A stretch of 64,000 nt of DNA, from contig JBBCGM010000001.1 of NCBI GenBank assembly GCA_037201605.1, positions 67,310-131,309 of the forward strand, written 5' to 3'. The translations under genes and the position numbers were made by a program. Positions within the stretch are counted from its first letter, which is position 1; each line of letters starts with the position of its first letter. This document shows, piece after piece, positions 1 to 64,000 of this stretch. Under the pieces are notes generated by a model. It worked only from the letters and a program-made list of their open reading frames with translations, made no database searches and was not told the origin of the DNA. The stretch is from Candidatus Moraniibacteriota bacterium. GTDB lineage: Bacteria; Patescibacteriota; Minisyncoccia; Moranbacterales; UBA1568.

Positions 1-272
1 TTTTGTTTTGGTATTCCCCTTAAAGAGAACCCGTTGCCCACCGTAGTGAAGCTTGTGATTTCTAACGGGTTTCTCTTTGAGAGGGGCGAGGGGGCTTGAC
101 GTTGCAAGTCCCCTACACCTTTACGCATAGATCGGCTGAAAGTTCAGCGCGATTGGCGTGATTTGGAAGATGATGATGGCAAGGGTGAACATTTGAAGGC
201 TCCTTTTGAGATCATCCAAAAGAGAAACCCGAAGCCAGATGTTCCCGGATCGGAGGCTCTTATCTTTGCCAT

Positions 273-551
273 TTATGCCTCCGGAGGGGACGTTCGACTT
301 GCCTCTGGATGAAGTTGTTGATACGCGAGGCTGCCAAGGTAAAGGTCGTCTTGGCTGTCTTCCGTAAGAGGCAGGTTTCCATTGAGTTTCTCCACGAGGG
401 TTTCAGGGTAAGGGTCGGCTTGGATCTCCTTGGCCTGCGGCGGCAGCTTTAGCTCGAAACCGCAGACACAGGCATAATCGCAGCCGTCCCTCTCGAAGAT
501 GTCCCATGACATTTTCTTCGACATGGGCGCTCGACACATCGGACACTGCAT
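273..551 (-). CDS. small zinc-ribbon protein (CPMC...CDYACVC); overlapping alternative frame 403..660 also carries Cys pairs
   Basis: Cys-pair motifs in 92-aa ORF; frame ambiguity with the 403..660 ORF. Confidence 0.3.
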   Translation of the reverse strand: MQCPMCRAPMSKKMSWDIFERDGCDYACVCGFELKLPPQAKEIQADPYPETLVEKLNGNLPLTEDSQDDLYLGSLAYQQLHPEASRTSPPEA

Positions 552-803
552 GCTCTTTCCTCATCGGTTCGTCGAAGGGGATACGGTAGGCATATCCACC
601 ACATCCGCACTTAGGTTTGATACCCCTACCACCACACTTGACGCAGCGGTAGAAACGCATCCTACCCTCCTGTCACGATGCCGATCCCGAGGATCGTGCT
701 GCCAATCACAAAGATTGACCACATAAGAAAATAGCTCGTTCTCATCGTCATTCTCCTTTTTGAAAGAACCACCTAGCTTTTCAGCTAGCCTCTTGTGCAG
801 AGG

Positions 804-998
804 TCAGCCGACAAGGGCAATGAACACTTTCGTAATCTCTGGAAACTTGATAACGCATAAGACACCGAGAGCGGTACTGAGGACTAGCATTTGTTTTTCG
901 AGCGAAGTAACCCGGCCATTTGTTTTTTTGGTCTGGGCAAGAATACTATCGAGTTTTTCTTGAACGCTCTGGCGGTAAGTCATTTCTTCCGACGGCAT
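804..998 (-). CDS. small membrane protein, holin-like candidate
   Basis: 64 aa; hydrophobic C-terminal segment VLSTALGVLCVIKF; sits downstream of tail genes. Confidence 0.3.
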   Translation of the reverse strand: MPSEEMTYRQSVQEKLDSILAQTKKTNGRVTSLEKQMLVLSTALGVLCVIKFPEITKVFIALVG

Positions 999-1153
999 AT
1001 TACTGAGATTCTTCCTTATCCATTTGTTTAGGCTCCTTTTGGAGTTCTTCGGAAATACGTTTCTTTACATCATTGATGCGAGAACTAAGAATTTCCTGCT
1101 TAATCATTAACTCCCCGTACTCTCTGTAGAAATCATTCATATGTTTGAAAAAA

Positions 1154-1834
1154 TTAAATTAATGCAAAAAAACCACTATTAGGCGTTATACCCCCCCCCG
1201 CAGTTTCAGAGATTGAATCTATATATGATTCGCCGAGAGAGGTGACAGAATTAAAGAAAAAGAAGCCAGTCTTTTTATTCGTATTGTCGTAAGTGGCATC
1301 TGTTGTATCTATCTGCCAGGTAGAGGGTTCTGAGTCTCCGTCTTTCCAAGCTCTTGCTTTGAGAGCTGATCCACTCGCAAAGACCTTCAGGTGATACCAA
1401 GTGTTTGTTAAAATTACTGACCCGTAGTCGAATGTCGCTACAGCAGTTTCCGTTCCACCCGAATAACGAGAGAGTCGAATAGTTGTGTTTGTCCCGGTAT
1501 TTGTTGGACGAATCATTGCCACATAGCACGTTGTCCCACCAGAATTTCCTCGAAAAACAAATCCTGTACGACAGCGGCCGGCGTCATTAACAGTCCCTAA
1601 CCGCATCACGCATTCATATGTCCCATCTCCGCTATCAAGCTCAGAAGCACTATCGTATTTCCAGGAATGCTGGTTGTTTGTGGAATTATTAGAAAGCTTG
1701 AGAGACTTTCCGCTCCCTCCAAAAAAGACCGTATCGTCTATAGTGAAAGTTGGGGAACCACTACCGGCATTGCCGTTTGCATAATTAGCCACAGCGCCGT
1801 TTGACTCACCATCGAAATTTCGTAGATAGGCCAT
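1154..1834 (-). CDS. phage tail-fiber-associated structural protein
   Basis: Gly/Ser/Thr/Asn-rich beta-type composition; directly downstream of the tail fiber gene; G9 tract near its 3' end. Confidence 0.45.
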   Translation of the reverse strand: MAYLRNFDGESNGAVANYANGNAGSGSPTFTIDDTVFFGGSGKSLKLSNNSTNNQHSWKYDSASELDSGDGTYECVMRLGTVNDAGRCRTGFVFRGNSGGTTCYVAMIRPTNTGTNTTIRLSRYSGGTETAVATFDYGSVILTNTWYHLKVFASGSALKARAWKDGDSEPSTWQIDTTDATYDNTNKKTGFFFFNSVTSLGESYIDSISETAGGGITPNSGFFALI

Positions 1835-1835
1835 A

Positions 1836-2528
1836 TCACATCATTCCTAAAAAGTTGGAGTTGACAGTTGGAGGCGGCCCTCCTGCGGCTGGTCTTATAG
1901 CAATGGTTGCTGCTGCCCAAAATCGATTGCTCCCTCCTGCAGTAAAAGCGCCAGGATCTTCCGGTGAGGCAGTCAGTGCTTGGCTGGCACTAGCGACAGA
2001 AACGGCTGAGCCACCACTTGACGCCCCATTGTTTACGAATCCTGTATAGCTTGTCGGTGCTGCTGTAAATGCGGCTGCTGAAATGGCGGCATGTCCAGCC
2101 ACAGAGAGATACAGATTTTCCTCTGCTCCCCACGAAGGAGTGAGTGATGGAGAATTAGCCGCACTAGAATCTCCTGAAGCGGTAGTCATTTCCAGGGCGC
2201 TAGAAGCATGCGCTCCTGTCACCCTCATAACCTGCCAAGCTGCAGTGGTACCGGTTGAGTGTATCCATTGAGGCGTAGTGCCAGCCTCTGTACCAGCTGC
2301 GAATTTTTCAAATACCGTCAATCTTCCGACGCCTCCGCCTCCACCAGTTTGAGCGCCCTTTTCCAGCCATCCAGACGGGACGGTAGACCAAGTACCAGCG
2401 TTACGAACAGATACCCATGCAATCAAACGATCACCTGAATTTACAGCGGCGGGCATGTTGACAGACATGCTAGTGACTGAGCTTGCAAAGTCTGTGTCTA
2501 CTTGAGTGCCAGGTGAAGGGGCGGCCAT
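1836..2528 (-). CDS. phage structural protein (Gly/Ala/Ser/Thr-rich)
   Basis: composition; 1-nt spacing to flanking structural genes. Confidence 0.45.
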   Translation of the reverse strand: MAAPSPGTQVDTDFASSVTSMSVNMPAAVNSGDRLIAWVSVRNAGTWSTVPSGWLEKGAQTGGGGGVGRLTVFEKFAAGTEAGTTPQWIHSTGTTAAWQVMRVTGAHASSALEMTTASGDSSAANSPSLTPSWGAEENLYLSVAGHAAISAAAFTAAPTSYTGFVNNGASSGGSAVSVASASQALTASPEDPGAFTAGGSNRFWAAATIAIRPAAGGPPPTVNSNFLGMM

Positions 2529-2529
2529 A

Positions 2530-5178
2530 TTAAGCTACGGCGACACAGCGCCATTTAGAGGTAACGGTATTCCAGATAAATCCAACATCCAGACGTGCAG
2601 TCGTGACAGTCGTAGTCGGAAGGGCTACGGTTGAAGCCTCAAAAGAGGCTCCCCAAGTAATAGCCCGTGCCGCAGTACCAGTAATAGCAATCCATAACGT
2701 TTGTCCCTCGGTCGGGGTCCCGGAGAGATTGCTCGTGAAGGAAGTAATGTCCGCTGCCTGTGCTGTCAATGAGTAAAAGTCAACGTTATCAGTGTTGATG
2801 GTCGGCGTGGCAGATGAGGTCGTGGTTCCAGTGCGCTTCGTGATGCGCTTATTCGTGAGCGTCTGAGTTCTAGTCGTGGAGACAAGAGGATTCCCCTCTA
2901 TAGTCACAGCGGTCGAGAGATCGCAGGTTGGCGTATTATCAGAAGTGAGAGTGATAAAAGGAACATTGGTTGCTCCATCCACATCTCGAGCTCCGATATA
3001 CATAACTACGCCGGCCGATGCGGAAGGCCGGATATAATTTCCATTGCTGATTCCCAGCGTTCCTACCAGACTCAATATGCCCCCGCTTGTATGAGTCAGG
3101 GTCAGATCACCGTTTCCGAAATTCATGATCCCACCAGAGGCTAGAAAGAGATCAGACCACGCTAGAGTTCCCGAGCCAAGCGCTGCGACATCGTTTGTGG
3201 ACGGCCGAAGCAAAGCATCGAATGAATATCCATTAGACGCACCGGCCCAGGAAAGAAGGTTGGTTGTATGGGTAACAGTCACATCTCCATTGGCCCAGTT
3301 CAGGCCAGCACCGGATGCGAAAAAGGCGTTGCTCCAAGGGAGCGTTGTAGATCCGAGATTTAATCCTGCGCTTGATGCCGGTGAGAGCTCTGAAGCTGTC
3401 AGGAAAAGCTCATCAGTCAATACGGCATTCTCAATGAGCGACCATGCAAGACGAGCATCTTCGGTTCCAGAAGTAACGTCTGTACCGCGCCATGTCATAC
3501 GGGCAAATTCGTCTTGATTGCCAGCACTATCTGAAAGGCGCATCGTAATGTATGCCTGGTCATTGGCTGCCATCGTCGCGCGGTCTCCTTCGAAAATGGC
3601 GACCTGGACCGAAGCAGAGTCACTCGAGTTTCTCGCGATGAGGGCATTGCCTGCCAGTCCGATAGTGAGCAGTCCGGTCATGGTATCTCCTGTATCGGAG
3701 ACCTTGCCATCAATTTGGGTTTGAATGGCAGAAGTCAGTCCCTTGATATAACTTAATTCCGTAAGGGAGGGATAGGTAGATACCGGAAGAGAAACGAGCT
3801 TTTTACTACCATCAGAAGCGACAAGCTCGGATGCCGTCAAGTCAGAAAGTATTTGGCTTTTCGCTGTAGCATTACCGAGAGTGTCGGTTTTCCAAACATA
3901 ATTGAAAGACGTATCGGTATAGCCAAAGAATTCAGCGCCGGCGTCGTCACCACCTTTTATTTTGACTGAGTTCCCGGCTCCGATATCGAAGAGGAAGGTA
4001 TTGTCTGTCCCGGTCTTGAAGGAATTGGCATTGCCGGAATTCGCTTTGAAATTGAGCGAGATATCGTTATTGATATAGGCCGTATCGCTAAACGTCTTTT
4101 GGCCGGTGATCGTTTCATTCCCAGAAATATGCACTACCGCGCTATCATCGGCTTTGTCGTCAAGCTCATCCTGCAGATCAGTCTGATCGGAGAGGTCTCC
4201 AGTAATATCTCCCCAAGCAACTGCACTGCCAGTTCCAGCCACGAACTCCAGTCCGTCTTCTGTCGCTTTTACTTTGACAAACTTTTCTCCGTCTCCAGTA
4301 TAGTCACTAGGAACATCAGTAAGGTCTGTAAAGGCTGAAGCTCCGCCTCCGCCGACTCCGTTTTCCCATTTTCCGGTAGTAGAGTTGTATTTGAGAACCT
4401 GACCGTTTGATGGTGAGGAAATATTTACATCAAGCAGACTAGCAAGGCGTTTGACGGCTTTGTTAAAGAAAAGAGGCCCTTTTTCCTTTATAAATTCTGG
4501 AAGGTTTTTAATGGCCTTGGCGTCTAGACGATCTTCGCCAGTGAGGGTTTCGAGCTTCTCACGGATCTGTGTCGGAGTATCAGGAGATCCATCTTTACCA
4601 TCCTCGTAATCCACGCCTTTAATTGGAGTCTTTCCATCCTCTCCATCAAAATAGTCAATTCCTTTGACTGGGGTGTTGCCGTCTATGCCATCACGATAAT
4701 GCTTTCCCTTAACGGGTGTAGCTTTTTTAAGAAAATCTTCTTGCTCGTCTTTAGTAAAATAATCCTTTCCCTTCACGGGAGTAACCGCATTTTCTCCAGG
4801 GTCACCCTTTAAATCGGTTCCGCCGTCAAATGACCCATCGGGATTCTCGATCTGCAATTTCGTACCCTTCCATTGGTGCTTCGGCTTGTCGCCCCTAAGC
4901 ATCTGGATACGACTGAAAATGTCGTCAATCTTCTCGCTGACTACTTCTTCTTTGATGCCCTTCTCTTCGACTGCTTTTACGATCTCCTTCGTCATTTCTT
5001 TCTGCCCCTCTTCAGTAGCAGGGTTGACAGCCTGGCCTTTTCGGTTCTTAAGAACAGCCCAAAAGAAGCTCTTGGAGACAAGATTGTTTATGTATTTTTT
5101 TATTTCGGGAAAGTTGGACTTTTTAGCCTCTCGGAGAAGCTCGTCCATATGGCCCTCATTGGGCGCCGGATCTGGCAT
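2530..5178 (-). CDS. tail fiber or tailspike-like protein with collagen-like repeats
   Basis: 882 aa; repeats TPVKGKDYF, TPVKGIDYFDGEDGKTPIKGVDYEDGKDG; long Ser/Thr/Asn/Gly beta-rich C-terminal part. Confidence 0.55.
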   Translation of the reverse strand: MPDPAPNEGHMDELLREAKKSNFPEIKKYINNLVSKSFFWAVLKNRKGQAVNPATEEGQKEMTKEIVKAVEEKGIKEEVVSEKIDDIFSRIQMLRGDKPKHQWKGTKLQIENPDGSFDGGTDLKGDPGENAVTPVKGKDYFTKDEQEDFLKKATPVKGKHYRDGIDGNTPVKGIDYFDGEDGKTPIKGVDYEDGKDGSPDTPTQIREKLETLTGEDRLDAKAIKNLPEFIKEKGPLFFNKAVKRLASLLDVNISSPSNGQVLKYNSTTGKWENGVGGGGASAFTDLTDVPSDYTGDGEKFVKVKATEDGLEFVAGTGSAVAWGDITGDLSDQTDLQDELDDKADDSAVVHISGNETITGQKTFSDTAYINNDISLNFKANSGNANSFKTGTDNTFLFDIGAGNSVKIKGGDDAGAEFFGYTDTSFNYVWKTDTLGNATAKSQILSDLTASELVASDGSKKLVSLPVSTYPSLTELSYIKGLTSAIQTQIDGKVSDTGDTMTGLLTIGLAGNALIARNSSDSASVQVAIFEGDRATMAANDQAYITMRLSDSAGNQDEFARMTWRGTDVTSGTEDARLAWSLIENAVLTDELFLTASELSPASSAGLNLGSTTLPWSNAFFASGAGLNWANGDVTVTHTTNLLSWAGASNGYSFDALLRPSTNDVAALGSGTLAWSDLFLASGGIMNFGNGDLTLTHTSGGILSLVGTLGISNGNYIRPSASAGVVMYIGARDVDGATNVPFITLTSDNTPTCDLSTAVTIEGNPLVSTTRTQTLTNKRITKRTGTTTSSATPTINTDNVDFYSLTAQAADITSFTSNLSGTPTEGQTLWIAITGTAARAITWGASFEASTVALPTTTVTTARLDVGFIWNTVTSKWRCVAVA

Positions 5179-5285
5179 AACAAAACGGGGTTACCAAAAA
5201 ACCTTGCTCTGAAGAGCTTGGTCGCATTGATAACCCCGCGAAAAGGTATTCAGTTGTGCGTACAGTTTAGCATACTTTCGGAAAT

Positions 5286-5828
5286 TTGACAAGGCTTTCC
5301 AACGTACGCTATAATGTACTATTAAAATACGTTATTATGTGGCATTCTATTGCTTCATTCTTCGTCAGTATCGCAGCAGCAGTGACTGCTCCTTTTTCTG
5401 GTACTCCTCCCCAGCCAGTTCCTCAGCCAATCATTGAACAGGTCTCTGTGGCCGCTGAGGCCATTCCAGAGCAAGCTTCGGAACCACAAACCGTGGCAAC
5501 TGAAGAAGTTCCGGAGAATGTACCCGAGCCTCCAGAACCGGCTCCTGACCTTTACTGTGTAAAATACGAGGACAAGTATTCAAAAGAAGAGTATAGGAAG
5601 CGTAGCCAGGTTCCGAATGATGTAAAGAAGGAGTGCAAGGAAAAGAATCAGAAACGAAAGGAAAAGGCTGAGGAGGGAAACAAGAACTGTGATAGCGAGA
5701 ATGGTCGTTGCTCAAGCGTGATGAAAGCTCTTCAGGCGGACTGCGACAAGGTCTATGACGATAAAAAAGAGGAATTCAAAGACTGGGAAGAGGGTTATGT
5801 TCAATACCTCGATCGATGCAGTCAATAG
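5286..5828 (+). CDS. secreted Pro-rich, Cys-rich, charged protein; the signal peptide probably starts at the Met at 5337
   Basis: hydrophobic N-terminus IASFFVSIAAAVTA, PQPVPQP run, several Cys; only plus-strand island among the minus-strand phage genes. Confidence 0.4.
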   Translation: MTRLSNVRYNVLLKYVIMWHSIASFFVSIAAAVTAPFSGTPPQPVPQPIIEQVSVAAEAIPEQASEPQTVATEEVPENVPEPPEPAPDLYCVKYEDKYSKEEYRKRSQVPNDVKKECKEKNQKRKEKAEEGNKNCDSENGRCSSVMKALQADCDKVYDDKKEEFKDWEEGYVQYLDRCSQ

Positions 5829-5840
5829 GATAGGCTTTCT

Positions 5841-6173
5841 ATGAAAAAAATCTGGGCCGTTTTAGAGAAGGTGCTTTACTATTTCTTTCTCGTTGCCATG
5901 CCTCTTTTGGGCATCAAGATTTTTTACGAGATAATGAGAGAGGAAAACTATACTCGTACATCAGACGCTTTCATTGTTGGTCTAATGGCAACCGGAATAC
6001 TCGCCTTCTTTTCTTATCAATCAGTCAAAGTACTATTCGAGTGGCTGAATAAATTGGACTTTCAGTTACCGGAAAATCTAAAATGGTTTCTTCGAACTTT
6101 GTTCATCATTTTTTTCTGGGGAACCATTGCCTATTTTGTAATCGACGTTCTTTTGGAGGTAGCTAGTTCTTAA
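5841..6173 (+). CDS. small integral membrane protein, about 3 TM helices
   Basis: three hydrophobic helices in 110 aa. Confidence 0.4.
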   Translation: MKKIWAVLEKVLYYFFLVAMPLLGIKIFYEIMREENYTRTSDAFIVGLMATGILAFFSYQSVKVLFEWLNKLDFQLPENLKWFLRTLFIIFFWGTIAYFVIDVLLEVASS

Positions 6174-8100
6174 CTAGCTCGTCTATTTTCTTGGTGTCAG
6201 ACTTTTTGGCTTTCTCTTGCTTGTAGTTGAAATCGTATTCTCTGAAAATCTTTTCCTTCTCTTGCTTCTTAAGCTTAGTGATCGTCTTAAATTTATCTTC
6301 TTCGGAGAGAGCCTGGTAACGAGAATCATCAATGAGCTTCTCGAGCTTTTCGTTGATCACCTTATTATAATCTTCGTTCGCCTGCTGGAATTTCGCTTCA
6401 CCCTTCTTGTCTCGGAACTGTTGTAATTCTTTTCCGGGACTGTCATTCCAGTTAACATCGTTGCTGTAAGTCGTGGCACCGAAACCGAAAAGGCTGCCTA
6501 TAAAAAGCGGGATAGCCATTTTCGGATCATCTTGATACATGTCGTAGGTATCCTTTACGATAAGCGGGAAGAGGCGATCCAGCGTTGCGTCTTTTGCTGA
6601 AAAAGGCTCTCCAACGGCATTTTCCCCATAGAGCCAGTCACCAACAAATGAGGCTGCGGGAGAGAGTTTGTTTCGAAAGAATTTAACGACTGTATCCCCT
6701 CGAGAAGGCGCTCCGTAGTCTTCGCCAAGTGTCCTCACGATATCACTCGTGGTGCTTTTGGTTTCGTTCGTAATTAACCGAGCAAGCAAAGTAACGTAGC
6801 CAGCATTTCCACCGGTTACGTCGAATCGAGTGTCACCGAATTTTATTTTGCCAAAGTCTGAACTTCTCTGGTCAACCTCTGCTTCTCCGCCAGCCAGTTT
6901 TCCAAGATAGATAAGCGTCATTGATGCGCCCACCATACCAATAAGCCGTTTAATAGCCTCAATACGAGCCGTTTTACTGATTCGCGGATCGGTATAGTTG
7001 AGCGGATTTAAAATCTGAAGGCTCGCCGCTATTTTCCTCGGCGAGAAGAAGACTGCGTTAGCAATTGGGGTTGCCGTATCAACAGCGCTATTAATAAGCT
7101 TGCCTGCGCCGGTAAAATTGTTCACCGTGCTGGCAATATCGCGTGAAGCTTTTGAACCCGGCCTTACGTCTTCTCCGGAGATATCAGCCTTCTGAATGAG
7201 ACTGTCAAAAACATCCGCTCTCAGTTTGGTCAGAAACCCTACATAAGCCCGTTCCGAACCACGCAAGCCGGGAAGCTTTTCTAGAATGTTGGTCATGTAC
7301 GCTTCTTCCCGCTCAGAGAGCTTGTCGCCCAGGCCAGTAATTCTGAGGCCAGACTTTTTCATAGCCTGGTACGAAGGGCGAGAGATAATGTCGGCTTGGA
7401 TTTTTCGATAAGCTTTCTCACTGAAAGCAGCTTCAACCATCGGCTTGAGGTTCTTCCAGAATTCCTTTCTGGTGACCATACCAAAGCCCTGACGAAAAGG
7501 CGCTGAAAGATCGAGAGTTGCCATAAGAGCTCGAGGAAGGTTTGCGATATTCGCTATTTGATCGATAGCTTTCATGCCAGGCTTGAGAGAAGCTACATAG
7601 TCGTATAGATCAAGCACTTTCTCGCCATAGGCGATACGCTCGGTTTCGTCTGTAAAATCACCAGCCACTTCTCGCGCTCTCTCAACAGCTTCAGAGAGAT
7701 CCGCAATTTTCTCAGCTTCATCAACACTCACATCAACGCCAATCTTTGAAGCGGCTAGATCTTCGAGAAATGCTTTCTCTTCAGATGGTCGCAAGAGATC
7801 ACCCTTTTTTTCTTTTCGCATCTTCTCAATTTTGGCAATCAAATCACGACGAACCGGCGGCTTGATACCAGTAACTTCCTTAGCCCACTTAATCATCGCG
7901 TCCCATTGCCGAGCAGCCAGAAGCTTACGCTCGAAAAGAGTGTTGACATTGCGGGCATTCTCTTCTCCAAGAAAGCTCTTGAAGTATTCCCTACGTTCCT
8001 TGCTCGACATTTTAGCGAGCTTCTCAGGATTAATCTCGCCACTTGCAAGACGCTTCTTGAATTCCGCTGCCATGCTGCCGATGAGACAAAATTGCGCCAT
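6163..8100 (-). CDS. large virion protein (internal or ejection-protein candidate)
   Basis: 645 aa; lies between the tape-measure-like protein and the tail fiber, as P22-type ejection proteins do. Confidence 0.4.
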   Translation of the reverse strand: MAQFCLIGSMAAEFKKRLASGEINPEKLAKMSSKERREYFKSFLGEENARNVNTLFERKLLAARQWDAMIKWAKEVTGIKPPVRRDLIAKIEKMRKEKKGDLLRPSEEKAFLEDLAASKIGVDVSVDEAEKIADLSEAVERAREVAGDFTDETERIAYGEKVLDLYDYVASLKPGMKAIDQIANIANLPRALMATLDLSAPFRQGFGMVTRKEFWKNLKPMVEAAFSEKAYRKIQADIISRPSYQAMKKSGLRITGLGDKLSEREEAYMTNILEKLPGLRGSERAYVGFLTKLRADVFDSLIQKADISGEDVRPGSKASRDIASTVNNFTGAGKLINSAVDTATPIANAVFFSPRKIAASLQILNPLNYTDPRISKTARIEAIKRLIGMVGASMTLIYLGKLAGGEAEVDQRSSDFGKIKFGDTRFDVTGGNAGYVTLLARLITNETKSTTSDIVRTLGEDYGAPSRGDTVVKFFRNKLSPAASFVGDWLYGENAVGEPFSAKDATLDRLFPLIVKDTYDMYQDDPKMAIPLFIGSLFGFGATTYSNDVNWNDSPGKELQQFRDKKGEAKFQQANEDYNKVINEKLEKLIDDSRYQALSEEDKFKTITKLKKQEKEKIFREYDFNYKQEKAKKSDTKKIDELVKN

Positions 8101-8101
8101 A

Positions 8102-10288
8102 TTAGCACTTTATTGATTCAACAAAACTTTCCCAATCTTGCTTGTCCGGCACTGGTTGCCGTGTGCGTTTCTTGATTTCTGATACTTCCTTTTTTTTGGC
8201 TTCATCAAGCCTTTTTCCACCCTTTTCTTCGAAGCGTTTCTTGCGTTCTTTGAAGACCTCTTGCATTTTCTTGACGGCAGAATTGGAATCTCGTTCAGCC
8301 AACATGCTGATCCTCTGACCCATCGTGGTGGCCTCGGAAGTGAGATTGGAAGAAGTGGCAAGTCGTCTCAAAAGAGAAATGTTGCGATCCTTAATAGCTT
8401 TGTCTTCCACGGCCACGAATACGCTCTCGGGAAGAATATCATTCGGCGGACGCTCGTCTCCCAGAGCAATACGCTCGGCCCGGTCGTATTCGTCGTTCAT
8501 CAACTTACTCACTCTTTCAGCCTGATCCTTCTTGTTGACTGTCTCGTATTCCGGCAGGTCACTAAAACGATCGATGAGTTTCTTTTCAACAGCTTTGGCT
8601 TCTACGCCGGCCGACAATCCACGCGTTTTCTTTTCTCCGGTGCCCTTGATTGGTTCAACCTTCGCCTCACCGATATCTGGTGACTTCGGCGCTTCCTCAG
8701 TTTTCGGAGGCATTTGCGCTTGCTCTTCTTTCGTCTTGATAGGGGCTTTTTCGGACGCAGGAGCCGTCTCTACTGGCTTTTCAGCTGGTACTGCAGGTGT
8801 TACCTCTTCAGACGCCTTAGCGGCCTGTTTTGGCGCTTCCTCCTTGAAACTGAGGCGAGCGACAGGTTCACTAGCTTCGCTTTCTGCCTTGCGCCGAATA
8901 GACTTTGAAGTGGCAATAGTAGAGTCATAGAGTTCCTGGAACTGTCCCTCGCCAGATTCCAAGGCTTCCTCAGCCTTTTGGATAGCCTTTGAGCGAGTAA
9001 TGGCTTCTCCAAATTCCTGTCGAAACTGCTGTTTCCAATCTGTGGCATAGGAATATCGAGCAGGTAATGACTCTAGGAAAGCATCTGCTTCCATTTTGAC
9101 AATCTTGCTTTTCGCAGAATCAACGTCCTTAGCGACATCGCTATAGTCTCGGCGAAGTTCTACCTTAGGACGGAATTCTCCGTCTTCAGAACGCGCCAGG
9201 AGCTTTTGAACGCCTTCCTCACCTTGTTTTTCGTATACAAATGAAACCTCTTCCTCGGAAAGAGATCCCTCCTCTGCTCGCTTGGAGACTTCGTCAGCGA
9301 GCGGACGGCTCAAACGACTCAGGATGGACGAGAGACCGAATCCTGCGGCCGCACCAATACCTGCACCGATAGCGGTTTCCTTGGCGACGTCCTTTAGTGA
9401 GTCCCCTTCTTCGAGTGATTGTGAAGCTCCAGAAGCACCGCCGAAAAGGGCGCCTTCTGCCGTAGCATCCTTAACCACGCTCCGAGTAGCTGCTTTTCCT
9501 AGTAGCCTACGGCCCGCTGCTTTTCCCGCAACCTCAACAGCTGCACGTGTCCCTAAGGATGAAAATCCTAAGAAGGGGGTAAGATCAATAGCTGTGCCGA
9601 GCGATTGCCCAAGTAGTTGCTCATTCGTCTTATTCTTTAGTTCTCCACCAGCCTGTGAAGAAAGCTCTTCGATGGAACGAATGACCTCGAGCATGGCGCG
9701 GTTTCGACGTTCTTTTGCTGCCGAATCCTTTTCGCTTTTGTTTTTGTCACGCAAAGTTTGAAGAATTTCGGCGTTCGTCTTGATTTTCTCCTGGATAGAT
9801 TGATCAAGCTTGCCCTGCTCCACAACGTCATAAGCAGTCTCGGTAGAGCTTTCTGTGAGAAAGTCGCGAGTCTTTTTACCTGCCGTTTTTGCCATCCTGG
9901 AAACTGCTCCGAAGGTTTCGGCGAGATTCTGTCCGACTGATTTGTTAAGGTTCTCGCTATTCGCTCCATTGATATCGCTCGTGAAAGTGCGAAACTCCTC
10001 AGGTGCGGAGGGTACTGAGGGCGCTGGCGCTCCAATACCAAAACGATTCAGGACTCTGTTTGCGAATCCCGTGAGACCTTTAGTTTGAGTAACTCGATAC
10101 TGTTCCTGATTGTCGGCGGCTTGCGTTGCTATCTCTTCTCGGCGCTTCTTGCGCTCACTCTCTTCTCGCAATCGCTCCCGAATGGCTGACATGGGCGAAT
10201 TACCGCTTTCGTCCTTTCTGTATCGTGATCCTAATGATCCCGAATCGCTACTCTCACTCTTTCTATATCTACTGCCAAAACTTGCCAT
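8102..10288 (-). CDS. large charged coiled-coil virion protein with Gly-rich hydrophobic segment (tape-measure or ejection-like)
   Basis: 728 aa; long charged helical stretches plus GAGIGAAAGFGLSSIL segment. Confidence 0.45.
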   Translation of the reverse strand: MASFGSRYRKSESSDSGSLGSRYRKDESGNSPMSAIRERLREESERKKRREEIATQAADNQEQYRVTQTKGLTGFANRVLNRFGIGAPAPSVPSAPEEFRTFTSDINGANSENLNKSVGQNLAETFGAVSRMAKTAGKKTRDFLTESSTETAYDVVEQGKLDQSIQEKIKTNAEILQTLRDKNKSEKDSAAKERRNRAMLEVIRSIEELSSQAGGELKNKTNEQLLGQSLGTAIDLTPFLGFSSLGTRAAVEVAGKAAGRRLLGKAATRSVVKDATAEGALFGGASGASQSLEEGDSLKDVAKETAIGAGIGAAAGFGLSSILSRLSRPLADEVSKRAEEGSLSEEEVSFVYEKQGEEGVQKLLARSEDGEFRPKVELRRDYSDVAKDVDSAKSKIVKMEADAFLESLPARYSYATDWKQQFRQEFGEAITRSKAIQKAEEALESGEGQFQELYDSTIATSKSIRRKAESEASEPVARLSFKEEAPKQAAKASEEVTPAVPAEKPVETAPASEKAPIKTKEEQAQMPPKTEEAPKSPDIGEAKVEPIKGTGEKKTRGLSAGVEAKAVEKKLIDRFSDLPEYETVNKKDQAERVSKLMNDEYDRAERIALGDERPPNDILPESVFVAVEDKAIKDRNISLLRRLATSSNLTSEATTMGQRISMLAERDSNSAVKKMQEVFKERKKRFEEKGGKRLDEAKKKEVSEIKKRTRQPVPDKQDWESFVESIKC

Positions 10289-10290
10289 AC

Positions 10291-11340
10291 CTATTTGTCA
10301 GCAACAAGATCGTAAATAACGTTTTCGTCGTAATTAGGGTAATAGAGCATGAGTAAACGCTTGGCGTCTTCTCGTGTCATTTTATCGTCTCTCACTTCTT
10401 GAGCGAGACTCTTGGCTTCTTTCTCGAACTCCTTGTCAAGCTCATCATCATCGGACTTTCCTCGATTGGCGATGGTGCTGTAAGTGTTCTCGATATCCGC
10501 TTCTAAGGCTTTCAATTCAAGCTGAGACTTTCGCTTGGCGTCTGATACCAGAGACTTATTTTCTTTAGCAATCGCTGCCTCAAGCTGTTTGGTATTCATG
10601 GTTCCGCCCTTGCTTGTCTTGGTAGAAATGCCGAGTTCGCGGGCCGTAGCCTTCAACTCTTTGCTGTAAGCATCGTCAGCGGCCTTCTTAGCCTCTTCTT
10701 TCTCTTTCTTCTTTTGCTTCTCGTTGTATTTGTTGATTTTGGTCAGTGCGATTTCCGGCGTGTCGGTCAATGTAATGCCGGCGCCCGGAGCAGTTGCCAT
10801 GTAATCGAGCAGTCGTTCCCGCTCAGTAGTAGCCACCTGGTAGCGACGATCAGCTGCTTCTTTCTTGGAAAGATATGCATCCCGAAAAGTATCTGCTTTA
10901 GCGGCGAATCCTTGACGCTCAGCGCTGCGGAGACGAGCTTGGCTTGCTTGCTGGCCGGTGATGACTGGCATAGCTATCGTTTGGTCTTCCAGGAAGTTTT
11001 GTTGCTCAAGGCTCCCCTGATCGTAATTTCTGAGGAAAGCAATGGCATCCAGATATTCCTTCTGAGCCGAGTCCACGCCTTCAGAGGCATAGATTGAAGA
11101 CTGTAGTCCGTACGGATCGGACAGGTTGGGCGGAGCTGTCGGATTAGCGAGAGCGTTCTGCATGTTTCCAGCAGAATAAGGGTTCCCAGTCGAACGGAAA
11201 GCTGTGAGGATGGGCTGGAAGTCCTGCTCATCGACATTGACACCTTTTAACAAGCCTCCCTTTCCTTTGGCCCGTTCGGTCTCGATAAATTCAGGCGTGA
11301 CACCTTGACCGATTAAATCTGTTTCGTATTGTGTTGCCAT
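10291..11340 (-). CDS. phage virion protein
   Basis: 349 aa; tight packing inside the structural operon. Confidence 0.4.
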   Translation of the reverse strand: MATQYETDLIGQGVTPEFIETERAKGKGGLLKGVNVDEQDFQPILTAFRSTGNPYSAGNMQNALANPTAPPNLSDPYGLQSSIYASEGVDSAQKEYLDAIAFLRNYDQGSLEQQNFLEDQTIAMPVITGQQASQARLRSAERQGFAAKADTFRDAYLSKKEAADRRYQVATTERERLLDYMATAPGAGITLTDTPEIALTKINKYNEKQKKKEKEEAKKAADDAYSKELKATARELGISTKTSKGGTMNTKQLEAAIAKENKSLVSDAKRKSQLELKALEADIENTYSTIANRGKSDDDELDKEFEKEAKSLAQEVRDDKMTREDAKRLLMLYYPNYDENVIYDLVADK

Positions 11341-11343
11341 AAA

Positions 11344-11601
11344 TTATTTCTCCTTCTTTTTATTTTCCTCTTCCAGTATTGCTAAAACTCTCGTTGCAAT
11401 TTTTTGATACATTCTTTCCTTCTTCTCCGGATCAACTGGTTTAAGTATTGAAATGGGAGATTTTGGGAACGCGATAACATTCGCATTCTCCGAGTCGATA
11501 ACTTTCTCCAGACCATCCTCGCCCTTTACGACATAGTGAAGGTGGTTATTTTCGTCTATTCTCTCCTCAATCACTTTTAGGACTTCCTTTTCTTCTTGCA
11601 T
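11344..11601 (-). CDS. hypothetical phage protein
   Basis: 85-aa ORF 3 nt from its neighbours. Confidence 0.35.
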   Translation of the reverse strand: MQEEKEVLKVIEERIDENNHLHYVVKGEDGLEKVIDSENANVIAFPKSPISILKPVDPEKKERMYQKIATRVLAILEEENKKKEK

Positions 11602-11605
11602 ACTC

Positions 11606-12349
11606 TTAAATTCCTAGAATGGTACGGGAGATAACGAAAGCATTGATGACGGTTGTGCCGTTTCCGTCCTGGCTCTTGAATTGAAGCGTTAAAGTGTGGG
11701 ATCCAGCGCTCAAGAGAAATGGCTCTGTATGGGCAATAATCTGATCCGTCACTCCTACCGCATCAGGAAAAAAGTCATCATCAAGACGGATATACGGGAT
11801 ACCGGTGAAGGCTTGGTTGGTCAGTGAGCCGTTAACAGAGTCAAGGAGCTGGAAGTCGCTATGGTTAGAGCTAAATGAGCCTTCCGTTCCATCGGTATCA
11901 ACATAGTTGTCGTTCCACCCGCGGAGAAAGATGGAGATCAGCACTACAGTTGATCTTGTCAGCGTAAAAGGATTCATTGAGCCGCCCGGGACATTCACAT
12001 AGGAGCTACTCCCTGTTGTCTGAGTCGAAGTGGAGGCTATCGTGGACTGCGAGAAGTTATTCGAGCTGTTCAGGCCTGTGGAGTCTATGAGGATGTCCCC
12101 AGCTGCGTTCTTGATCGTCGCTCCTTGGATCTCGCCCGTTATGATGGCGGAACTAGCGCTCAAATTTCCTTCGTAATCAACTTTGAAAGGAGCATCAGTG
12201 AAATTATCAGCTCCAACGAATATCCCTTCGCTATTAGCCTTGAAGATATTCGCTCCGGCGCCTACCGACAGCTCGCGGAAGTTGACCCGTTGCGTACCGC
12301 TCGGAGCCACATTGTCTTTAGGGATGATGGGTTCGGCTTCAAATAACAT
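11606..12349 (-). CDS. phage structural protein
   Basis: Ser/Thr/Asn/Gly-rich 247-aa ORF. Confidence 0.4.
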   Translation of the reverse strand: MLFEAEPIIPKDNVAPSGTQRVNFRELSVGAGANIFKANSEGIFVGADNFTDAPFKVDYEGNLSASSAIITGEIQGATIKNAAGDILIDSTGLNSSNNFSQSTIASTSTQTTGSSSYVNVPGGSMNPFTLTRSTVVLISIFLRGWNDNYVDTDGTEGSFSSNHSDFQLLDSVNGSLTNQAFTGIPYIRLDDDFFPDAVGVTDQIIAHTEPFLLSAGSHTLTLQFKSQDGNGTTVINAFVISRTILGI

Positions 12350-12516
12350 CTGCGAGAGTAATACGAATTTCCTTGCCCTCCTCTATTTCTACACTCAGAA
12401 CTGTCTCGTCTTGCCTCAATCTTTCAATGTATTCCAAGCCAGCTCTTAGCTTTTCCTGATATTCTTCCTGATCGGGTTTGCCGCCAGGAATAAGATTCCA
12501 AATCACGTTTCGCATA

Positions 12517-13797
12517 TTATTCGGTCACGACGTTAATGCCTTGGATTACCGGGCTATTCGCGCCACTGGGAGTGATAGTGATGCGAGACTTCGAGTGGTT
12601 GATCTTACCCGCGTAGGAAACTCCCCTCTGGAGAATGTATCGGCTGTTCGTGGCGTCGTTGATGAATCCGCTTTCAAGAACGAAGCCGCTGTCATTGACG
12701 CTTGTCTCAAGAGAAAGCGTTCCGCCATTGAGCGACTCATACGGGACGATGACAGTCTTGACCGCTCCATCTGTCCGGGGCGTAGTAGCGGTTGCTGTAG
12801 AACGATTCGTTCCGATCTTATTGACATTCGAGCCGTTCGATACCAGAAGTTGCGTACCCGTGACGCCAATCGAGACAACGCTGCCCGTGGTCGTTGTGTA
12901 TTCATGCACCACGATGTCAATTTCTCCCTGGCGCTTGTAAACCGAGTAAATGTCAGTTCCGATAGCAAGCAATGGCTTTCCATTCAAGACGCCGCTCTTC
13001 TGATGTCCGTGACTGGTCGTGACGTTCCTGATCTGGTAGAAAAAGGGCATCCTGTTGCCCGTCCAGTAATAAATGTTTCCTTCCGTGCCGCACTGGGCAT
13101 AAGTGAAGGAATCGGCCTCAATAAAGCAGTTGACCCCGATTTCATAGATAGTGTCTTGTTCTGTCCAGGAGCTTGAAAATGTGTCCCAGAGAAAGGCCTC
13201 GCACTGCGAGACATTGGCTCCGATGACCGTACCGATTAAAAGCCAGTTCCGCTCGTTTTTCAAAGCCGTAACCGAATATTGGGCCGGGATATCTAGTGCA
13301 TTGGCACTGAATGTGAGTGACGCACTGACTGAGGCGACGTACTTCCCGTCTCCGATCTCCACCGTCAGGTTGACTTCGGCCATCGGATGATAGCTCGAGC
13401 CATTCGTGAAGGTAGCGAAGGAATCACTGAAAGTGTCGGTCGCCGCCACGAGATGCCCTAATTTCGTAGTAGTCGCGTAGAGAATCTTGTTTAGGGTCGG
13501 ACTGAAGAAGGCGTTGACGTGCGCCCCATTCGCATTCGTATTGACGAGAGAGTACGTTCCACCAGTCGTACGCTTCCAGGTCTTGCCCGTAGAGGTTGAG
13601 AAGAAATACACTGTCCCGTCGGCTGCCGTAGCTTGGACGCTAGGCTCATTAGGAGTACTGGAATCGACTGCAAGAGCAAGCTGCGCCTGCGAAGTTCCTA
13701 ATTGTGAATGAACATCCAGGTTCGAGGTAGTATCAAACCCGTTTTGATCGTACTGGCTTCTGCCCTCTCCGTGAAAAAAAGCGTTGTAGACTGGCAT
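12517..13797 (-). CDS. phage tail-associated structural protein (beta-rich)
   Basis: 426 aa, Thr/Ser/Gly/Asn-rich. Confidence 0.45.
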   Translation of the reverse strand: MPVYNAFFHGEGRSQYDQNGFDTTSNLDVHSQLGTSQAQLALAVDSSTPNEPSVQATAADGTVYFFSTSTGKTWKRTTGGTYSLVNTNANGAHVNAFFSPTLNKILYATTTKLGHLVAATDTFSDSFATFTNGSSYHPMAEVNLTVEIGDGKYVASVSASLTFSANALDIPAQYSVTALKNERNWLLIGTVIGANVSQCEAFLWDTFSSSWTEQDTIYEIGVNCFIEADSFTYAQCGTEGNIYYWTGNRMPFFYQIRNVTTSHGHQKSGVLNGKPLLAIGTDIYSVYKRQGEIDIVVHEYTTTTGSVVSIGVTGTQLLVSNGSNVNKIGTNRSTATATTPRTDGAVKTVIVPYESLNGGTLSLETSVNDSGFVLESGFINDATNSRYILQRGVSYAGKINHSKSRITITPSGANSPVIQGINVVTE

Positions 13798-13802
13798 GAT
13801 TT

Positions 13803-15041
13803 CTATATTCCATATTCAATCAACCCAGAAGGGCCACGTCCTACGCCGGTTCCCCAGTTCGATGAGTCATAACGCCGCCAGTAGACGATAGTAGACGTCC
13901 CCATATAACCCCAAGCAGCGACCGATGTAGCGTCTCCAGCCGAGCCGTTGAAGACTGATCCCGCTGGCGGAGTAAACGGAAGAACAAATCTGATTTCATT
14001 CCCAGGCCCCGCTGAAGTCGTTACGGTGAAGCTGAAGTCAACTTTGCATCGCTGGCCGGAAATAATGTACTGAGACAAGACGATAACGGGCGAGGCGACT
14101 GTCATTGAACCAGTTATCGTAAGAGCGAAGCTTAGAGGTCGCGTTTCAAAAATAGGGCGCTGGATAAGGTTCAGTGCAGTGTACGTTGGCACACTCCATG
14201 TGTAGCCTGCTCCAGCAGAAAGAGTCGCGGCGAATCGTCCGATGTTTTCTACTGCGTCAGTTGAAGCAGGCGCAGCTCCAACTTGAAGAAAGAACTTCTC
14301 ATTTGTTGAAGTAAGGGAGAAATCTGAAATCACATTTCCATACGGAATTCTTGACCAGCCAATTTCAAATCCAGCCCCACCAACAAGATTCGTGTTCCAG
14401 AGAAGATACACGAAGTAGTCAATTTCTTTGGTAGCTAGCTCAGTGGAGCCAGCGTTAAAGAAGTTGGTCCCATCCGCCACGGTGGTAGAGAGAGTGGCAC
14501 TGATGGTACGAATAGTGCCGTTATGATTAACGTAAATTGGGTCAGAAGCTGAAGGGTCAGTCCCAGCAAAGGTCTTGAGAGCAACGGTGATACCCGAACC
14601 TGTGTCGGTAACTGTGAATTTTCCATTGATAAGGAATCCACGCGGAGTATTGAAACTTATCGCTCCATTGGTGAAAATCGGGAGTGTGAGGATTTTATTC
14701 GTGAGTGTCTGGGAGTCGCTTGTCCCTACCACTGTGCCGCTAGGAGCTGTTTTAGCAGCCCAGGCTGTCAGATCTGAATCCAAGGGCTGGAATGCGGCCG
14801 CGGCGCCGGCCGGCGTTACTGCTCGCGTCGTATCCGTGCCCGTGATAGTTTCGCCACTCGTAGCAAGCTCCACTTTCCCTTTCACCGAAGTAGAAGCGTC
14901 TGGAACGAGATTGGCGTAGGTAATCTTTTTTGAGCTCCCCTCAGGAGAGTCGGTAGAATCAGAAACATCAACAACGTGAAGAAGGTCGCCATCGGCGGGC
15001 TGTGCTGCTAGGGAATTTCGTGCGGTAAGCTTCTGAGGCAT
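13803..15041 (-). CDS. phage structural protein
   Basis: 412 aa; composition and position. Confidence 0.45.
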   Translation of the reverse strand: MPQKLTARNSLAAQPADGDLLHVVDVSDSTDSPEGSSKKITYANLVPDASTSVKGKVELATSGETITGTDTTRAVTPAGAAAAFQPLDSDLTAWAAKTAPSGTVVGTSDSQTLTNKILTLPIFTNGAISFNTPRGFLINGKFTVTDTGSGITVALKTFAGTDPSASDPIYVNHNGTIRTISATLSTTVADGTNFFNAGSTELATKEIDYFVYLLWNTNLVGGAGFEIGWSRIPYGNVISDFSLTSTNEKFFLQVGAAPASTDAVENIGRFAATLSAGAGYTWSVPTYTALNLIQRPIFETRPLSFALTITGSMTVASPVIVLSQYIISGQRCKVDFSFTVTTSAGPGNEIRFVLPFTPPAGSVFNGSAGDATSVAAWGYMGTSTIVYWRRYDSSNWGTGVGRGPSGLIEYGI

Positions 15042-15043
15042 AT

Positions 15044-15262
15044 TTAGGAGGGTTTCGCTATGGTGGTATACGTCGGGGTTGATGGTTTCGAGAGGGCAGT
15101 GAAAATCGCGTCAATGGGAGCGCTAAACATTTTCTGTATCCCATCCTGGAAGAGATACTCTTGCCCGTCCTGGAAGAGAAATTCCGTCATGTTTTCCAGC
15201 TTAGAAACCCTGGTATACGTCGGGGTTGATGGTTTCCCTATGGTGGTGTAGGAAATGGGCAT
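15044..15262 (-). CDS. small ORF with KPSTPTYT motif at both ends, flanked by a 25-bp direct repeat
   Basis: ggtatacgtcggggttgatggtttc at 15063-15087 and 15213-15237. Confidence 0.3.
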   Translation of the reverse strand: MPISYTTIGKPSTPTYTRVSKLENMTEFLFQDGQEYLFQDGIQKMFSAPIDAIFTALSKPSTPTYTTIAKPS

Positions 15263-15972
15263 TAGCTGTAATTGGGATAGTTAGGCACTATGTAGGAATT
15301 GCGCTTGAACTGGTTCTTGTAATGCTCATCAAAACGGTCTTCCCATTCAGTCCGATTGCCGAGAATACGATTTAAGTGTGTGGTATCAACAATGGAGGGG
15401 TTTGCAACTGCGAACATGACCGCCATATCGAAAGCGAGGAGTGTGTGGAGGTTCGTTTCAATATCAGGCGTTCCATTTTCATCGAGTTCCGCCTGTCGCA
15501 TCTCATACCAGATGTGAATACCAGCTGAGATATTCCCCGCGGTGGTCTTGAGTGGCCGAATGAAGAAGGAATTTCGCTCAAAACGCACAAAAGGCGCCGC
15601 TTCTGAGAATTGCGCCTGGATACCGCCCTCCTCATGCTCGGAAAGCGGATTTTCGTAGATGTCGTAGAAATTCACTGGCCGCCAGGTCAGCCCGTCGTAA
15701 GAAACCTCTATGCGAAGAGGACGGATGAGGTCGGTAGGGAATGGATACTCTCCATTGAAACCGATCTGTGGAGAAACAAGCCCTACAGACGAGAGAAGAG
15801 GGGTTGTAACCTCAGTTTCACTAGCATTCCGGTCTACCGCGATCTTCAGGATGTCGAGGATACGGCCCGAATAACATACATTGAAGTCAATCAAAGCGTC
15901 GGCGTCCGAATACGTAACGCTGTTGGTTTGAGCTAACCTGCGAGCAAGAGTGCGGATGGCTGAGACGAGCAT
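15262..15972 (-). CDS. phage virion protein
   Basis: 236 aa; start overlaps the upstream stop. Confidence 0.4.
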   Translation of the reverse strand: MLVSAIRTLARRLAQTNSVTYSDADALIDFNVCYSGRILDILKIAVDRNASETEVTTPLLSSVGLVSPQIGFNGEYPFPTDLIRPLRIEVSYDGLTWRPVNFYDIYENPLSEHEEGGIQAQFSEAAPFVRFERNSFFIRPLKTTAGNISAGIHIWYEMRQAELDENGTPDIETNLHTLLAFDMAVMFAVANPSIVDTTHLNRILGNRTEWEDRFDEHYKNQFKRNSYIVPNYPNYS

Positions 15973-15975
15973 GGC

Positions 15976-16254
15976 CTAGGTGTTGTAGACGACAGTTATC
16001 TTTGAGGCGCCAGCCGTTATGATGCGAAGGCCTTTGGCAAATTTGACGTTGAAAAGGTACGTACCTTCCACGATGCTTGCCTTGAGAGTGCCGATGTTGA
16101 CCGTTGAGCCGCTAATTTCGTCGATGATACTGATCGCGCCGGCCGCGGTCTCTCCAACGACAATGCTCACGAGGTTCCCTGCACCAGTCGCTACCTGCGT
16201 GGTGGTCGCGGTAGAGATATAGGCACACTTGTTGTCGCCTTTGAGTTGTGGCAT
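15976..16254 (-). CDS. small virion protein (head-tail connector-type position)
   Basis: 92 aa, Ala/Gly/Thr-rich. Confidence 0.4.
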   Translation of the reverse strand: MPQLKGDNKCAYISTATTTQVATGAGNLVSIVVGETAAGAISIIDEISGSTVNIGTLKASIVEGTYLFNVKFAKGLRIITAGASKITVVYNT

Positions 16255-16309
16255 AGAGTTTAGGATTTAAGAGCTTATCCCAGCCCCCGTAAAGGGGCTA
16301 AGGAAGCTA

Positions 16310-16783
16310 TTAAGAAGCCGTGGTGATGGTTGCGCCTGCGTCCGCATCAGTGAACGCTGTGACGTACCAGTTTGTGCCGTCACAGAAGAAGTCTGCACGG
16401 TCACCTTTGACAGCAGCGCCATCGGCGAAGCTGAAAGTGTCACCGCCGGAAGCCTCTGAGTCAGCGTTTCCACCCGTTGAAGAGTGGATAGTGCCAATCA
16501 TGTTGTTGGCAGATCCTGCCGTTACGATGGTGTACGAAGCTCCTGAAGGAGCGGCACCCACGTAGAAGCGGAAGTTGAGACCAGCAGCCAGAGCAGGAAG
16601 AGTCGTGACAAACTCCGTCGAAGCGGAGAGAACGTACGTCTTGCCTGAGTCAGCAGCGGTCAGGGTCGTGGTTGCAATCGCCGTAGCCATCGAATTGGCA
16701 GCAGTCCGGACAACCGGTACGCCTGCAATCGAGAAGCCAACGCCTGCATCAACCGTTCCCTTGAAGTGAGTTGTTCCTGGCAT
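16310..16783 (-). CDS. phage virion protein immediately after the major capsid gene
   Basis: 157 aa, Ala/Gly/Thr-rich. Confidence 0.45.
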   Translation of the reverse strand: MPGTTHFKGTVDAGVGFSIAGVPVVRTAANSMATAIATTTLTAADSGKTYVLSASTEFVTTLPALAAGLNFRFYVGAAPSGASYTIVTAGSANNMIGTIHSSTGGNADSEASGGDTFSFADGAAVKGDRADFFCDGTNWYVTAFTDADAGATITTAS

Positions 16784-16874
16784 AGTTTTGAGTGAGAGGG
16801 GCGAGTCTGTAGCCCCTGCGGGTTCCTCCGGTTCTCAGGCCGGGTCAATCTCGCCCCACTAAGTTAGAGATCGA

Positions 16875-17807
16875 TTAGGAAACCGATCCGTCCGAGCCGA
16901 CGATACCTTCGTAGCTCATAGCACCAACGACTTCGCGGAAACGACCCTTGTACTTGTACACGTCGTTGTCCGAGAACTGGAAGTCAACAAGGTTCGTGTT
17001 CATGCTTTCGCGCACCCAGCGAGTAACTGAGTGGTTGTCAGAGAGCAGGAACCAAGCGGTGTCAGAACCACCAGCAGCTGCACCAAGGTAAGGCGAGGTG
17101 TAGATGGTAATTCCGTACTTAGCTGAGTAGACGTTGAGGTCATTGTCAGCGGTACCGGAACGCAGTTCTGATTCACAGATTTCCGTCGCGGTCTTGTAAA
17201 GCTTCATAGGAACAACGAGAACTGCGGGCATGTGTCCGTCGATCTCAGCGTCCTGAGCTAATTGCTCACCGAGCATCACGATCGCATCGTTAAGAGACGA
17301 TTCGGAGAGGGCTGCGGTCAGCTTGTTGTCCACGGTGTTTCCAGAGATCGAAAGGTGCGAGTCGCTGATCAAAGCCACGCTATCGGCTGTCAGAGCAGTC
17401 GTGAAGGCGTTGCGGAAGATAGCGAAAGCGTTCTTGTCGCGAGTCGTGCGAGCACGTCGGGCGAAGTTCTTCACCATTTTCTCGTAGGAACCGTGTTTGT
17501 TGTCATCGAAGAATTCCTTTGGAATATCGATCTTTTTGGCGAACTTCACGACCGAGAAAGTCTTCTGGTTCGTGATTCGAGGCTGTCCCTCGGGCAGGTT
17601 CTCCTCTTCTGCCGTTTGTTCCCAAGCGCCTGAGCCGCCGAAGAGCTCCATGATGACAGCTGAAGAGTCAGCGGTGTCCTGATTGAACACAGCGCCAGTC
17701 TCAGCGGTCGCCAGGTGAGGCTGCTTCTTGGCGTCTGTTTCCTGGTAGAAAACATCATCCAAAGCGGTCTTGACGACGTTGGGGTTTAATGCTGAATTAA
17801 AGCTCAT
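16875..17807 (-). CDS. major capsid protein
   Basis: 310 aa; directly downstream of the scaffold gene; composition and size typical of HK97-fold coat proteins. Confidence 0.65.
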   Translation of the reverse strand: MSFNSALNPNVVKTALDDVFYQETDAKKQPHLATAETGAVFNQDTADSSAVIMELFGGSGAWEQTAEEENLPEGQPRITNQKTFSVVKFAKKIDIPKEFFDDNKHGSYEKMVKNFARRARTTRDKNAFAIFRNAFTTALTADSVALISDSHLSISGNTVDNKLTAALSESSLNDAIVMLGEQLAQDAEIDGHMPAVLVVPMKLYKTATEICESELRSGTADNDLNVYSAKYGITIYTSPYLGAAAGGSDTAWFLLSDNHSVTRWVRESMNTNLVDFQFSDNDVYKYKGRFREVVGAMSYEGIVGSDGSVS

Positions 17808-17834
17808 ACTTTTCTTTTAGAGTGATACTGATAC

Positions 17835-18336
17835 TTAAGCGATTGCGCCTTCAGCAGCCGCGGGGCGGATTTTGAAGTACACTTCTTGCGTAAGGTGGTT
17901 GCCACCGACAATCTGAACGCCTTTCGTTCCACCATCGCCAGCTGCAGCGTCTACGGTGTACTGAGTCGACGTAAGGTCGAGTACAACGTTGTCGCCACAA
18001 AGAGCGTTGAGTTCCGCGAGCGTATCGACGCCTGAAGCAGTCTTTGCCTTCGCCTTCCAGATCACGCCAGGCAGGTTAGTCGGGGTAGACCATGATGAAG
18101 CCGTCAACTGAAGCAGTGTGTGTCGAGTCGGTTGCAGCGATACCTAAGACCTGAGTCGTGGTACCGATAACCGGTTCGCCATCAGCAAGCGGGATCGCGT
18201 ACGGAGAACCAGCAGCTTTGAGCTTGACGGGTTCGCCGGCGAGGATAGCCGTTGCGTTTGCTTCGGTTTGCCACTTCTCGGTCGGAAGGTTGAGATAACC
18301 AGCCGCCTTGTGGACTTTGATGTTTCCTTTAGCCAT
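17835..18336 (-). CDS. small Ala/Gly-rich head-associated protein (decoration candidate); two overlapping ORFs in different frames
   Basis: 17835..18107 and 18076..18336 overlap by 32 nt in different frames. Confidence 0.3.
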
Positions 18337-18382
18337 ATTTGTAGTTATGCATTCCCCGATTCAACGGGAACTGCGGGATAAT

Positions 18383-19051
18383 TTAAGAGTTCTGAACGTC
18401 CTTTTCGGAAAGACCACGTCGCTTCAAGAGAGCCCGATCAGCATCCGAGAGATTCAAGTCTGAACTCTTGATACCGGCGACCTTCTTGGTAGGCGGCTTG
18501 ACCTTTTTGCCGTCTTCTTCCTTTTCTTCTTTCTCTTCGTAAAGCGCTTTAGCTTCGGCCTTGAGGAAGGTGAAATCATCGTCCTCGTAGACCTCGAAAG
18601 GATCCCGTTTCATAGCCTTGGCTATTTTCTGGACCTTCGGCCAAATCTCTTTTGCCTCTGGATTGTTCTGGAAGTAGAGAGTTTCTACGACTTTCGGTGT
18701 GTAACCCTCAGTCCTTTCCTTTCCTTCTTCCTTCTCTTTCTCCTTTGGCTCCTCTTTCTTCTTACGTCCCTGAGCAGCAAAGAACTTTTGTAAGCCCTTT
18801 TCTATACGCTCAAAGCGTTTCTCGACATCATCGCCTTCGATTTTTTCTTCAAACAACGATTCGAGACTTTCGTCCGAAGAGTTGTCATTCTCGTTTCCTT
18901 TCTCAGGGGTAGGAGCCTTGTCTTTATCGGCTGCATCCTGATCTTGGTGTAAGTCGTCTGACATACTTTTTGATAAGGTAGTTACGGCTTTCCGTAGAAC
19001 GAAAAACCCCACTCCGTTGAGGAATGGGGTCTTGTCCGAATGCTTCAACAA
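18383..19051 (-). CDS. scaffolding protein
   Basis: highly acidic, Lys/Glu-rich helical protein between portal and capsid genes; real start probably the Met at about 18964. Confidence 0.5.
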   Translation of the reverse strand: MLKHSDKTPFLNGVGFFVLRKAVTTLSKSMSDDLHQDQDAADKDKAPTPEKGNENDNSSDESLESLFEEKIEGDDVEKRFERIEKGLQKFFAAQGRKKKEEPKEKEKEEGKERTEGYTPKVVETLYFQNNPEAKEIWPKVQKIAKAMKRDPFEVYEDDDFTFLKAEAKALYEEKEEKEEDGKKVKPPTKKVAGIKSSDLNLSDADRALLKRRGLSEKDVQNS

Positions 19052-19119
19052 CCACGAAAAAGCGTTCAGAGCAAGGCCTTATCCCTCAACTCGATTGCGT
19101 GGTTGTTTGAATTGTGAAT

Positions 19120-19395
19120 CTACTTCCGAAGCGGCCCAATTAACGTCTGTATGCTCACTACATTGAGCTGTGCGAGCCTCAGGGCGTTCGCCATGGCCGC
19201 ATTGTCATCGGACTGGACGTCGAAGACGCTTGCTTTGATTTCTTCAAGTTTCTTCTCGAAGATCTCTTGGATTACGTACTTCTGAAAGCGCGGGCTATTC
19301 ACCAACGAATCGATGTAGCGGTCGCGGGCATTCGCCTCACGCTGCGCCTTTTCTTCCTTTTTTACGAGGCTATCATCCTGTCGAACGACTCTCAT
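19120..19395 (-). CDS. hypothetical phage protein
   Basis: 91-aa ORF between portal and scaffold. Confidence 0.35.
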   Translation of the reverse strand: MRVVRQDDSLVKKEEKAQREANARDRYIDSLVNSPRFQKYVIQEIFEKKLEEIKASVFDVQSDDNAAMANALRLAQLNVVSIQTLIGPLRK

Positions 19396-19397
19396 AC

Positions 19398-21279
19398 TTA
19401 GGCTTGGTTAGCGAGTCCGAAATCCTGTCCCATTTGCACGTTATCGATCGGCGCGGCATTGGGCATGACGCCCTGGTCTACCATTGCCCTGGCCCGGAGG
19501 TTCTCGATCTCGCGAGCCGCCTCTTCAGGTGATTTCTTGAAGAGCTTCGGATTCTCGTTTAAGAGGTCGAAAATGGCGTCGTCCACCTTCTCGTGCGATC
19601 CGGTGAAGGTCTCGCTCGACTTGAGCGCAATGAGGTTCTTAATCTTGACGTTGGCGTCGAATGATTCGTTATTGACGTAGAACTCAAGGTAGGTCGAAAT
19701 CTTGCTAATGAGCTTCTTCTTCAGTTCGGCAAAGCGGGTGTCGCCTAGCTTGTTCTGTTCAGACATCAAGCGCTGGCGCTCAGCTTCGAACTCCTCTTCA
19801 GAGGGGTAACGTCCGAATTGCGCCTTGTATTTCTCCGCGTCTTGGTTGAGCTGCTCGGTAATGAACATTTCGTCCAGCTCATTTAGCTCGGCCGGGTCGC
19901 CTACGATCTCGATAAGCTCCTGTTGGGTCAGCTCATCGATAATGACGGGCATGTAGAAGTCCTCGAAGAACTCCTTGAGAAAGATACCGATCTTCTCTAC
20001 TGCGTAGTCGTAGGTCGTCTGCTGCGCCTGGCGGTTGATGACGGCGTTCGTGGCAGGCATACTAGCCGGCTCTTCTTCGCCGATACCCTGGGAGGTGATA
20101 CCAGTGAGCTGCTTGGCGAGTTCAAAGAGCTTGTCGATGTTCGCAATGAGTTCGCCCGTCTTGGTGTCGATAACAAGGCGTTCGAGTTCCTCGTCCGTCT
20201 CAAGCTCGACGACCGTTCCGGACTGAATGTTTTGAAGCAACTGCTGGGTGACTGAGGCGTTCTTGCGCCCTCTCTTGTGTTTGAAAATACCCATCAAGTC
20301 CAGGATGTCCTTCTTGTCGTGAAGATTCATCTTGCGATTGTAGGCCTCTTGGATGCCCGAGATCAGCTCAAAGATCGAGAAGCCGATACGCCGCTTAGGA
20401 ACATCGATAAAGGTAAGGGGCTTGTAGGGATAGAGTTCCTCCCATTTGCCAAGCTTTTTCGCCAGTCTCTTGGACTTGCGGAGGCGCTTGTGTGTGGTCT
20501 TGTATTTGTCGAGCAGGAGGTACGGCTCCCATTCGGTCGGCTGAGGAGTGCGCTTGCGGTCTTGCGGCTCAGTGAGCGAATTGTCGAGGAAGAGCTTGCA
20601 GCCTTTGTGGTAGTCAGGCTTATCCTCAGTGCCGAAGTCGAAGAGATTCCAGAACTCATAAACTACGAAATCCTTCTCGCCTTTCTCACGCATGACCTGC
20701 CAGATATCTTGTACCTTGGCCCAGATCTCCTCACCCCACTCGGAGCGACGGCTTTGCATTTCCTCGTAGGAGTACAGAAGCTTTTCAGCGCATCCGGTCT
20801 TCTGAATGTCTGGCTCGTATTCTGGAGCAACGAGGTTGAGGTTGGAAACGATCTCAGGATGATCATCAACCATCTTCACGTAGGTCGTGCCGTCTTTGGC
20901 GAAGAAGGCTAGATCGTTAACGAAGGTTGCAAATCCAGTGCGCTTCAAATGCGCCCGGACGGCCATCTTGAGAACCTGCACGATAGGCAGATACTTGCCG
21001 TTCTCGCTCTTCATCAGGAGATGCTTCGAGTCGACGGCGTTGACAAGGTACTGGTAGAGGGTTCGGAACAACACGAAACCGATGTTGTAGAAAACCTTCT
21101 TGAACGTCCCGTCCATGGGCTGCAAAGCGGCCGTGATAGAGGCGTTCGTTGTCTTCGATTACTTTCCGGAGAGAATAGGAAATCTTTGAGGTGATCTGGA
21201 GTTCCCCGGTATCGTAATCCTGCAGAAATTGCTCGAGATCGCTTAGGTCGCGAGTCTCATCCTTTTTGTTTTCTTTCAT
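19398..21279 (-). CDS. portal protein candidate (N-terminal part in a second frame)
   Basis: 575-aa acidic ORF directly downstream of the terminase gene; upstream 120-aa ORF 20917..21279 overlaps its start in another frame. Confidence 0.5.
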
Positions 21280-23239
21280 GCGTAATTGGCTTCTGTAGCC
21301 TTCTGGATTCTTTCCTCATCCTCCTCATCCGGAGGAAAGGCGATTTGGTCTTGGTAAGCGGTAGCGTCAGATATGTCGTCGTGAATGGAGTTCGGGAAGC
21401 GAAGCAATTCGTCTTCTAGCTCCTCGCACTCGTATTCAACGTGATAAATGCTGCCGGATTCGTAGCGCGGTTGGAGGGCGCCGCGTATCCTTGCCTCTTT
21501 CATCGTTTGCTTGTGGTCAAGCTCAACAATAGGGAGGAAGACTTTGCGTCGGCGCATTTCATCGTCTAAGAACTGCTTGAGCACCTGAAGATACATGGTC
21601 TTCTCGATGCCAATGGCAACGTAATGACGCTTCTCGTGGAGTATGAAAATGATGGTCTCAATCAGCTCTTTAGGGAGCAGTTTCTTGCCCCAAGCCTTGA
21701 GATTCCAGAAGTTCTCTGTATCGACGCTGTTGTCGCAGAAACCAGTGTTATCCGCGTTTTCCCGCTGCGAGATAGCCGTGTCGATGGTGAGAAAGTTATT
21801 GGTTCTCAGACCGTCGACTTCACGTTGAGTGCGATATTTGAATATCCTCTTGGGAAATTCCTGGGTCGCTTCGTCAATCGGCTGGTTAAGCATCTCGGCT
21901 GAGTAAGTCGTAGAGCCAAGCCGGCGTTTCTTCGTCTCAAGAGATACCTTGTTCGTATCTTTCGCTTCTTGGTCGGTCATAACGTACTTAGCAGGCCATG
22001 TAGGCTTCCCCTTCCTCTCAGCTCCCATCATGCGGACACGTAAGTTCGGATCTGTTTTGGAGCGGTCAATGAGCGCCTGCACGGATCCCATTTCCGTAAT
22101 GTAGTTTCCGAGATAGATCGTAAGGGCGTCAGGAGCGAGGCCTGAGGCGAATTCGTCTATATGGCTGATCACCTGCTGGGTGTAAGCCTTCGATACCTTG
22201 GTCTTATTTGTCTCGAAATCATCTAGAGAAGGAAGTCCGGACGCTGATCCTGAAAGATACGTCCTCGAACCGATTCCTGAGTGGAATGGGCTTCAACCAT
22301 GATTCCGTTCGACGTAAGGAACTTAGAAATACGCTTCATCGCCATTTCGTCCTGCTCACGCTTCTTTGAGAACAGTTGCCCGAAGTCTTTGATGAGCTTC
22401 TTGTTCTGCATGAGGGCAGACGAGACATCGAAGAGCATTGCCTCAGCGTTTGCTTTGTCGAATGAGTCGACATTGAGATAGCGGCGAAGTCCGTAACAGA
22501 TCGTATGTGTCAGCCCAGCTATTTTAGCGATCGACGTCTTTGCTGATTCGCGGAAAATAAACCAGCCGAGTTCGCGTATCCTGAGGGCGAATAAGTCCTC
22601 TAGGTCGTCGAACATCTCAAAATGAAAAGGTGCAAACTGATACTTGATGTATTTCGGAAAGTACCAAGCCGTAAACAAGAGACGATTATTCCGGCACGCT
22701 TCCTTCCTGCTTCCGGAGACATCTTCTCCAGCAGGCTCAGCGCTTTCAGTAGTCGTTCGTTGTCCATTGTTCAAAATGTCCTTCAGGGCATCCAAATTCT
22801 CTCGATCTTCCTTTGACAATCCTTTCTCGAGTGGTGTTCCGTTCGGGCCAGATACCTCTTGGCGTTCGCTGTAACCCTGGTCTTTTCCTTGGGTCTTTGC
22901 GATAAACTTTGCCGTGTCTTGCTTGATGCGAATGAGAGCGGGGTCAGTCCTCACAATCTCTACATCGTCGTCGAGCTTGAGGATATCGATAGGCATATCT
23001 AGAGTCTCTTCAAGAGCCTGTTCTGCCTTTTCGAGGAGTCTCTTTCTCCTTCCGATAGACTCCGATAGCCATTCGGGGGCGAGATGAGTAATGTTTTCGG
23101 CGTATTCTTGGCTGTAACCAGCCCTTAAAGCGCTTTGGAGAGCATTGCCGAATGTGTCCGATTTTGGATCATTGTAATAGCGAAGAAACTCTATCTGCCG
23201 AGGTGTCAGTTCATCGTTACTTTTTCCTGCTTCTGACAT
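21276..23239 (-). CDS. terminase: TerS-like HTH domain fused to TerL ATPase and nuclease (frame break at about 22223-22300)
   Basis: N-terminus TPRQIEFLRYYNDPKSDTFGNALQSALRAGYS resembles terminase small subunit. RESAKTS is a Walker-A-like motif. C-terminal ORF carries the FPNSIHDDISDATAY nuclease motif. The lower frame is open from the TGA at about 22300 down to 21276. Confidence 0.65.
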
Positions 23240-23609
23240 GTTTCTTGCTTTCCTTTTCCTCTGTCTGTTTTTTCTTCAAAAATTCCTTGACCTCTTTCTT
23301 GGTTCGCTTCTTGTGTTCGCTGATTTCCTTGCGGTCAAGCTCTTTGTATTTCTTGGCGAGGAGCTTATAGACAACAGCTTTTTCGAGACTCTCCACATTG
23401 AGAGAGATCTCATTGGCATCGAACTGTATCTTTTCGATTACGATGCTCTTGTTCTTGACGACAGCAAGCAGGAAGTGGAAGCCCATATCCTGAGGCATGC
23501 GGTCATTGAACATCCGATGGAAATCTTCCACGGATTTCTTCACTCGCTTGAGTCCTTTAAGAACTTCTGCCTCTGTCGCTTGTTTCATATTTCTTTCCTC
23601 TGGAGACAC
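23217..23609 (-). CDS. small protein with very basic Lys-rich tail
   Basis: 130 aa; C-terminal KKRTKKEVKEFLKKKQTEEKESKKHVRSRKK. Confidence 0.35.
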   Translation of the reverse strand: MSPEERNMKQATEAEVLKGLKRVKKSVEDFHRMFNDRMPQDMGFHFLLAVVKNKSIVIEKIQFDANEISLNVESLEKAVVYKLLAKKYKELDRKEISEHKKRTKKEVKEFLKKKQTEEKESKKHVRSRKK

Positions 23610-24054
23610 ACAATTATTCGGCCGGGGTTATCAATGCGACCAATTGGACTGAGGCTTGTGTCTCCTTTGTCAACGCGTAAAGCGTGCAACAGATATTTGC
23701 CTCCAGAGAAATAAAAAAACGGCCCAGAAACTAGCCGTGTGGCATCGTTCCTAGTCCGTTACAGTTTGGACAGCTGGGTGTATTGCAACCTCTTTTTACT
23801 TTCTACACTCCATTATAGCATACCAAAGGCCATTCTGTCAAGCGCTTACACTAAAAAATCGGCTTGCGCTTTGTCTTATGCTTCACTTCAATCGGCTTCA
23901 TCTCGAGTCTCCCCTCGAATACGAGCGTCAATATCACCTGATCGTACCCCTCTCCCCACAATTCCTGGTCAAGTGCGTCATGTATCTCCTGAAGAATCTT
24001 ATCCTTCATCCGTTCATCCCGTTCCATGTTTCTTTTTGTTAAGGCTAGTACCTC

Positions 24055-24231
24055 TTATTTTTGCCGATAAATACTGAATGTCCGTAACTCGCCTACATGC
24101 ACCTTCCCCCGTTTTTCGAAGTAGACCCAATGATTTTCGTTCTTTATGAATTTATCTACGAAGATCGTTCCATCCCTGAGCCTTACATAGATCCTCTTCC
24201 CTCGAGGGGCCGAAGAGTGAGGAGTTCTCAT
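24055..24231 (-). CDS. unannotated 58-aa basic protein; ATG overlaps the stop of the HicB-like gene (ATGA)
   Basis: manual translation MRTPHSSAPRGKRIYVRLRDGTIFVDKFIKNENHWVYFEKRGKVHVGELRTFSIYRQK; below the 60-aa cutoff of the ORF track. Confidence 0.4.
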   Translation of the reverse strand: MRTPHSSAPRGKRIYVRLRDGTIFVDKFIKNENHWVYFEKRGKVHVGELRTFSIYRQK

Positions 24232-24455
24232 AATTTTGTAGGGTACCTTCTGAGTCTATGCAGGAGACGATTCCACCAGTGACAAGGGACTTCATTCATG
24301 GTGAGGATGGCATCAGCCACCATATCCCATATTTCTTCCTCATTGCGGCCTTGGGTAAAGCAGTGGTTTCTCCCTGCAAATATCTCTGCAAGCCACCAGC
24401 CGTCCTCAGTCTCCCAAACATCTATCTGATACCTAAATTTATTCAGAGGATCCAT
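24228..24455 (-). CDS. HicB-like (UPF0150-type) antitoxin domain protein
   Basis: DGWWLAEIFAGRNHCFTQGRNEEEIWDMVADAI matches the HicB N-domain pattern (GGY-A-VPELPGC-TQG-T-EEA-----EAI). Confidence 0.5.
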   Translation of the reverse strand: MDPLNKFRYQIDVWETEDGWWLAEIFAGRNHCFTQGRNEEEIWDMVADAILTMNEVPCHWWNRLLHRLRRYPTKL

Positions 24456-24457
24456 AT

Positions 24458-25300
24458 TTAAAAATTACCGTAATTACATTGGAAGCATTGCAAACCAAGG
24501 TCCCGCCATAGCTTGACCACCTGGTCTCGATCGTCGAATACGCAGTCCACATGATATTTTCCCCTGACATACTGATCGAACAATTCATTTTTCACGATGT
24601 AGTCCTTTCGCATATCTCCCTCTTGACGCATATACAAGTGTGTTGATTCAAAGAGTTTCAAATCAGGGAAATGTTCCGTAATCCATGTAGCCGTTTGATT
24701 GGCGCACACACTGTCTCGGCCGCTAAGAAAGATAAGGTGCTTACCCCTAGCGACTGTCGTAACGACATCAATAACCTTTTTAATCGGCTCATCCCCTCCA
24801 ACCTTTGCCCAGTCATAGGGACTCCGGTGTCTCCCTTCAGATATTGTCCCGTCAATATCACAAATCACCGCCCTAGGGAGATGCTCAGGATTATCATACT
24901 TCTGCGGAACAGAATACTGATTTGCCATACCACGAATCACTGCCTCGCCTACAGGATTAAGTCGCTTAGCGTCCCTTTCGATGCATTCCTCAATCGAGGT
25001 ATCGAATTCTTTTACTTCAACGAGAGACCCGTTCGCCTTAGCTATTTCCCGAAGGGTCTTCTCGTGCACGGGATTGAAGTTGGTGTCGTCGCAGATGATA
25101 TTCACTCTCTCCTGGAGAGCTAGACGAACAATGAAATCTCGTACCTTGAGAAGAAATTTCTCATTGGACTTTGTATGAACGCTGTTATCCAACATGGCCC
25201 GTAAGTCGTCCTTGTTGACCCTTTTGTATCCTTTCTGCTCCCTGGCCCAGGTTGTTTTGCCTGATCCCGGCAGTCCCTTGAGAATAATTAGCTTTGCCAT
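24458..25300 (-). CDS. pseT: polynucleotide kinase/3'-phosphatase, T4 PseT-like
   Basis: N-terminal P-loop ILKGLPGSGKTTWARE; C-terminal HAD motifs VICDIDGT ... LSGR ... FDDRDQVV; looks collinear with T4 Pnk along its length. Confidence 0.85.
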   Translation of the reverse strand: MAKLIILKGLPGSGKTTWAREQKGYKRVNKDDLRAMLDNSVHTKSNEKFLLKVRDFIVRLALQERVNIICDDTNFNPVHEKTLREIAKANGSLVEVKEFDTSIEECIERDAKRLNPVGEAVIRGMANQYSVPQKYDNPEHLPRAVICDIDGTISEGRHRSPYDWAKVGGDEPIKKVIDVVTTVARGKHLIFLSGRDSVCANQTATWITEHFPDLKLFESTHLYMRQEGDMRKDYIVKNELFDQYVRGKYHVDCVFDDRDQVVKLWRDLGLQCFQCNYGNF

Positions 25301-25301
25301 A

Positions 25302-25925
25302 TTAGTATTTGAGTAAGAGTAATCCGTCCTTCTCCATAGGTATTTGCTCGGTCATGGTGGTGTAATTAAACGGCTTAGTGATGATGTGCCAGCCGTTCTT
25401 TGTGGGGTATTGTTTAACGATCTGATCCGATACGCCGCTCTCTTCGAATATTGCAAGAGCTCTATCGAGAGTCAGCGGATTATCCACGTCGAATTTGAAG
25501 AATGTTTCTCCACGACTAGACGGCCGCATCATTGCCGAACTCATGCGACTCTTAATACCGAGGAAGAAATAGAGCCATGACTCGTAGTCAGCATCGTCGT
25601 TATCGAGGAGATCGTGCTTGAATTGCCTAACAGCCTTTTTCATGTCCCGGCAGTTGACCGTACTGTAAATCCGGAGTCCCTCAATGGAAGACCGGGACCG
25701 ATCCTCAAGAAGGCAACCAAGCGCTTCTTCGAATTCTTTCTTTCCATTGGTGAAGAACATCCGTAAGTGTCGTGAAGCATGACTCGCCCCGTCTTTGGAG
25801 CGATGGATAAGCATAATCACGCGAACGCCTTCCACGAACTCTGGAAAGTATTCCACGATACATTTTGCTTCATTCTGAGCATCGACTGTGTAGGCGATCG
25901 GTTTCTTTTCTCTGGTGTGTCCCAT
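25302..25925 (-). CDS. hypothetical protein inside the RNA-repair cassette
   Basis: 207 aa, no motif recognised with confidence (weak 2H-phosphoesterase-like HRS and HIIT elements); stop is 1 nt from the pnkp start. Confidence 0.4.
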   Translation of the reverse strand: MGHTREKKPIAYTVDAQNEAKCIVEYFPEFVEGVRVIMLIHRSKDGASHASRHLRMFFTNGKKEFEEALGCLLEDRSRSSIEGLRIYSTVNCRDMKKAVRQFKHDLLDNDDADYESWLYFFLGIKSRMSSAMMRPSSRGETFFKFDVDNPLTLDRALAIFEESGVSDQIVKQYPTKNGWHIITKPFNYTTMTEQIPMEKDGLLLLKY

Positions 25926-25926
25926 A

Positions 25927-26166
25927 TCAGTTGGCGCTTTCTAGGTCTTCAGTTCCTGCGTCCAGGAGCTTTGTCTCCCGTTCGAGGAAGCGGAAACTTT
26001 TGAGCTTGTAGGACTCGAAGGCAAACAATGTTTCTTTGCGAAGCACAATACCCTCCTCAGGCACTTGCGCGGCGCACATGAAGCAGTCCTTTTCGGTGTA
26101 TTTCTTCTCTAATTTCTTTATAAATTCCTCATGCCAGTGATTTTCGGGATCAATCTCAGGGAACAA
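25927..26166 (-). CDS. small ORF overlapping the RNA ligase 3' end (possible frame-shifted C-terminal extension of the ligase)
   Basis: 49-nt overlap with 26118..27209 in a different frame. Confidence 0.3.
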   Translation of the reverse strand: MFPEIDPENHWHEEFIKKLEKKYTEKDCFMCAAQVPEEGIVLRKETLFAFESYKLKSFRFLERETKLLDAGTEDLESAN

Positions 26167-27209
26167 ATCCTTGGCTTTCCAGAAAAGAAAAGATGGACGT
26201 ACTCTAAACCGAAGCGCTCGCAGAATTCCTTGATCTGGTGAGAGGAGAGATCTAGTACATTGCCGTCTGCATTCGTGACAGTGATCCTGTAGACCTGGAT
26301 GCGCTTAGTTCCTTGAGTACAGCCGTAGTCGTAGCCAACCTGAATAGGAGCGCCGTCCTTGGTATATCCGAGAATCTCGCCGTATATGGTATAGCCCTTC
26401 GGGAGAAATTCGCGGAGTTCGTTTTTGGCCTCTTCCCAAAGATCGTAATTGTAGAAATGCGCTTTTTGAGCAGTTTCGAATTCATTCTTGACAACGCGGC
26501 GGGAACCATAAACATAGTCGTACTCGGTTTCCTGGATAGGCAAGAGCTTCCTAAGAAATTTCAGGAAGATATTCAGCTTCTTCTTTACCAATACATGCGC
26601 CACCCAAAAGGACGTACCGTGCGTTTTGTAACTAATAGAAATATGGTCTTCCGGCTTGATCAGAAAAGCGTTCCTGCGAAGTTGCTCAGTATCGACATGA
26701 AGGCGCACCTGGCCCTCAACAAGGCGAGAAATACGGGGCTTCTGGCCCATACGCAGTGCTCGTGGCTCACGAGCCTGAATCACGTATTTTTTGCAGAGCA
26801 ATATCTTTCCGACAGTGTCGAATTCACACCCGACATAGTCTATGAGACTCTCACCAACAAACGCCTCTACAGTACTGAGGGGAGCAAGATATCCCATTGA
26901 TTTTTGTCCGCGAAGCTTTACGGCCCGGACGCGACCGTTCTTGTCAAAATACCCTTTTACCGTTGTGTCTTTGTTGAGAAGCTGAGAACTGAAAGAGTCG
27001 GTCTCCTTTAGGAATTCGTAATTGATCTGGCACTCCAGAGGAAAGAAAACATAGAGATCTCCAATCTTGGCATCCTGGCCGGTAATAACGTCCTGGAAAT
27101 CCACAGTCGCTACCTGAAGACGATCTGCGTTATCGTGCTTGCGAAGAGCTTTAAGCTCTACAATTTTTGCTAAGTAATTGGGATTCGCGTCTTGAGAAGT
27201 AGAGATCAT
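26118..27209 (-). CDS. ATP-dependent RNA ligase (Rnl2/DraRnl-like) with N-terminal extension
   Basis: motif I YKTHGTSF (compare T4 Rnl2 KIHGTN) at about residue 195; same operon as Pnkp. Confidence 0.6.
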   Translation of the reverse strand: MISTSQDANPNYLAKIVELKALRKHDNADRLQVATVDFQDVITGQDAKIGDLYVFFPLECQINYEFLKETDSFSSQLLNKDTTVKGYFDKNGRVRAVKLRGQKSMGYLAPLSTVEAFVGESLIDYVGCEFDTVGKILLCKKYVIQAREPRALRMGQKPRISRLVEGQVRLHVDTEQLRRNAFLIKPEDHISISYKTHGTSFWVAHVLVKKKLNIFLKFLRKLLPIQETEYDYVYGSRRVVKNEFETAQKAHFYNYDLWEEAKNELREFLPKGYTIYGEILGYTKDGAPIQVGYDYGCTQGTKRIQVYRITVTNADGNVLDLSSHQIKEFCERFGLEYVHLFFSGKPRICSLRLIPKITGMRNL

Positions 27210-27321
27210 AAAGAGCTTTTATTATTGAGGGGTGAGATTAAAAAGTCTCTTAGTAGCTTTGATTATTTCGTAGCACTCTTGAGGCGTTTTCGTTTCTCCA
27301 ACGTGGATCTGACGACCGAAA

Positions 27322-27597
27322 TCATGGGCAAGGGTTCGATAGACTTTTTTCCGACTTCCGACTGTATTTTCCGCTTTTCCAAAGAGGATCTATCACGCCA
27401 TGTGCCTCTTTTCTTGCTTTCCGTAAATCTGCTTTCGCAAGAAACTGACCCTTGGGCTTCTTTGTATTTTGGTGACATCCAATATATGCATCGCAAGGGC
27501 GACAAAGCCAGATCATGTAAGAAGTTCCGTAGTTTCTGCCATAGACTTCCTTATTCTCTACCCATTCAGCTTGTTGTCCGCAATGATTGCACTGCAC
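27322..27597 (-). CDS. DUF3268-like zinc-finger phage protein (frame break in C-terminal part)
   Basis: CNHCGQQAEW...WLCRPCDAYIGCHQNTKKPKGQFLAKADLRKARKEAHGVIDPLWKSGKYSRK matches the DUF3268 pattern; overlapping ORF 27263..27505 in another frame. Confidence 0.5.
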   Translation of the reverse strand: MQCNHCGQQAEWVENKEVYGRNYGTSYMIWLCRPCDAYIGCHQNTKKPKGQFLAKADLRKARKEAHGVIDPLWKSGKYSRKSEKSLSNPCP

Positions 27598-27611
27598 ACT
27601 CTTTCTGTTCT

Positions 27612-27884
27612 TTATGGTTTATTATGTTCGATTGCTTTTTCTATATATTCCAAAAGGGATTCAGTGGTAATTGTTGGCTCATAGATTTGCCGCATGATGT
27701 GTTCGTTGAGAAGTTTCAACTCGAATATCCTTCCAGCCGCGTAGGCTTCTTTCAGTTTCACCTCTAGGAAATGCACCGCTTCCTCATAGGGAACATAAAG
27801 CATGGTTGAGCCTTCGTACCCCGTGGGCGTTCCCACGATAGGCTTGAATATCTCTCTAAATTCTTTCAATATTTGAGGGATCAT
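27612..27884 (-). CDS. hypothetical protein; ATG overlaps the HAD gene stop (ATGA)
   Basis: 90-aa ORF. Confidence 0.4.
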   Translation of the reverse strand: MIPQILKEFREIFKPIVGTPTGYEGSTMLYVPYEEAVHFLEVKLKEAYAAGRIFELKLLNEHIMRQIYEPTITTESLLEYIEKAIEHNKP

Positions 27885-28333
27885 AAATCTTCAATATGTA
27901 AAGCTTTGTCGTCTAAATAGAGATCGGCACCAGGTTTCATAGTCATACAGATTCCATGGAACGGATGTGATGCTTAATAAGCCAAGCGTGTGTAGCTGCG
28001 TACATTCTCGGTTGCCTAGCCGTTGTAGAGAACAATGTGAGCGCCATTTTGATAGAGGTCCGTAATCATTTTCACTATCGACTCATTCGGAATTGGTTCA
28101 GAGTCTTCCGGGCGACCCCAATATTCACCCAGACAGAGAGTGCCATCCATATCAACAGCTACTAATTGGTCGTTAGGATTCTTAAGAATTTTTTTGAGAT
28201 ATGATTTTTTCATTTTCTTCATTTCATTGGTTAGTATTTGTCGTTGAGGATGTCTTGCATGAACGGCCCGACTATGAGAAAAAATGCTCCCAGAGAAATT
28301 AGAGTTACTGCAAATGGTTTTATCCCAAAGCAT
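27881..28333 (-). CDS. HAD-family phosphatase (frame break near 28016)
   Basis: motif I VAVDMDGTL in 28016..28333. Manual translation of 27881..28015 continues with KPGADLYLDDKALHIEDL (HAD motif IV-like) in another frame. Confidence 0.45.
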
Positions 28334-29249
28334 CCTGCTCCAATGAGGATTGCCGATACCGAGGCCAAGAGAACGTAGTGTATCCTTTCATACTTTTTCT
28401 ATTTTCAAGACGGGATTGGTTATTTCGGATACTCGTCACTCTCTATCATTCCAACGAAAGGAGCTTCACGATATGGAGGTAGTCGATAATCAAATCGGTC
28501 GTTCCCTGGTTGCACTTTGGGTTTTTCTCCCGCCATTTTTCTAGGTGCTCTATCTGCGCCATCATTGCTCGGGTAGTGTCGTTTATGCTGAATGATATCT
28601 CTTCGTTCATAGATTTATTTCATTAACCTTGACCGCCAGTTCTTGGCGTAATCATCTGGGTCGGCAGGTCTCTATCTCCTCTGCCTTGTCCCGAAGCCAT
28701 TTAGCCATTCTCTTAACTTCCTTCTTCCCCTTTGGGAACTCTTTTACCGTCAGGACTGCGAGTTCTTCTTCCATAAAATTATTGCTTACTGTTTAATTCA
28801 AGACGGGAGAGGATTTCTTGGCGAGCCTCATTAAAGCCTTCCTTGAAATGATAGGTGGTGTCCTCAATGGTTTCGGTAAGATGAATTTCTTTCTCCTCAG
28901 GAACCAAGCTCTCTCCAAAGGCAAGGAGGAGGAGCGGAGGAAGGCTCTGATTTCCTCGTTGTAATCTCTTGCCATTTTCCCAGCGTCTCTCTCTATTTCA
29001 AAATCAGACTTACCAAGTGTCTCTCACTCATTCTTTTCTGAAAGGTATCAAACTCTTCCAAGATTTTCTCGATCATAGGGTTATGCATTCTTGCCACCAG
29101 GTTACTCCGCTGTAAAACTCCACTCCCAGCCGTGTTGTCCGCATTCCTTCCAGCCTCGGGGAGCATTCTCATAGGCATTCAATCCTGCAGTCAAATACAT
29201 CAGAAATACTGCCACAAGGAACCCAATAAGATATTTCATAAGCTTTTGG

Positions 29250-29432
29250 TTATCTATGGCTGTATCCACATCCATCGCACACTTGAGCTTGATATCCGTA
29301 ATAACCGTATTCTCGTAGAGAATAAGTCCGGCATCGGCATTTCGGACACTCGAATCGCTGAGCCCAAAAGATAACAATTGCAACGCTAAGGAAAAATAGA
29401 GCGACAAATAATAGGATTAAGAAATCGATCAT
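29250..29432 (-). CDS. small membrane protein with C-terminal CxxC...CxxC zinc ribbon
   Basis: TM helix plus CPKCRC...CDGCG; alternative overlapping 101-aa ORF 29102..29407. Confidence 0.3.
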   Translation of the reverse strand: MIDFLILLFVALFFLSVAIVIFWAQRFECPKCRCRTYSLREYGYYGYQAQVCDGCGYSHR

Positions 29433-29809
29433 ATTAATGCTTCATCAACAACTACATTCTTAGGAAACTTCGGAAGGATTGATTTTATTTCTTCAACCGA
29501 GAAGCCGGCAATTCCCGTTCCGATCGGCGTGAGATAGAATTTCTTCTTTGGGTAATATTCGGCATGCATCGCGAAGTGAAGGAGGAAAAGCTTGATAGTA
29601 TCCAGAGGTAATTTCTGGAATTTTTCATCAAGCGTAGGAATCGCATAGCTCTTTCCGCTCGGGCCATTCGCCTTTCCTTGGACAGCTCCAAACTTTTTCA
29701 GAGCCGTCCTTGCTGCTCCGCCAGCATGATCGCCAGCAAGATTTGACCCAAAGACGAAGACCTCGTTTCGGCCTATTCAGTAATGAATCCGTTTTCGTCT
29801 CGTGTCATA

Positions 29810-31039
29810 TTATTCGTTGCTATCGTCAGTCTCCACGAGTTTTCCATCTACCAGCTTGTACCACTGATCTGCCTTCACTTTCTTCCCATCTACCTTGACT
29901 GATTTGACACGAAGAGGCTTAGCGTCAGTGAAGGCCTCACCTTCTTTCCATTCAGCAAGAACAAGGAAGCAACCTTTAGAGGCCTTGGCCTTGGCTTTCC
30001 GTCCGACTGCTACGGCGATGGCATCATCGCCGCTCGTAGCCGAGTGGGCGCCGTATCCGCTCGTAGCCGAGTTGGCGCGGTTTCCGCTCGTAGCCGAGTG
30101 GGCGTAGGTTCCGCTCGTAGCCGAGTGGGCGTCGTCTCCGCTCGTAGCCGAGTGGGCGTCGTCTCCGCTCGTAGCCGAGTGGGCGTCGTCTCCGCTCGTA
30201 AGCCGAGTGGGCGCCGTATCCGCTCGTAGCCGAGTTGGCGCGGTTTCCGCTCGTAGCCGAGTGGGCGTAGGTTCCGCTCGTAGCCGAGTGGGCGCCGTAT
30301 CCGCTCGTAGCCGAGTTGGCGCGGTTTCCGCTCGTAGCCGAGTGGGCGTAGGTTCCGCTCGTAGCCGAGTTGGCGCGGTTTCCGCTCGTAGCCGAGTGGG
30401 CGTCGTCTCCGCTCGTAGCCGAGTGGGCGTAGGTTCCGCTCGTAGCCGAGTGGGCGTCGTCTCCGCTCGTAGCCGAGTGGGCGTCGTCTCCGCTCGTAGC
30501 CGAGTGGGCGTAGGTTCCGCTCGTAGCCGAGTTGGCGCGGTTTCCGCTCGGTAGCCGAGTTGGCGCGGTTTCCGCCTCGTAGCCGAGTGGGCGTCGTCTC
30601 CGCTCGTAGCCGAGTTTTTCTTTGAAACTTTAGTAGCTTTCTCAAAAATGAAAGCTACAGAAGCATCGATGAAAGCTTTCAGATCAAGCTTCGCACCGAT
30701 CCTGATATGATTCGTAACTGATTTACTTCCGTCTGACTCCACCTTTCCCAGAGCTTCAACTTCCGTAAACTCATTCCCATCTCTGAGAGGATAAAATCCT
30801 AGAACATCTAAAGGATTCTCGCAGAAATGAAAACCGGTGGAGCAGAGCTCGGGATCACTCTCTTTTTTGTATTCTTTCCCCTCTTCGTATTGAAAGCTGC
30901 GGCATTTTAGCCCCTTCTCAAAACCCTTGTATCCCTTGATAACTTTTACTGATTTCTTTTTAGCTGGCATATGGTTGTTTTTTGATGCTGTAACAATTAG
31001 ATAAATAATTCCGACGCCGGCGAGAATGAAATAGAGCAT
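29810..31039 (-). CDS. repeat protein: N-terminal domain, about 21 nine-residue repeats (SGDDAHSAT-type), basic C-terminal domain
   Basis: N-terminus KGYKGFEKGLKCRSFQYEEGKEYK...CSTGFHFCENPLDVLGFYP resembles the conserved N-domain of phage/Firmicute pentapeptide-like repeat proteins. The ORF passes through all three frames of the 27-bp repeat. Confidence 0.55.
   Translation of the reverse strand: MLYFILAGVGIIYLIVTASKNNHMPAKKKSVKVIKGYKGFEKGLKCRSFQYEEGKEYKKESDPELCSTGFHFCENPLDVLGFYPLRDGNEFTEVEALGKVESDGSKSVTNHIRIGAKLDLKAFIDASVAFIFEKATKVSKKNSATSGDDAHSATRRKPRQLGYRAETAPTRLRAEPTPTRLRAETTPTRLRAETTPTRLRAEPTPTRLRAETTPTRLRAETAPTRLRAEPTPTRLRAETAPTRLRADTAPTRLRAEPTPTRLRAETAPTRLRADTAPTRLTSGDDAHSATSGDDAHSATSGDDAHSATSGTYAHSATSGNRANSATSGYGAHSATSGDDAIAVAVGRKAKAKASKGCFLVLAEWKEGEAFTDAKPLRVKSVKVDGKKVKADQWYKLVDGKLVETDDSNE
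30030..30616. repeat. about 21 tandem copies of a 27-bp unit (tccgctcgtagccgagtgggcgtcgtc and variants); no stop codon in any of the three minus-strand frames
   Basis: direct reading; variant cores ccgtat, gcggtt, gtaggt, gtcgtc; single-base insertions at about 30197, 30546 and 30575. Confidence 0.85.
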
Positions 31040-31547
31040 AGATTATCGACTTATTTTTTTTATTCCGCCCGCTTTTATGAGTTCCAATCTTTTTATGTTT
31101 TCCTCCGCTTGCTCGTCGCTGACTACGGGAGGTGGTGATGGTTTTCTTCTCAACTTCTCTGCCGCTGCCTGATTTTCTTTTTGTCTTTCTCTTTCTTTTT
31201 TTTAATGTTTCTGTAAGTAATCCAAAATCTTTTTTTAAAGCATTCTCCAGAAAGGCTAGATAATTTTTATATATCCTGCCGCGTGATCTGCAGTAGTTCA
31301 CCAGATCGTCAGCTTTCCCTGGATCTGTCCTGGGGTTGCATTATATTTTTCATTCAGCTTTTCCAAGACCTCTTCCGGTATCTTCTCCAAAAATGAGAGA
31401 AGGGCTTCCGGTTTCTTTTCTCTCTTCTCTTCTGTTCTACTCTCTTCTCTTCTCTTCTCTTCTAGTGGGACTTTTTCGGATTTTGTCCGGAGTTTTCTCG
31501 CATATTCATCCGAGTACTCTTCTATCTTCGGGATGTATAAATGCCCT

Positions 31548-31958
31548 CTAATAAGCTGTTTTTTTGTCTATAAGTTTCAAATCAGCTAACCGGTCTAATA
31601 TCAGGTCTGTCTTTTTTTGGTCAAAATTGGAAAAATTTGTCAGAAAAAATTTCCATTCTTTATCCTTTTTTACGATATATTTCTGTCCCTGAGCGCCTAC
31701 AATCTCCAAACAGATCCAATAAAACCCGTATCCTTCGAGTCCAAATTCCCGGATAATCACCTGGAGTTTGAGGTTGATGTGGGAGTCAGTATAGTGCTTA
31801 AGCCATCGCATACTCTTGATAATCAGTATCCAGAAAATTAGGCTCGTTGCTGGGAAATGCGATGTGGACGCCAGTCCTTTCGTTAAGGTGCCTATTGAGA
31901 GTCTCGTAAATTTTATCGATCTCACCTGTATTGAGATCTTTCGTACTTTCCTTTCCAA
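31548..31958 (-). CDS. DnaD/replisome-organizer-like N-terminal domain protein (DUF4373-like); rest of the gene probably continues through frame breaks in 31040..31548
   Basis: IREFGLEGYGFYWICLEIVGAQGQKYIVKKDKEWKFF...LILDRLADLKLID; downstream AG-rich region contains homopolymer runs and frame-broken coding potential. Confidence 0.45.
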   Translation of the reverse strand: MERKVRKISIQVRSIKFTRLSIGTLTKGLASTSHFPATSLIFWILIIKSMRWLKHYTDSHINLKLQVIIREFGLEGYGFYWICLEIVGAQGQKYIVKKDKEWKFFLTNFSNFDQKKTDLILDRLADLKLIDKKTAY

Positions 31959-32299
31959 GCTGCGTCATTTGCACTGGCCGCCAAAGATACTCTTTTACAG
32001 TGTGTGCATTCCAGGGAATATCTATCTCCTGTCGGATGACTTTACGCATGTCAAAGCGCAGCTTCATTGAGAGCATCGGCTACGAGTTGGAGATAGACGT
32101 GTAAAGCTTTATTTTGCTGAGATGTCCGTGTGCGTTGTACTGGTTTCACCTCGAGTTCAACATCTTTCCCCTCAAACTTCGCCAAGGGCAGCATGTCCTC
32201 CTTAGAGAAAGGTTGGAATTTCCCCCCAACAATGCGGCCGCGAATATTCATAGGTTTTCTATTTTTACCTCCCAACGATTCTTTTCGTTTTTCAACCAA
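31798..32299 (-). CDS. ninB: NinB-like recombination protein (split over two overlapping ORFs)
   Basis: QRTRTSQQNKALHVYLQLVADAL matches the lambda NinB RSLDQNRKLWACLGDV motif. C-terminal ORF carries STKDLNTGEIDKIYETLNRHLNERTGV, matching STSRMRVGEFAELLELIQAFGTERGV. Confidence 0.55.
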
Positions 32300-32577
32300 C
32301 CATGCAGAACAACGATCCAGCCGGCTCTTCTCAGGATCGGGTAGTATGGAGACCCGAAGATCTTTGTACGCCGCGCCGGCACCCCCTTAATAGAGGTTGT
32401 TTGTACACCGACCGTTTCTCCGTCTTTTACACAAACAATGTCAATGATGCCGAAGAGATCTTGCCGGATTCTTGCAAAAGGATTCCAATGTTCGACTACC
32501 TGGCAGTGGTAGCCGGCCTTTCTCATGTAATCGAGACTTCTTTTTGTCGGAGTGACTTTTTTAGTTGTTGTTGCCAT
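32248..32577 (-). CDS. small nuclease-like protein (PD-(D/E)xK, VRR-NUC or Hjc-like resolvase candidate)
   Basis: QDLFGIIDIVCVKDGETVGVQTTS segment; next to NinB, as in lambdoid nin regions. Confidence 0.3.
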   Translation of the reverse strand: MATTTKKVTPTKRSLDYMRKAGYHCQVVEHWNPFARIRQDLFGIIDIVCVKDGETVGVQTTSIKGVPARRTKIFGSPYYPILRRAGWIVVLHGWLKNEKNRWEVKIENL

Positions 32578-32591
32578 TTCTTTTTTTGTGT

Positions 32592-32668
32592 GGATCCGCC
32601 CGGAATCGAACCGGGTTCTCAGGGTTGCACGTTGGCCTTTACCCTGATCGAAGCCAATTCAGACCCAG
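32592..32668 (-). tRNA. lone tRNA 3' fragment (T-arm CCCGG-TTCGATT-CCGGG plus acceptor 3' strand CGGATCC-A) with no complementary 5' acceptor strand nearby
   Basis: manual reverse complement; preceded by an atypical 6-bp stem with a 15-nt loop; directly upstream of the 32577 ORF. Confidence 0.4.
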
Positions 32669-32675
32669 GAACTTC

Positions 32676-32810
32676 TTTTTAGAGATTGATAGGGAAGACT
32701 CACGCTTGTTGACAACGTCGTTATGAGAGGTTGCCCTTGCCGCTTTTTATTTCCGGTGTATACCCCAGAGAGTCTTCGGACGTACAAGCTCCCCTATCAA
32801 TCTCTAAAAT
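32676..32810 (-). ncRNA. structured non-coding element: perfect 18-19 bp inverted repeat enclosing about 97 nt
   Basis: ttttagagattgataggg (32677-32694) and ccctatcaatctctaaaa (32792-32809). Confidence 0.35.
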
Positions 32811-32823
32811 TGAAATGAACTTA

Positions 32824-32892
32824 GGGGGACGCTCTAGCCACTGAGCTATAGGAGCCGAAGCTCCTAGTCGGATTCGAACCGACGACCTCCCC
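32824..32892 (-). tRNA. circularly permuted tRNA-like unit P2: 3' half (GGGGA-GGTC-GTCGG-TTCGAAT-CCGAC-TAGGAGC), TTCG, then 5' half (GCTCCTA-TA-GCTC-AGTGGCTA-GAGC-G-TCCCC)
   Basis: acceptor 7/7 and anticodon stem 5/5 complementary between halves; canonical D-arm and T-loop; halves in reversed order with UUCG closing the acceptor stem. Confidence 0.45.
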
Positions 32893-32962
32893 GTGGGCTT
32901 GCTCAACTACTGAGCTACACAGCCCGAGAGCTGTGATGGGATTTGCACCCACGTCCTCGCCC
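32893..32962 (-). tRNA. circularly permuted tRNA-like unit P1, degenerate: 3' half (GGGCG-AGGAC-GTGGG-TGCAAAT-CCCAT-CACAGCT), CTCG, then 5' half (GGCTGTG-TA-GCTC-AGTAGTT-GAGC-A-AGCCC)
   Basis: acceptor 7/7 with one G-U; anticodon stem 4/5; non-canonical D loop (no GG) and T loop (TGCAAAT). Confidence 0.35.
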
Positions 32963-33559
32963 CCCTTAAATTCACTTCTGAAATGAACTAGTGGTGGCTG
33001 TTCTTACGATTTCTCAGTGTAATTAGCACCGATAGTCGTATGGAGATTTCCTAGCCTCAGAAATCCGTTCCCATTTCCATCCGCATAAGCATCAGGGGGG
33101 GTACGAGCAGCCAAGCCATCACTAGATCACTTCCTGAAATATCCGAGAGTGAGGAGGCAGGATTCTTGCTGAGAGCTTTTGACCCCGCAACAGACTATCC
33201 GGGCAACTGTTTCCTGCGACCTGCGAGAGCTTTTGGATATGGGATGTTACTTGCATTTACCTCCATATTTCTGACCTAGCCCGACTTCCCCGTCTCGATT
33301 GCAAGCGACTCCTCACTCTCGGATACCTCCTTATAAAACCTCTTTCTCTTCTTTAAACCTGACATCGAATTCTCTCAATGCTTCATCAGCCCAACGCGCT
33401 CCACCAAATTTACTCGTGCTATTTGATGCCTGAACGTAAGCAACATATACCTGTATCCATAAATCCTCTCTTCTTGCTTGATGTTCTGTTTCTCATAAAC
33501 GCTTTTAATGAGTTACTTCTTTTCGGCTTAGGCCTATAAAGACCCAAGACCGGAAAGAA

Positions 33560-34166
33560 CTAAAACGGGACGTCTTCGATCCGAATATCATCCTCATCAT
33601 CGAGATTGATAGTAGGGATCTCTTCATCCGGAACATGAGCAGAGGGAGCTTTGGCTGGCTGCTCAAAAGAAGCTTCCTTCTTTTCCTTCACAGTCGCCTT
33701 CTCCCTTTGCTTCGTCCGAGAGCGGATCTGCTTTGGATTTAGCCGGCATGAAGGAGTCAATGTTCGAGAAAACCTTCCCCTCTTTACCTTCCTTGTTCTT
33801 CACCACTACGCGGCACTGGTAGCCGATAAGCTTATTGATGAAGTCCGATCCGAACATGGCTTCCTCCTCCTGGGTCAGCTCACGCTTGATAATGGCCTCA
33901 GTGATCTCATAGAGAGCGTTCTTGCCATTCTTTCCGATATAGAGGAAGGTTGGGACGAAATTGCGCCAAATTGAGCGGCCGCGGAATTCGCCATCGTCAA
34001 GAACAACGAACTGGAATGAGAGGACATTCTCCATCACGCTTTTGTCGTTGTACGAAGGCTTCTCCTGCATTTCGATATCCAGGAGTTCTACCTGATACAC
34101 GTCTTCTGGCAATGGGTCGAAGGTCTTACCTTCTTTGACTGGGAAACTGATGTTGCTTGGTAGCAT
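33560..34166 (-). CDS. phage ssDNA-binding-type protein with SSB-like acidic C-terminal tail (two ORFs joined by a frame break)
   Basis: C-terminus NLDDEDDIRIEDVPF resembles the SSB DDDIPF tail; ORFs 33663..34166 and 33560..33760 overlap. Confidence 0.4.
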
Positions 34167-34187
34167 ATATTTTTTCCTTACGAGGGA

Positions 34188-34641
34188 TTACTTGATTTGC
34201 AAATTTTGATGTTCTTCAATGCGTGCTCCACTCACCTCTTCTCCGTTCTCCAAAGCCTCTTTTATGGCCTTTTTATCAGGCGTTCTTGAGGTCTTGGTAA
34301 CGACAAAACGTTCTGGAAGCAACGCAATATTGTCTATTTCTACCGTCTTTGATTCTCGGAACGAGAGCTTAGCTATGTCTGTTTCGACCTTCTTGATGCC
34401 GTTCCGTTGCATCGAGTACGAGACGTAACTTCTTAGGTTCTCAGCTTTGTTTTTGAAGCTTGCCTGAAGCTTTTTGTAGACGCTCGATCTCAGAGCCTAT
34501 GGCCTCAGAAGAGACCTCCAGGTTCCGGACGAAGCGCACGATGTTGTCCACCTTCTCGCTCATTTGACCTTCTACCGCATCCAGATACTCCACGAGAGCG
34601 GGGGTTATCACCCGCCATTTCGTCGAGCTTGGCGTAGGCAT
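34188..34641 (-). CDS. siphovirus Gp157-like protein (split over two ORFs)
   Basis: C-terminal EIDNIALLPERFVVTKTSRTPDKKAIKEALENGEEVSGARIEE matches the Gp157 family tail; N-terminal coiled coil in 34441..34641. Confidence 0.5.
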
Positions 34642-34814
34642 CGGTCAATTCATAAGTTTTAGTCCCTGATTCATAAGCTTTTTTCTGCTGCGATTACTTC
34701 AAGAAGAAAACTGTACATATTCCCTGAAGCCGAAGAATACTAATGGAATCATGCACAGAACGAAGAGGATGATGGCGTAGGGAGTAAGTTCTGCTTTCAT
34801 ATTTTTAGAGTGAC

Positions 34815-35405
34815 TTATACACATTCATGCACCGCTCGATATACCAGCCATTCGTTGTCTTTGGCGATTCCATTGTGATTCTTACAGAAGAGTTCAGGAT
34901 TGTACTTGTACTTGGCGCCATATTCAGCTGCCCACCGGGCGCTCCACTCAAAGTCATTTGCCTGCGTTTCGGTGATATCAGGATGTGCCGGAAGATAGAT
35001 CTGAAAGGCTCCGAAGGAATATCCGCCATCGCAATGTCCGGGCTGAATCTCGCAGTCGAGATTGAGATTGCATTCGCTTTCTACCTGACAGACGCTCCAG
35101 AGCAGCTTCCAATCAATGTTTTCTTCCTGGGAGACTCGTTTAATGATTTCAAAGGCGGTGCCAGAGGTATGAGTATTGATTGCTCCTGCCGCCTTTGAAA
35201 CATCCCCCTGCTCTCCGACCAAGACAGGGTTTTCGGAGCTGACGCTTGGCTCCGGGCCGTTGTCCTCGTACGCGTGTGCCACCTCGATAATGAGAGGTTG
35301 AGAGAGTTCTGCGTGGAGTTCCTTCACCTGTGCCAGTACGATTATCCAGAACATGAGGATCGCGAGACACAGGATTCCTATTGTTTCTTTTTGTTTTTGT
35401 TTCAT
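34815..35405 (-). CDS. membrane-anchored lytic transglycosylase-like protein (SLT-like)
   Basis: N-terminal TM; WSVCQVESECN ... GYSFGAFQI resembles the SLT catalytic ES ... GxMQI region. Confidence 0.4.
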   Translation of the reverse strand: MKQKQKETIGILCLAILMFWIIVLAQVKELHAELSQPLIIEVAHAYEDNGPEPSVSSENPVLVGEQGDVSKAAGAINTHTSGTAFEIIKRVSQEENIDWKLLWSVCQVESECNLNLDCEIQPGHCDGGYSFGAFQIYLPAHPDITETQANDFEWSARWAAEYGAKYKYNPELFCKNHNGIAKDNEWLVYRAVHECV

Positions 35406-35451
35406 TTGGTGTGGGACATCTCAGCCCCGACTGCCACCCGTAACCCAGTCT

Positions 35452-35727
35452 TTAATGGATAAGTGATAATTGATTACTTCTTCCTTGTGCGAGTTCAAAT
35501 ATGGAAGCCATGCCGTTGTCTGATCGCCATTTCTGCTCTAGTTCCTCGCCTTTCTGATCGATTGGGAGAATCCGCTGAAGGCTCCGTCTCAGGCAGTTGG
35601 CCTGGTAGGCTTGCTCGGGCGTAATTCCTACCAGAATGGCAATAGTTTTGTTCATGTGCGCCCGATCTTTGAACTCCGGATTGAGTGCATAGAACCGATC
35701 AATGACTTTTCGTGGTACAGCTTCCAT
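35452..35727 (-). CDS. hypothetical protein
   Basis: 91-aa ORF. Confidence 0.3.
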   Translation of the reverse strand: MEAVPRKVIDRFYALNPEFKDRAHMNKTIAILVGITPEQAYQANCLRRSLQRILPIDQKGEELEQKWRSDNGMASIFELAQGRSNQLSLIH

Positions 35728-36231
35728 AGGCTTATACTCCGATACCTTCTTCCATCGCTGCGTTCTTTTTCGAGGAAAGGATGTCTTTTGCTTTGCTCAC
35801 ATGGTAGTGATGCAGAGCGTTTCCCTCGTAATAAGCTCCTGACTCCTCCAGTTGCCCGAAGGTGATAACCTCCCGAAAGAGGTTTTTTGCCCACACAAGC
35901 GTTCGCCGTGAGCGCTGTCTGGACTTCTTGTTGGCTCAACATATGCTTGTTGAGGTGATCGACGGAGGAGGGAGTTACCACTCCACCCGCCATCGATCAC
36001 CTGTAACTCCTGAAGCTGTGAAACGCCGCTTCTTTCGCGTTTTGATTCCCTCTTTGTTGGCCACCCTTCCAGCTACTGCCTTTCGGTGTACGCACAGGGG
36101 GGCTACCTGATCTTTGACCAACAAGGAGGGAACCAGTTTTTTGAAGCCGTACTTTGCATGCCGGGTCGTATTGCCCGAGGGTTTCTGGCTCTGAGGAGGA
36201 GACACAGCGACTTGCCTCTCCTTTTCAAAGA

Positions 36232-36262
36232 AAAAAAACCCGTTTCTTGACGGGTTTTCGTT
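36232..36262. terminator. rho-independent terminator hairpin (cccgtttcttgacggg then ttttcg)
   Basis: GC stem followed by T run at the phage/host junction. Confidence 0.5.
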
Positions 36263-36280
36263 GCTTTGTGATAAGAAAAA

Positions 36281-36305
36281 ACCCATCATTTCTGATGGGT
36301 GAGGG
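36281..36305. terminator. second terminator-like hairpin (cccatcatttctgatggg)
   Basis: stem-loop preceded by an A run (minus-strand terminator). Confidence 0.4.
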
Positions 36306-36341
36306 ATGTTTTAAGGCTTGTTTAGGGGCTTTGTCGAACAA

Positions 36342-37242
36342 CTACCATTGTACGACACCCGCGTTTCTATTTCTTCTGCTCCCTCTTTGAGACCAGGCCG
36401 GTAAAGGCGTCAAAGTGGATCTGACTCTCAGGAATAGCAAGGCCCGAGGAGCAAAGCTTTCATGGGCCTCATTAAAGGATGGTGAGCCCACGACATAGTA
36501 CACGCTGCCGATGGGATTGTCCACGTGGCGGTCCAAAAGCGCAGCGTCGATAAATCCGCGCTCATCAAGCTCTCCTTGGCTCGGTGCCGTCTCGTGATCC
36601 AAAACGTCAACATAGTGAAAATTGGCTAAAGAGAGGCCTCGCAACTCAGCTCCGAAAGAAATATCCTCACGGCTCCGGTTGGCATAGAGAAGCGTGAAGC
36701 TCTCGGCACTACCGGTAAGGGTTCGCTTCCTTCAAGATGCTCCGCACTGGAGTAATACCAATCCCACCCACGATAAAGACAAGAGGTCTGGTCTCCGTAG
36801 CTTCCAGTACGAATTTGCCGATAACCGGAGTGATAGAGGCTTCCTCGCCAGGCTGCATAGCCCACAAAGCCTTCTTAAACGGGCTTTGGGTATTACGCAG
36901 GGCGAAACCCAATCGTTCTTCATGCGGGGCAGAGCAAATCGAAAGCGAGCGTACCGGGCCCTGCGGATCGGGCTCGGAAAGATTGGGCAAACGCAGCACC
37001 GTATACTGACCCGCCCTAAACGTAAAATCAGCCGGCTTTTCAAACCAGAACACGGATGTGTCACGGGCTATTTCTTCACGGGCAAACAAGGCGGATGTTT
37101 TGCATAGAGAGTAATGGGCTATTAGTCTATTGTAAAAAGCGCTTTTCAGACTGTCAAAGTTTCTCAGCATCCTGGAAAACATCTTCGAACGCCTCCCACT
37201 CCAGAAGCATGGTAATGAGGCGTGCCAGCTTTTCGCTGTCAT
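36342..37242 (-). CDS. ferredoxin-NADP reductase-like FAD/NAD-binding oxidoreductase (fragmented into 3 ORFs)
   Basis: FTFRAGQYTVLRL ... SICSAP ... LVFIVGGIGITP; C-terminal NAD-domain pieces in 36342..36865. Confidence 0.5.
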
Positions 37243-38244
37243 GGCGAATGAAAGAGCGGTAGCGGGGCTACCGCATCAACCTTGCTTTTCACCACCTGCT
37301 TACGGGAGAGCAGATCAGTTGCAATGACTTTGGCGCGCTTGGCCGTTTTCGGACGCTCTCCGGAGAGGACAAGTTCGCTGTCTTCCTTTCGATAGCGGGC
37401 GAGAAGTGTCGCACTGGGACGGCGCTTATTGAATGTGACGAAATCGATGCGTTCGCCTCCCAAGAAGCGATTAATCTCGGCTACATAATCCCAAAGTGCA
37501 AACCCATCCGTGTGCCCCCGCTTGTTCACGAGGTTACAATTGTAGACTACTGTAGCTCGCGAGCGTCGGATAGCTTCCGGAATGCCTGGCACCAAGAGAT
37601 TGGGGCAGAATGCTGCAATAATGATTGCCGGGCCCGATGACAATCAAATCGGCCTCGCGGATCTTCTGCAGGGCATTCGGATTGGCTACCGGTTTTGGCT
37701 CCAGGAAAGTGCGGCGGATACCCGTGCGGCCAAGCCTCTTATCGGTATTAATAGCATGTTCACCGCGCAGCTTAGTACCATTTTTGAGCGTCACGCAGAG
37801 CTCCGTATCCGAACTCGTCACCGGCAGCACTTCGCCGCGGACGTTCAGAAGAGTGGCAGCCTCATGCACGGCTGAAAGAAAATCACCTGTGATCTTTTCA
37901 AGAGCGGAAAGCAAGAGGTTGCCGAAACTGTGGCCGGAGAGGCCGCCATGCTCAAATCGGTATGTCATGAGATCGCGAAGCGTTTCCGAGGAATCGGAAA
38001 GGGCTACCAGGCACTGGCGCACGTCACCCGGAGGCAGAACGCCCAGCTCGTCGCGCAAGATGCCGGTACTGCCGCCATCGTCTGCCATAGAGACAATAGC
38101 CGAGAGCTCGGACTGGATACTGCTTGAGGCCCGAAAGAGCGTAAAGCTGCCTGTCCCGCCGCCGATAGTAACAATCTTTTTCATCAGTCGGAGCGCTGGG
38201 AATCGAACCCAGACTAGATGGTCCCAAACCACCCGTACTACCAC
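37239..38244 (-). CDS. yvcK: YvcK/CofD-family protein (gluconeogenesis-factor-like), split in two
   Basis: KKIVTIGGGTGSFTLFRA ... IVSMADDGGSTGILRDELGVLPPGDVRQCLVALS; C-half ADLIVIGPG ... LLVPGIPEAI in the second ORF. Confidence 0.6.
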
Positions 38245-38258
38245 TATACGACGCTCCG
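38188..38258 (-). tRNA. tRNA-Pro (anticodon UGG, G37)
   Basis: manual fold: acceptor CGGAGCG/CGCTCCG, anticodon arm GGTGG-TTTGGGA-CCATC, T-arm CTGGG-TTCGATT-CCCAG. Confidence 0.7.
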
Positions 38259-38529
38259 ATGTACTTCTTCCAAAGAACTTTTTCCCTCTCGTGCGACCAT
38301 TCCATTTAAGACGAGATGGTCTCTCCGGAGCCGCCCGCAGGACTACCCCTCTACGATGCTCCGATGTACTTTTTCTAAAAAATCTGCCTGCCTAAACCCA
38401 TTTCGAGGCAAACTTTCCGCAGTCTACCCAAAAGAGGGCTTCTGGTCAATTCTCAGGTCAGATCCCCCTGAGAAAGGCAGAACCCGGGATTATCCCGGGT
38501 TACGCCCCTATCTTTGTTTTCCCCAAAAA

Positions 38530-38820
38530 CTATTTTACCGCTTCTTTAAGAGTCTTGCCAGCCGTAAACTTCGGCACGGTCATAGCAGGAATGGTGATTT
38601 TGGCTTTGGTCTGAGGATTGATGCCCTCGCGAGCCGCGCGATTGGATACCTTGAAGGTTCCGAAGCCGGTGAGAGTCACTTTGTTCCCGCGGCGAAGTTC
38701 GTTGGTTACTTCGTCGATCATGCACTCAATGACGGCCTCGATATCGCGTTTCGAGAGCTCAGTCTTTTCCACGATATTGTGGACGAGCGTTTCCTTATTG
38801 ATGTTTTGCATGCATCTCAC
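38530..38820 (-). CDS. hup: DNA-binding protein HU (start probably the Met at about 38811)
   Basis: MQNINKETLVHNIVEKTELSKRDIEAVIECMIDEV ... GFGTFKVSNRAAREGINPQT. Confidence 0.8.
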   Translation of the reverse strand: MRCMQNINKETLVHNIVEKTELSKRDIEAVIECMIDEVTNELRRGNKVTLTGFGTFKVSNRAAREGINPQTKAKITIPAMTVPKFTAGKTLKEAVK

Positions 38821-38926
38821 CTGCCTTTCTAGTTTTAGCCTTCCTAGCTCTTGCCAGAAAGCAAGGTATTCCTCCTGGGCGCCATTTTAAGCCATTTTAT
38901 CCGGAAATGCAAGACAGAATCCCTTG

Positions 38927-40455
38927 CTAGCGGGCATATTCGATGGCTCGGGTCTCGCGAAAGACATTCACCTTGATTTCGCCCGGGTACTTCAATTCTT
39001 CTTCAATCCGCTTGGCCACCTCGCGGGCAAGCTTCATGGCACCGTAGTCGTCCGTCTTTTCGGGATTGACGAAGATGCGCACCTCGCGGCCGGCCTGGAT
39101 GGCATAGGACTTCTCCACCTCGGGGAAGGTATTGATAAGCGCTTCCAGCTCCTGCAAACGCTTGATGTACTTCTCAGCCGTTTCCTTGCGTGCGCCGGGG
39201 CGAGCCGCCGAGAGCGCGTCGGCTGCCGTTACGATAAAGGCTTCGATGGTTTCGTGGGGATATTCGTCGTGGTGGCACTTCATGCCGTCAATCACTGCCT
39301 GGCCCACGCCGAATTTTTCCAGGATGCGCATGCCGATTTTCACGTGCGTACCCTCGATTTCATGATCAACTGCCTTGCCGATGTCGTGCAGAAGCCCTGC
39401 CTTCTTGGCAACAGCGACGTCGGCACCGAGTTCTGCTGCTAAAGCACCAGCCAGAAACGAGACTTCGAGCGAGTGAAGAAGGACGTTTTGCTTGTAGCTA
39501 TAGCGATAGCGCAGACGCCCGAGGATGTAGAGAAGTTTGGGATGCAAGCCCGCAATCCCCGCATCAAACGCGGCCGCTTCGCCAGCTTCTTTAATCTTCT
39601 GGTCAATTTCTCTCTTCGCTTCTTCAACGGCTTCCTCAATGCGGGCCGGATGGATGCGACCGTCCGAAATCAGCTTTTCAAGGGCGATCCTGGCAATCTC
39701 GCGGCGCACCGGATCAAAGGCGGAGATAATGACCGACTCAGGCGTATCGTCGACGATCAGCTCCACGCCCGTCTCTTTTTCGAGCGAGCGGATATTGCGT
39801 CCTTCCTTGCCGATGATTTTCCCCTTCACCTCGTCCGAGGGAATAGCGACCGTAGTCGTAGTAAACTCCGAAACATGCGAACGCGAATACTTCTGGATCA
39901 CCGTTGCCATGACATCGAGCGAGCGGCGTTCCAGGGTTTCATGGGCATCATGCTCGAGTTTCGTCATGCGCTTCACCAGCGCTTCCTTGCTCTCATCCTC
40001 CACCAAGCGGAAGAGTTCGGTCTGGGCAGCATCACGCGAAAAACTGGAGAGCTTCTCGAGCCTCTCCATCTCTTCCTGCTTCAAGGCCTCCGTTTCGGTT
40101 TCAAGCGTCCCGAATCTGGTCAGCTTTGGAAAGCAGCCGTTTTTTCTCGTTTTCCGTTCTGTTGGTAAAGGGACTCGGCCTGCTCTTCGCGCTTGTCGAT
40201 ACGCTCCTCTTTGACGTGGAGCTTTTCCTCGCGCAGTTTTTCCTCTTTTTTGGCGTTCTCAAGAAGAAGAGCTGCCTCTTCTTTGGCCTTTTTTTCAGTG
40301 TCTTCGGCTTTCTTTTTCGCCTCTTCGAGCAGGCTCGCTACCTGACCCTCAGCCGTTGAGAGCTTTTTTTTGGCAATGTTCTGACGGACGAAATATCCTA
40401 CCGTGAGGCCGACAATAAGGCTGAAAAGGGCGAAACCAAGTGTTTGCAGATCCAT
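38927..40455 (-). CDS. rny: ribonuclease Y (N-terminal TM/coiled-coil piece 40120..40455 in another frame)
   Basis: KH domain IIGKEGRNIRSLEKETGVELIVDD; HD domain HSLEVSFLAGALAAELGADVAVAKKAGLLHDIGKA; N-terminal TM plus KKAEEEA coiled coil. Confidence 0.75.
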
Positions 40456-40680
40456 AGGTGTAATCTGCCTGAATCCAGAGCCAGGGAAGAGAGAGAAAAA
40501 CGCTCAAAAAGGGCGCGGCGCGCGTCCCGGGAAACCATCTCGCTTTCAAGGAAATTCTGGAACATGCAGGAGATAAGGTAATTTATTCTGTACTTGCATG
40601 ATACGCCGAGAGGACCGCTTCTGTCAAAAACAAGCCAAAAATGCTATCATAAGCGCGTATTCGTTTCGTAAAAACCAAAA

Positions 40681-42250
40681 ATGTACCGTCCCGTCGTACT
40701 CGTCGTTCTCGACGGCTGGGGGTTGAGCAACAGCGTTTCCGGCAACCGATCCGCGAGGCTGTCCTGCCTACTTTCCAGAAACTCAACCGCTACACCCCAT
40801 GGCTGCCCTCCAGGCTTCCGGTATCTCGGTCGGCCTGCCATGGAACACTGCCGGCAACAGCGAAGTCGGCCATATGACCATGGGCGCCGGTCGCGTCATC
40901 TACCAGAACATGCCGCGCATCTCGCTCGCCATCCAGGACGAGAGCTTTTTCCGCAATGAGGTCCTCCTGGAAGCAGTCGAGAGTGCGCGCAAGAACGGGA
41001 AGAGCCTTCATCTGATGGGCCTCATAAGTTCCGGATCGGTGCATTCCTACAAAGACCACCTCACGGCTCTCTTGCGCCTGGCAAAGGAGCAGAACTTCAC
41101 CAAAGTTTTCGTCCATGCCTTTACCGACGGCCGCGACTCAGCGCCGACGGCCGGCCTGCAGCAGATCAAGGAGCTGGTACGCCAGATGCGCCTCTTGGAG
41201 GTGGGAGAGCTCGCCAGTCTCTCGGGACGCCACTATTCCATGGATCGCAATAACAACTGGGACCGTATCGAAAAAACATACCGCATGCTGACCGAAGGTG
41301 CGGTAAATCCCGTAAGCGACCCCCTTCTCCTCCTCGAACGCTCGTACGCGAAGGACGTCACCGACGAATTCATCGAACCGGTCAATATCGTTTCCGAAGA
41401 AGGCAAAGCGCCGGCCCTCATCCAAGACGGCGATTCCGTCATCTTCTTCAACTTTCGTGAGGATCGCGCGCGCGAACTGACCAAAGCCTTTGTCCAGGAG
41501 TCTTTCGACGGCTTCCAGCGTGTGAAGAAGAATCTCTTTTTCGTCACGATGACCGAATACGAACAGGGACTCGGGGGTGTGCACATCGCCTTCCCGCTCC
41601 AGGACATTCATCACGGACTCGGAGAAACTCTCAGCCAGCACGGCAAAAAACAGCTGCGCCTTGCAGAGACGGAGAAATACGCCCACGTCACCTACTTCTT
41701 TAACGGAGGCAAAGAAAACCCCTGGCCGGGCGAAGACCGCCTGCTTATCCCGTCGCCTTCCGTGCCCCACTTTGACATGGTGCCCGAGATGAGTTCGCCC
41801 GCCATCACCAGCACGCTCGTAGAAAAGCTCCGCGAAGGCGCGTACGACTTTATCCTCGTCAACTACGCCAATCCCGACATGGTGGGCCACACCGGCAATG
41901 AAGAGGCTTCCATTGATGCCGTCGAGGCGACCGACAAGAGCCTCTCAATCCTCATTCCCGAAATCCTCAAGGCCGGCGGCTGCGCCATCATCACGGCCGA
42001 TCACGGCAATGTCGAGGAGCTCAAGAAGGCGGCTACCGGCGAAGTCGATACGGAACATTCCACCAATCCTATCCCGCTCTGGTATCTGACACCCGACAAC
42101 CAGCGCGAAAAATCCGCAGAGGAAGTGAACCGCGAAGAAAACGAAGTAAACGGACTGCTCTCAGACGTCGCGCCCACCATCTTGGAAATTATGAATATCC
42201 CGCGTCCCACTGAAATGAACGGCACCAGCCTTATGCCGCTCTTGGAATAG
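40681..42250 (+). CDS. gpmI: 2,3-bisphosphoglycerate-independent phosphoglycerate mutase (N-terminus in a different frame)
   Basis: N-terminal MYRPVVLVVLDGWGLS in 40681..; main ORF 40799..42250 carries SGSVHSYKDHL ... ITADHGN iPGM signatures. Confidence 0.8.
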
Positions 42251-42264
42251 TCTGTTGCTGAGAA

Positions 42265-42327
42265 AAAGAAAAAGCCCGGCGCAACAGTTACGTTGCTCCG
42301 GGCTTTTAGGTTTTGCGCGTTGCGCGA
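42265..42327. terminator. 63-bp terminator module, copy 1 (bidirectional hairpin gcccggcgcaac-agttac-gttgctccgggc flanked by A/T runs); exact duplicate at 43343..43405
   Basis: exact 63-bp repeat read from both copies; ends gpmI on the plus strand and the 42331..43149 gene on the minus strand. Confidence 0.6.
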
Positions 42328-42330
42328 AAA

Positions 42331-43149
42331 TTACTTCTTGTCTTTTGCCTTGCTGCGCGGTTCGGTCTTGTGGCTCGAACCCTTCACAGGCTGAGTATCA
42401 AGCCGACGCTGGCGATTTTCCTGCACCCGTGCCGAGGGACGATGCTTGCGACGCGGGCCACGATGACCGTCGGTCGTCACGCCCATGCGCTCCAGACGCT
42501 CCTCGGCCGAGTGGTCATCGGCGGGCGAGAACCTGCGCCGCGCGGCCATCTGGTCGAGATATTCGCGCTGGCGCACGACGAGCTTCTCGACACGACCGTA
42601 GAGATCGTCACCGAGAATATTGCGCGTCGTGCCGCCGAACGATTCGGTAAGCACCGCGAGCAGGCGCTCGAGACGCGGCTGATAGAGCGCCGCGGTGACG
42701 AGCGTGGTCATCGCCTTGGCGACGAAGAATTGGTCGCGATCCGAAAGGCCGATGATCTCGCTCGCGAGATATTCGATACCCTGGTCGACAATGCGGTGGA
42801 TCTCATCTTTGTTCTGAGCGGCGCGTGCATGCGCAATGCCGTCGAAAAAGGTCGTAATCTTGTTTGAGCGAGCCGTGCGGCGCCGGCGCTCCTCATCACG
42901 CTGCTCTTGGAGCTGTGCGTGTTGCGTAGTGAGCGCCGCTGCCTGATCACCGAGCGAAATTTCTTCCTGAGGCTGTGAAACGAGCGTGAGCATACCGATT
43001 CTCCCATATAGAGCGCTGAAGCGCAGATTAAACAGAGTTTCCCTCCGTATTCCGAAGGGGTACGCTTGCGTATAACCAGAGGTTGTCCGCAAGCGACCCT
43101 TTCGGACTCTTCGAATGAGCCAAAGGCTGAATATCGAATTTTTAAACAA
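42331..43149 (-). CDS. hypothetical protein with basic Arg/Lys-rich C-terminus (true start probably the Met at about 42993)
   Basis: ORF as called starts at the predicted transcription start site; internal Met MLTLVSQPQ gives a plausible 5' UTR. Confidence 0.4.
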   Translation of the reverse strand: MFKNSIFSLWLIRRVRKGRLRTTSGYTQAYPFGIRRETLFNLRFSALYGRIGMLTLVSQPQEEISLGDQAAALTTQHAQLQEQRDEERRRRTARSNKITTFFDGIAHARAAQNKDEIHRIVDQGIEYLASEIIGLSDRDQFFVAKAMTTLVTAALYQPRLERLLAVLTESFGGTTRNILGDDLYGRVEKLVVRQREYLDQMAARRRFSPADDHSAEERLERMGVTTDGHRGPRRKHRPSARVQENRQRRLDTQPVKGSSHKTEPRSKAKDKK

Positions 43150-43155
43150 CTTAAC

Positions 43156-43184
43156 ATTATACTCCTAAATTATGTTTTTGTCAA
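43156..43184 (-). promoter_or_regulatory. consensus sigma70-type promoter TTGACA-N17-TATAAT on the minus strand
   Basis: minus-strand read GCTATTGACAAAAACATAATTTAGGAGTATAATG. Confidence 0.5.
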
Positions 43185-43342
43185 TAGCAATAGGGTAAGC
43201 CTATTAAAAGCCCTAATTAAAGCAAAAAGTGCCTTTTCAAGCGGGGATCGGCTTGTCTTAGGGATTGATGCTTGAAAAATCCGCAAAGACAGCTTATTTG
43301 TTGAGCAACTAGTGATACCCCCTTGCGAGCAAGTTCAAGATT

Positions 43343-43405
43343 AAAGAAAAAGCCCGGCGCAACAGTTACGTTGCTCCGGGCTTTTAGGTTTTGCGCGTTG
43401 CGCGA
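43343..43405. terminator. 63-bp terminator module, copy 2
   Basis: identical to 42265..42327; stop codon of the 43407..43943 gene is 2 nt away. Confidence 0.6.
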
Positions 43406-43406
43406 G

Positions 43407-43943
43407 TTATTCGGCCGCGAGGAGCTCCTGGTCGGAAGCGGGTTTGCGAGCCCTCGGACGCCGGCGATCCTTGACGTCACCGGTTTCAGCAGCCTTGCGA
43501 GCGCGCTTGCCGCCGGGGCGAACCGCTTTGGGCAGCTTGACCGGGGGCAGTTCGGGAAGGATGGTCAGAGATTGATCGGCGTCCGACTTGGCAGGCTCTT
43601 CGCATTTGAGGAAGCGCGACCAGGCGGAGAGCCGATGCCGAATTGTCTGAGACGGCACATCCGCGCCATAGGCGGTCAAGAGAGCGGCGCGAAGATCCTC
43701 GAAGCGATCCTGGCGAAATACCAGGAAACGGTCGAGGAGGTTTTCTGCGATCACATTGATCGCCTCGGCCGGCACTTCATAATCGTGCAGAAATGCGATA
43801 TCTGAATCGATGACGTCGCCTGCGAGCCAGCGAATGCGTCTCAGTTCGGTGCTGTTCGGCTCCGGCGCCGCGACCTTGAGGCTGTGGATGTATGCGAGGT
43901 CCCGGGATGCCTTCTCCAGATAATTTGCGGAATTGAACTTCAT
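43407..43943 (-). CDS. hypothetical protein with basic C-terminus (RRRPRARKP)
   Basis: 178 aa; same promoter and terminator modules as its neighbour but a different coding sequence. Confidence 0.4.
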   Translation of the reverse strand: MKFNSANYLEKASRDLAYIHSLKVAAPEPNSTELRRIRWLAGDVIDSDIAFLHDYEVPAEAINVIAENLLDRFLVFRQDRFEDLRAALLTAYGADVPSQTIRHRLSAWSRFLKCEEPAKSDADQSLTILPELPPVKLPKAVRPGGKRARKAAETGDVKDRRRPRARKPASDQELLAAE

Positions 43944-44045
43944 TTTCAGTCTCCCTTCTCTTCGTTGATACTCCGCTTTTCAGGAACTCTCCCGAATAGT
44001 GGGGTACCAACGATGCAGAGGATGCCATTTGTTAAATAACCTGCC

Positions 44046-44074
44046 ATTATACTCCTATTTTCTCATTTTGTCAA
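44046..44074 (-). promoter_or_regulatory. second consensus promoter TTGACA-N17-TATAAT on the minus strand
   Basis: minus-strand read GCTATTGACAAAATGAGAAAATAGGAGTATAATGG; about 85 bp of upstream similarity to the 43156 copy. Confidence 0.5.
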
Positions 44075-44160
44075 TAGCTGAAAAATGCCTCCGAAAGCTT
44101 TAGGTAAAGCAAAAACCGCCATTCTTGGCGGTTTTTGGCTTGTTTCAAGGAATATATCCC

Positions 44161-44757
44161 TTACTTGATAATCTTATCGGCGAGGCCGTATTTGACGGCT
44201 TCTTCGGCTGCCATAAAGTAGTCGCGCTCGGTATCCTTTTCGATCTTGGCAAGCTTTTGGCCGGTATGCTTGGCCAGGATGTGGTTCAGGCGGTCGCGGG
44301 TCTTCAGGATGTGGCGGGCATGAATCTCGATTTCCGTCGCCTGGCCCTCGGCGCCGCCCAAGACCTGATGAATCATCACTTCGGAATTCGGGAGCACGAA
44401 GCGCTTACCTTTGGCTCCGGCGGAGAGCAGAAGCGCGGCAGCAGAAGCCGCCATGCCGATACAGATGGTTTCAACAGCCGGGCCTACGTACTGCATGGTG
44501 TCGTAGATCGCGAGTGCGGCCGACACCGATCCTCCGGGACTGTTGATATAGAGCTTGATATCCTCTTTGGCGTTTTGCGACGCCAGGAAGAGGAGCTGTG
44601 CAATGATGGCGTTCGCCACGCCGTCATCGATGGGCGAACCCAGGAAAATGATGCGGTCCTTGAGCAGGCGCGAGTAGATGTCGTAGGCGCGCTCGCCGTA
44701 CGGCGTTCCCTCTACCACCATGGGGACCAAGTAGTTGTTGCGGATATCTTTTGCCAT
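44161..44757 (-). CDS. clpP: ATP-dependent Clp protease proteolytic subunit
   Basis: [23 protein letters not shown] ... [14 protein letters not shown] ... [11 protein letters not shown]. Confidence 0.9.
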
Positions 44758-44764
44758 AAGCGTT

Positions 44765-46057
44765 TTACATTTTTTCTAGAGTGTCGAGAGCTTCCTGGTT
44801 GAGCAGTTGGCCCTTGACGGCCGTGTAGAGGCGCGGCAGATCGATTTTCTTTTCGGCCTCCTTGGTCGTTTTATAGTAACCCAAGGTCTTATTCATTTCA
44901 GCTTCAACCGCCTCTTGATCGACTTCGAGCTCTAGGCTCTCTGCGACCGCTTCCAGGACGAGGTGAGCGCCTAGGCGCTTCTTGGCCTGCGGCTCCCACT
45001 CTTTTTTCAGATCCTCTTCGCTTTTATTCATCTGATTGAGCATGGTTGCAAGATCCATACCCATCATGCGCGCCTGACTATCGAATTCGCGCAGCATGCG
45101 CCCGAGTTCTTCTTCGATAAGCGACACGGGGTATTCAATCTCGGCGCCATCGAGCAGCGCATCCAGAATGCGGGTGCGTCGCGCTTCCTTGTCGCGGACC
45201 TGCGCTTCTTCCTGAATGCCGGTTTTCAGATTGGCTTTCAGAGCTTCCAGGGTTTCAAAGCGCCCCACGCTCTTGGCAAAATCGTCATTCAACTCCGGCG
45301 TTTCTTTTTCCTGAACCGCGCGCAGCGTCACGGTGAATTCAGCGGGCTTGTCTGCAAGGTGCTTGGCATGGTATTCGGCCGGAAAGGCAAGGGTAAAGGT
45401 CTTTTCTTCGCCAGCCTGCATGCCGATAATCTGCTCTTCGAAACCAGGAATGAAGGCGCCGCTCCCCAAAATGAGCGGGTGATTCTCGGCCTTGCCGCCT
45501 TCGATGATGGCTCCCGCTTGGCGAACGACAAAATCAACAAGCGCCGTATCGCCGTTCTGTGCCGGACGGTTCACCGTAATGAGCGCCGCGCGCATGTCGG
45601 CCAAACGCTTGAGCTCTGTCTCTACTTCTTCCTCTTTTACTTCTGTCTTTTCTGAGGCATTTTCTTTGTTGGCCCGCTGTACCGCTTTCTTCCAACCGGA
45701 AGCAAGCTTGGCTTTGGGCATAACGTCAGTCGTAACAGTAAGCGTAAGCGCTTCTCCCTCTTTGACAGCACCAAGCTCTACCTGCGGACGGCCCAGGGCA
45801 TCGATCTTGCTCTCGGCAAGCGCCTTCGGGTACACGTGGCTTACGGCATGCTCAGCCGCTTCGGCAAGCAACGCTGCCTTGCCGACGCGCTGCTCGACCA
45901 CTTCTGCCGGCACCTTGCCTGCCCGAAAGCCGCTGATCTTGAGCTCTTGCCCCAGGTGTTCGGCAGCGTGCTGAAGCTCTCCCTTCCATTCTTCCCAGGG
46001 AAGAGAGATAGAGAGTTCGACACGAGAATTCGAGAGGTTCTTTACAGAAACATCCAT
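44765..46057 (-). CDS. tig: trigger factor
   Basis: 430 aa; N-terminal ribosome-binding domain, FKBP-like middle and C-terminal domain, typical layout; lies between clpP and ppa. Confidence 0.8.
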
Positions 46058-46081
46058 AACGGAAATCAGATTTACAGGAAT

Positions 46082-46627
46082 TTAAGCGCCTTCTTTGGCG
46101 TCAGGATACTTCTCACAATAGAGAGCGATACCCTTTTTGACCGCCTCGATGGCAGCATCACGCCCCTCAAAGCCATTCACTTCTACCGTCTTGTTTTCGA
46201 TAGTCTTATAGGTCTCGAAGAAATGCTGGATTTCTTTGATCGTGTGCTTGTTGATATCAGCGAGATCCTTGATCTCATCGAAGCGGGGGTCGCTCTTGGG
46301 TACGGCAATAACTTTGTCATCGCCTTCGCCGCCGTCAATCATGCGCATGACTGCCACCGGGCGAGCCTCCACCAAGATGCCGGGAGCGAGCGGGTATGTG
46401 GTCAAGAGCACGATATCGAGAGCATCACCGTCTTCCCAAAGCGTTTGCGGTACGAAACCGTAGTCAAAGGGGTAGTCCTGCGCCGTTTTCATGGCGCGGT
46501 CGAGCTTGATGAGGCCCGTCTCCTTGTCGATCTCGTACTTGTTCTTGGTACCCTTGGGACATTCGATGATGGTGTGCACGATTTCGGGTGCGTCGTGCCC
46601 TGCAGAAAGGTCATGCCAGAGATTCAT
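46082..46627 (-). CDS. ppa: inorganic pyrophosphatase
   Basis: 181 aa; EDGDALDIVLL and DDKVIAV family-I PPase signatures. Confidence 0.85.
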   Translation of the reverse strand: MNLWHDLSAGHDAPEIVHTIIECPKGTKNKYEIDKETGLIKLDRAMKTAQDYPFDYGFVPQTLWEDGDALDIVLLTTYPLAPGILVEARPVAVMRMIDGGEGDDKVIAVPKSDPRFDEIKDLADINKHTIKEIQHFFETYKTIENKTVEVNGFEGRDAAIEAVKKGIALYCEKYPDAKEGA

Positions 46628-46653
46628 AGGTGTGAACTTTAATACAACACGAT

Positions 46654-48003
46654 TTATTTTTCCTCTGTTTCTTGTTCAGTCTCTCCCGCCTCTTCGGCTG
46701 GGGCTTCAGCGACTGCTTCTTCAGTCACAGCTCCTTCGGCTTCTGCCGGAGACTCCTGGATGGATTCATCGGTAATAGCTTGAACTGCTTCATCAACTGC
46801 CTCCACTTCTTCTTCGGCAGGTATTTCTTCTTCGTTGGCCGGACCCATGACGTCGAGTTTCCAGCCGGTAAGTTTGGCTGCAAGCCGGACGTTCTGGCCG
46901 CGTTTGCCGATAGCAAGAGAGAGTTGGTCTGTTGGAACCGTTACCTCAGCACGCTTCTCGTCTTCATAGAGTTTGACGCCAAGTACTTTGGCAGGCGAAA
47001 GAGCAGCCGAAATGAATTTGGCCGGATCGCTCTGCCACTCGATAATATCGATCTTCTCGCCGCCGAGCTCATCGATAATAGCCTGAACGCGCGTACCCTT
47101 CTGGCCGACGCACGAGCCGATCGGATCCACCCCTTCCTCATCGGAAAAGACGGCGATCTTGGTGCGGGAACCCGCCTCACGGGCGATCTCTTTGATCTCG
47201 ACCGTGCCGGCGAAAATCTCGGGTACTTCGAGCGTAAAGAGGTGACGCACCATCTCCGGGTGCGTGCGGGAAAGCAGGAGACCGGGACCCTTGGTGTCGG
47301 ATTCAACGCGTACCAGGTAGACCTTGATATGCTGGCCGATGCGGTAGTTCTCACCCTCGATCTGCTCGGAAGGGAAGAGTATCCCGACTGATTTCCCCAG
47401 GTCGATGAAGACATTTCGTCCTTCTACGCGCTGAATCGTGCCGTTCACGACTTGGCCTTCTTTTTCCTTGTATTCTTGGAACATCGTCTCGCGCTCCGCT
47501 TCTCGGATACGCTGGATGATGACTTGTTTGGCAGTCTGAGCCGCTACGCGGCCGAAATCTTCGTAAGCGGGAAGTTCCGTCTCAATCGTTTCGCCCAGTT
47601 TGGCGCCTTTGCGCACGGCCTTGGCATCCTCGAGCGTGATATCGCGTTCAGCATTGTAGCGCGGCAGGCGTTCTTCGCCGTCTTCGCTTACTTCTGGAGT
47701 AGCAGGCTCAATTCCTTCCTCTTCTTCGCTTTCTTCAACGAACTCGCGAGTACTCTCGTCCACCACTTCCTTGACGAGGAAGAACTTAGCCGTCTTGATG
47801 ACATCGTCAAATTCAGCCCGAATCACTTGGCCCTTCTTACCGTAGTCTTTCTTGTACGCGGCAGCGAGGGCTGCCTCGACCACCTCCAAGACGTTCTCCT
47901 TGGAAAGGCCTTTTTCGTCAGCCAGCTGCATGACAGCGCTTCCGAATTCGCCTAGGCGCCCGGACAGGTTTTCGCTCTCCTGTGCTACCTTCTTCTTTGG
48001 CAT
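46654..48003 (-). CDS. nusA: transcription termination/antitermination factor NusA
   Basis: N-terminal domain, S1 and two KH domains (IGSCVGQKGTRVQAIIDELGGEKIDII; LAIGKRGQNVRLAAKLTGWKLDV); acidic C-terminal tail. Confidence 0.85.
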   Translation of the reverse strand: MPKKKVAQESENLSGRLGEFGSAVMQLADEKGLSKENVLEVVEAALAAAYKKDYGKKGQVIRAEFDDVIKTAKFFLVKEVVDESTREFVEESEEEEGIEPATPEVSEDGEERLPRYNAERDITLEDAKAVRKGAKLGETIETELPAYEDFGRVAAQTAKQVIIQRIREAERETMFQEYKEKEGQVVNGTIQRVEGRNVFIDLGKSVGILFPSEQIEGENYRIGQHIKVYLVRVESDTKGPGLLLSRTHPEMVRHLFTLEVPEIFAGTVEIKEIAREAGSRTKIAVFSDEEGVDPIGSCVGQKGTRVQAIIDELGGEKIDIIEWQSDPAKFISAALSPAKVLGVKLYEDEKRAEVTVPTDQLSLAIGKRGQNVRLAAKLTGWKLDVMGPANEEEIPAEEEVEAVDEAVQAITDESIQESPAEAEGAVTEEAVAEAPAEEAGETEQETEEK

Positions 48004-48192
48004 AGTTTTCTAAAAATGGCTTAAATATGGGCTGAGAGTAAAAGAAAAGCCCGCTTGCGCGAACTTGCATACTCTCTCATAGCGGTACGGGTACAGTATA
48101 GGGCCTTTTTGACCCCTTGTCAATATGGTCTGGGTAACAAAAACGGCGCCGATGGAAAGATTTCCACCGACGCCGTGAGTTCCTTCTCCGTG

Positions 48193-49290
48193 TTAGGAGG
48201 AGAATTTGAAGGCCATTTTCTGAGGCTCAATCTTGCGACCCTGATCTCGAGGCCCGAAAGCCCAGGATAGGATTACGCAACCGTCCTCCGCCACCCGAAC
48301 CTTTTCGGTTGTCAGATGTCCATTGAGTCGTGCCCATTGAGCGAGGTCGAAAGTTCCCTTGTCGATGGTGACATAGGCTATAGGGACTTCGACAGAATAT
48401 TCGCCAGGACGGATACCACAAAGCTTGTCTGGTCGAAGATGCGTGATGCGTCTCTCAACCGTTTTGCGATATCCGAGACCTCCGAGAAGACCATGCTCAT
48501 CTTTTTCTTCTGAAAGATTGGCAAGAAAGAGATGGTCTTCGTTGGTAAGCGTGCCATTGGCAGCTTTCTCGAGAAGCGGGCGAGCTTTGCGAACTTGTTC
48601 GGCATCACGATGCTTGCGCATCGCTTCGCCGATTTCCGCTCGAAGCTCGTCCTGCGGATGAAACACCTTGTATGCCGCTAGCAATGAACCCGTAAGGGAG
48701 GATGCGATGACTGCTCGCGTCAGCCAGCGATAGACGAAGTCCGACTTGCTAAACAGAAAGGCCCACAGGCCGAGCGCGGGCAAGAGGACGAAGAGAGGCA
48801 GCAATGCTCCCGGCTGCTTAATCGGATAGATGCCCAGAAGGACGAAAGTGACGATGGTAACAAGCGCGATATGTGCCATCACGCGCACGAACCATCCGAC
48901 ATGGTAGAGTCCCTGACCGAGCACGTTCTCCTTGCGGATATTGGGCAGGTACCACTCCTTGGAGCCGATACGCAGAATGCGATTAAGCTCAATGTCAGGT
49001 AGTCCCATAAACATACCGAAACCGAAAAAGTGGAGCAGAAGTACAGGGTGTCCCGCTGTATAAACGAGTACTACCAGATACCCCAACGCGATCGCGAAGT
49101 TTGCACCAGGGTAGCCGATCGAGTTGATCCACACACCAAAGCCTAATGTTCCGAATAAGACTATAAGCGCGATGAGGAAGGCCCTGGTATAAGCTCGACT
49201 CACACGCACGAGCCATTGCTCAGCTGTCAGTCCCATGCTACGCAGCAGAAAGCCGAAGCTTTCACCTAGCGTTATCGATGATTCCTTCAT
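48193..49290 (-). CDS. polytopic membrane protein with soluble C-terminal domain
   Basis: at least 6 hydrophobic helices; C-terminal domain also present as a truncated paralog at 50070..50503. Confidence 0.45.
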   Translation of the reverse strand: MKESSITLGESFGFLLRSMGLTAEQWLVRVSRAYTRAFLIALIVLFGTLGFGVWINSIGYPGANFAIALGYLVVLVYTAGHPVLLLHFFGFGMFMGLPDIELNRILRIGSKEWYLPNIRKENVLGQGLYHVGWFVRVMAHIALVTIVTFVLLGIYPIKQPGALLPLFVLLPALGLWAFLFSKSDFVYRWLTRAVIASSLTGSLLAAYKVFHPQDELRAEIGEAMRKHRDAEQVRKARPLLEKAANGTLTNEDHLFLANLSEEKDEHGLLGGLGYRKTVERRITHLRPDKLCGIRPGEYSVEVPIAYVTIDKGTFDLAQWARLNGHLTTEKVRVAEDGCVILSWAFGPRDQGRKIEPQKMAFKFSS

Positions 49291-49321
49291 TTGCGTTTTC
49301 CTTTCCGAATCCCAAATAGCT

Positions 49322-49900
49322 TCAATAGAAGAGCGAGACGATAGAAAAGATAAGAAAAAGCATAAGCGCTCCCCCGAAAAGAATCCAGGGCCGCCTCCCG
49401 CGGAGCAAATGCGTCTTATATCTCTTTTCCCGAAGCGATGCCCTGAGAGCCGATCTAAGAATAGCCGCTCTTTCCTCGTCAGAAAGATTTCGATTTTCTA
49501 TGATCTCCCGATAGACATCGCCAAGCTGGAGAGCAGCGAGGCTGCTTGCCAGATCTTGCGAGACGCGTACGCCGAATTGTTTGGCATTTTCGACTATTTG
49601 AGACAGGTTGATATAAGGAGCCAGAAAATTCTTTTCCAGATAATTACTGGCCGCTGCAACGCCATTTTCTTTGGCATAGCTGGTAAGCCAGAGCAAATGC
49701 TTCAGACGCAAATCACGAGGACCAAAGGCTTCTGTTTTGGCTACCGCGACTCTCGAAAGCAATCGGAGCCAGGCCTTTCGCTGGGCAGCGTCGAGAGAAT
49801 CAAAGACTTCTTGGAGAATTGGGAGGGCTTCCGGAGATTCCTTGACTACAGCTGTCTGGAGAGACAGCCAGAGCTCCCTGCTGAGAGAACCAAACTGCAT
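49322..49900 (-). CDS. hypothetical protein with C-terminal TM anchor
   Basis: 192 aa. Confidence 0.35.
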   Translation of the reverse strand: MQFGSLSRELWLSLQTAVVKESPEALPILQEVFDSLDAAQRKAWLRLLSRVAVAKTEAFGPRDLRLKHLLWLTSYAKENGVAAASNYLEKNFLAPYINLSQIVENAKQFGVRVSQDLASSLAALQLGDVYREIIENRNLSDEERAAILRSALRASLREKRYKTHLLRGRRPWILFGGALMLFLIFSIVSLFY

Positions 49901-50069
49901 GGCTTTTCTCCTTCAAACTAGGATTGTTAAAATACCACTTTCCTCAAGGATATCAGAGGAAACATGATATTGAAGTATAAAAATGACTTTTTGTCAAATA
50001 TATTCTAAGGGTAAATAAAACGGCGCCGATGGAAAGATTTCCACTGACGCCGTTAGGAGTTTCTCCGTG

Positions 50070-50503
50070 TTAGGAGGAAAATTTGAGCGCGATACGCTGA
50101 GGCTCGATCTTGCGATCCTGCTCCTCGGGCCCAAAAGCCCAGGAAAGGACCACGCAGCCGTCCTCAGTCACTCGCACACGTTGCCTGGTCGGCGAACTGC
50201 CATTGAGCCTCACCCATTTATTGATAGGGAAGGCGCCGCCATCGATAACAGCATTGGCTTCCGGCACCTCGACCCAGTATTCTCCGGGCGCCGAATGTCA
50301 CAGATAACCTGGGTCGATAGCTGGTTAACTTGGACGGAGACCGTCTTCTGATAACCGACGCCACCAAAGAGGCCATGCTCTTCACTCTCTTCCGAGAGCT
50401 GCACGAGAAGCAGACGTTCCTTGACAGTAAGCGTGCCTTGGGCTGCTTTTTCGAGAAGCGGTTTGACTTCACGAACGCGTTCATACCACAGCCTACTCCT
50501 CAT
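50070..50503 (-). pseudogene. truncated, frame-broken paralog of the C-terminal domain of the 48193..49290 protein
   Basis: WVRLNGSSPTRQRVRVTEDGCVVLSWAFGPEEQDRKIEPQRIALKFSS vs WARLNGHLTTEKVRVAEDGCVILSWAFGPRDQGRKIEPQKMAFKFSS; flanking DNA about 80% identical. Confidence 0.4.
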
Positions 50504-52090
50504 CTTCGAGAATATTTCCCTCGGTGACGCGCTCCACTTCAGAGAGCGTAGTGGTTCCTAAAAGCACTTTCATCAAACCATCCTGTTTCATAAGCGCCAT
50601 GCCCTGCTCTTTCGCAGCGGCTCTCACCTCGCTCTCACTCCCCTTCTTATCGGAAATAATAGACTGCATCTTATCATCAATATCAAGCACTTCGTAAATG
50701 GCGACGCGGCCCTTATACCCGGTATTGCCGCATTCATCGCAGCCTTTGCCGTGGTAGGCTACCATTTCCTGGCCGGGCTTGAGACCGAAAGATTCTATTT
50801 CTTCTGGGGCAATGGCGTCGAAAATTTCATGCATCCTGCGCTTCTGCTCTTCCGAAATATTTTCGGGCTCCTTGCAGTGCTCGCAAATGCGGCGCACGAG
50901 CCGCTGGCCGGCCACTGCTTCTAGCGAAGAAGCGAGTAGGAAAGGTTCAATGCCCATATCAATAAGGCGCGGTACGGCCCCGATAGCATCGTTTGTATGG
51001 AGTGTCGAAAGCACCAGGTGGCCGGTGAGCGCGGCATGGATAGCCAGTTCTGCCGTCTCGCCGTCGCGGATTTCACCCACCATGATAACGTTCGGGGTCC
51101 TGGCGGAGGATGGAAACGCAAGCCGCTCGCAAAGGTGTATCCGATTTCCGGGTCGGATCTGGCTTTGATTGATGCCTTCTACGAAATACTCCACCGGATC
51201 TTCCAGAGTAATGATGTTGCGCTCTTCTTTATTGAGGATTTGCAGGAAAGCATAGAGGGTCGTGGACTTACCGCTTCCCGTAGGACCGGTAATAAGGATA
51301 ATGCCGAAAGGCTCGCGGATTTTGCGCTCCAAGATCTTGCGGCTCCGGCCGAAGAGGCCCAGCTTCGTGAGGTCGGAAATATTTGGCGCTTTTGTCGAGC
51401 ACGCGCATAACGATCTTTTCCCCTTCCATGACCGGCAAACTGGAAATACGGAGGTCAACCGCTACCCCCTTATCTGTTTCAAAACGGATGCGGCCGTCTT
51501 GCGGTTTCCGCTTTTCGTCGATTTTGAGATTCGAGAGAATTTTGATGCGGGAAATCACCGCCCCGCCCGACCTCTTCCGGGAAAACCAACTCTGCGCGCA
51601 AAATACCGTCGATACGGAAGCGCACGCGATAGTTCTTCTCTATCGGCTCAATATGAATATCGCTCGCTCGCCCGTCCAAAGCGCGTTGCACGATGACGTC
51701 CACGAGCTTGGCAATCGGCGCATCTTGATAATTCTCCACTTGAAGCGCCCCTCCCTTTTTGCGCTCCGCTTCTGAAATATTTGTTGCTTCTTCTTTTTGA
51801 AGGGATTGGATAGCTTCTTTCAGGGCAGTATCCGTACCTCCGTACTGCTTGAAAATCTCATCGAGGACCCCCTGGTTCGTCAGGGTGATTTCAATGCCGA
51901 TCTGCTCTTTCTCAGCCAGAAATCGGAGCACATTGAGCGCCTCGAAGTTCTGGGGATTTAGCATGGCGATATAGAGCGTATCCCCAGTCCGCTTGTAAGG
52001 AGCCATGCTGTATTTTTTGGCAGCATCAAAAGAAACAAGGGCGAGGAGTCCCTTGTCGAAGTCCTTAGGCAGGCTTCCTAAGTATTCCAA
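50493..52090 (-). CDS. pilB: type IV pilus assembly / type II secretion ATPase (PilB/GspE family), three frame-broken pieces
   Basis: [17 protein letters not shown] Walker A, C-terminal CxxC...CxxC zinc motif, N-terminal GspE N1-like domain in 51479..52090. Confidence 0.7.
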
Positions 52091-52448
52091 AACCGAGCCA
52101 GTTTAGCTTTGGCTTCAACAGATGCCTTGTCTGGAACGATCGGATCTACCTTTTGGGGTGCAGCAGCTACAGAAGTTTTTTTTTTCGCGAGCCATGATTT
52201 CTTCTTCTCTTTCAAGTCCTTGGATGCCTATTTACTGCCCTTCCCGCTATGAAGTTTGGAAACGACGGTAGCAGGAGAGAGCTTCTTACTGAAAAGGATT
52301 CGGTTTGCCCGCTTGCACCGGAACCAGGGCCGGGACAGCAGAAACATTGCCTCCCGCAAGCAGACTTTCAGCGAAACTGAGGTCGAGGGTTGAACTGTTA
52401 AAGACCGGTGAGGAGAGAGCTGATACCCCTGTTTGTTTTGGGAGGTAT

Positions 52449-52829
52449 TCAAACACCGCATCGAAAGATGCTTCGAGGAGGCCCGGTTTCTCCTTCAGCT
52501 ACCTGGATGTTTTCCCCTATAGAGAAAGTCTTTTGATCATGCAGACGATCCATCGTCCCCAAGCGCCCCAAGAAAGCCTTGAGATTGTTGTAATCGCCCA
52601 CAGCCGTCACTTTTGCCTGGTACATTTTGGGCTTAGAAGGGGCTGCGGTGGGGAGTACTGAGGGTATCTGAACACTCGGATCAACCGGCGGACCTTGAGT
52701 TGCTACCGAGGTGAGCGGGCGCTGGCTGATCAAGTAGAGCTCCTCTTGCTGCTCCTCGACAAGATTGATCGTCATTTCTTTGACGCTCACACCGGATTGA
52801 GAAGCTAAAAAGTTGAATGCATCAATCAC
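52449..52829 (-). CDS. PilO-like pilus assembly protein (tentative)
   Basis: position in the pilMNO cluster; composition. Confidence 0.3.
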   Translation of the reverse strand: MIDAFNFLASQSGVSVKEMTINLVEEQQEELYLISQRPLTSVATQGPPVDPSVQIPSVLPTAAPSKPKMYQAKVTAVGDYNNLKAFLGRLGTMDRLHDQKTFSIGENIQVAEGETGPPRSIFRCGV

Positions 52830-53242
52830 AGCGTCCTTGGTCGAGATCGGTAGGATAGTAACGATTGATAAAGTCTTCTTTGTCGCGATTCTGATCGAGA
52901 AAGCTGTTGAGCGACTGGATGTTTTGCTTGACGCTCTCTATATTGGCAGCCCTCTTCTTCTTTCTGGGTCACGCGCAGCATACTGTGCCCGTAGGGAATC
53001 GTAATCGGGCTTGATAAGCCCTATAACCATCACGACACACGTGACAATAAGGAGGGGAACGACGAGGAGCTTGAGACTCATATTTTTGTATTAGTTGGCA
53101 GCAGGTTCCGTCCCATGCCTCTGCAAATGAGGCGATGAGCGTAAATTGGATCGTATTGCTTTCTGTATTTGAAATACTATCCACTCGCAAATCCATAAGA
53201 GCGCTGTCCGCCTTGTAATTGAGAATTTGCTGTGCCAGATTC

Positions 53243-53650
53243 TTATAATTGTCCCGTTATGCCCGAGATCTTGGCTTCTTTTTTTGAGTAGTCAAACGTG
53301 TACTCAGTCAGACGCACGCTCGGCAGCGTAAGACGCTCTAAGCGCGTGAATGCATCATTCATCACTACGGATTGACCCTCATAATCAGCCATGGCACGAG
53401 CACGCGTATCAATGCTCGCCACTCGATCTACTCCCTCTCCCTGAAGAACTGACTGAGAGGCTGTAACCTGGGCCTGAAGATCAGTCATCTGTTGATCTAC
53501 ACGATAAAGGAGTAGGCGAATCCCTCCGCCCCAGACAACCACTACCAGAATGGTCAAGCCCACCACAAAGACAAAACTGCGGTCAAAGAAACCGCGAGAC
53601 CCTTTCGGTTTTTCAGTTCCCAAAGTCTGGGAAAGATTGAGACCAGGCAT
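53243..53650 (-). CDS. PilN-like protein (TM plus coiled coil)
   Basis: N-terminal TM FVFVVGLTILVVVVW then coiled coil; downstream of pilM. Confidence 0.35.
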   Translation of the reverse strand: MPGLNLSQTLGTEKPKGSRGFFDRSFVFVVGLTILVVVVWGGGIRLLLYRVDQQMTDLQAQVTASQSVLQGEGVDRVASIDTRARAMADYEGQSVVMNDAFTRLERLTLPSVRLTEYTFDYSKKEAKISGITGQL

Positions 53651-53729
53651 GAATTTTTTTGTTTTTAGAGGTTACCCTTAGTATACACCTATATCTTTTT
53701 GTTGAGGAGTTCTTTGAGGGAATGGCGCT

Positions 53730-54895
53730 TTACGACTTCTGCGTTAGCCTTCGGTTTCTCGGTACCGAAAGAGCCAAACCCAAGGCTACGGAAAATGATG
53801 TACCGAGAGACTGAATGTCGGCGGCATATTTTGGCGGCACCACTACGTGTTCCCAGGGGTTACCGATACGTGCGGGCACCCCCATCTCGTTTTGAGCATA
53901 CTGGACCAAGCCCGTCAGACTTGCCGTGCCGCCTGAAAGCACCAGATCCTGCAGGTCGCCTCGGGATGCTTTTCACGGTAACCTGTCGAGCATGCGCCCT
54001 GGCTTCACCGAAAATAGTATTCAGGGAAGGGAAAATGGTGGCCGATTCGGGACTATTGAGAAAGTCTTTCGTACTCTTCTTGAGCGCCTCGGCCCGATCC
54101 TGAGCGATACTCTGGCTTTCCATGATCGTACGCGTCAAATCCTTGCCGCCGGTATCGACGTTGCGGCTTACTTTGACAATGCCCTCTTCTGCCAGTACCA
54201 GATTGGTCGCGCGCGATCCGATATCAATGAGGAGTACCAGTCCCGACTCCTGGCCGATCAGCGAACGAACCATGGAAAATGTTTCCAGCTCCAGAAAATC
54301 AAGCTTCAGATGCACAGCTTCGATATACTGCTGATAACGCAATACTTCTTTTTTCAGGGCGGCTACCGCTAGCACTTCCAGCTTCTGCTTCTCTCCTTCG
54401 CCTCGCGTACCAACCACTGCCAGCTCAGGGAAACATCATCGAGAGAAGAAGGGATAAAGCGGTGCGCTTCAAACTGAATGGCTTCGGCAAGTTCCGTCTC
54501 GCTCATCACCGGCAATTCAATAAGGAGAGGAGACCATAAAAGCAGGCATAGCAACATATGCCGAGTCCCGACCGCGGCTGGAGACGAGTCAAAAGAGCCC
54601 GCAAATACAGCGTGAGCTCGTCGTCATACGAACGAGAGGAGTTGGCAGCATTCTTTTCGAGAAGCGAGAGGTCGATCTGGCCGTAATTCAAGAGCTCAAT
54701 CTGATCATTGCGCAAACCGAGCTCTACCGCCTTGATCGAGGAGGTACCGAAATCAATGCCGAGAAAGGTCTTTTGGGAAAAACCGAACATGAGTGTCTTG
54801 TGTATTGTTTTTTTGCTATTCTTAAAATACCATATTTTCCGGCCGACGAATACCATAAAATGAGGATGCTGCGTAGCCACCAGGATGATTGACAT
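53730..54895 (-). CDS. pilM: type IV pilus assembly protein PilM (actin-like ATPase), three pieces
   Basis: FLGIDFGTSSIKAVEL; VLLIDIGSRATNLVL; LSGGTASLTGLVQYAQNEMGVPARIGNPW. Confidence 0.6.
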
Positions 54896-57346
54896 CAGGT
54901 CGAAAAAAAAATAAACTGGAGTATGCTTTTCACTCTATGTCCAAAGACTCATCCTTCATCCAAAAGCTGACCTTCCATGCTCGTCACAGCATGAAAGAGG
55001 CGCGCGATATCGCGCGCTACACGCGTAGTGATATTCTTCAGCCGGAACACCTGCTCCTCGCCATCTTTCTGGAAGGCGGGAGTTTGGGGAACAACCTCCT
55101 GCAGAGCATGGGTTTCGAGAAAGAGAAACTCGCGACGCTGTGCCTGAGTAAGAAGAGCGAGGGCGAGGCTCTGCCCAAAAGCACGCCCATCACCCTCCTC
55201 CAAGGGTGTTCGCGCACTCCTGCGGCGGGCCTTTGCGATCGCCCGAGAATTCCACTTCCCCTACGTCGGCACCGAGCACCTCGTCTATGCGCTCATCGAG
55301 ATTGAAGATGAACGTTTGGATGATATCTTTCTCTCGCTCGAGATAGACGAAAAGAAGATCGAGGCAGCCCTCGCTTCCAATATGCAATTCGACCACTTTC
55401 CCCAACTCGCCCGTATGTTCGATTTTCCCCCAGAAAACCAGAGCGAAACCAAGACGAAGCGGACACCGCTTGCAGCGCTCTCCCAATATGCCGAGGAAAT
55501 GACGGGTGACCGGCACGCTCATGCCAAACTCCTCTCGGGCAGGGATGCGGAACTGGGCCGCATGATCCAAATCCTCCTCCGCAAAGAAAAAGCAATCCCC
55601 TGCTTATCGGGCGAACCAGGCGTCGGCAAAACGGCGCTGGTGAGCCGCCTGGCCGAAGAAATTCGCGGCGGCAATGTACCAGAAGAGCTGGTCGGCAAGC
55701 GCATCTTTCCCTCGATCTGGCGCTCGTCGTAGCAGGTACGAACCTTTCGCGGAGAATTCGAGGCGCGCCTCAAGGAAATCCTGCGCGAAGCCAAAGCCAA
55801 CCCCGATGTCATCCTCTTTATAGACGAAATCCATACTCTGGTCGGGGCCGGCAATACCTCCGGCGGGCTGGATGCCGCCAATATCCTCAAGCCGTCCCTG
55901 GCGCGCGGCGACATCCAAACCATCGGTGCCACTACGCTCACGGAATACAAGCGCCACATCGAAAAAGATCCCGCGCTGGAACGCCGTTTCCAGAGCATTT
56001 TCGTAGATGAACCGACTCCCAAACTGGCCAAAGCGATGCTGCGGCATGCCAAAAAGAATTACGTAAGATTATCATCGGGTTATTTTTAACGACGCGCTGG
56101 CCGACAAAGCCGTTGATCTGGCGGTGCGCCACATGCCGGAACGCTTTCTGCCCGACAAGGCCTTTGATATCCTCGACGAAGCAGCCGCCCTTGCCAAACA
56201 GGGTGCCGCCAAATCCAACCAGCTCAGCCCTCAAACGCATTCGGCTGCGCCGGCAGCTCAAGGAGCTGGATGCGAGCAAAGAGGCTTCGATTGACGAGGA
56301 GGCCTATGATGATGCGGCGCGCTACAAAGAAGCCGGCGACCGTATCGGCCGTTTGCTGGATCAGCTGGAACAAGGCGGCGATATTCCGGAAGCAAGCGTA
56401 CAGGTAGAGGGAACATCACCTTCTGACGACGCTTCTCTCGGCTGACTGGCATCCCGGAAAGCAAGCTCCAGAACGAGCAGCCCCAAGTGCGCCTCAAAAA
56501 GCTCGTGGGTACGCTCCGGAAAAGAATCATCGGACAAAAAGAAGCAGTGGAAGCGCTCGAACAGGTCTTGTTGCGCTCGCTGTCGAACATCCATGATCCG
56601 GCCCGGCCCATGGCTTCGCTCCTCTTTCTCGGACCTACGGGCGTGGGCAAAACGCTCGTCGCAAAAGTACTGGCCGAGGAATTTTTCAACGACCCGAAAG
56701 CCCTCATCCGTTTGGATATGAGCGAATTTATGGAACGCCACAGCACCGCCCAAATGATCGGCGCGCCAGCCGGCTACGTCGGCTATGGCGAGGGCGGCAA
56801 ACTGACCGAACAAGTGCGCCGCCGGCCCCACAGCGTCATCCTCTTCGATGAAATCGAGAAGGCTCATCCGGATGTTTTCAACATCCTCCTGCAGATCCTC
56901 GACGAAGGCAAATTGACCGATGCCGAAGGGAGAGCGTGAGTTTTCAGAATACCTTCATTATTCTGACCTCCAATATCGGCTCGGAGATTTTCGGACGCGA
57001 ACAGGGACTGGGGTTTGAAAAGGCGACCCGCGGACTGAGCGAAAAAAAGCGCCAAGCCGTACTTTCCGAACTTAAGAAGATGCTCCGGCCCGAACTTCTC
57101 GGCCGCATTGAACACGTGCTCATGTTTGAGCCCCTCAGCCTCGCTGCGCTCCGACGGATTGCCAAACTCGAACTCGAGGCTCTGGCCCGCCGCCTCAAAG
57201 AACGCTCAGTAACTCTTTCGATTGACCCCTCTGCCATTGCCCTCGTTTCTCAAAAGAGCACTTCGCCGGAACAGGGCGCGCGCCTGATACGAAAAATAAT
57301 CCAGGGAAAAAGCCGAGCGTGCTATTGCTCAAGCTCTTCTGCATGA
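54889..57346 (+). CDS. ClpB/ClpC-family AAA+ chaperone, at least 5 frame-broken pieces
   Basis: Clp_N repeat; AAA-1 GEPGVGKTA; [14 protein letters not shown]; AAA-2 [18 protein letters not shown] ... [24 protein letters not shown]; C-terminal small domain. Confidence 0.7.
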
Positions 57347-57378
57347 AGACGCTTCTGAAGGAGAGCCTCTTATCCTGA

Positions 57379-58107
57379 GTGCTAAAAAAGACACGCTCGT
57401 GTGCCTGCCCTTACCCGCTTCAAAATAGCAAGTCAGACGCTCAAAGACTTCCTGGCCGACAGTCTTTTCCCTCGTACCTGTTTTCGGCTGCGGACAGATT
57501 GACGCTTGGCTGTGTCCCAACTGCCTCGCCAGAATTCCTCTCTTACTCTCTTTTCAGAGGACTTTACCAAGAACCAGGCTTAAAAGCACTCGATGGCCTG
57601 ATGGCAGCTAGACAATTACCGTCTGCCCATTATCGAAAAATTGATCCGCACTCTAAAGTATCGCTTTCTTACGGACGCAGCCGAACCGCTGGCGACTCTG
57701 CTGGCAGGAGCCTTACTCAGAGGCTCGCTTCCCCTGCCAGACCTTATCATTCCCGTACCGCTCCATCCGCGCCGTTTGCGCTTTCGCGGCTTCAATCAGT
57801 CGCTCTCTTCTTGCAATCTGCTCGCCGAAAAAATCGTTCCGGGAAATACTCTCTTGGAACCGCAGCATCTGCTCGTGCGCACGCGTTTTTACGCTCCCAC
57901 AAATGCGCACGCGTTTCTCGAGCAGAGCGCACCAGAAATCTGGTGGGGTGCTTTTCACTCGCTCCCGAGGCAGGGGCAAAAATCCGAGGCAAACGCATCT
58001 GGCTCGTGGATGACGTCGCTACGACAGGCGCAACTCTGGAAAACGCTGCGCTCGCGCTCAAGGTAGCCGGGGCTAAAAAGGTCTACGGCATTGTCGTGGC
58101 GCGCTAA
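57379..58107 (+). CDS. comF: ComF-like phosphoribosyltransferase-domain protein (frame break)
   Basis: IIPVPLHPRRLRFRGFNQS in the alternative frame 57641..; C-terminal KRIWLVDDVATTGATLE PRTase motif. Confidence 0.55.
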   Translation: MLKKTRSCACPYPLQNSKSDAQRLPGRQSFPSYLFSAADRLTLGCVPTASPEFLSYSLFRGLYQEPGLKALDGLMAARQLPSAHYRKIDPHSKVSLSYGRSRTAGDSAGRSLTQRLASPARPYHSRTAPSAPFALSRLQSVALFLQSARRKNRSGKYSLGTAASARAHAFLRSHKCARVSRAERTRNLVGCFSLAPEAGAKIRGKRIWLVDDVATTGATLENAALALKVAGAKKVYGIVVAR

Positions 58108-58777
58108 GTAAAAATCCCCCGGAAGCGTCATGCGTCTCCGGGGATTTCAAGGCTGAAAAGAAGAAGGGGCCGCTCCCAAGCATTGGAAAACTTGATCGCC
58201 CGGATCAAAGCGTCCGTGTTCGTGACTCCAGGCACTCAAGTCCCAGACTGTGCGTGGTGTATCAAAGTACACGAAAAGCATGCATCCGCCGTCCAAACCC
58301 TGGAAAGGAAAAAGATTACCGTGGTTCTCTTGCATGGCCAATGGGATGAGACTCACCTGCCAAAGCCGATGCAACCCAGTAAGCAATGTCTTCAAAGGGC
58401 GTAAGGCTCCCGACGGGCAAGCTCAGCGTTTATGGCAGCATTATCCCCGTAGTCCCTCTCAGTTCGGAAACCGCATAGCGGCGCGCGGGCACCGATACGA
58501 GAGGCTGCAACATGGGCAACACTACCTGATTAAACGAGTCCCACAAAGCAATGCCCTGAGAGTTTCGCAAAGGCGCGCGGATCAAACGCTCCGCGCTCAG
58601 GCAGAAAGGTGCTTCTAATGGGTAAGAGAGGGGCTGACTCCCAACGGTCATGAGATTTCTCCTTGGTAAAGAGCCTTGTGTTCCCGAGACGTACCCGAAT
58701 AGCCGCAGTATACACCCTTCCCTAAAATCTTGATTTTGGGCTTACGGATGCTATCCTGGCAACCGTATCGTATTTCT

Positions 58778-58868
58778 GGAGAGGTGGGTGAGTTGGTTGA
58801 AACCACCCACACTGCTAACGTGGCAAGGGTAAAACCCTTCGAGGGTTCGAATCCCTCCCTCTCCGCCA
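58778..58868 (+). tRNA. tRNA-Ser (anticodon GCU), type II with long variable arm, CCA encoded
   Basis: GGAGAGG acceptor, anticodon loop CTGCTAA, variable arm CAAGGGTAAAACCCTTCG, T-arm GAGGG-TTCGAAT-CCCTC. Confidence 0.7.
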
Positions 58869-59906
58869 TCAACCTCACTTATTGGGCATGACTGCTGTTT
58901 CTTAATTTGCTACACTTCTGTTGTTACCCCTAAACGGAATTTATGAGAAAAGAGCCGTTCATGCCGTTTGATTCTTCGACCGAACGGGCAGGCCGTGAGG
59001 CCGAGGATGTGGCAAGTGGCGCCTTTCACAACGAAAATCTTTACGACCAAAACGAGGACAACCATGGCGAGAAAATTGACCTGGGGACTGGCAAACCTTT
59101 TGATAATTCTACTTTTCTCGCTACCGATGAACCAGAGCTAACGGTTATCAAAGAAGAAGAGCTTCCGAAAAGCCACGAAGATGAAATGGGAGATGATCCC
59201 GCTGCCAAATGGCTGCAGGAAAACGATCCCGAATGGAAAAAGACTGCTTGAAGCCACAGGCTGGAAAAGAAAAAGCTCCGGGAAAACCGGAGCTTTTATG
59301 TAGGTAAGACCGGAGGGTCTTAGACTACCGGAGACGGAGTCGAGCTGCCCTCGCTCACACCAAAACCGATGTAAAGGAAGACGAGCGCAAGGACCACATG
59401 AAGCAGATTGTCTGCCATGTTCACCTCGATGAGACCGAGGATCGGGCTCGGGAGGATAAAGCCGAGCACGGCTACCAAGCCATACACGATACCGAACACC
59501 TGGCAAAAGTGCGGTCGCTTTGGCTCCCATAGCAACGGCCCCAAGCGCCAAGATACCCGAAAGGATGTGGGACCAGATTGTGCAGGCCGTTGACGGCAAA
59601 AATGCGAGAATCGGGTTATTGACAAATCCCAAAACGCCTATAGCGAGAAAGACGACACCGAGAATAGTGACAATTGTCTTAGCCCATAACATTATTGTTA
59701 AAATGGATAATTTAGGACAGCTGCATCGACCGCTTTTTATAAGGCCAACCGCCCTCGAATGTACTTTGTTGGACAATCATCCCGAAAAAACGCCGGGTTG
59801 ACTGTGCTCTCAGTCTAATCCTTTCAGAGAGGGCTTTCAATATCTTGTCAAGATGAAAAGAAAAAACCCTCCATGAAGGAGGGTCCTTTTCGTCTCTGGG
59901 AAACGC

Positions 59907-60197
59907 TTACCAGCGGGAAGCGCCCCGGTCGTCACCACCCTGGCGGGGCTCCATCGGGCGAGCCTCGTTCACGGTCAGCGTGCGACCATCGAGTTCCTTT
60001 CCGTTCCAGAGTTCGATAGCCTTTTGAGCCTCTTCGTCTGTCGCCATTTCGACAAAGCCGAAACCGCGGGAACGGTTAGTCATGCGATCCATGATGACCT
60101 TGGCGGAAACAACGTTTCCAGCCTGGGCAAAAGCATCATGAAGACTTTGGTCGGTCGTCGCGTATGCGACACCGCCAACGTACAGTTTTGTTGCCAT
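59907..60197 (-). CDS. RRM-type RNA-binding protein
   Basis: RNP-2 LYVGGV and RNP-1 RGFGFVEM; C-terminal Gly/Arg-rich tail. Confidence 0.8.
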   Translation of the reverse strand: MATKLYVGGVAYATTDQSLHDAFAQAGNVVSAKVIMDRMTNRSRGFGFVEMATDEEAQKAIELWNGKELDGRTLTVNEARPMEPRQGGDDRGASRW

Positions 60198-60312
60198 ATC
60201 ATGCTAACTACACAAATTACCTGTAAGGCGACCTTTACTCACTCGTGGAACTCCAGAGCGAAACTTACATCGCTTGCATCCTAGCAGGGACAAAGCCTTT
60301 GGCAAGCCCTTT

Positions 60313-61090
60313 TTACCCTATGCCCCTCAAGCCCTGTCCGGTACGCACCAGCCACATGGTCGCTCCGAGTGCCAAGAGACAGGCTCCCACCAGGACGCTT
60401 ATGTTCCATACGATGCTGATATCCCCAATGCCTAGGAACCCGTAGCGGGAAACCATCCACCAGGTAGAGGATCGGGTGAAGAGCGAAACCTTCTGCCAGA
60501 AGGACGGCAGCATATCAACGGAGTAAAAGACACCGCCGAGATAGGTAAGCGGGGTCAAGACAAAGGTCGGGATGATAGAAATGGCGTCAAAACCCTTAGC
60601 ATAGATACCCGACATGAGGCCCAAGAGCGAAAAGAGCGTACTGGAAAGGGAAGATAAAGCCGAAAATGACCGCTAGGCTATGGACTGAGAGGTGGGTGAA
60701 AAAGAGTGAGATACCGAGCACCAGCGTCCCCGTGATGAGGCCGCGCAACACTCCCGCTTGTCACATATCCGGCCACGATAACAAAAGGGGTAACCGGAGA
60801 AACCAACAGTTCCTCAGCGAGCGCTGGAATTTGGCGGTAAAGACGGCAAAAGAGCTATTCATGAAAGAGCCGGTGATGACCGTCATCATGACGAGTCCCG
60901 GTACGATGAACTGCATATAGCTATAGCCGGAGATGTCGGAGACCTGGCTCCCGATGAACTGGCCGAACACCACATAATACAGCGTTGTCGTAATGGCCGG
61001 CGGCAAAAACGTCTGGCTCCAAATACGAAAGAGGCGCACCAATTCGGCACGCACGATAGTCAGATACGCTATCCACAGTTTCTGGTTCAT
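60313..61090 (-). CDS. ABC-2 type transporter permease (fragmented)
   Basis: multiple TM segments in 60313..60624 and 60761..61090. Confidence 0.45.
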
Positions 61091-61092
61091 AG

Positions 61093-61961
61093 TTTTTTCT
61101 CGGTCAAACTGACAAACAGTTCTTCTAGGCGGTTGGCTTTGTTGCGCATGCTTTTCACTCGGATACCCTTCTCGGCAAGCGTAGCTATGCGATCAGTCAG
61201 CGTCTCGCCCGTCGCCCAGGTCAATCTCGAGAGTGTCTCGATCTACCACGCGCGTCGTCGCGGCTCCAGGGCCCTGCAGCGCTTCAGGAGAAAGCGGGGC
61301 TGACAAGTCCAGAATAAAGGTTTCCCGATGCAGCTTGGCAAGCAGGTCTTTGACGAGACCCTGTTCCACGATATTGCCCGATCAATAATGGCGACTTCCC
61401 GGCAGAGCTGCTCGGCTTCTTCGAGATAATGAGTCGTCAGAATAATGGTCGTTCCGCTCTCGTTTTAGTTCGCGCAAAAATCCCCACATGCTGTGTCGGA
61501 GCTCGATGTCCACGCCGGCCGTGGGTTCGTCAAGAATAAGCAGTTTCGGATGATGGACGAGACCGCGGGCGATCATAAGTCTGCGCTTCATGCCCCCGGA
61601 AAGCGTTCGTGCTTGGGCGTCGCGCTTGTCCCAAAGACCGAGGCTGCCGCAGGTAGCCTTCGGAGCGCCGGATCGCCTCGCGACGCGGAATCCCGTAGTA
61701 GCCGGCTTGGTTCACCAGAATATTCTCTACCGTTTCGAAAATATTGAAGTTGAATTCCTGCGGCACCAGGCCGATCGTTGCCTTGGCAAGTGCCGTCTCG
61801 GTATCCAAATCGTGGCCCATAACGCTTACCTCGCCAGAGGTCTTGTTTACCAGGCCCGTCAGAATACCGATGATCGTTGTTTTGCCAGCGCCATTGGGTC
61901 CGAGCAGTCCGAAGAACTGTCCTTCTGATACGTTGAGACTCACACCCTTGAGCGCCTGCAC
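61093..61961 (-). CDS. ABC transporter ATP-binding protein (fragmented; 3' end approximate)
   Basis: Walker [13 protein letters not shown] in 61530..61961; signature and Walker [12 protein letters not shown] in 61382..61591. Confidence 0.6.
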
Positions 61962-62045
61962 CGCACCCTCGGGATAGGTCCTTGGTTAGATTTTTGATTT
62001 CCAGGATATTCATGTTCTGTTTTTTCTGCAAAAAGAGAGATTCTC

Positions 62046-62135
62046 GGCGGAAGCGGAAGGATTCGAACCTTCGGTACCGTTTCCGGTACTGCAGTTTTCA
62101 AGACTGCTGCCTTCAAACCGCTCGGCCACGCTTCC
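62046..62135 (-). tRNA. tRNA-Ser (anticodon UGA), type II
   Basis: GGAAGCG acceptor, anticodon loop CTTGAAA, long variable arm, T-arm GAAGG-TTCGAAT-CCTTC. Confidence 0.7.
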
Positions 62136-62800
62136 GAATAAAATCCCTCCCATTCTAGCGCAAAAAAAGCGGTTCTGAAAAGGGTACGCGGTTCATTTTT
62201 GAAGCAAAAAGTGCTAGAGTGGAAGCAATACAAAACCTATGCCCGAAGTCAATCCGACGCTGCACCTCAAAAGCACGGCCGGCGACCCGCTTTTCAGCTG
62301 GGACCTCTCCGGAACACGAAGCTTTCGAGCTTGGTCCGCGCTCCCGCGTCATCGTCACCGTCGTCCTCATTGCCGTCATTGCCTACGCGCTCATCACCAA
62401 CAGCCCTCTCATGGCCATCACCTTTATCCTGGTGGGCGTGGTCGGATATTTGCTTCAGCATCAAGAGCCGGAAGTTCTGAGTTACAGCCTGACGAGCCGC
62501 GGAATTGTGGCGGGCCGGGATTTCTATCGCTACGAGACGATCGAGTCCTTTCAATATCTATCCCGAGCACCCGTTCGAAAATGTCTTGAGCCTTAAGACC
62601 AACGGCACGCTTTTCAGCCACGTGCATATCCCCTCTCCCGGAAAGCTACCCGCGAGCTTCTATGAAACGCTCACTGCCTTTATCCCCGAGGAAACCCACG
62701 AGCCCGCACTGGTTGACACCCTCGAGAAAATGCTGCATATTAGGAAAGCTTTTCTCCCCGAGAAAGCTTTTTCTTTTCAACGGGGAACAAGAGAAAGCAT

Positions 62801-62874
62801 GTCCTTGTAGCTCAGGTGGATAGAGCGTTTGGTTGCGGTCCAAGAGGTCGCAGGTTCGATTCCTGCCAAGGACA
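62801..62874 (+). tRNA. tRNA-Arg (anticodon reads GCG)
   Basis: GTCCTTG acceptor, D-arm GCTC-AGGTGGATA-GAGC, anticodon loop TTGCGGT, T-arm GCAGG-TTCGATT-CCTGC. Confidence 0.65.
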
Positions 62875-63502
62875 CCTATGAAAAAAGCCCCTGTCTTTGT
62901 GGCAGGGGCTTTCGCGTTCTTCAATGAGAGTAAAGGCCGGGCAGCACCGTTTTTTGGGCAGCCCAGATTGGAGGATCCCGGGGTTCATCGAGAGACACAA
63001 TCCAGCCGCGGTAAAGGTAAAGGAAGGGCGGCTCCGACACTTCTTGCAGGCCAGCGAAGAGAATGAGCCTCGGTGTCCAAGAGAGTCTTGAGCGCCTGAG
63101 CTTGCGTGTAGAGACGCCATCCCCTGGTCCCGATATTTACGACGCATATTGTCCCCGAGAGGCGGCTCTTCCCCATCAGCGCAAGAGACGAAGGAGGTGA
63201 GCATGTTGCACTCCTCCATACGTAAACGGAAAAGTGTGTACAAGTGTTGGAGATGCGGATCGCTGATATAGCCAAGAATATTCTGGCCGTAGAACTCTTG
63301 CTCGGGTTCTATGATGGCAAGCCCGCCTCGCTCCAGAAACCGGGATTTGGTGAACAGCCAGCGCGAAAAATCTTTCGACATGTTGTCCTCCCTGGTAAAG
63401 AACCACTATTGCTTCCATCATGCCCCTAAGCGAAACAAGCGTCATGATTGAAAAAATCGGGTATTTTCGCTAGGATAAGGAGCGTTTCAGCTTTCAGAAT
63501 TC

Positions 63503-63575
63503 GCGCTTGTAGCTCAGTGGATAGAGCGTCTGGTTCCGGTCCAGAAGGCCGCAGGTCCGATTCCTGCCAAGCGCA
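63503..63575 (+). tRNA. tRNA-Arg (anticodon CCG); T loop reads TCCGATT
   Basis: GCGCTTG acceptor, anticodon loop TTCCGGT; paralog of the 62801 gene. Confidence 0.65.
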
Positions 63576-64000
63576 CTTGACATTTTTCCAAGGGTATGCT
63601 ATACAAGAGTGTGCCCTTTTTGGTACAGTTCCTTACTTTTAGCGCAAAGACTGGGGCGGTAGGAGGACGACCGCCCTCCCCCACGAACACATTGCTGTTT
63701 GGATTCTTTCTTGAATCGGGGAAAGCCTGTCTGCAGACCGCCTCTTGGCTGAGCCGTTTGTAAAAAAGCATTGTTTCTCCCTGTGCGCTTTCTTTCCATA
63801 TATACATCTTCTGGTAACTTAGAAAATGCTTGCTTGGATGCCTTTTGGAAAGAAGCACGTACAGGTAGCGAGGACGGCACGCGCGGAAAGCCTAAGCGAG
63901 AAGGCCGGGGGGAACTCTTGCCCCCAAAGCTTTCCGGAATCCCTTCCTCACACGTAGAAATAGCACCGTCTCAAGCCCCGCCCTATTGGATCATTGATCC

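What the first reader, a model, noticed from the sequence alone, without database searches (positions are those of the whole stretch)
24055..28333. Phage RNA healing-and-sealing operon: T4-like Pnkp plus RNA ligase with uncharacterised partners (207-aa protein, DUF3268 zinc finger, HAD phosphatase)
Nine tightly packed or overlapping minus-strand genes form one operon. They encode a HAD phosphatase, a 90-aa protein, a DUF3268 zinc finger, an RNA ligase (motif I KTHGTS), a 79-aa ORF, a 207-aa unknown, Pnkp (P-loop kinase plus DxDGT phosphatase, T4-like along its length as judged by eye), HicB-like and a 58-aa ORF. In T4, Pnkp plus Rnl1 reverse anticodon-loop cleavage by the host nuclease PrrC. 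An equivalent cassette here implies the host or competing elements deploy tRNA-targeting nucleases. The conserved 207-aa and zinc-finger proteins may be specificity factors or nuclease inhibitors and are the novel component. The operon lies about 4.5 kb from the permuted tRNA-like genes.
Basis: partly seen in the sequence, partly recalled or inferred. Interest (0 to 1): 0.7.

Follow-up and report, generated by a model that had tools for sequence, protein, structure and literature searches.

The report
Phage RNA-repair operon with primase-like partner
A prophage carries a tightly packed RNA break-repair gene set (end-healing enzyme plus nick-sealing RNA ligase), and the unknown 207-aa protein between them belongs to a large unannotated family, predicted to have a primase-like fold, that sits beside RNA-repair genes in many unrelated phages.

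Summary
The genes are real, but the region holds eight genes, not nine. The 79-aa ORF is the C-terminus of the RNA ligase, cut off by a 1-base indel. The HAD and DUF3268 genes are split the same way, most likely by assembly error. Pnkp is intact and T4-like along its full length.

Among 17 non-redundant loci with wide flanks, 11 carry a polynucleotide kinase and 12 an RNA ligase. Across all fetched loci the ligases are of five types, and neighbours also include metallophosphatases, a CCA-adding enzyme, tRNA arrays and YrlA-like RNAs.

Best reading: a heal, fill-in and seal RNA-repair module whose nucleotidyltransferase is primase-like. DUF3268, the 90-aa protein and the "HicB-like" protein are not conserved partners. 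This is a new variant of a known kind, of moderate to high interest.

The parts
27881..28222 (-). Small stand-alone HAD (DxDGT, 'DMDGT') phosphatase, about 113 aa after repair of two 1-nt indels (about 28022-28025 and 27963-27964). Its stop overlaps the next start (ATGA).
   Evidence: Read from the sequence. Repaired protein: PHROG 1238 at 1.2e-20 over residues 12-110, and the Pnkp phosphatase PHROGs 415 and 505 at about 1e-8. PDB 1xpj at 1.5e-4. The unrepaired ORF gives only Hydrolase_3 at 0.093.
27612..27884 (-). 90-aa protein with no family. Not conserved near relatives of the 207-aa protein.
   Evidence: No Pfam, PHROG or NCBIfam hit. Found only in the window among 92 sequences searched (91 loci plus the window).
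27222..27597 (-). DUF3268 zinc-finger protein (CxxC...CxxC), about 125 aa after repair of an indel in the A-run at 27345-27350. Not a conserved partner.
   Evidence: PF11672 at 1.8e-24. Repaired protein: PHROG 1934 at 7.9e-30 over residues 2-117. Seen in only one other locus (L083), on the opposite strand and 3.4 kb away.
25927..27209 (-). Rnl5-type ATP-dependent RNA ligase, 427 aa after repair of a 1-nt indel in the A-run at 26176-26178. It comprises the listed 363-aa and 79-aa ORFs. It has an N-terminal OB domain and an NTase domain with motif I K195-T-H-G-T-S, motif IV E386-G and motif V K402-L-K404. There is no C-terminal domain.
25302..25925 (-). 207-aa protein, intact. It belongs to a large unannotated family and is predicted to be a minimal AEP (primase-polymerase)-like nucleotidyltransferase. 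Residues R42, D146, D148, G178 and H180 are invariant across both subfamilies. K44, R85, K97 and T175-K-N are nearly invariant. D200 is conserved only in subfamily A.
24458..25300 (-). T4-type polynucleotide 5'-kinase / 3'-phosphatase (Pnkp), 280 aa, intact. P-loop GLPGSGKT and acyl-phosphatase motif D148-I-D-G-T.
   Evidence: PF25109 HAD_PNKP at 1.6e-49 and AAA_33 at 6.3e-20. PHROG 505 at 2.4e-84 over residues 1-280. PDB: C. gingivalis Pnkp1 4xrp at 3.8e-38, T4 Pnkp 1ltq at 7e-34 over the full length.
24228..24455 (-). 75-aa protein, weakly HicB-like. Not a conserved partner.
   Evidence: PHROG 5243 at 4.8e-4 and PHROG 8245 'HicB-like antitoxin' at 5.4e-3. No Pfam or NCBIfam hit. One relative, in L067.
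24055..24231 (-). 58-aa ORF with no family. Its start overlaps the stop of the 75-aa gene (ATGA).
   Evidence: Found only in the window.

Best explanation
The block is the RNA-repair module of a prophage or phage recorded in a Candidatus Moraniibacteriota MAG. It is transcribed as one unit with its neighbours.

Proposed steps:
1. Pnkp converts the 2',3'-cyclic or 3'-phosphate and 5'-OH ends left by a ribonuclease into 3'-OH and 5'-phosphate ends.
2. The 207-aa protein is a minimal primase-polymerase (AEP)-like nucleotidyltransferase that uses D146/D148 and H180. It adds ribonucleotides at the healed 3'-OH. This either replaces bases lost at the break or fills a short gap against a paired strand.
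3. The Rnl5-type ligase then seals the resulting nick, which has an RNA 3'-OH, within a duplex or stem.
4. The small stand-alone HAD may be a second end-phosphatase.

Shown here: the identities of Pnkp and the ligase, the frame repairs, the size and conservation of the 207-aa family, and its recurrent linkage to RNA-repair genes.

Inferred: the AEP fold (a predicted structure only), the nucleotidyltransferase activity, RNA (tRNA-like) as the substrate, and the order of the steps.
For: Enzyme identities.

The genes are packed with 1-nt gaps or ATGA overlaps, and no internal promoter-like or terminator-like site was found.

The 207-aa family:
- The AF2 model is confident (pLDDT 91.7).
- DxD is followed after 32 residues by T-K-N-G-W-H plus a hydrophobic strand. 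This is the same order and spacing as 'EWDD...TGGKSIHHYW' in S-2L PrimPol, read by eye.

Linkage:
- The order ligase, 207-aa, kinase/Pnkp is conserved at 66% identity (L001).
- It is also conserved at about 20% identity (L022: Rnl5-like, 205 aa, Pnk kinase, metallophosphatase, all abutting).
- Among 17 non-redundant loci with at least 16 kb of flank, 11 have a Pnk. That compares with 5.9% of 50,697 whole phage genomes (binomial 3e-10). Five have an Rnl5-like ligase, against 0.75% (1e-7). Twelve have some RNA ligase.
- Across all fetched loci the neighbouring ligases are of five types: Rnl5-like, two PF09414 types, RNA_lig_T4_1 (including a kinase-Metallophos-ligase fusion) and RtcB.
- Cellulophaga phage phi17:2 has a CCA-adding enzyme as the next gene.
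- tRNA arrays and YrlA-like RNAs lie in the same islands.

Literature:
- Phage RNA-repair systems are described as ligase plus kinase/phosphatase plus an NTase that restores lost nucleotides (PMC7824862).
- RlaP, a Pol-beta NTase linked to RNA ligases, adds 1-2 NMPs to damaged RNA (PMC12776372).
- Rnl5 ligases need an RNA 3'-OH at a duplex nick (PMC4408790).
Against: - No Pfam, NCBIfam or PDB sequence or profile match exists. hhalign against the S-2L PrimPol family is null.
- The third acidic residue expected of an AEP (D200) is not conserved in the distant subfamily.
- About a quarter of the wide-flank loci show no Pnk or ligase within 10 kb.
- A DnaB-like helicase is adjacent in a few loci, which is compatible with a replicative primase.
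- The co-occurrence statistics compare metagenomic loci with cultured-phage genomes and ignore shared ancestry.
- Three of the eight genes here are frame-broken in the deposited sequence.
Confidence: 0.5

Rival explanations
1. A LigD-like repair of DNA, or RNA-primed DNA, carried out by separate proteins. The AEP-like protein fills gaps in nicked phage DNA with ribonucleotides. Pnkp cleans 3'-phosphate and 5'-OH ends. The Rnl5 ligase joins the RNA 3'-OH to the DNA 5'-phosphate. The trio mirrors the POL, phosphoesterase and LIG domains of bacterial LigD.
For: - Rnl5 enzymes accept DNA as the 5'-phosphate and template strands. Their authors speculated about repair of gaps filled with an RNA patch (PMC4408790).
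- T4-type Pnkp acts on DNA as well (established knowledge).
- YqaJ, DnaB and DNA-ligase genes lie in some neighbourhoods.
Against: - The family's recurrent neighbours are RNA-centred: RtcB, Rnl1-type ligases, a CCA-adding enzyme, tRNA arrays, YrlA-like RNAs and Band_7.
Confidence: 0.2
2. The 207-aa protein is simply a small replicative or plasmid-type primase (RepB'-like) of the phage. It lies beside Pnkp and ligase only because all of them sit in the nucleic-acid-metabolism module.
For: - A DnaB-like helicase lies within 300-600 nt in four groups (L010, L086, L052, L084).
- In several loci Pnkp or the ligase is 5-9 kb away, not adjacent.
Against: - Pnk and RNA ligases are far more frequent near the family than in phage genomes overall. 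DnaB is seen in only 6 of 69 groups.
- The linkage persists across five unrelated ligase types and two phosphatase types.
- L022 keeps the ligase, 205-aa, kinase, phosphatase string abutting at 20% identity.
- This window shows no phage helicase or polymerase among the 28-38 kb ORFs scanned.
Confidence: 0.15
3. The cassette is a decaying remnant. The frameshifts in the HAD, DUF3268 and ligase genes are real mutations in a defective prophage, so no repair function operates in this genome.
For: There are four indels in 4.3 kb of the block and one more in the terminase. The deposited annotation has the truncated ligase.
Against: - All the indels lie in short homopolymer runs, and there are no in-frame stop codons.
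- Conservation is equal before and after the ligase shift.
- A host-like CofD gene looks split as well.
- Pnkp and the 207-aa gene are intact.
Confidence: 0.1
4. The 207-aa protein is a non-catalytic cofactor: a specificity factor, a scaffold for ligase and Pnkp, or a nuclease inhibitor.
For: No sequence-level link to any enzyme family. Motif III is not universal.
Against: The invariant residues are a DxD pair, a histidine and several Arg/Lys on a polymerase-like predicted fold. That pattern is typical of a metal- and NTP-dependent active site and not of a binding surface.
Confidence: 0.1

Closest known systems
Bacteriophage T4 Pnkp + Rnl1 (and Rnl2) tRNA/RNA repair
   Same: Same healing enzyme: a bifunctional P-loop kinase plus DxDGT phosphatase, collinear with T4 Pnkp. 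It is combined with an ATP-dependent RNA ligase in a phage.
Rnl5 family nick-sealing RNA ligases (Deinococcus DraRnl, Naegleria NgrRnl)
   Same: Domain organisation and fold. A weak but specific TIGR02306 (DRB0094) match and a match to the N-domain of 5cot. Relatives are named 'RNA ligase (TIGR02306 family)' by JGI.
   Different: 427 aa instead of about 340, with inserts in the NTase domain. Motif I is KTHG, against KLDG in NgrRnl (PMC4408790). The score is far below the equivalog cutoff (31.5 against 151 bits). The gene is phage-encoded and sits in an operon with Pnkp.
RlaP (PF10127, RNA-ligase-associating Pol-beta nucleotidyltransferase), CCA-adding enzymes and Thg1 in RNA-repair neighbourhoods
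   Same: Same genomic 'syntax': a small nucleotidyltransferase-like protein beside RNA ligases and Pnk/phosphatases. The proposed role is to restore lost nucleotides before ligation (PMC7824862; PMC12776372; PMC2904730).
   Different: A different predicted fold (AEP-like, not Pol-beta or the Thg1 palm). No Pfam match to any of these families. The activity is untested.
Archaeo-eukaryotic primase (AEP/PrimPol) superfamily: RepB' of RSF1010, cyanophage S-2L PrimPol, LigD polymerase domain
   Same: Best structural matches. DxD and s-x-x-G-x-H motifs occur in the same order and spacing.
   Different: Much smaller and stand-alone, with no helicase, zinc-finger or helix-bundle domain. No detectable sequence or profile similarity. 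Motif III is not universal. The genomic context is RNA repair, not replication or NHEJ.
Bacterial Pnkp/Hen1 and Pnkp1-Rnl-Hen1 RNA repair systems; Rsr(Ro60)-Y RNA-RtcB operons
   Same: The Pnkp is closest in the PDB to Capnocytophaga Pnkp1 (3.8e-38). YrlA-like RNAs lie nearby in the window and in relatives. A kinase-Metallophos-ligase fusion like bacterial Pnkp neighbours the family in L014.
   Different: No Hen1 methyltransferase was identified in the block itself; the rest of the window was not fully scanned. No Ro60/TROVE or RtcB was found here either, though only part of the window was scanned. The YrlA-like hits are below Rfam's gathering score.

Membership tests
T4-type polynucleotide kinase-phosphatase (Pnkp) | N-terminal P-loop kinase (GxxGxGK[ST]) followed by a C-terminal DxDxT acyl-phosphatase (HAD_PNKP) in one polypeptide | tested here: met
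   GLPGSGKT and DIDGT read from the sequence. AAA_33 at 6.3e-20 and PF25109 at 1.6e-49, both above their cutoffs.
T4-type polynucleotide kinase-phosphatase (Pnkp) | Collinear full-length similarity to T4 Pnkp | tested here: met
   1ltq: residues 1-280 to 1-301, E 7.1e-34. PHROG 505: 1-280 to 1-295 of 295, E 2.4e-84.
T4-type polynucleotide kinase-phosphatase (Pnkp) | 5'-kinase and 3'-phosphatase activity on polynucleotides | not testable with these tools
   Needs a biochemical assay.
Rnl5 RNA ligases (DraRnl/NgrRnl) | N-terminal OB-fold domain plus NTase domain, with no C-terminal appendage | tested here: met
Rnl5 RNA ligases (DraRnl/NgrRnl) | Covalent nucleotidyltransferase motifs I (KxxG lysine), IV and V | tested here: met
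   K195, H197, G198, E386, G387, K402 and K404 are invariant in 30 homologues. Motif I is KTHG, against KLDG in NgrRnl.
Rnl5 RNA ligases (DraRnl/NgrRnl) | Score above the curated equivalog model TIGR02306 (RNA_lig_DRB0094) | tested here: not met
   31.5 bits against a cutoff of 151.15. It is a distant or sister clade, not an equivalog.
Rnl5 RNA ligases (DraRnl/NgrRnl) | Seals duplex nicks that have an RNA 3'-OH strand | not testable with these tools
   This property is known for DraRnl and NgrRnl (PMC4408790). It is inferred here.
Rnl1 (T4 RnlA, anticodon-loop sealing) | RNA_lig_T4_1 (PF09511) NTase with the Rnl1 C-terminal tRNA-specificity domain | tested here: not met
AEP / PrimPol superfamily (for the 207-aa protein) | AEP catalytic fold | tested here: inconclusive
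AEP / PrimPol superfamily (for the 207-aa protein) | Motif I (hhhDxD) and motif II (sGxGxH) in that order | tested here: met
   F-D146-V-D148 and T175-K-N-G-W-H180 are invariant or nearly invariant across both subfamilies. The spacing resembles that of S-2L PrimPol.
AEP / PrimPol superfamily (for the 207-aa protein) | Motif III acidic residue | tested here: inconclusive
   D200 is nearly invariant in subfamily A. It is replaced by N, S or K in most of subfamily B.
AEP / PrimPol superfamily (for the 207-aa protein) | Sequence or profile similarity to a recognised AEP family | tested here: not met
   No AEP Pfam family at E<=10 for 28 members. No PDB sequence hit. hhalign against S-2L PrimPol gives probability below 1%.
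RlaP (PF10127) RNA-ligase-associating nucleotidyltransferase | Pol-beta NTase fold or a PF10127 match | tested here: not met
DUF3268 (PF11672) | Pfam match above the gathering score | tested here: met
   86.8 bits against 28.4.
HicB antitoxin (75-aa protein) | HicB-family profile match and a partner HicA | tested here: inconclusive
   Only PHROG 8245 at E 5.4e-3. No Pfam hit. No HicA was identified in the block.

The most novel reading that the evidence does not exclude
The 207-aa family is a previously unrecognised clade of minimal primase-polymerase (AEP) enzymes dedicated to RNA repair. It would make a short ribonucleotide patch, or a bridging splint, at a healed RNA break. That would convert the break into the duplex nick that nick-sealing ligases (Rnl5 or Rnl2 type) require. 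Phages could then undo ribotoxins that excise nucleotides (RloC-like), which heal-and-seal alone cannot reverse.
Probability: 0.35. Interest if true: 0.8.

Novelty: new variant of a known kind. Interest (0 to 1): 0.6.

Why it matters
Phage Pnkp-plus-ligase repair is textbook, but two questions remain open. One is what the nick-sealing Rnl5 and Rnl2 ligases repair in vivo. The other is how phages cope with nucleases that remove bases and do not merely cut.

A widespread, unannotated, primase-like protein wedged between ligase and Pnkp gives a concrete candidate for the missing fill-in step. It can be tested with three purified proteins. Its neighbours across phages include five ligase types, CCA-adding enzymes, tRNA arrays and Y-RNA-like genes.

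The family is absent from Pfam and NCBIfam and is labelled 'hypothetical' in cultured phages (Cellulophaga phi17:2, Tenacibaculum pT24, a crAss-like phage); the Lak megaphage records that also carry it have no annotation. Naming it would improve annotation broadly.

The finding also shows that the apparent extra ORFs here are artefacts of homopolymer indels in the assembly.

Tried and rejected
- blastn of the whole block against 50,697 phage records gave only a 54-nt Pnkp match.
- tblastn of the 207-aa protein against the same records gave nothing. Only a distant family member (L021 type) reaches cultured phages.
- Pfam, NCBIfam and PDB sequence searches of the 207-aa protein and of its family profile gave nothing meaningful.
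- hhalign of the family against S-2L PrimPol, alone or with three homologues, was null. The homologue search for that AEP domain returned only 4 proteins.
- The afdb50 fold library was unavailable.
- RSF1010 (RepB') could not be fetched from the plasmid collection.
- Domain fusions among the 150 best representatives were uninformative. One Endonuclease VII fusion is probably a homing insertion.
- Burroughs & Aravind 2016 (PMC5062991) and Iyer et al. 2005 (PMC1176014) are not in the held library. I recall from memory that the former's abstract mentions 'RNA-acting prim-pol domains'. Whether it covers this family is unverified.
- The DUF2828 neighbour has no PDB sequence hit, so a Ro60 relationship is untested.
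- A DnaG-like primase suspected by eye in L022 (11728-12708) had no Pfam hit, so I do not use it as an argument.
- The perfect promoter plus terminator unit at 23841-23719 folds no better than shuffled sequence.


Full report
**Setting.** The window has a lower-GC region (about 0.44-0.51 over roughly 18-36 kb, more variable upstream; the left boundary was not determined) carrying minus-strand phage genes such as terminase, and a higher-GC region (0.50-0.56). The higher-GC part carries a CofD-like gene and five tRNA genes. The 207-aa protein is 100% identical to NCBI 'MAG: hypothetical protein WDN67_00705 [Candidatus Moraniibacteriota bacterium]' on a 235,604-bp contig. I read the window as a prophage, or a phage contig joined to host DNA, in a candidate-phyla-radiation (CPR) bacterium.

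**Observation.** They are packed with ATGA overlaps or gaps of 1-14 nt. No sigma-70-like promoter or intrinsic-terminator-like site on that strand lies inside the block. The first terminator-like hairpin downstream is at 23738-23719. This is weak evidence, but it is consistent with co-transcription.

The gene count needs correcting because the sequence carries single-base indels in short homopolymers.
- The ligase ORF (26118-27209, 363 aa) and the '79-aa ORF' (25927-26166) are one gene, broken in the A-run at 26176-26178.
- The repaired 427-aa protein matches PHROG 968 'RNA ligase' from residue 8 to 417 (6.8e-62).
- It aligns without a gap through the junction to homologues of 423-436 aa. The closest, at 72% and 68% identity, are exactly 427 aa.
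- DUF3268 continues in another frame after the A-run at 27345-27350.
- The HAD gene has two shifts, near 28022-28025 and 27963-27964.
- The repaired DUF3268 and HAD proteins match PHROG 1934 and PHROG 1238 along their length.

The large terminase is split in the same way near 22172-22223. The host-like CofD gene also looks split. NCBI's annotation contains the truncated 363-aa ligase (P0060). The ligase segment downstream of the shift is as conserved as the upstream part (70-74% against 63-72% identity to five homologues). There are no in-frame stop codons. I therefore attribute the breaks to assembly error and not to decay, although only the reads can settle this. The block holds eight genes.

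**Pnkp.** The 280-aa protein is intact.
- It hits PF25109 (HAD_PNKP) at 1.6e-49 and AAA_33 at 6.3e-20.
- It hits PHROG 505 over its whole length.
- In the PDB it matches Capnocytophaga Pnkp1 (3.8e-38) and T4 Pnkp over residues 1-280 to 1-301 (7e-34).
- The P-loop GLPGSGKT and the acyl-phosphatase motif DIDGT are present.

**Ligase.** Pfam finds an N-terminal PHA02142 OB domain and an RNA_ligase NTase domain. NCBIfam gives only a weak hit to TIGR02306, the DRB0094 (DraRnl) family (31.5 bits, cutoff 151). A four-sequence profile touches the N-domain of Naegleria NgrRnl and the NTase domain of T4 Rnl2 at about 1e-3.

The protein ends about 23 residues after motif V, so it has no C-terminal domain. 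Motifs I (K195-T-H-G), IV (E386-G) and V (K402-x-K404) are invariant in the family. By architecture and fold this is an Rnl5-type ligase, although it is a distant clade with inserts.

Characterised Rnl5 enzymes seal nicks in duplexes whose 3'-OH strand is RNA. Their physiological substrates are unknown (PMC4408790). The N-domain also resembles tRNA-binding OB domains (3bu2, CsaA, MetRS C-terminal domain). That is a lead pointing towards tRNA.

The family is large (1,693 hits at E<=1e-5). It is present in 379 of 50,697 GenBank phage records, mostly actinophages.

**The 207-aa protein.** It has no Pfam or NCBIfam hit, and only PHROG 14949 'unknown function' at 2.9e-10.
- A word-indexed search found 59 relatives.
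- An exhaustive profile search found 1,459 cluster representatives at E<=1e-3, and 232 at E<=1e-30. Nearly all are stand-alone proteins of 175-225 aa.
- A more distant subfamily (about 20% identity) is present in Cellulophaga phage phi17:2, Tenacibaculum phage pT24, the Lak megaphages and a crAss-like phage. Where those records are annotated it is called 'hypothetical protein'.
- Across both subfamilies R42, D146, D148, G178 and H180 are invariant.
- K44, R85, K97 and T175-K-N are nearly invariant, as is the P-F-N that follows the histidine strand.

- NrS-1 primase-polymerase and Prim-PolC.
Non-AEP hits of similar score cover only 55-90 residues.

The order and spacing of F-D-V-D, then about 32 residues, then T-K-N-G-W-H plus a hydrophobic strand, mirror 'EWDD...TGGKSIHHYW' of S-2L PrimPol.

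Several results count against a firm call.
- No sequence or profile method links the family to any AEP.
- The expected third acidic residue (D200) is not conserved in the distant subfamily.
I put the AEP-fold assignment at roughly 0.65.

**Genomic context of the family.** I collected 91 loci and grouped them into 69 non-redundant sets.
- In L001 (66% identity) the order is Rnl5-like ligase, 207-aa protein, two small ORFs, Pnkp.
- In L007 Pnkp directly follows the 207-aa homologue.
- L022 comes from a 117-kb viral contig, and its homologue is only about 20% identical. There an Rnl5-like ligase, the 205-aa homologue, a Pnk kinase and a calcineurin-like phosphatase abut one another.
- In L014 the neighbour 171 nt upstream is a 723-aa fusion of kinase, Metallophos and RNA_lig_T4_1, like bacterial Pnkp.
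- In Cellulophaga phage phi17:2 the next gene is a CCA-adding-type nucleotidyltransferase, followed by a PARP-like gene.
- In crAss-like phage cr116_1 an RNA ligase and a HicA gene lie 1.5 kb upstream.

Of the 17 non-redundant loci with at least 16 kb of total flank:
- 11 have a Pnk;
- 12 have an RNA ligase (11 by my HMMs plus the L014 fusion);
- 9 have both by the HMMs;
- 5 have an Rnl5-like ligase.

For comparison, Pnkp-like genes occur in 5.9% and Rnl5-like ligases in 0.75% of 50,697 whole phage genomes. The binomial tails are 3e-10 and 1e-7. These figures are rough, because the populations differ and shared ancestry is ignored.

Other recurrent neighbours include:
- two further PF09414 ligase types;
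- RtcB;
- stand-alone RNA_lig_T4_1;
- Metallophos;
- Band_7;
- RNase_T and Rv2179c-like exoribonucleases;
- Fic;
- DUF2828/DUF7788.
The neighbourhoods also contain YqaJ and, in six groups, DnaB.

The same small protein is thus linked to five unrelated ligase types and two phosphatase types. That is the pattern expected of a functional partner, not of one inherited operon.

In contrast, DUF3268, the 90-aa, the 75-aa and the 58-aa proteins occur in at most one other locus each. A small stand-alone HAD recurs in three groups, with only weak similarity to the one here.

**RNA elements.** There Rfam gives sub-threshold but specific matches on the operon strand:
- YrlA (Y RNA-like; 32808-32905; 33.9 bits; E 1.3e-4);
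- a 79-nt element matching only the tRNA-like domain of tmRNA (32588-32666; 40.4 bits; E 1e-13).

Sub-threshold YrlA-like hits also occur in six of the eight related loci I scanned. In five of them the hit lies at about the position inferred for a DUF2828/DUF7788 gene; the adjacency is exact in L044 and estimated from distances elsewhere. Several of these loci also hold tRNA arrays or tmRNA. Bacterial Y RNAs carry a tRNA-like domain and lie beside Ro60 orthologues in bacteria and phages (PMC4201824). This supports an RNA-centred island but is not part of the operon proper.

**Mechanism.** Published surveys describe phage RNA-repair systems as three parts: a ligase, kinase/phosphatase end-healing enzymes, and a nucleotidyltransferase (RlaP, CCA-adding enzyme or Thg1). 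The transferase restores nucleotides lost at the break, for instance after RloC excises the wobble base (PMC7824862). RlaP has now been shown to add one or two NMPs to damaged RNA 3' ends (PMC12776372).

The operon fits this syntax, with the 207-aa protein in the nucleotidyltransferase slot. Rnl5 ligases need an RNA 3'-OH at a duplex nick. A ribonucleotide-adding, gap-filling primase-polymerase is therefore a natural supplier of their substrate. I propose heal (Pnkp), then fill or extend (207-aa protein), then seal (Rnl5).

The enzyme identities and the linkage are shown. The activity of the 207-aa protein, its substrate and the order of steps are inferred.

**Rivals.** I considered four alternatives. 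The confidences are not meant to sum to one; decay is largely independent of the other readings.
- A LigD-like DNA repair with an RNA patch (0.2).
- An ordinary small replicative primase whose position is coincidental (0.15).
- A decaying cassette (0.1).
- A non-catalytic cofactor (0.1).

**Novelty.** The Pnkp-ligase pairing is known. The Rnl5-type ligase in phages is known (PMC4408790).

The 207-aa family, and its predicted primase-like nature in the nucleotidyltransferase slot of RNA-repair modules, is not in Pfam or NCBIfam. It is of unknown function in PHROGs. It does not appear in the 2021 survey of jumbo-phage repair components that I could read. I could not read Burroughs & Aravind 2016. 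From memory, that paper mentions 'RNA-acting prim-pol domains', so prior description cannot be excluded.

I rate the finding a new variant of a known kind, with interest 0.6.

Noticed in passing
window 32808-32905 (-) and 32588-32666 (-): There is a sub-threshold YrlA (Y RNA-like, RF02553) match (33.9 bits, E 1.3e-4). There is also a 79-nt element matching only the tRNA-like domain of tmRNA (RF00023, 40.4 bits, E 1e-13). They lie in a stretch of about 1.1 kb without a long ORF.
   Followed up: partly
L014 5348-5412; L058 12294-12402; L068 5666-5781; L037 6058-6158; L056 1069-1183; L044 1600-1667: YrlA-like sub-threshold hits (34-44 bits) occur on the strand of the 207-aa homologue in 6 of 8 related phage loci scanned. 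In five they lie at about the position inferred for a DUF2828/DUF7788 gene, which may be a Ro60-like partner (untested). tRNA arrays (L058, L015, L037) and a full tmRNA (L068) lie nearby.
   Followed up: partly
window 23841-23812 (-) and 23738-23719 (-): A perfect sigma-70 consensus (TTGACA, 18 nt, TATAAT, with an upstream TG) is followed about 70 nt later by a terminator-like hairpin. This could be a small transcript of about 90 nt between the repair block and the packaging genes. It folds no better than shuffled sequence.
   Followed up: partly
window 22172-22223; 26176-26178; 27345-27350; 27963-27964; 28022-28025; 37239-38244: Single-base indels in short homopolymers split the large terminase, the ligase, DUF3268 and the HAD gene (twice). 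A CofD-like host gene also looks split (frames not examined). This is the signature of an error-prone assembly, and ORF calls across the whole window should be treated with care.
   Followed up: partly
window 29810-31039 (-), repeat 30030-30615: A DUF7666 protein (PF24703, 1.3e-30) contains a 27/81-nt tandem repeat of about 21.6 copies at 89-91% identity. The repeat is open in several frames and gives spurious miRNA-model hits.
   Followed up: no
L014 7653-9821: A 723-aa phage protein fuses a P-loop kinase, a calcineurin-like phosphatase and an RNA_lig_T4_1 ligase, as in bacterial Pnkp. It lies 171 nt upstream of a homologue of the 207-aa protein.
   Followed up: partly
L092 (Cellulophaga phage phi17:2) 6001-8509: The gp033 homologue is followed directly by a CCA-adding-type nucleotidyltransferase (PF01743) and a WGR-PARP protein. 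An ATP-dependent DNA ligase follows two genes later.
   Followed up: partly
L016 9695-10195: Only the C-terminal 65 aa of the family (starting 'MIDIDT') is an ORF here. It is preceded by a 98-aa ORF ending '...EYLIHF' that may be the N-terminal part. The homologue is therefore possibly split or frameshifted, next to an Rnl5-like ligase and Pnkp.
   Followed up: no

What the first reader, a model, noticed from the sequence alone, without database searches (positions are those of the whole stretch)
29810..31039. About 21 copies of a 27-bp tandem repeat with all three frames open, embedded in a phage gene; three +1 insertions shift the ORF between frames and back
Unit tccgctcgtagccgagtgggcgtcgtc encodes SGDDAHSAT, ERRRRPLGY or AETTPTRLR depending on frame, and none of the frames has a stop. 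The 409-aa ORF starts and ends in the SGDDAHSAT frame. The terminal units diverge as TYAH, NRAN and YGAH. The ORF spends most of the array in the AETTPTRLR frame because of single-base insertions at about 30575 and 30546 (frame 1 to 2 to 3) and about 30197 (back to frame 1). The N-terminal domain resembles the conserved head of phage/Firmicute pentapeptide-like repeat proteins. Such arrays evolve quickly by unit gain or loss. A frame-tolerant repeat could give phase or antigenic variation of a surface or injected protein. Alternatively, the indels are homopolymer sequencing errors.
Basis: seen in the sequence. Interest (0 to 1): 0.6.

Follow-up and report, generated by a model that had tools for sequence, protein, structure and literature searches.

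The report
Sequencing-error frameshifts in phage repeat gene
The repeat array is real and belongs to an ordinary phage gene of a widespread, uncharacterised family (DUF7666 head plus nine-residue repeats), but the three single-base insertions that make the reading frame hop are almost certainly errors in a low-coverage long-read metagenome contig, not biology.

Summary
Window 30030-30615 (minus strand) carries 22 units of 27 nt inside the 409-aa ORF 29810-31039. Three units are 28 nt because one base is doubled (GG 30575/6, CC 30550/1, TT 30200/1).

Removing those three bases gives a clean 22 x SATSGxxA[H/N] array. That is the architecture of more than 500 database homologs: Pfam DUF7666 head, nonapeptide array, conserved C-terminal domain (PHROG 4433/27197).

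The frame-hopping is best explained as an assembly artefact:
- The window comes from a PacBio HiFi hifiasm-meta co-assembly of a deadwood metagenome (contig JBBCBH010010996.1, a Moranbacteria/Patescibacteria genome with a phage-like block).
- Conserved genes around the array carry the same kind of lesion. I count at least 12 frameshifts in about 5.4 kb of reference-covered coding sequence between 29.4 and 40.5 kb (RNase Y, CofD/YvcK, an FNR-like gene, Gp157 and others). One is a compensated -1/+1 pair in CofD.
- A separate assembly of one sample's reads has CCC where the window has an ORF-breaking CCCC (18082).
- None of 78 related arrays in viral contigs shows a register slip.
- "All three frames open" is expected by chance: 61% of shuffled units, 28 of 78 homologous arrays.

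The finding is ordinary and of low interest.

The parts
29810..31039 (-). ORF as it stands in the sequence (409 aa). It is a DUF7666-family phage gene whose middle is read in the wrong frames.
   Evidence: It is identical to P0001 on GenBank contig JBBCBH010010996.1.
29810..30970 (-). Probable true coding region. It starts at Met24 (MPAKKKSVKVIKGYKGF...), because homologs start 2-10 residues before the IKGYKGF motif. It would be 385 aa once the three extra bases are removed. The start codon is inferred.
   Evidence: Homolog N-termini; tblastn alignments begin at or below 30982.
30665..30940 (-). DUF7666 domain (aa 34-125 of the ORF). It carries the family's invariant K, C, C, G-H and P residues.
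   Evidence: Pfam PF24703: 106 bits against a cut-off of 27, E 1e-30. Invariant columns.
30030..30615 (-). Tandem array of 22 units of 27 nt. In the family frame it encodes SATSG[DD/NR/TY/YG]A[H/N].
30575..30576 (-). Extra base 1: GAG>GAGG in unit 2 (frame 1 to frame 2).
   Evidence: this unit is 28 nt
30550..30551 (-). Extra base 2: TAC>TACC in unit 3 (frame 2 to frame 3).
30200..30201 (-). Extra base 3: GCT>GCTT in unit 16 (back to frame 1).
29828..30097 (-). Conserved C-terminal domain (AI.A.GRKAKAKA..G.W/FIVLAEW...VDGKKIKAD.WYKL..GKFVE). It follows the last, conserved NRAN-YGAH units.
   Evidence: phrog_27197, E 1e-17; consensus
29429..29808 (-). Downstream gene for an A1S_2505-family phage non-structural protein (N-terminal domain). 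Its ATG (29806-29808) is in a different frame from the domain, so one base is probably missing near 29775-29780.
   Evidence: NCBIfam NF049995, E 3e-37; frames. This domain is fused to DUF7666 in P0015, L076, L015 and L068.
37169..38190 (-). Control gene: host CofD/YvcK-like gene broken into three frames. It has an extra C in CCCC at 37602-37605, a further shift near 37260, and a compensated -1/+1 pair at about 38135 and 38110.
38930..40503 (-). Control gene: host RNase Y, with its N-terminal ~110 aa in another frame. There is a shift near 40165, and probably a second near 40105.
   Evidence: Twenty-two Moranbacteria-type ortholog loci encode it as one ORF.
36370..37200 (-). Control gene: host FNR-like oxidoreductase read in frames -2/-3/-2 (two shifts, near 36720 and 36445).
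34188..34650 (-). Control gene: phage Gp157 split over at least two frames.
   Evidence: Pfam PF05565 profile positions 26-79 in one frame and 68-162 in another
17835..18336 (-). Control gene: a 166-aa ORF, intact in a separate assembly of the same project's reads, is split here (86 + 90 aa) by CCC>CCCC at about 18082.

Best explanation
The locus is an ordinary phage gene of the DUF7666 family. It has an N-terminal DUF7666 domain (probably metal-binding through Cys/His), a 22-unit nonapeptide array SATSGxxA[H/N], and a conserved C-terminal domain.

The three +1 'insertions' are single-base over-calls in the consensus of a poorly supported stretch of a PacBio HiFi / hifiasm-meta metagenome contig. 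They sum to +3, and this GC-rich unit happens to lack stop codons in all three frames. The mis-called gene therefore still looks like one long ORF that hops between frames. No frame switching happens in the cell.

Shown: the array, the three extra bases, family membership, the contig's origin, and the dense frameshifts in neighbouring conserved genes.

Inferred: that the extra bases are absent from the real DNA (the reads were not available); that the repeats form a beta-solenoid-like rod; and that the protein is a non-structural accessory protein.
For: 1. Removing the three doubled bases restores a perfect 22-unit array in the family frame. The units now read out of frame are nucleotide-identical to in-frame units, for example units 5, 6 and 8 equal units 17 and 18, and units 10-12 equal 13-15 and 19-21.

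2. The search returned 550 homologs with E <= 0.001. All 18 non-self homologs inspected carry in-frame nonapeptide repeats with 8-30 copies, SATSGxxA[HN]-type in the closer relatives. Only the window's own protein has AETTPTRLR.

3. Across 78 related arrays (about 885 units) in IMG/VR contigs there was no register slip. The same test flags the window.

4. The source is the co-assembly JBBCBH of four deadwood samples: HiFi reads above 99% accuracy, 16 Gb in total, a complex community, and only 41% of reads mapping to contigs.

5. Neighbouring conserved genes carry the same lesions. CofD matches Pfam profile positions 1-193 in one frame and 187-289 in another. After deleting one C it aligns continuously to PDB 2hzb residues 4-282. 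Its N-terminal motif LSGLKQYPV sits in an alternative frame between two compensating indels. RNase Y, the FNR-like gene, Gp157 and a gene at 32058 are each split across frames relative to intact orthologs. RecG, ABC-transporter and AAA genes are in pieces at the other contig end.

6. The local rate is at least 12 indels in about 5.4 kb of reference-covered coding sequence (29.4-40.5 kb), or about 2.2 per kb. That predicts 1.3 indels in the 586-nt array. The Poisson probability of three or more is about 0.14 (my own arithmetic).

7. A Logan assembly of run SRR28211700 matches window 3803-21123 except for one base. It has CCC where the window has CCCC, and the window version breaks a 166-aa ORF.

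8. Frame openness is at chance level.
Against: - No reads were inspected, so absence of the extra bases from the real DNA is inferred.
- HiFi assemblies are usually accurate, and 3 indels in 0.59 kb is about twice the already high local rate.
- Other parts of the same contig (window 1-27 kb and 40.8-50.4 kb) have long intact ORFs, so the error-rich stretch has to be local (for example single-read support). That is plausible but not shown.
- The Logan contig comes from the same reads, so it is independent in method only.
- All three events are insertions and restore the frame. For three random +/-1 events this has a prior of about 1/4.
Confidence: 0.86

Rival explanations
1. The three insertions are real mutations in the sequenced phage or prophage. 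The gene would then be a recently inactivated or scrambled allele (a pseudogene) in a decaying element. It looks intact only because the repeat has no stops in any frame.
For: - The bases are in the deposited sequence.
- Base doubling is also what replication slippage produces.
- The phage-like block sits beside host genes and could be a decaying prophage.
- Several phage early genes nearby are also broken.
Against: - The same density of frameshifts hits conserved host genes (RNase Y, CofD/YvcK) that are intact in all 22 related Moranbacteria-type loci. It also includes a compensated pair inside CofD. Decay of a prophage does not explain this.
- Each insertion is a singleton in an otherwise homogenised array.
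- No frameshifted array was found among 78 relatives.
- One contig indel is contradicted by a read-based assembly.
Confidence: 0.09
2. The repeat is a frame-tolerant array used for phase or antigenic variation. Indels move parts of the array between three translatable frames and so produce different proteins.
For: - All three sense frames are open and the frame is restored after 14 units.
- Copy number varies widely among homologs, 4 to 26 copies.
Against: - Openness is expected in 61% of shuffles and is absent from 50 of 78 homologous arrays.
- The unit length is a multiple of 3, and there is no mutable homopolymer or short-unit tract at the insertion sites.
- No database protein mixes the frames.
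- The variable positions follow the family frame even in the out-of-frame part.
- The gene is non-structural. Homologs have no signal peptide or virion-module context.
Confidence: 0.03
3. The DNA is correct and the ribosome restores the family frame by programmed +1 frameshifting at the three sites.
For: None beyond the fact that the family frame would be recovered.
Against: - Three independent sites would be needed, each in a different sequence context (GAGGCGG, TACCGAG, GCTTACG).
- By my reading, none has a recognisable +1 shift site (no slow or stop codon, no upstream SD-like stimulator).
- The feature is absent from all relatives.
- Neighbouring genes need the same 'repair'.
Confidence: 0.01

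Closest known systems
DUF7666 (Pfam PF24703) / PHROG 4433 nonapeptide-repeat proteins of phages and prophages, e.g. P0002-P0012, Paenibacillus polymyxa P0098
   Same: Same three-part architecture. After frame correction it is 45-61% identical over more than 90% of its length. It has the same SATSGxxA[HN] unit, the same conserved last units (NRAN-YGAH) and the same C-terminal domain. It also has the same genomic setting among early or accessory phage genes.
   Different: As deposited, 14 of its 22 units are read out of frame. With 22 units it is at the long end of the family range. The host is a Patescibacteria (Moranbacteria-like) genome.
Indel (homopolymer-type) consensus errors in low-coverage long-read metagenome assemblies
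   Same: Single-base length errors that double or extend a base run, cluster in a stretch of a contig, and break conserved genes. That residual HiFi errors are mostly indels is established knowledge, not tested here.
   Different: Here three errors fall in a stop-free repeat and sum to +3, so no ORF break betrays them.
Contingency loci (phase-variable genes with simple sequence repeats, as in Neisseria or Haemophilus)
   Same: A tandem repeat inside a coding region, with copy-number differences among relatives.
   Different: Contingency repeats have units of 1-7 nt that are not multiples of 3, or homopolymer tracts, so slippage toggles the frame. A 27-nt unit cannot do this, and the shifts here come from isolated base doublings.
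[quoted passage not shown]
   Same: Tandem nine-residue repeats with x-A-T-x-x-D-x-A-[N/H]. It is the top, though non-significant, PDB sequence hit of the family profile (E 0.12; motif).
   Different: The beta-layer consensus [aliphatic]-A-T-K-[polar]-[DE] is not met: the window has S for the aliphatic residue, S for K, and a variable sixth position. There are no flanking heptad coiled coils. The AlphaFold monomer model gives 5-residue strands every 9 residues instead. This is a lead only.

Membership tests
DUF7666 nonapeptide-repeat phage proteins (Pfam PF24703 / PHROG 4433) | N-terminal DUF7666 domain above Pfam's gathering score | tested here: met
   106 bits against a cut-off of 27, profile positions 1-94 of 95
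DUF7666 nonapeptide-repeat phage proteins (Pfam PF24703 / PHROG 4433) | Invariant K, C, C, G-x-H, P residues of the head domain | tested here: met
   Invariant columns K9, C17, C37, G40, H42 and P47 in the 62-sequence alignment. The window has KGYKGF..KCRSF..LCSTGFHFCENP.
DUF7666 nonapeptide-repeat phage proteins (Pfam PF24703 / PHROG 4433) | Uninterrupted in-frame array of 9-residue units (SATSGxxA[HN]-type in the closer relatives) | tested here: inconclusive
   Not met in the sequence as deposited (only 8 of 22 units are in frame). Met exactly after deleting three bases.
DUF7666 nonapeptide-repeat phage proteins (Pfam PF24703 / PHROG 4433) | Conserved C-terminal domain after the array | tested here: met
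   phrog_27197, E 1e-17, aa 314-403; consensus
Phase-variable contingency locus | Repeat unit or tract whose copy-number change alters the reading frame or promoter spacing | tested here: not met
   The unit is 27 nt, or 9 codons. The insertions are at 1-nt runs.
Phase-variable contingency locus | Length heterogeneity among reads or cells | not testable with these tools
Pentapeptide repeat proteins (Pfam PF00805 and relatives) | Tandem A(D/N)LXX pentapeptides recognised by the Pfam models | tested here: not met
   No pentapeptide family hit at E <= 1. The period is 9 residues. The QnrB1 fold match has E = 1, not significant.
RTX beta-roll nonapeptide repeats | GGxGxDxUx calcium-binding motif | tested here: not met
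   The unit is SATSGDDAH. There is no HemolysinCabind hit. RTX block V fold matches have E of 2.4 or more.
Nonad alpha/beta coiled coils (Tcar0761 type) | Beta-layer motif [aliphatic]-A-T-K-[polar]-[DE] in nonad spacing, flanked by heptad coiled coil, forming a trimer | tested here: inconclusive
   Only A-T and the spacing match. Profile-to-PDB E is 0.12. Oligomeric state was not tested. The monomer model is beta-rich.
Programmed ribosomal frameshift site | Conserved shift-prone heptamer or slow codon with a stimulator, conserved in relatives | tested here: not met
   The three sites have different contexts. No relative has an interrupted register.

The most novel reading that the evidence does not exclude
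The three extra bases are real and tolerated. A phage of a Patescibacteria host would then carry a repeat protein whose stop-free 27-nt unit lets indels move blocks of the array between three translatable frames, from an acidic SGDDAHSAT beta-strand repeat to a basic, proline-rich AETTPTRLR repeat. That would be a way of diversifying a protein by frame rather than by copy number.
Probability: 0.03. Interest if true: 0.55.

Novelty: new member of a known kind. Interest (0 to 1): 0.1.

Why it matters
It matters mainly as a caution. Stop-free GC-rich repeats can hide consensus indels, because the ORF survives and the protein looks like an exotic frame-hopping chimera. The deposited 409-aa protein (P0001) is already in public protein collections in this scrambled form.

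Three points about the real biology are modest but worth recording:
- DUF7666 nonapeptide-repeat proteins are widespread in phages (550 hits, the array repeatedly breaking short-read assemblies) and uncharacterised. Their copy number varies widely.
- They are recurrently linked or fused to the A1S_2505 non-structural domain.
- This copy sits in a phage-like block next to Moranbacteria (CPR) genes.

Tried and rejected
- Megablast of window 27000-34000 against GenBank phages: no match.
I used pre-translated frames for Pfam instead.
- Foldseek of the AlphaFold model (P0003 with 62 homologs, pLDDT 86) against the PDB: nothing with E < 1, only beta-solenoid-like noise such as QnrB1, RTX and CAP.
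- Family profile against PDB sequences: nothing significant.
- PADLOC: no hit for the DUF7666 protein or the A1S_2505 domain.
- Pfam: no hit for the A1S_2505-like gene. NCBIfam identified it.
- The NCBIfam hits of the repeat to YdhT and SclB are far below their cut-offs. I disregarded them as repeat or low-complexity matches.
- Paper search for DUF7666 / PF24703: nothing relevant.
- TRF 'indel' percentages in five related arrays (L004, L038, L046, L061, L063) turned out to be alignment noise. Anchor spacings are all multiples of 27.
- Apparent off-register anchors in eight arrays were anchors that occur twice per unit.
- L044, with a stop in every frame, is a contig-end mess.
- I suspected the ORFs at 42.3-44.2 kb were a broken ClpX. 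By eye, the three-frame translation did not resemble ClpX, and no family search was run on it, so I dropped the idea.

Full report
**1. The observation**

The minus strand of window 29810-31039 is a 409-aa ORF. TRF reports a period-27 array at 30030-30615: 21.6 copies, 89% matches, score 858, also describable as 7.2 copies of 81 nt.

Splitting the array at the invariant CTCGGCT gives 22 units. Nineteen are 27 nt and three are 28 nt. Each 28-nt unit differs from the consensus by one doubled base:
- unit 2: GAG>GAGG (window 30576/30575)
- unit 3: TAC>TACC (30551/30550)
- unit 16: GCT>GCTT (30201/30200)

Deleting the three bases gives 22 clean nonapeptides, SATSG[DD/NR/TY/YG]A[H/N].

The units that are currently out of frame are base-for-base identical to in-frame units. 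Nothing in them has adapted to the other frame.

**2. Is "all three frames open" special?**

No.
- 61% of shuffles of the unit are stop-free in all three sense frames.
- 28% of random synonymous encodings of SATSGDDAH are stop-free in all three sense frames.
- Among 78 homologous arrays from viral contigs only 28 are open in three frames. The closest relative (L004) has 18 stops in one frame.

Frame openness is a by-product of GC-rich codons, not a family trait.

**3. What the gene is**

- The head (aa 34-125) is Pfam DUF7666 (106 bits, cut-off 27).
- The whole corrected protein matches PHROG 4433, and its tail matches PHROG 27197. Both are of unknown function.
- A search of the large protein collection returned 550 relatives.
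- All 18 non-self homologs read have the same plan: a head, then 8-30 in-frame nonapeptides (SATSGxxA[HN] in the closer relatives, LASSG/NTG-type in more distant ones), then conserved last units NRAN-YGAH, then a C-terminal domain ...GRKAKAKA..G.WIVLAEW...VDGKKIKAD.WYKL..GKFVE. Three of these (P0032, P0055, P0085) have a different head.
- Only the window's own entry (P0001) contains AETTPTRLR.
- An AlphaFold model of the homolog P0003 with 62 aligned relatives is confident (pLDDT 86). It shows a five-residue strand every nine residues through the array, between a beta-rich head and a small beta-rich C-terminal domain.
- No solved structure resembles the model significantly. The best, non-significant hits are beta-solenoids such as QnrB1 and RTX block V.
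- The family profile's best PDB sequence hit is the nonad MATKDDIAN alpha/beta coiled coil of Tcar0761, at E 0.12, also non-significant. I keep this as a lead only, because the beta-layer consensus is not met.

The genomic setting is non-structural:
- In the window the gene lies between Gp157, DUF669 and Lin1244-like early genes on one side and an RNA ligase/PNKP pair on the other.
- In three relatives it lies between replication, recombination or methylase genes and the terminase, or in a plasmid region with unrelated accessory genes.
- The gene immediately downstream encodes the A1S_2505 phage non-structural domain (NF049995, E 3e-37).
- That domain is fused to DUF7666 proteins elsewhere: P0015, L076, L015, L068.

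Nothing supports a surface or injected protein.

**4. Where the sequence comes from**

- The exact ORF occurs once in public assemblies, on GenBank contig JBBCBH010010996.1 (235.6 kb) of assembly GCA_037975565.1.
[quoted passage not shown] The reads are above 99% accuracy and total 16.1 Gb. The community is complex, and only 41% of reads map to contigs.
- RNase Y is 85-89% identical to Candidatus Moranbacteria/Moraniibacteriota MAGs. The order NusA-PPase-trigger factor-ClpP...iPGM-RNase Y-HU-CofD-FNR is shared with them.
- The contig is therefore a Patescibacteria genome fragment. The phage-like block (window about 1-36.3 kb) abuts the host genes.

**5. The same lesions are all around the array**

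- *CofD/YvcK-like gene.*
  - It matches Pfam profile positions 1-193 in one frame and 187-289 in the next.
  - Removing one C from CCCC (37602-37605) gives a protein that aligns without a break to PDB 2hzb residues 4-282.
  - Near its N-terminus the conserved motif (LLRGLKTFPV in 2hzb) is encoded as LSGLKQYPV in an alternative frame. The annotated frame reads FRASSSIQS there. This is a -1/+1 pair about 25 nt apart, the same "shift and return" seen in the repeat.
  - Orthologs also show a third frame at its C-terminus.
- *RNase Y.* The first ~110 residues are in another frame, with probably two shifts.
- *FNR-like gene.* It runs through frames -2/-3/-2.
- *Gp157.* Pfam profile positions 26-79 are in one frame and 68-162 in another.
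- *Gene near 32058.* It changes frame relative to a phage homolog.
- *A1S_2505 gene.* Its ATG is out of frame with its domain.
- *Other end of the contig (window 50.5-64 kb).* RecG, ABC-transporter and AAA genes are called in pieces, and one more split is confirmed against orthologs at about 62570.

All 22 related Moranbacteria-type loci encode RNase Y as a single ORF, and CofD and the FNR-like gene are single ORFs wherever those loci include them. Real pseudogenes are therefore very unlikely.

Counting only sequence for which I had a reference, there are at least 12 indels in about 5.4 kb between 29.4 and 40.5 kb, or about 2.2 per kb. That rate predicts 1.3 events in the 586-nt array. Three or more then has a Poisson probability of about 0.14, so the array is not an outlier in its neighbourhood. 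This arithmetic is my own, from the calls cited above.

**6. A direct contradiction of the contig by the reads**

A Logan assembly of run SRR28211700, one of the four HiFi read sets, matches window 3803-21123 at 17,320 of 17,321 positions. The single difference is CCC in Logan against CCCC in the window at 18082. The Logan version has an intact 166-aa ORF upstream of the capsid gene. The window version splits it into 86 and 90 aa. This is the same type of error, one extra base in a run, as in CofD and in the repeat.

**7. Base rate in relatives**

A register walk over 78 related period-27 arrays (about 885 units) in IMG/VR contigs found no slip. The same test flags the window. Real frameshifted arrays are therefore rare at best.

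**8. Verdict**

The array and the three extra bases are in the sequence as described. The frame-hopping ORF is most likely a consensus artefact in a poorly supported stretch of a long-read metagenome contig (confidence about 0.86). It is made inconspicuous because the unit has no stops in any frame and the three errors sum to +3.

The alternatives and their weights:
- A real, recently scrambled allele: about 0.09.
- A functional frame-tolerant or phase-variable array: about 0.03.
- Programmed frameshifting: about 0.01.

Only the reads can settle this. The decisive checks are listed under next steps.

The underlying gene is a new member of a known but uncharacterised phage family. Its mechanism is unknown. 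My inference is a non-structural accessory protein with a metal-binding head and a beta-solenoid-like repeat rod of variable length, working together with an A1S_2505-domain partner. Interest is low.

Noticed in passing
window 50482/50483: The window wraps around the contig. Window 50482 is record position 1 and window 50483 is record position 235604 of JBBCBH010010996.1. Either the contig was treated as circular or its ends were joined, so the junction is not necessarily real sequence continuity.
   Followed up: partly
window ~1-36300 versus 36370-50482: A phage-like block lies directly next to syntenic Moranbacteria (Patescibacteria/CPR) housekeeping genes. The block includes a capsid, a terminase fragment, tail proteins, RNA ligase, PNKP, Gp157, DUF669 and an SLT-like lysozyme. 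It is a candidate prophage of a CPR bacterium. Attachment sites and the left end were not determined, and a chimeric assembly is not excluded.
   Followed up: partly
window 24458-25300 and 26118-27209 (-): Adjacent PNKP-like (KTI12/AAA_33/HAD_PNKP) and RNA ligase (phrog_968, E 2e-54) genes. This looks like a T4-like RNA repair pair, usually a counter to host anticodon nucleases.
   Followed up: no
window 29429-29808 (-); P0015, L076, L015, L068: An A1S_2505-family non-structural domain gene sits immediately downstream of the DUF7666 gene. In several other phages it is fused to the N-terminus of DUF7666 proteins, a Rosetta-stone link suggesting that the two work together.
   Followed up: partly
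P0032, P0055, P0085 (homologs): The same nonapeptide array and C-terminal domain occur behind a different, ~250-aa head (motif GFLMRHCVASYYGK, PcfJ-like from memory) instead of DUF7666. The repeat-plus-tail module is shuffled between heads.
   Followed up: no
L044 (IMGVR_UViG_3300020045_005498) 10001-11604: Two DUF7666 genes lie in tandem. The first carries GDGNT pentapeptide repeats and the second LAASGDSSK nonapeptides, so repeat period varies within the family.
   Followed up: no
IMG/VR loci L008, L010, L011, L014, L020, L028, L031 and others: Many short-read viral contigs end inside this family's array. One contig has both ends in it (L009 and L014). The repeat is a common assembly breakpoint, and probably the artificial 'end' of circular phage genomes.
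   Followed up: no
window 42265-42327 and 43343-43405: A perfect 63-bp direct repeat flanks a ~1-kb gene. Each copy follows an ORF end, so it may be a duplicated terminator or intergenic element. There is also an 83%-identical ~175-bp repeat at 48117-48288 and 49991-50165.
   Followed up: no
window 38187-38258 (-): A tRNA-Pro(TGG) lies immediately upstream of the CofD-like gene. The same order is seen in related Moranbacteria loci.
   Followed up: no
window 30971-31039 (-): The first 23 residues of the 409-aa ORF (MLYFILAGVGIIYLIVTASKNNH, which looks like a transmembrane segment) have no counterpart in homologs. This is probably an over-extended start, but a real N-terminal anchor is not excluded.
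   Followed up: partly

What the first reader, a model, noticed from the sequence alone, without database searches (positions are those of the whole stretch)
32811..32979. Two tandem circularly permuted tRNA-like genes (3' half, tetraloop, 5' half) flanked by an 11-bp direct repeat, in a phage that also encodes Pnkp and RNA ligase
On the minus strand, 32892..32860 reads GGGGA-GGTC-GTCGG-TTCGAAT-CCGAC-TAGGAGC: anticodon-stem 3' strand, variable loop, canonical T-arm, acceptor 3' strand. TTCG follows. Then 32855..32824 reads GCTCCTA-TA-GCTC-AGTGGCTA-GAGC-G-TCCCC: acceptor 5' strand, canonical D-arm, anticodon-stem 5' strand. Acceptor (7/7) and anticodon (5/5) stems are perfectly complementary, but the 3' half precedes the 5' half. 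The acceptor stem is therefore closed by a UUCG tetraloop and the molecule is open in the anticodon loop. Directly upstream (32962..32893) a second unit has the same architecture (CACAGCT-CTCG-GGCTGTG, anticodon stem 4/5) but with non-canonical D and T loops. The 139-nt block is bracketed by tgaaatgaact at 32811-32821 and 32969-32979. A standard tRNA scan would miss all of this. The same phage encodes a T4-like Pnkp and an RNA ligase, which heal and seal anticodon-loop breaks. One hypothesis is phage-encoded permuted or split tRNAs whose halves are joined or repaired by the phage's own RNA-repair enzymes. Alternatives are anticodon-nuclease decoys, tRNA-derived att scars, or a small tRNA-half mobile insertion with a target-site duplication.
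Basis: partly seen in the sequence, partly recalled or inferred. Interest (0 to 1): 0.85.

Follow-up and report, generated by a model that had tools for sequence, protein, structure and literature searches.

The report
Phage double tRNA-mimic Y-like RNA
A prophage encodes one small non-coding RNA made of two back-to-back 'circularly permuted' tRNA look-alikes on a common stem; this is the known YrlA (bacterial Y RNA) tRNA-mimic design in a new doubled form that lacks the usual Ro60 partner gene, and it is not a split tRNA awaiting ligation.

Summary
On the minus strand, 32978..32812 is one ~167-nt RNA. A 12-bp terminal stem (17-19 bp if the adjoining G/C runs pair) carries two abutting units. 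Each unit runs AC-stem 3' strand, variable loop, T arm, 7-bp acceptor hairpin capped by a tetraloop, D arm, AC-stem 5' strand.

A covariance model built without the window's sequences ranks the two units as the two best hits in the 64 kb (77.1 and 42.5 bits).

I found 11 distinct abutting dimers in viral and metagenome contigs. Across 24-29 units the T, acceptor and AC stems covary, and the tertiary 15:48 pair covaries. This is a selected L-shaped fold.

The design is already known: YrlA (Y RNA-like) RNAs are described as circularly permuted tRNAs with closed acceptor stems. Rfam YrlA matches only the tRNA-like core, below its threshold.

What is new is the fused dimer and the missing Ro60 gene. 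Nine loci with single or spaced modules have TROVE within 1 kb; none of the dimer loci has it in the DNA held, and neither does this window.

There is no anticodon loop, so ligation into a tRNA is not supported. The '11-bp direct repeat' is the 3' strand of two neighbouring terminal stems. The likeliest role is a protein-binding tRNA decoy or titrator. That role is inferred.

The parts
32812..32978 (-). Whole element (S3): a ~167-nt RNA with a terminal stem and two abutting permuted tRNA-like units
   Evidence: Sequence. MFE z-score -5.84. It is 74-76% identical over ~150 nt to L134 and L309.
32967..32978 (-). Terminal stem, 5' strand GAAGUGAAUUUA. It is followed by a bulged A (32966) and a G run (32965-32960).
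   Evidence: It pairs 12/12 (including G.U) with 32823-32812. Terminal stems of 17-23 bp with different sequences occur in L134, L142, L126, L122 and L309.
32812..32823 (-). Terminal stem, 3' strand UAAGUUCAUUUC.
32895..32962 (-). Unit 1. AC 39-43 GGGCG (32962-58); variable AGGAC; T arm 32952-32936 (loop UGCAAAU); acceptor hairpin 32935-32918 (CACAGCU-CUCG-GGCUGUG); U8 A9; D arm 32915-32901 (loop AGUAGUU); A26; AC 27-31 AGCCC (32899-95).
   Evidence: 56.3 bits with R1. 42.5 bits with the window-excluded model R2. Parsed.
32825..32892 (-). Unit 2. AC 39-43 GGGGA (32892-88); variable GGUC; T arm 32883-32867 (loop UUCGAAU); acceptor hairpin 32866-32849 (UAGGAGC-UUCG-GCUCCUA); U8 A9; D arm 32846-32831 (loop AGUGGCUA); G26; AC 27-31 UCCCC (32829-25).
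   Evidence: 81.7 bits (R1) and 77.1 bits (R2). Rfam YrlA 33.9 bits. All canonical tertiary nucleotides are present.
32893..32894 (-). 2-nt inter-unit linker (AC). The distance from the D-stem end of unit 1 to the T-stem start of unit 2 is 17 nt.
   Evidence: This spacing is 17-19 nt in all 11 distinct dimers.
32980..33133 (-). S2: the adjacent stem-closed structured RNA. Its terminal stem (GGAAGUGAUCUAGUG... / ...CACUAGUUCAUUUC) is homologous to that of S3, and its 3' strand holds the second copy of the 11-nt repeat (32989-32979).
   Evidence: z -3.54.
33136..33329 (-). S1: a stem-closed structured RNA with a 21-bp terminal stem that ends ...AUUUC like S2 and S3
   Evidence: z -4.02; inverted repeat I2.
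32677..32809 (-). S4: a stem-closed structured RNA with a 21-bp stem
   Evidence: z -6.23; inverted repeat I1.
32588..32666 (-). S5: a TLD-only mini-tmRNA-like RNA (G3.U70 acceptor stem; 15 nt in place of the mRNA-like domain)
   Evidence: Rfam tmRNA 40.4 bits, below the gathering score of 47. Relatives L354 and L353 are above the gathering score. A DS6A precedent is reported in PMC4131195.
24458..27209 (-). Context only: the operon RNA ligase / phrog_14949 ORF / Pnkp, 5.4 kb downstream. No demonstrated link to the RNA.
   Evidence: no such genes occur in related dimer loci.

Best explanation
**What it is (shown).** Positions 32978..32812 on the minus strand encode one structured non-coding RNA.
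- A terminal stem formed by its 5' and 3' ends opens into a three-way junction.
- The junction carries two tRNA-shaped domains.
- Each domain has a short anticodon-type stem, a variable loop, a T arm, an acceptor stem closed by a stable tetraloop, and a D arm. This is a tRNA body with no anticodon loop and no free CCA end.
- This is the tRNA-mimic module of bacterial Y RNA-like YrlA RNAs, here duplicated in tandem on a single stem.

**How it is made (inferred).** It lies in a string of five abutting structured RNAs that are co-oriented with the flanking genes. I infer that it is cut out of a longer transcript, with the ~20-bp terminal stems serving as processing or protein-binding sites.

**How it works (inferred).** It is not decoded, not aminoacylated and not repaired into a tRNA. 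It presents two tRNA elbows and invariant D and T stems to host proteins that recognise tRNA shape. It would hold or titrate them, acting as a decoy or tether. This parallels the neighbouring TLD-only tmRNA mimic, which is thought to titrate SmpB.

**Partner (not identified).** The partner is not a phage-encoded Ro60. Candidates are a tRNA-targeting defence or toxin protein, a tRNA-processing or tRNA-modifying enzyme, or a host Ro60.
For: **Structure.**
- Sequence reading and MFE z-score -5.84.
- Window-excluded model R2: 77.1 and 42.5 bits, the top two hits in the window.

**Family.**
- 11 distinct abutting dimers, with invariant 17-19-nt spacing between units.

**Covariation.**
- T stems pair in 120/120 cells, using 10 different strands.
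- Acceptor stems pair in 99/105 cells (five basal pairs), using 19 different strands.
- AC stems pair in 105/120 cells, using 13 different strands.
- 0 of 2000 partner shuffles reach the observed counts.
- The tool count gives 98% of cells paired against 74% when shuffled and ~43% when slid, and 108 double-sided changes against 31 expected.

**Tertiary fold.**
- U8, A14, U54, U55, C56 and A58 are invariant in 29/29 modules.
- The 15:48 pair covaries: G:C 22, A:U 6, A:A 1.

**Identity with the YrlA module.**
- Rfam YrlA matches every unit over model positions ~23-86.
- My unit model scores a canonical module at 72.8 bits; that module sits 43 nt upstream of a TROVE gene in L331.
- The literature describes YrlA as a permuted tRNA with a closed acceptor stem (PMC4201824; 10.1101/312249).

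**No Ro60.**
- No TROVE in the window by Pfam or tblastn.
- 0 of 11 dimers have TROVE, against 9 single or spaced modules with TROVE within 14-976 nt.

**Array context.**

**Titrator analogy.** TLD-only tmRNA elements and their published interpretation (PMC4131195).
Against: - No partner protein is identified, and no expression or end-mapping data exist.
- The decoy or titrator role rests on analogy only.
- A host-encoded or highly divergent Ro60 cannot be excluded. A Listeria phage Rsr-like protein was detectable only by HHpred (PMC12282133).
- For several dimer loci only 1-14 kb of contig was held, so distant partner genes would be missed.
- In the window's subfamily the G/C runs also allow an alternative fold, in which 5' GGGGGC pairs with 3' GCCCCC. 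That fold is the one seen in the MFE structures.
- The window's unit 1 has a degenerate elbow (U55 to G, no GG), so it may be decaying.
- The shuffle and Fisher statistics are not corrected for phylogeny.
Confidence: 0.6

Rival explanations
1. It is a genuine Ro60-bound Y RNA. The terminal stem binds a host-encoded (or very divergent phage-encoded) Ro60/Rsr, and the two tRNA-like domains tether effectors such as PNPase, as in RYPER complexes.
For: - It has the Y-RNA design of a terminal stem plus an effector module (10.1101/312249).
- A mismatch or bulge is conserved 6-7 bp below the junction.
- A YGAAG motif in relatives resembles GNCGAAN0-1G / CGAA.
- Neighbouring RNAs share the same terminal-stem sequence, as Y-RNA paralogues do.
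- Phage Y RNA-like RNAs can co-opt host PNPase (PMC12135203).
Against: - There is no TROVE gene in the window or in any dimer locus, while single modules have one within 1 kb.
- Rfam YrlA never matches the Ro60-binding ends of its model.
- The window lacks the motif and reads UUUAAG.
- Only about 5% of bacteria encode Ro60 (PMC4201824).
- Dimers inside tRNA gene arrays (L146, L261) have no long stem.
Confidence: 0.2
2. It is a processing punctuation element. The tRNA-like bodies recruit RNase P/RNase Z (and the long stems recruit RNase III) to cut the polycistronic ncRNA array, and the dimer has no function of its own.
For: - Both window units have tRNA-length 7-bp acceptor stems.
- M. smegmatis YrlA, which also has a 7-bp stem, is cut by RNase P and CCA-tailed in vivo (PMC4201824).
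- The element is flanked within 1-3 nt by other stem-closed RNAs.
- Some relatives sit in tRNA gene arrays.
Against: - Acceptor length varies from 3 to 9 bp in relatives, and the hairpins are capped by stabilising tetraloops. RNase P cleavage is therefore not a conserved property.
- Punctuation would not require two complete units, an invariant D stem, 15:48 covariation or fixed 17-19-nt spacing.
Confidence: 0.1
3. The units are split or permuted tRNA genes whose halves are joined or healed by the phage Pnkp and RNA ligase to give functional tRNAs.
For: - The 3' half precedes the 5' half.
- Pnkp and an RNA ligase lie in the same prophage.
Against: - There are no anticodon-loop nucleotides and no anticodon. 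The outer AC strands continue into a terminal stem, and the two units are joined by a 2-nt linker.
- Related dimer loci show no Pnkp or RNA ligase in the DNA held.
- Canonical relatives of the module are non-coding YrlA RNAs.
Confidence: 0.03
4. It is a tRNA-derived att scar, a pair of tandem tRNA pseudogenes, or a small mobile insertion with an 11-bp target-site duplication.
For: - The 11-nt direct repeat is real.
- tRNA-Pro lies about 5 kb away at a likely prophage boundary.
Against: - The repeat copies are the 3' strands of the terminal stems of S2 and S3. The 5' strands of those stems are also similar.
- Extensive compensatory changes and G.U pairs show strand-specific selection on the RNA.
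- ARAGORN finds no tRNA here.
- The family recurs in unrelated phage contexts.
Confidence: 0.02

Closest known systems
YrlA (Y RNA-like A; Rfam RF02553; Chen et al. 2014, PMC4201824; structure in Wang et al. 2018, 10.1101/312249)
   Same: - The module order is the same: AC-type stem, variable region, T arm, closed 'acceptor' stem-loop, D arm.
- The D arm UAGCUCA...GAGC is the same.
- The tRNA tertiary nucleotides and the 15:48 covariation are the same.
- It is found in phages as well as bacteria.
- Several copies can occur per locus.
   Different: - Two modules are fused 17-19 nt apart on one terminal stem, rather than one module per RNA.
- No TROVE/Ro60 gene lies nearby.
- The window has no GNCGAAN0-1G motif.
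- Rfam scores of 33-44 bits fall below the gathering score of 69, and only the core of the model is matched.
Thermus phage phiLo Yrl1/Yrl2 with phage Ro60 (PMC12135203)
   Same: These are phage-encoded Y RNA-like RNAs with a 5'-3' terminal stem. Their proposed role is to capture host RNA-metabolism proteins during infection.
   Different: - The phiLo RNAs lie directly upstream of a phage Ro60 gene and carry the CGAA motif in an internal bulge.
- No tRNA-like domain is mentioned in that paper's text.
Circularly permuted tRNA genes of Cyanidioschyzon merolae and some archaea (PMC3978253)
   Same: The 3' half is encoded before the 5' half, and the acceptor ends are linked by a short intervening sequence.
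   Different: - Those genes mature through a circular intermediate into real tRNAs with an anticodon loop and a CCA end, using the BHB splicing machinery.
- Here there is no anticodon loop, and the setting is a bacterial phage.
TLD-only tmRNA of mycobacteriophage DS6A (PMC4131195)
   Same: It is a phage-encoded truncated tRNA-shape mimic that lacks the functional 'business end'. It is proposed to titrate a host protein (SmpB). An element of this kind, S5, lies 146 nt downstream in the same array.
   Different: It belongs to a different RNA family. It has normal 5'-to-3' order, an open acceptor stem and alanine identity.
mascRNA/MALAT1-type tRNA-like processing elements
   Same: These are tRNA-shaped elements inside a longer non-coding transcript, and they are recognised by RNase P.
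   Different: They are eukaryotic, have normal strand order, occur as a single unit, and function as a 3'-end processing signal.

Membership tests
YrlA / bacterial Y RNA-like (RF02553) | A tRNA-like domain in the order T arm, closed acceptor-like stem-loop, D arm, enclosed by a stem | tested here: met
   - Sequence.
- YrlA alignment.
- Unit models score 77-82 and 42-56 bits.
- Covariation.
YrlA / bacterial Y RNA-like (RF02553) | Conserved tRNA tertiary nucleotides and 15:48 Levitt covariation | tested here: met
   - U8, A14, U54, U55, C56 and A58 are invariant in 29/29 modules.
- The 15:48 pair is G:C in 22, A:U in 6 and A:A in 1.
- The window's unit 2 is fully canonical; unit 1 deviates (U55 to G, no GG).
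YrlA / bacterial Y RNA-like (RF02553) | Reaches the Rfam gathering score (69 bits) over the full model | tested here: not met
   33.9 bits in the window and 33-44 bits in relatives. Only model positions ~23-86 of 114 are matched.
YrlA / bacterial Y RNA-like (RF02553) | GNCGAAN0-1G (CGAA) Ro60-binding motif near the 5' end | tested here: not met
   - The window's 5' strand reads GAAGUGAAUUUAAGGGG, with no match.
- Relatives have YGAAG. CGAA occurs only in L122 and L290, and there it is mostly base-paired.
YrlA / bacterial Y RNA-like (RF02553) | Encoded within ~4 kb of a TROVE/Ro60 (rsr) gene, on the same strand | tested here: not met
   - No TROVE by Pfam in the window's large ORFs.
- No TROVE by tblastn over the whole window.
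- 0 of 11 dimers have it, against 9 single or spaced modules that do.
YrlA / bacterial Y RNA-like (RF02553) | Bound by Rsr/Ro60; modified by TruB and DusA | not testable with these tools
   This needs immunoprecipitation and modification mapping.
Circularly permuted tRNA genes | 3' half encoded upstream of 5' half | tested here: met
Circularly permuted tRNA genes | Halves reconstitute a complete tRNA with a 7-nt anticodon loop and an anticodon | tested here: not met
   The AC strands abut a 2-nt linker or the terminal stem, and no loop nucleotides exist.
Circularly permuted tRNA genes | BHB motif at the termini, processed by a splicing endonuclease | not tested
   No BHB search was run. The enzyme is archaeal/eukaryal, which makes it implausible in a bacterial prophage (established knowledge).
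Ordinary tandem tRNA genes | Each T arm and each D arm belongs to a complete cloverleaf with an anticodon arm | tested here: not met
   - ARAGORN calls no tRNA at 32800-33000.
- The Rfam tRNA model gives only a 23.6-bit partial match across D1-junction-T2, with 11 nt in place of the anticodon arm.
Mobile insertion with target-site duplication | Direct repeats that flank the element and are not part of its functional structure | tested here: not met
   The repeat copies are the 3' strands of the S2 and S3 terminal stems.

The most novel reading that the evidence does not exclude
The tandem permuted tRNA mimic defines a Ro60-independent, phage-specific RNA class. Its two rigidly spaced tRNA bodies would capture a dimeric or two-site tRNA-recognising host factor. 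One candidate is a tRNA-cleaving anti-phage nuclease or toxin. Another is adjacent tRNA sites on the ribosome. The RNA would then act as an RNA anti-defence or host-takeover decoy. It would also reveal the long-sought 'unknown factor' that reads the conserved D and T stems of YrlA.
Probability: 0.25. Interest if true: 0.85.

Novelty: new variant of a known kind. Interest (0 to 1): 0.58.

Why it matters
The function of the tRNA-like domain of bacterial Y RNAs is unresolved. The authors of the YrlA structure proposed that an unknown factor recognises its conserved D and T stems.

A family in which the module is doubled, kept under strong structural selection and uncoupled from any nearby Ro60 gene suggests that the module has a Ro60-independent activity. 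It also gives a clean handle for pull-downs.

For phage biology, it adds a candidate RNA-level host-manipulation device. It sits next to a TLD-only tmRNA mimic, in a phage that also carries tRNA-repair enzymes.

In practice these elements are invisible to tRNA scanners and fall below the Rfam YrlA threshold. Their D1-junction-T2 part can be mis-called as a tRNA, since it scores above Rfam's tRNA threshold in three relatives.

Tried and rejected
- **Megablast and distant blastn against GenBank phages** found no match.
- **Protein anchors.** The SSB/DUF669 neighbour gave no viral relatives. The DUF7666 neighbour gave 80 loci, none of which has the RNA module or any similarity to the array.
- **First junction pattern.** It had a wrong gap length and wasted one viral scan.
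- **Genome-collection scan with the corrected pattern.** It returned 22 loci, almost all ordinary tRNAs by the unit model. Only L251 came near a true module. The host range therefore remains unknown.
- **Exact-protein lookup of trigger factor,** meant to identify the host, found nothing.
- **PDB sequence search with the DUF7666 protein** found nothing.
- **Pnkp and RNA ligase in dimer loci.** tblastn found none.
- **MAFFT alignments of whole dimers** mis-register the variable acceptor hairpins. I replaced them with anchor-based parsing and model-based alignment.
- **Fold A versus fold B.** I tried to separate 'each unit closes on its own AC stem' from 'the 5' G run pairs with the 3' C run'. 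Distant dimers (L333, L261, L128, L146) support the first. In the window's subfamily both remain possible.
- **Central piece as a normal tRNA.** I rejected reading D1-junction-T2 as a normal-order tRNA, because the acceptor strands GGCUGUG and UAGGAGC are not complementary.
- **Promoter scan.** The sigma-70 scan found no promoter in 32200-33800.
Full report
**Observation.** I read 32500-33300 on the minus strand.
- Unit 2 (32892..32825) has a 5/5 AC stem (GGGGA/UCCCC), a canonical T arm (GUCGG-UUCGAAU-CCGAC), a 7/7 acceptor hairpin capped by UUCG, U8 A9, and a canonical D arm (GCUC-AGUGGCUA-GAGC).
- Unit 1 (32962..32895) has the same order. Its AC stem pairs 4/5 and its acceptor hairpin (7/7) is capped by CUCG. 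Its T loop (UGCAAAU) and D loop (AGUAGUU) are deviant.
- ARAGORN and Rfam at gathering thresholds report nothing here.
- The 11-nt direct repeat exists, but its copies lie at 32811-32821 and 32979-32989.

**Significance.**
- The 196-nt region folds with z = -5.84.
- Rfam's YrlA model matches unit 2 at 33.9 bits, E = 2.5e-5 in a 1.1-kb search.
- I built a covariance model of one unit with only the T, acceptor and D stems specified. I then rebuilt it without the window's own units. The rebuilt model (R2) ranks unit 2 (77.1 bits, E about 7e-27) and unit 1 (42.5 bits, E about 5e-14) as the two best hits in the 64-kb window on both strands with filters off.

**Overall architecture.** The flanks GAAGUGAAUUUA (32978-32967) and UAAGUUCAUUUC (32823-32812) pair 12/12. 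They close both units into a single ~167-nt RNA. The units are therefore not open in an anticodon loop, and there are no anticodon-loop nucleotides. Unit 1's 27-31 strand is followed by a 2-nt linker and then unit 2's 39-43 strand.

**Relatives.**
- Pattern scans of viral and metagenome contigs returned further elements with the same arrangement.
- The closest are L134, L142 (identical to L315), L309, L126, L122 and L265. More distant ones are L333, L290, L261, L123, L124 (identical to L127 and L139), L128 and L146.
- L134 and L309 are 74-76% identical to the window over ~150 nt.
- Strict structural criteria with ARAGORN masking recover 11 distinct abutting dimers. In all of them the D stem of unit 1 ends 17-19 nt before the T stem of unit 2.
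- No deposited phage has the element. A scan of 185,579 species genomes with the junction pattern found essentially only ordinary tRNAs.

**Covariation.** I parsed 24 units with an anchor-based parser in tRNA numbering.
- T stems pair in 120/120 cells, using 10 different strands.
- The five basal acceptor pairs hold in 99/105 cells, using 19 different strands.
- AC stems pair in 105/120 cells, using 13 different strands. Examples are GUUCG/CGAAC, GGCCA/UGGCC, GGUAG/CUACC and GUUGG/CCAAC.
- No partner shuffle out of 2000 reaches the observed counts.

On a model-derived alignment of 29 modules the counting tool agrees.
- 98.0% of cells are paired, against 73.8% when shuffled and ~43% when the partners are slid.
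- There are 108 double-sided changes, against 31 expected.
- All seven acceptor pairs covary.
- The D stem GCUC/GAGC is invariant.

The nucleotides that build the tRNA elbow are also conserved. U8, A14, U54, U55, C56 and A58 are invariant, and the tertiary 15:48 pair covaries: G:C 22, A:U 6, A:A 1 (Fisher 6e-7, uncorrected for phylogeny). Frequent G.U pairs show that the transcribed strand is the one read here. These are selected, L-shaped RNA domains, not scars or pseudogenes.

**The terminal stem.**
- Terminal stems of 17-23 bp with different sequences occur in the window, L134, L142, L126, L122 and L309.
- In the window's subfamily G/C runs allow an alternative extension of this stem at the expense of the two AC stems.
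- Distant dimers support the three-way junction. For the window's subfamily I could not settle the question.

**What it is.** The published description of YrlA (Y RNA-like A) matches. YrlA has a stem enclosing a T arm, a closed acceptor-like stem-loop and a D arm, and it shows 15:48 covariation (PMC4201824). [quoted passage not shown]
- Rfam YrlA matches every unit of every relative, but only over the core positions ~23-86 of 114, at 33-44 bits against a gathering score of 69.
- As a positive control, my unit model scores a single module in L331 at 72.8 bits. That module lies 43 nt upstream of a TROVE-domain gene on the same strand.

**What differs from YrlA.** YrlA is defined partly by its location next to rsr and by a GNCGAAN0-1G motif.
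- The window has no TROVE protein by Pfam in its large ORFs or by tblastn over the whole window.
- It has no such motif.
- Nine loci with single or spaced modules have TROVE within 14-976 nt. Loci fetched by anchoring on Ro60 show one or two spaced modules upstream of the gene.
- None of the 11 distinct abutting dimers has TROVE in the DNA held. At least seven of them have 1.8 kb or more on the side where rsr normally lies.
- Neighbours of the closest dimers are terminase, portal, primase, ERF and D5-helicase genes.

The fused dimer therefore looks like a Ro60-unlinked variant of the YrlA module.

**Context in the window.** The element is the third of five abutting structured RNAs on the minus strand, in a ~1-kb ORF-free stretch between an SSB-like gene and a 109-aa ORF.
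- S1 is 33329-33136 (z -4.0).
- S2 is 33133-32980 (z -3.5).
- S3 is the dimer.
- S4 is 32809-32677 (z -6.2).
- S5 is 32666-32588.

S1 to S3 have terminal stems that begin GRARGU and end AUUUC. L142 shows the same phenomenon: a second stem-closed RNA shares its dimer's terminal-stem sequence. This argues for a common processing or protein-binding site and against a target-site duplication.

S5 is a TLD-only mini-tmRNA with a G3.U70 acceptor stem. Equivalents in L354 and L353 exceed Rfam's tmRNA threshold. A precedent, mycobacteriophage DS6A, was interpreted as a likely SmpB titrator (PMC4131195).

**Mechanism.**
- Shown: the fold, its conservation, the absence of an anticodon loop, and the absence of a nearby Ro60 gene.
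- Inferred: the RNA is excised from a longer transcript and acts by presenting two tRNA bodies to tRNA-shape-recognising proteins, as a decoy, titrator or tether.
There is no loop to seal. The acceptor hairpins are capped by stabilising tetraloops and vary from 3 to 9 bp. Relatives show no Pnkp or RNA ligase in the DNA held.
- Binding to a host Ro60 remains the main rival explanation.
- RNase P cleavage at the 7-bp acceptor stems, as reported for M. smegmatis YrlA, is possible in this window. It cannot be the conserved function.

**Verdict.** The architecture is a known one (the YrlA tRNA mimic). The tandem-fused arrangement without a linked Ro60 gene, seen so far only in viral and metagenome contigs, appears undescribed: I found no Rfam family for it and no report of it in the searchable literature. 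I rate it a new variant of a known kind. Interest is moderate to high, and the function is open.

Noticed in passing
window 32588-32666 (-); L354 6941-7023; L353 6763-6845; L359: A TLD-only mini-tmRNA. It has a tmRNA-type acceptor stem with G3.U70, the tmRNA D-loop analogue and a T arm, with 15-16 nt in place of the ~308-nt mRNA-like domain. The window copy scores 40.4 bits, below the gathering score of 47. L354 (65.7) and L353 (54.2) pass it. A precedent is mycobacteriophage DS6A ('TLD only'), a proposed SmpB titrator (PMC4131195).
   Followed up: partly
window 33329-33136, 33133-32980, 32809-32677 (-): Three further stem-closed structured RNAs (S1, S2, S4; z -4.0, -3.5, -6.2) abut the dimer. 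They have no Rfam match and no homologue in any fetched locus. The S1-S3 terminal stems share GRARGU... / ...AUUUC.
   Followed up: partly
L142 11015-11223 (-): A second stem-closed RNA (z -4.9) has a 23-bp terminal stem with nearly the same sequence as the terminal stem of the dimer in the same phage. This parallels S2 and S3 in the window.
   Followed up: partly
L136 8433-8645; L146 12168-12384; L261 13777-13986: Other topologies of the module occur. In L136 it is nested in the anticodon position of a normal-order tRNA-like unit. In L146 and L261 dimers are embedded in tRNA gene arrays without a long outer stem.
   Followed up: no
L309 1007-1073; L126 13728-13795; L333 901-957: The D1-junction-T2 part of dimers scores above Rfam's tRNA gathering score (32-37.5 bits against 29). 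Such elements could therefore be annotated as odd tRNAs or pseudo-tRNAs.
   Followed up: no
window 24458-27209 (-): An operon of RNA ligase (phrog_968), an ORF of unknown function (phrog_14949, 207 aa) and Pnkp. The middle gene is uncharacterised.
   Followed up: no
window 37534-38258: A CofD/YvcK-like ORF covers only profile positions 1-193 of 290 and overlaps tRNA-Pro (38187-38258). This is a likely prophage/host boundary. Host-type genes (RNase Y, iPGM, trigger factor, NusA, PilB-type ATPase) follow.
   Followed up: no
window 62839-62922 (+): The T arm of host tRNA-Arg plus a downstream hairpin gives a 32-34-bit false positive for the unit models. Scores below about 47 bits should not be trusted without the closed-hairpin check.
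   Followed up: yes
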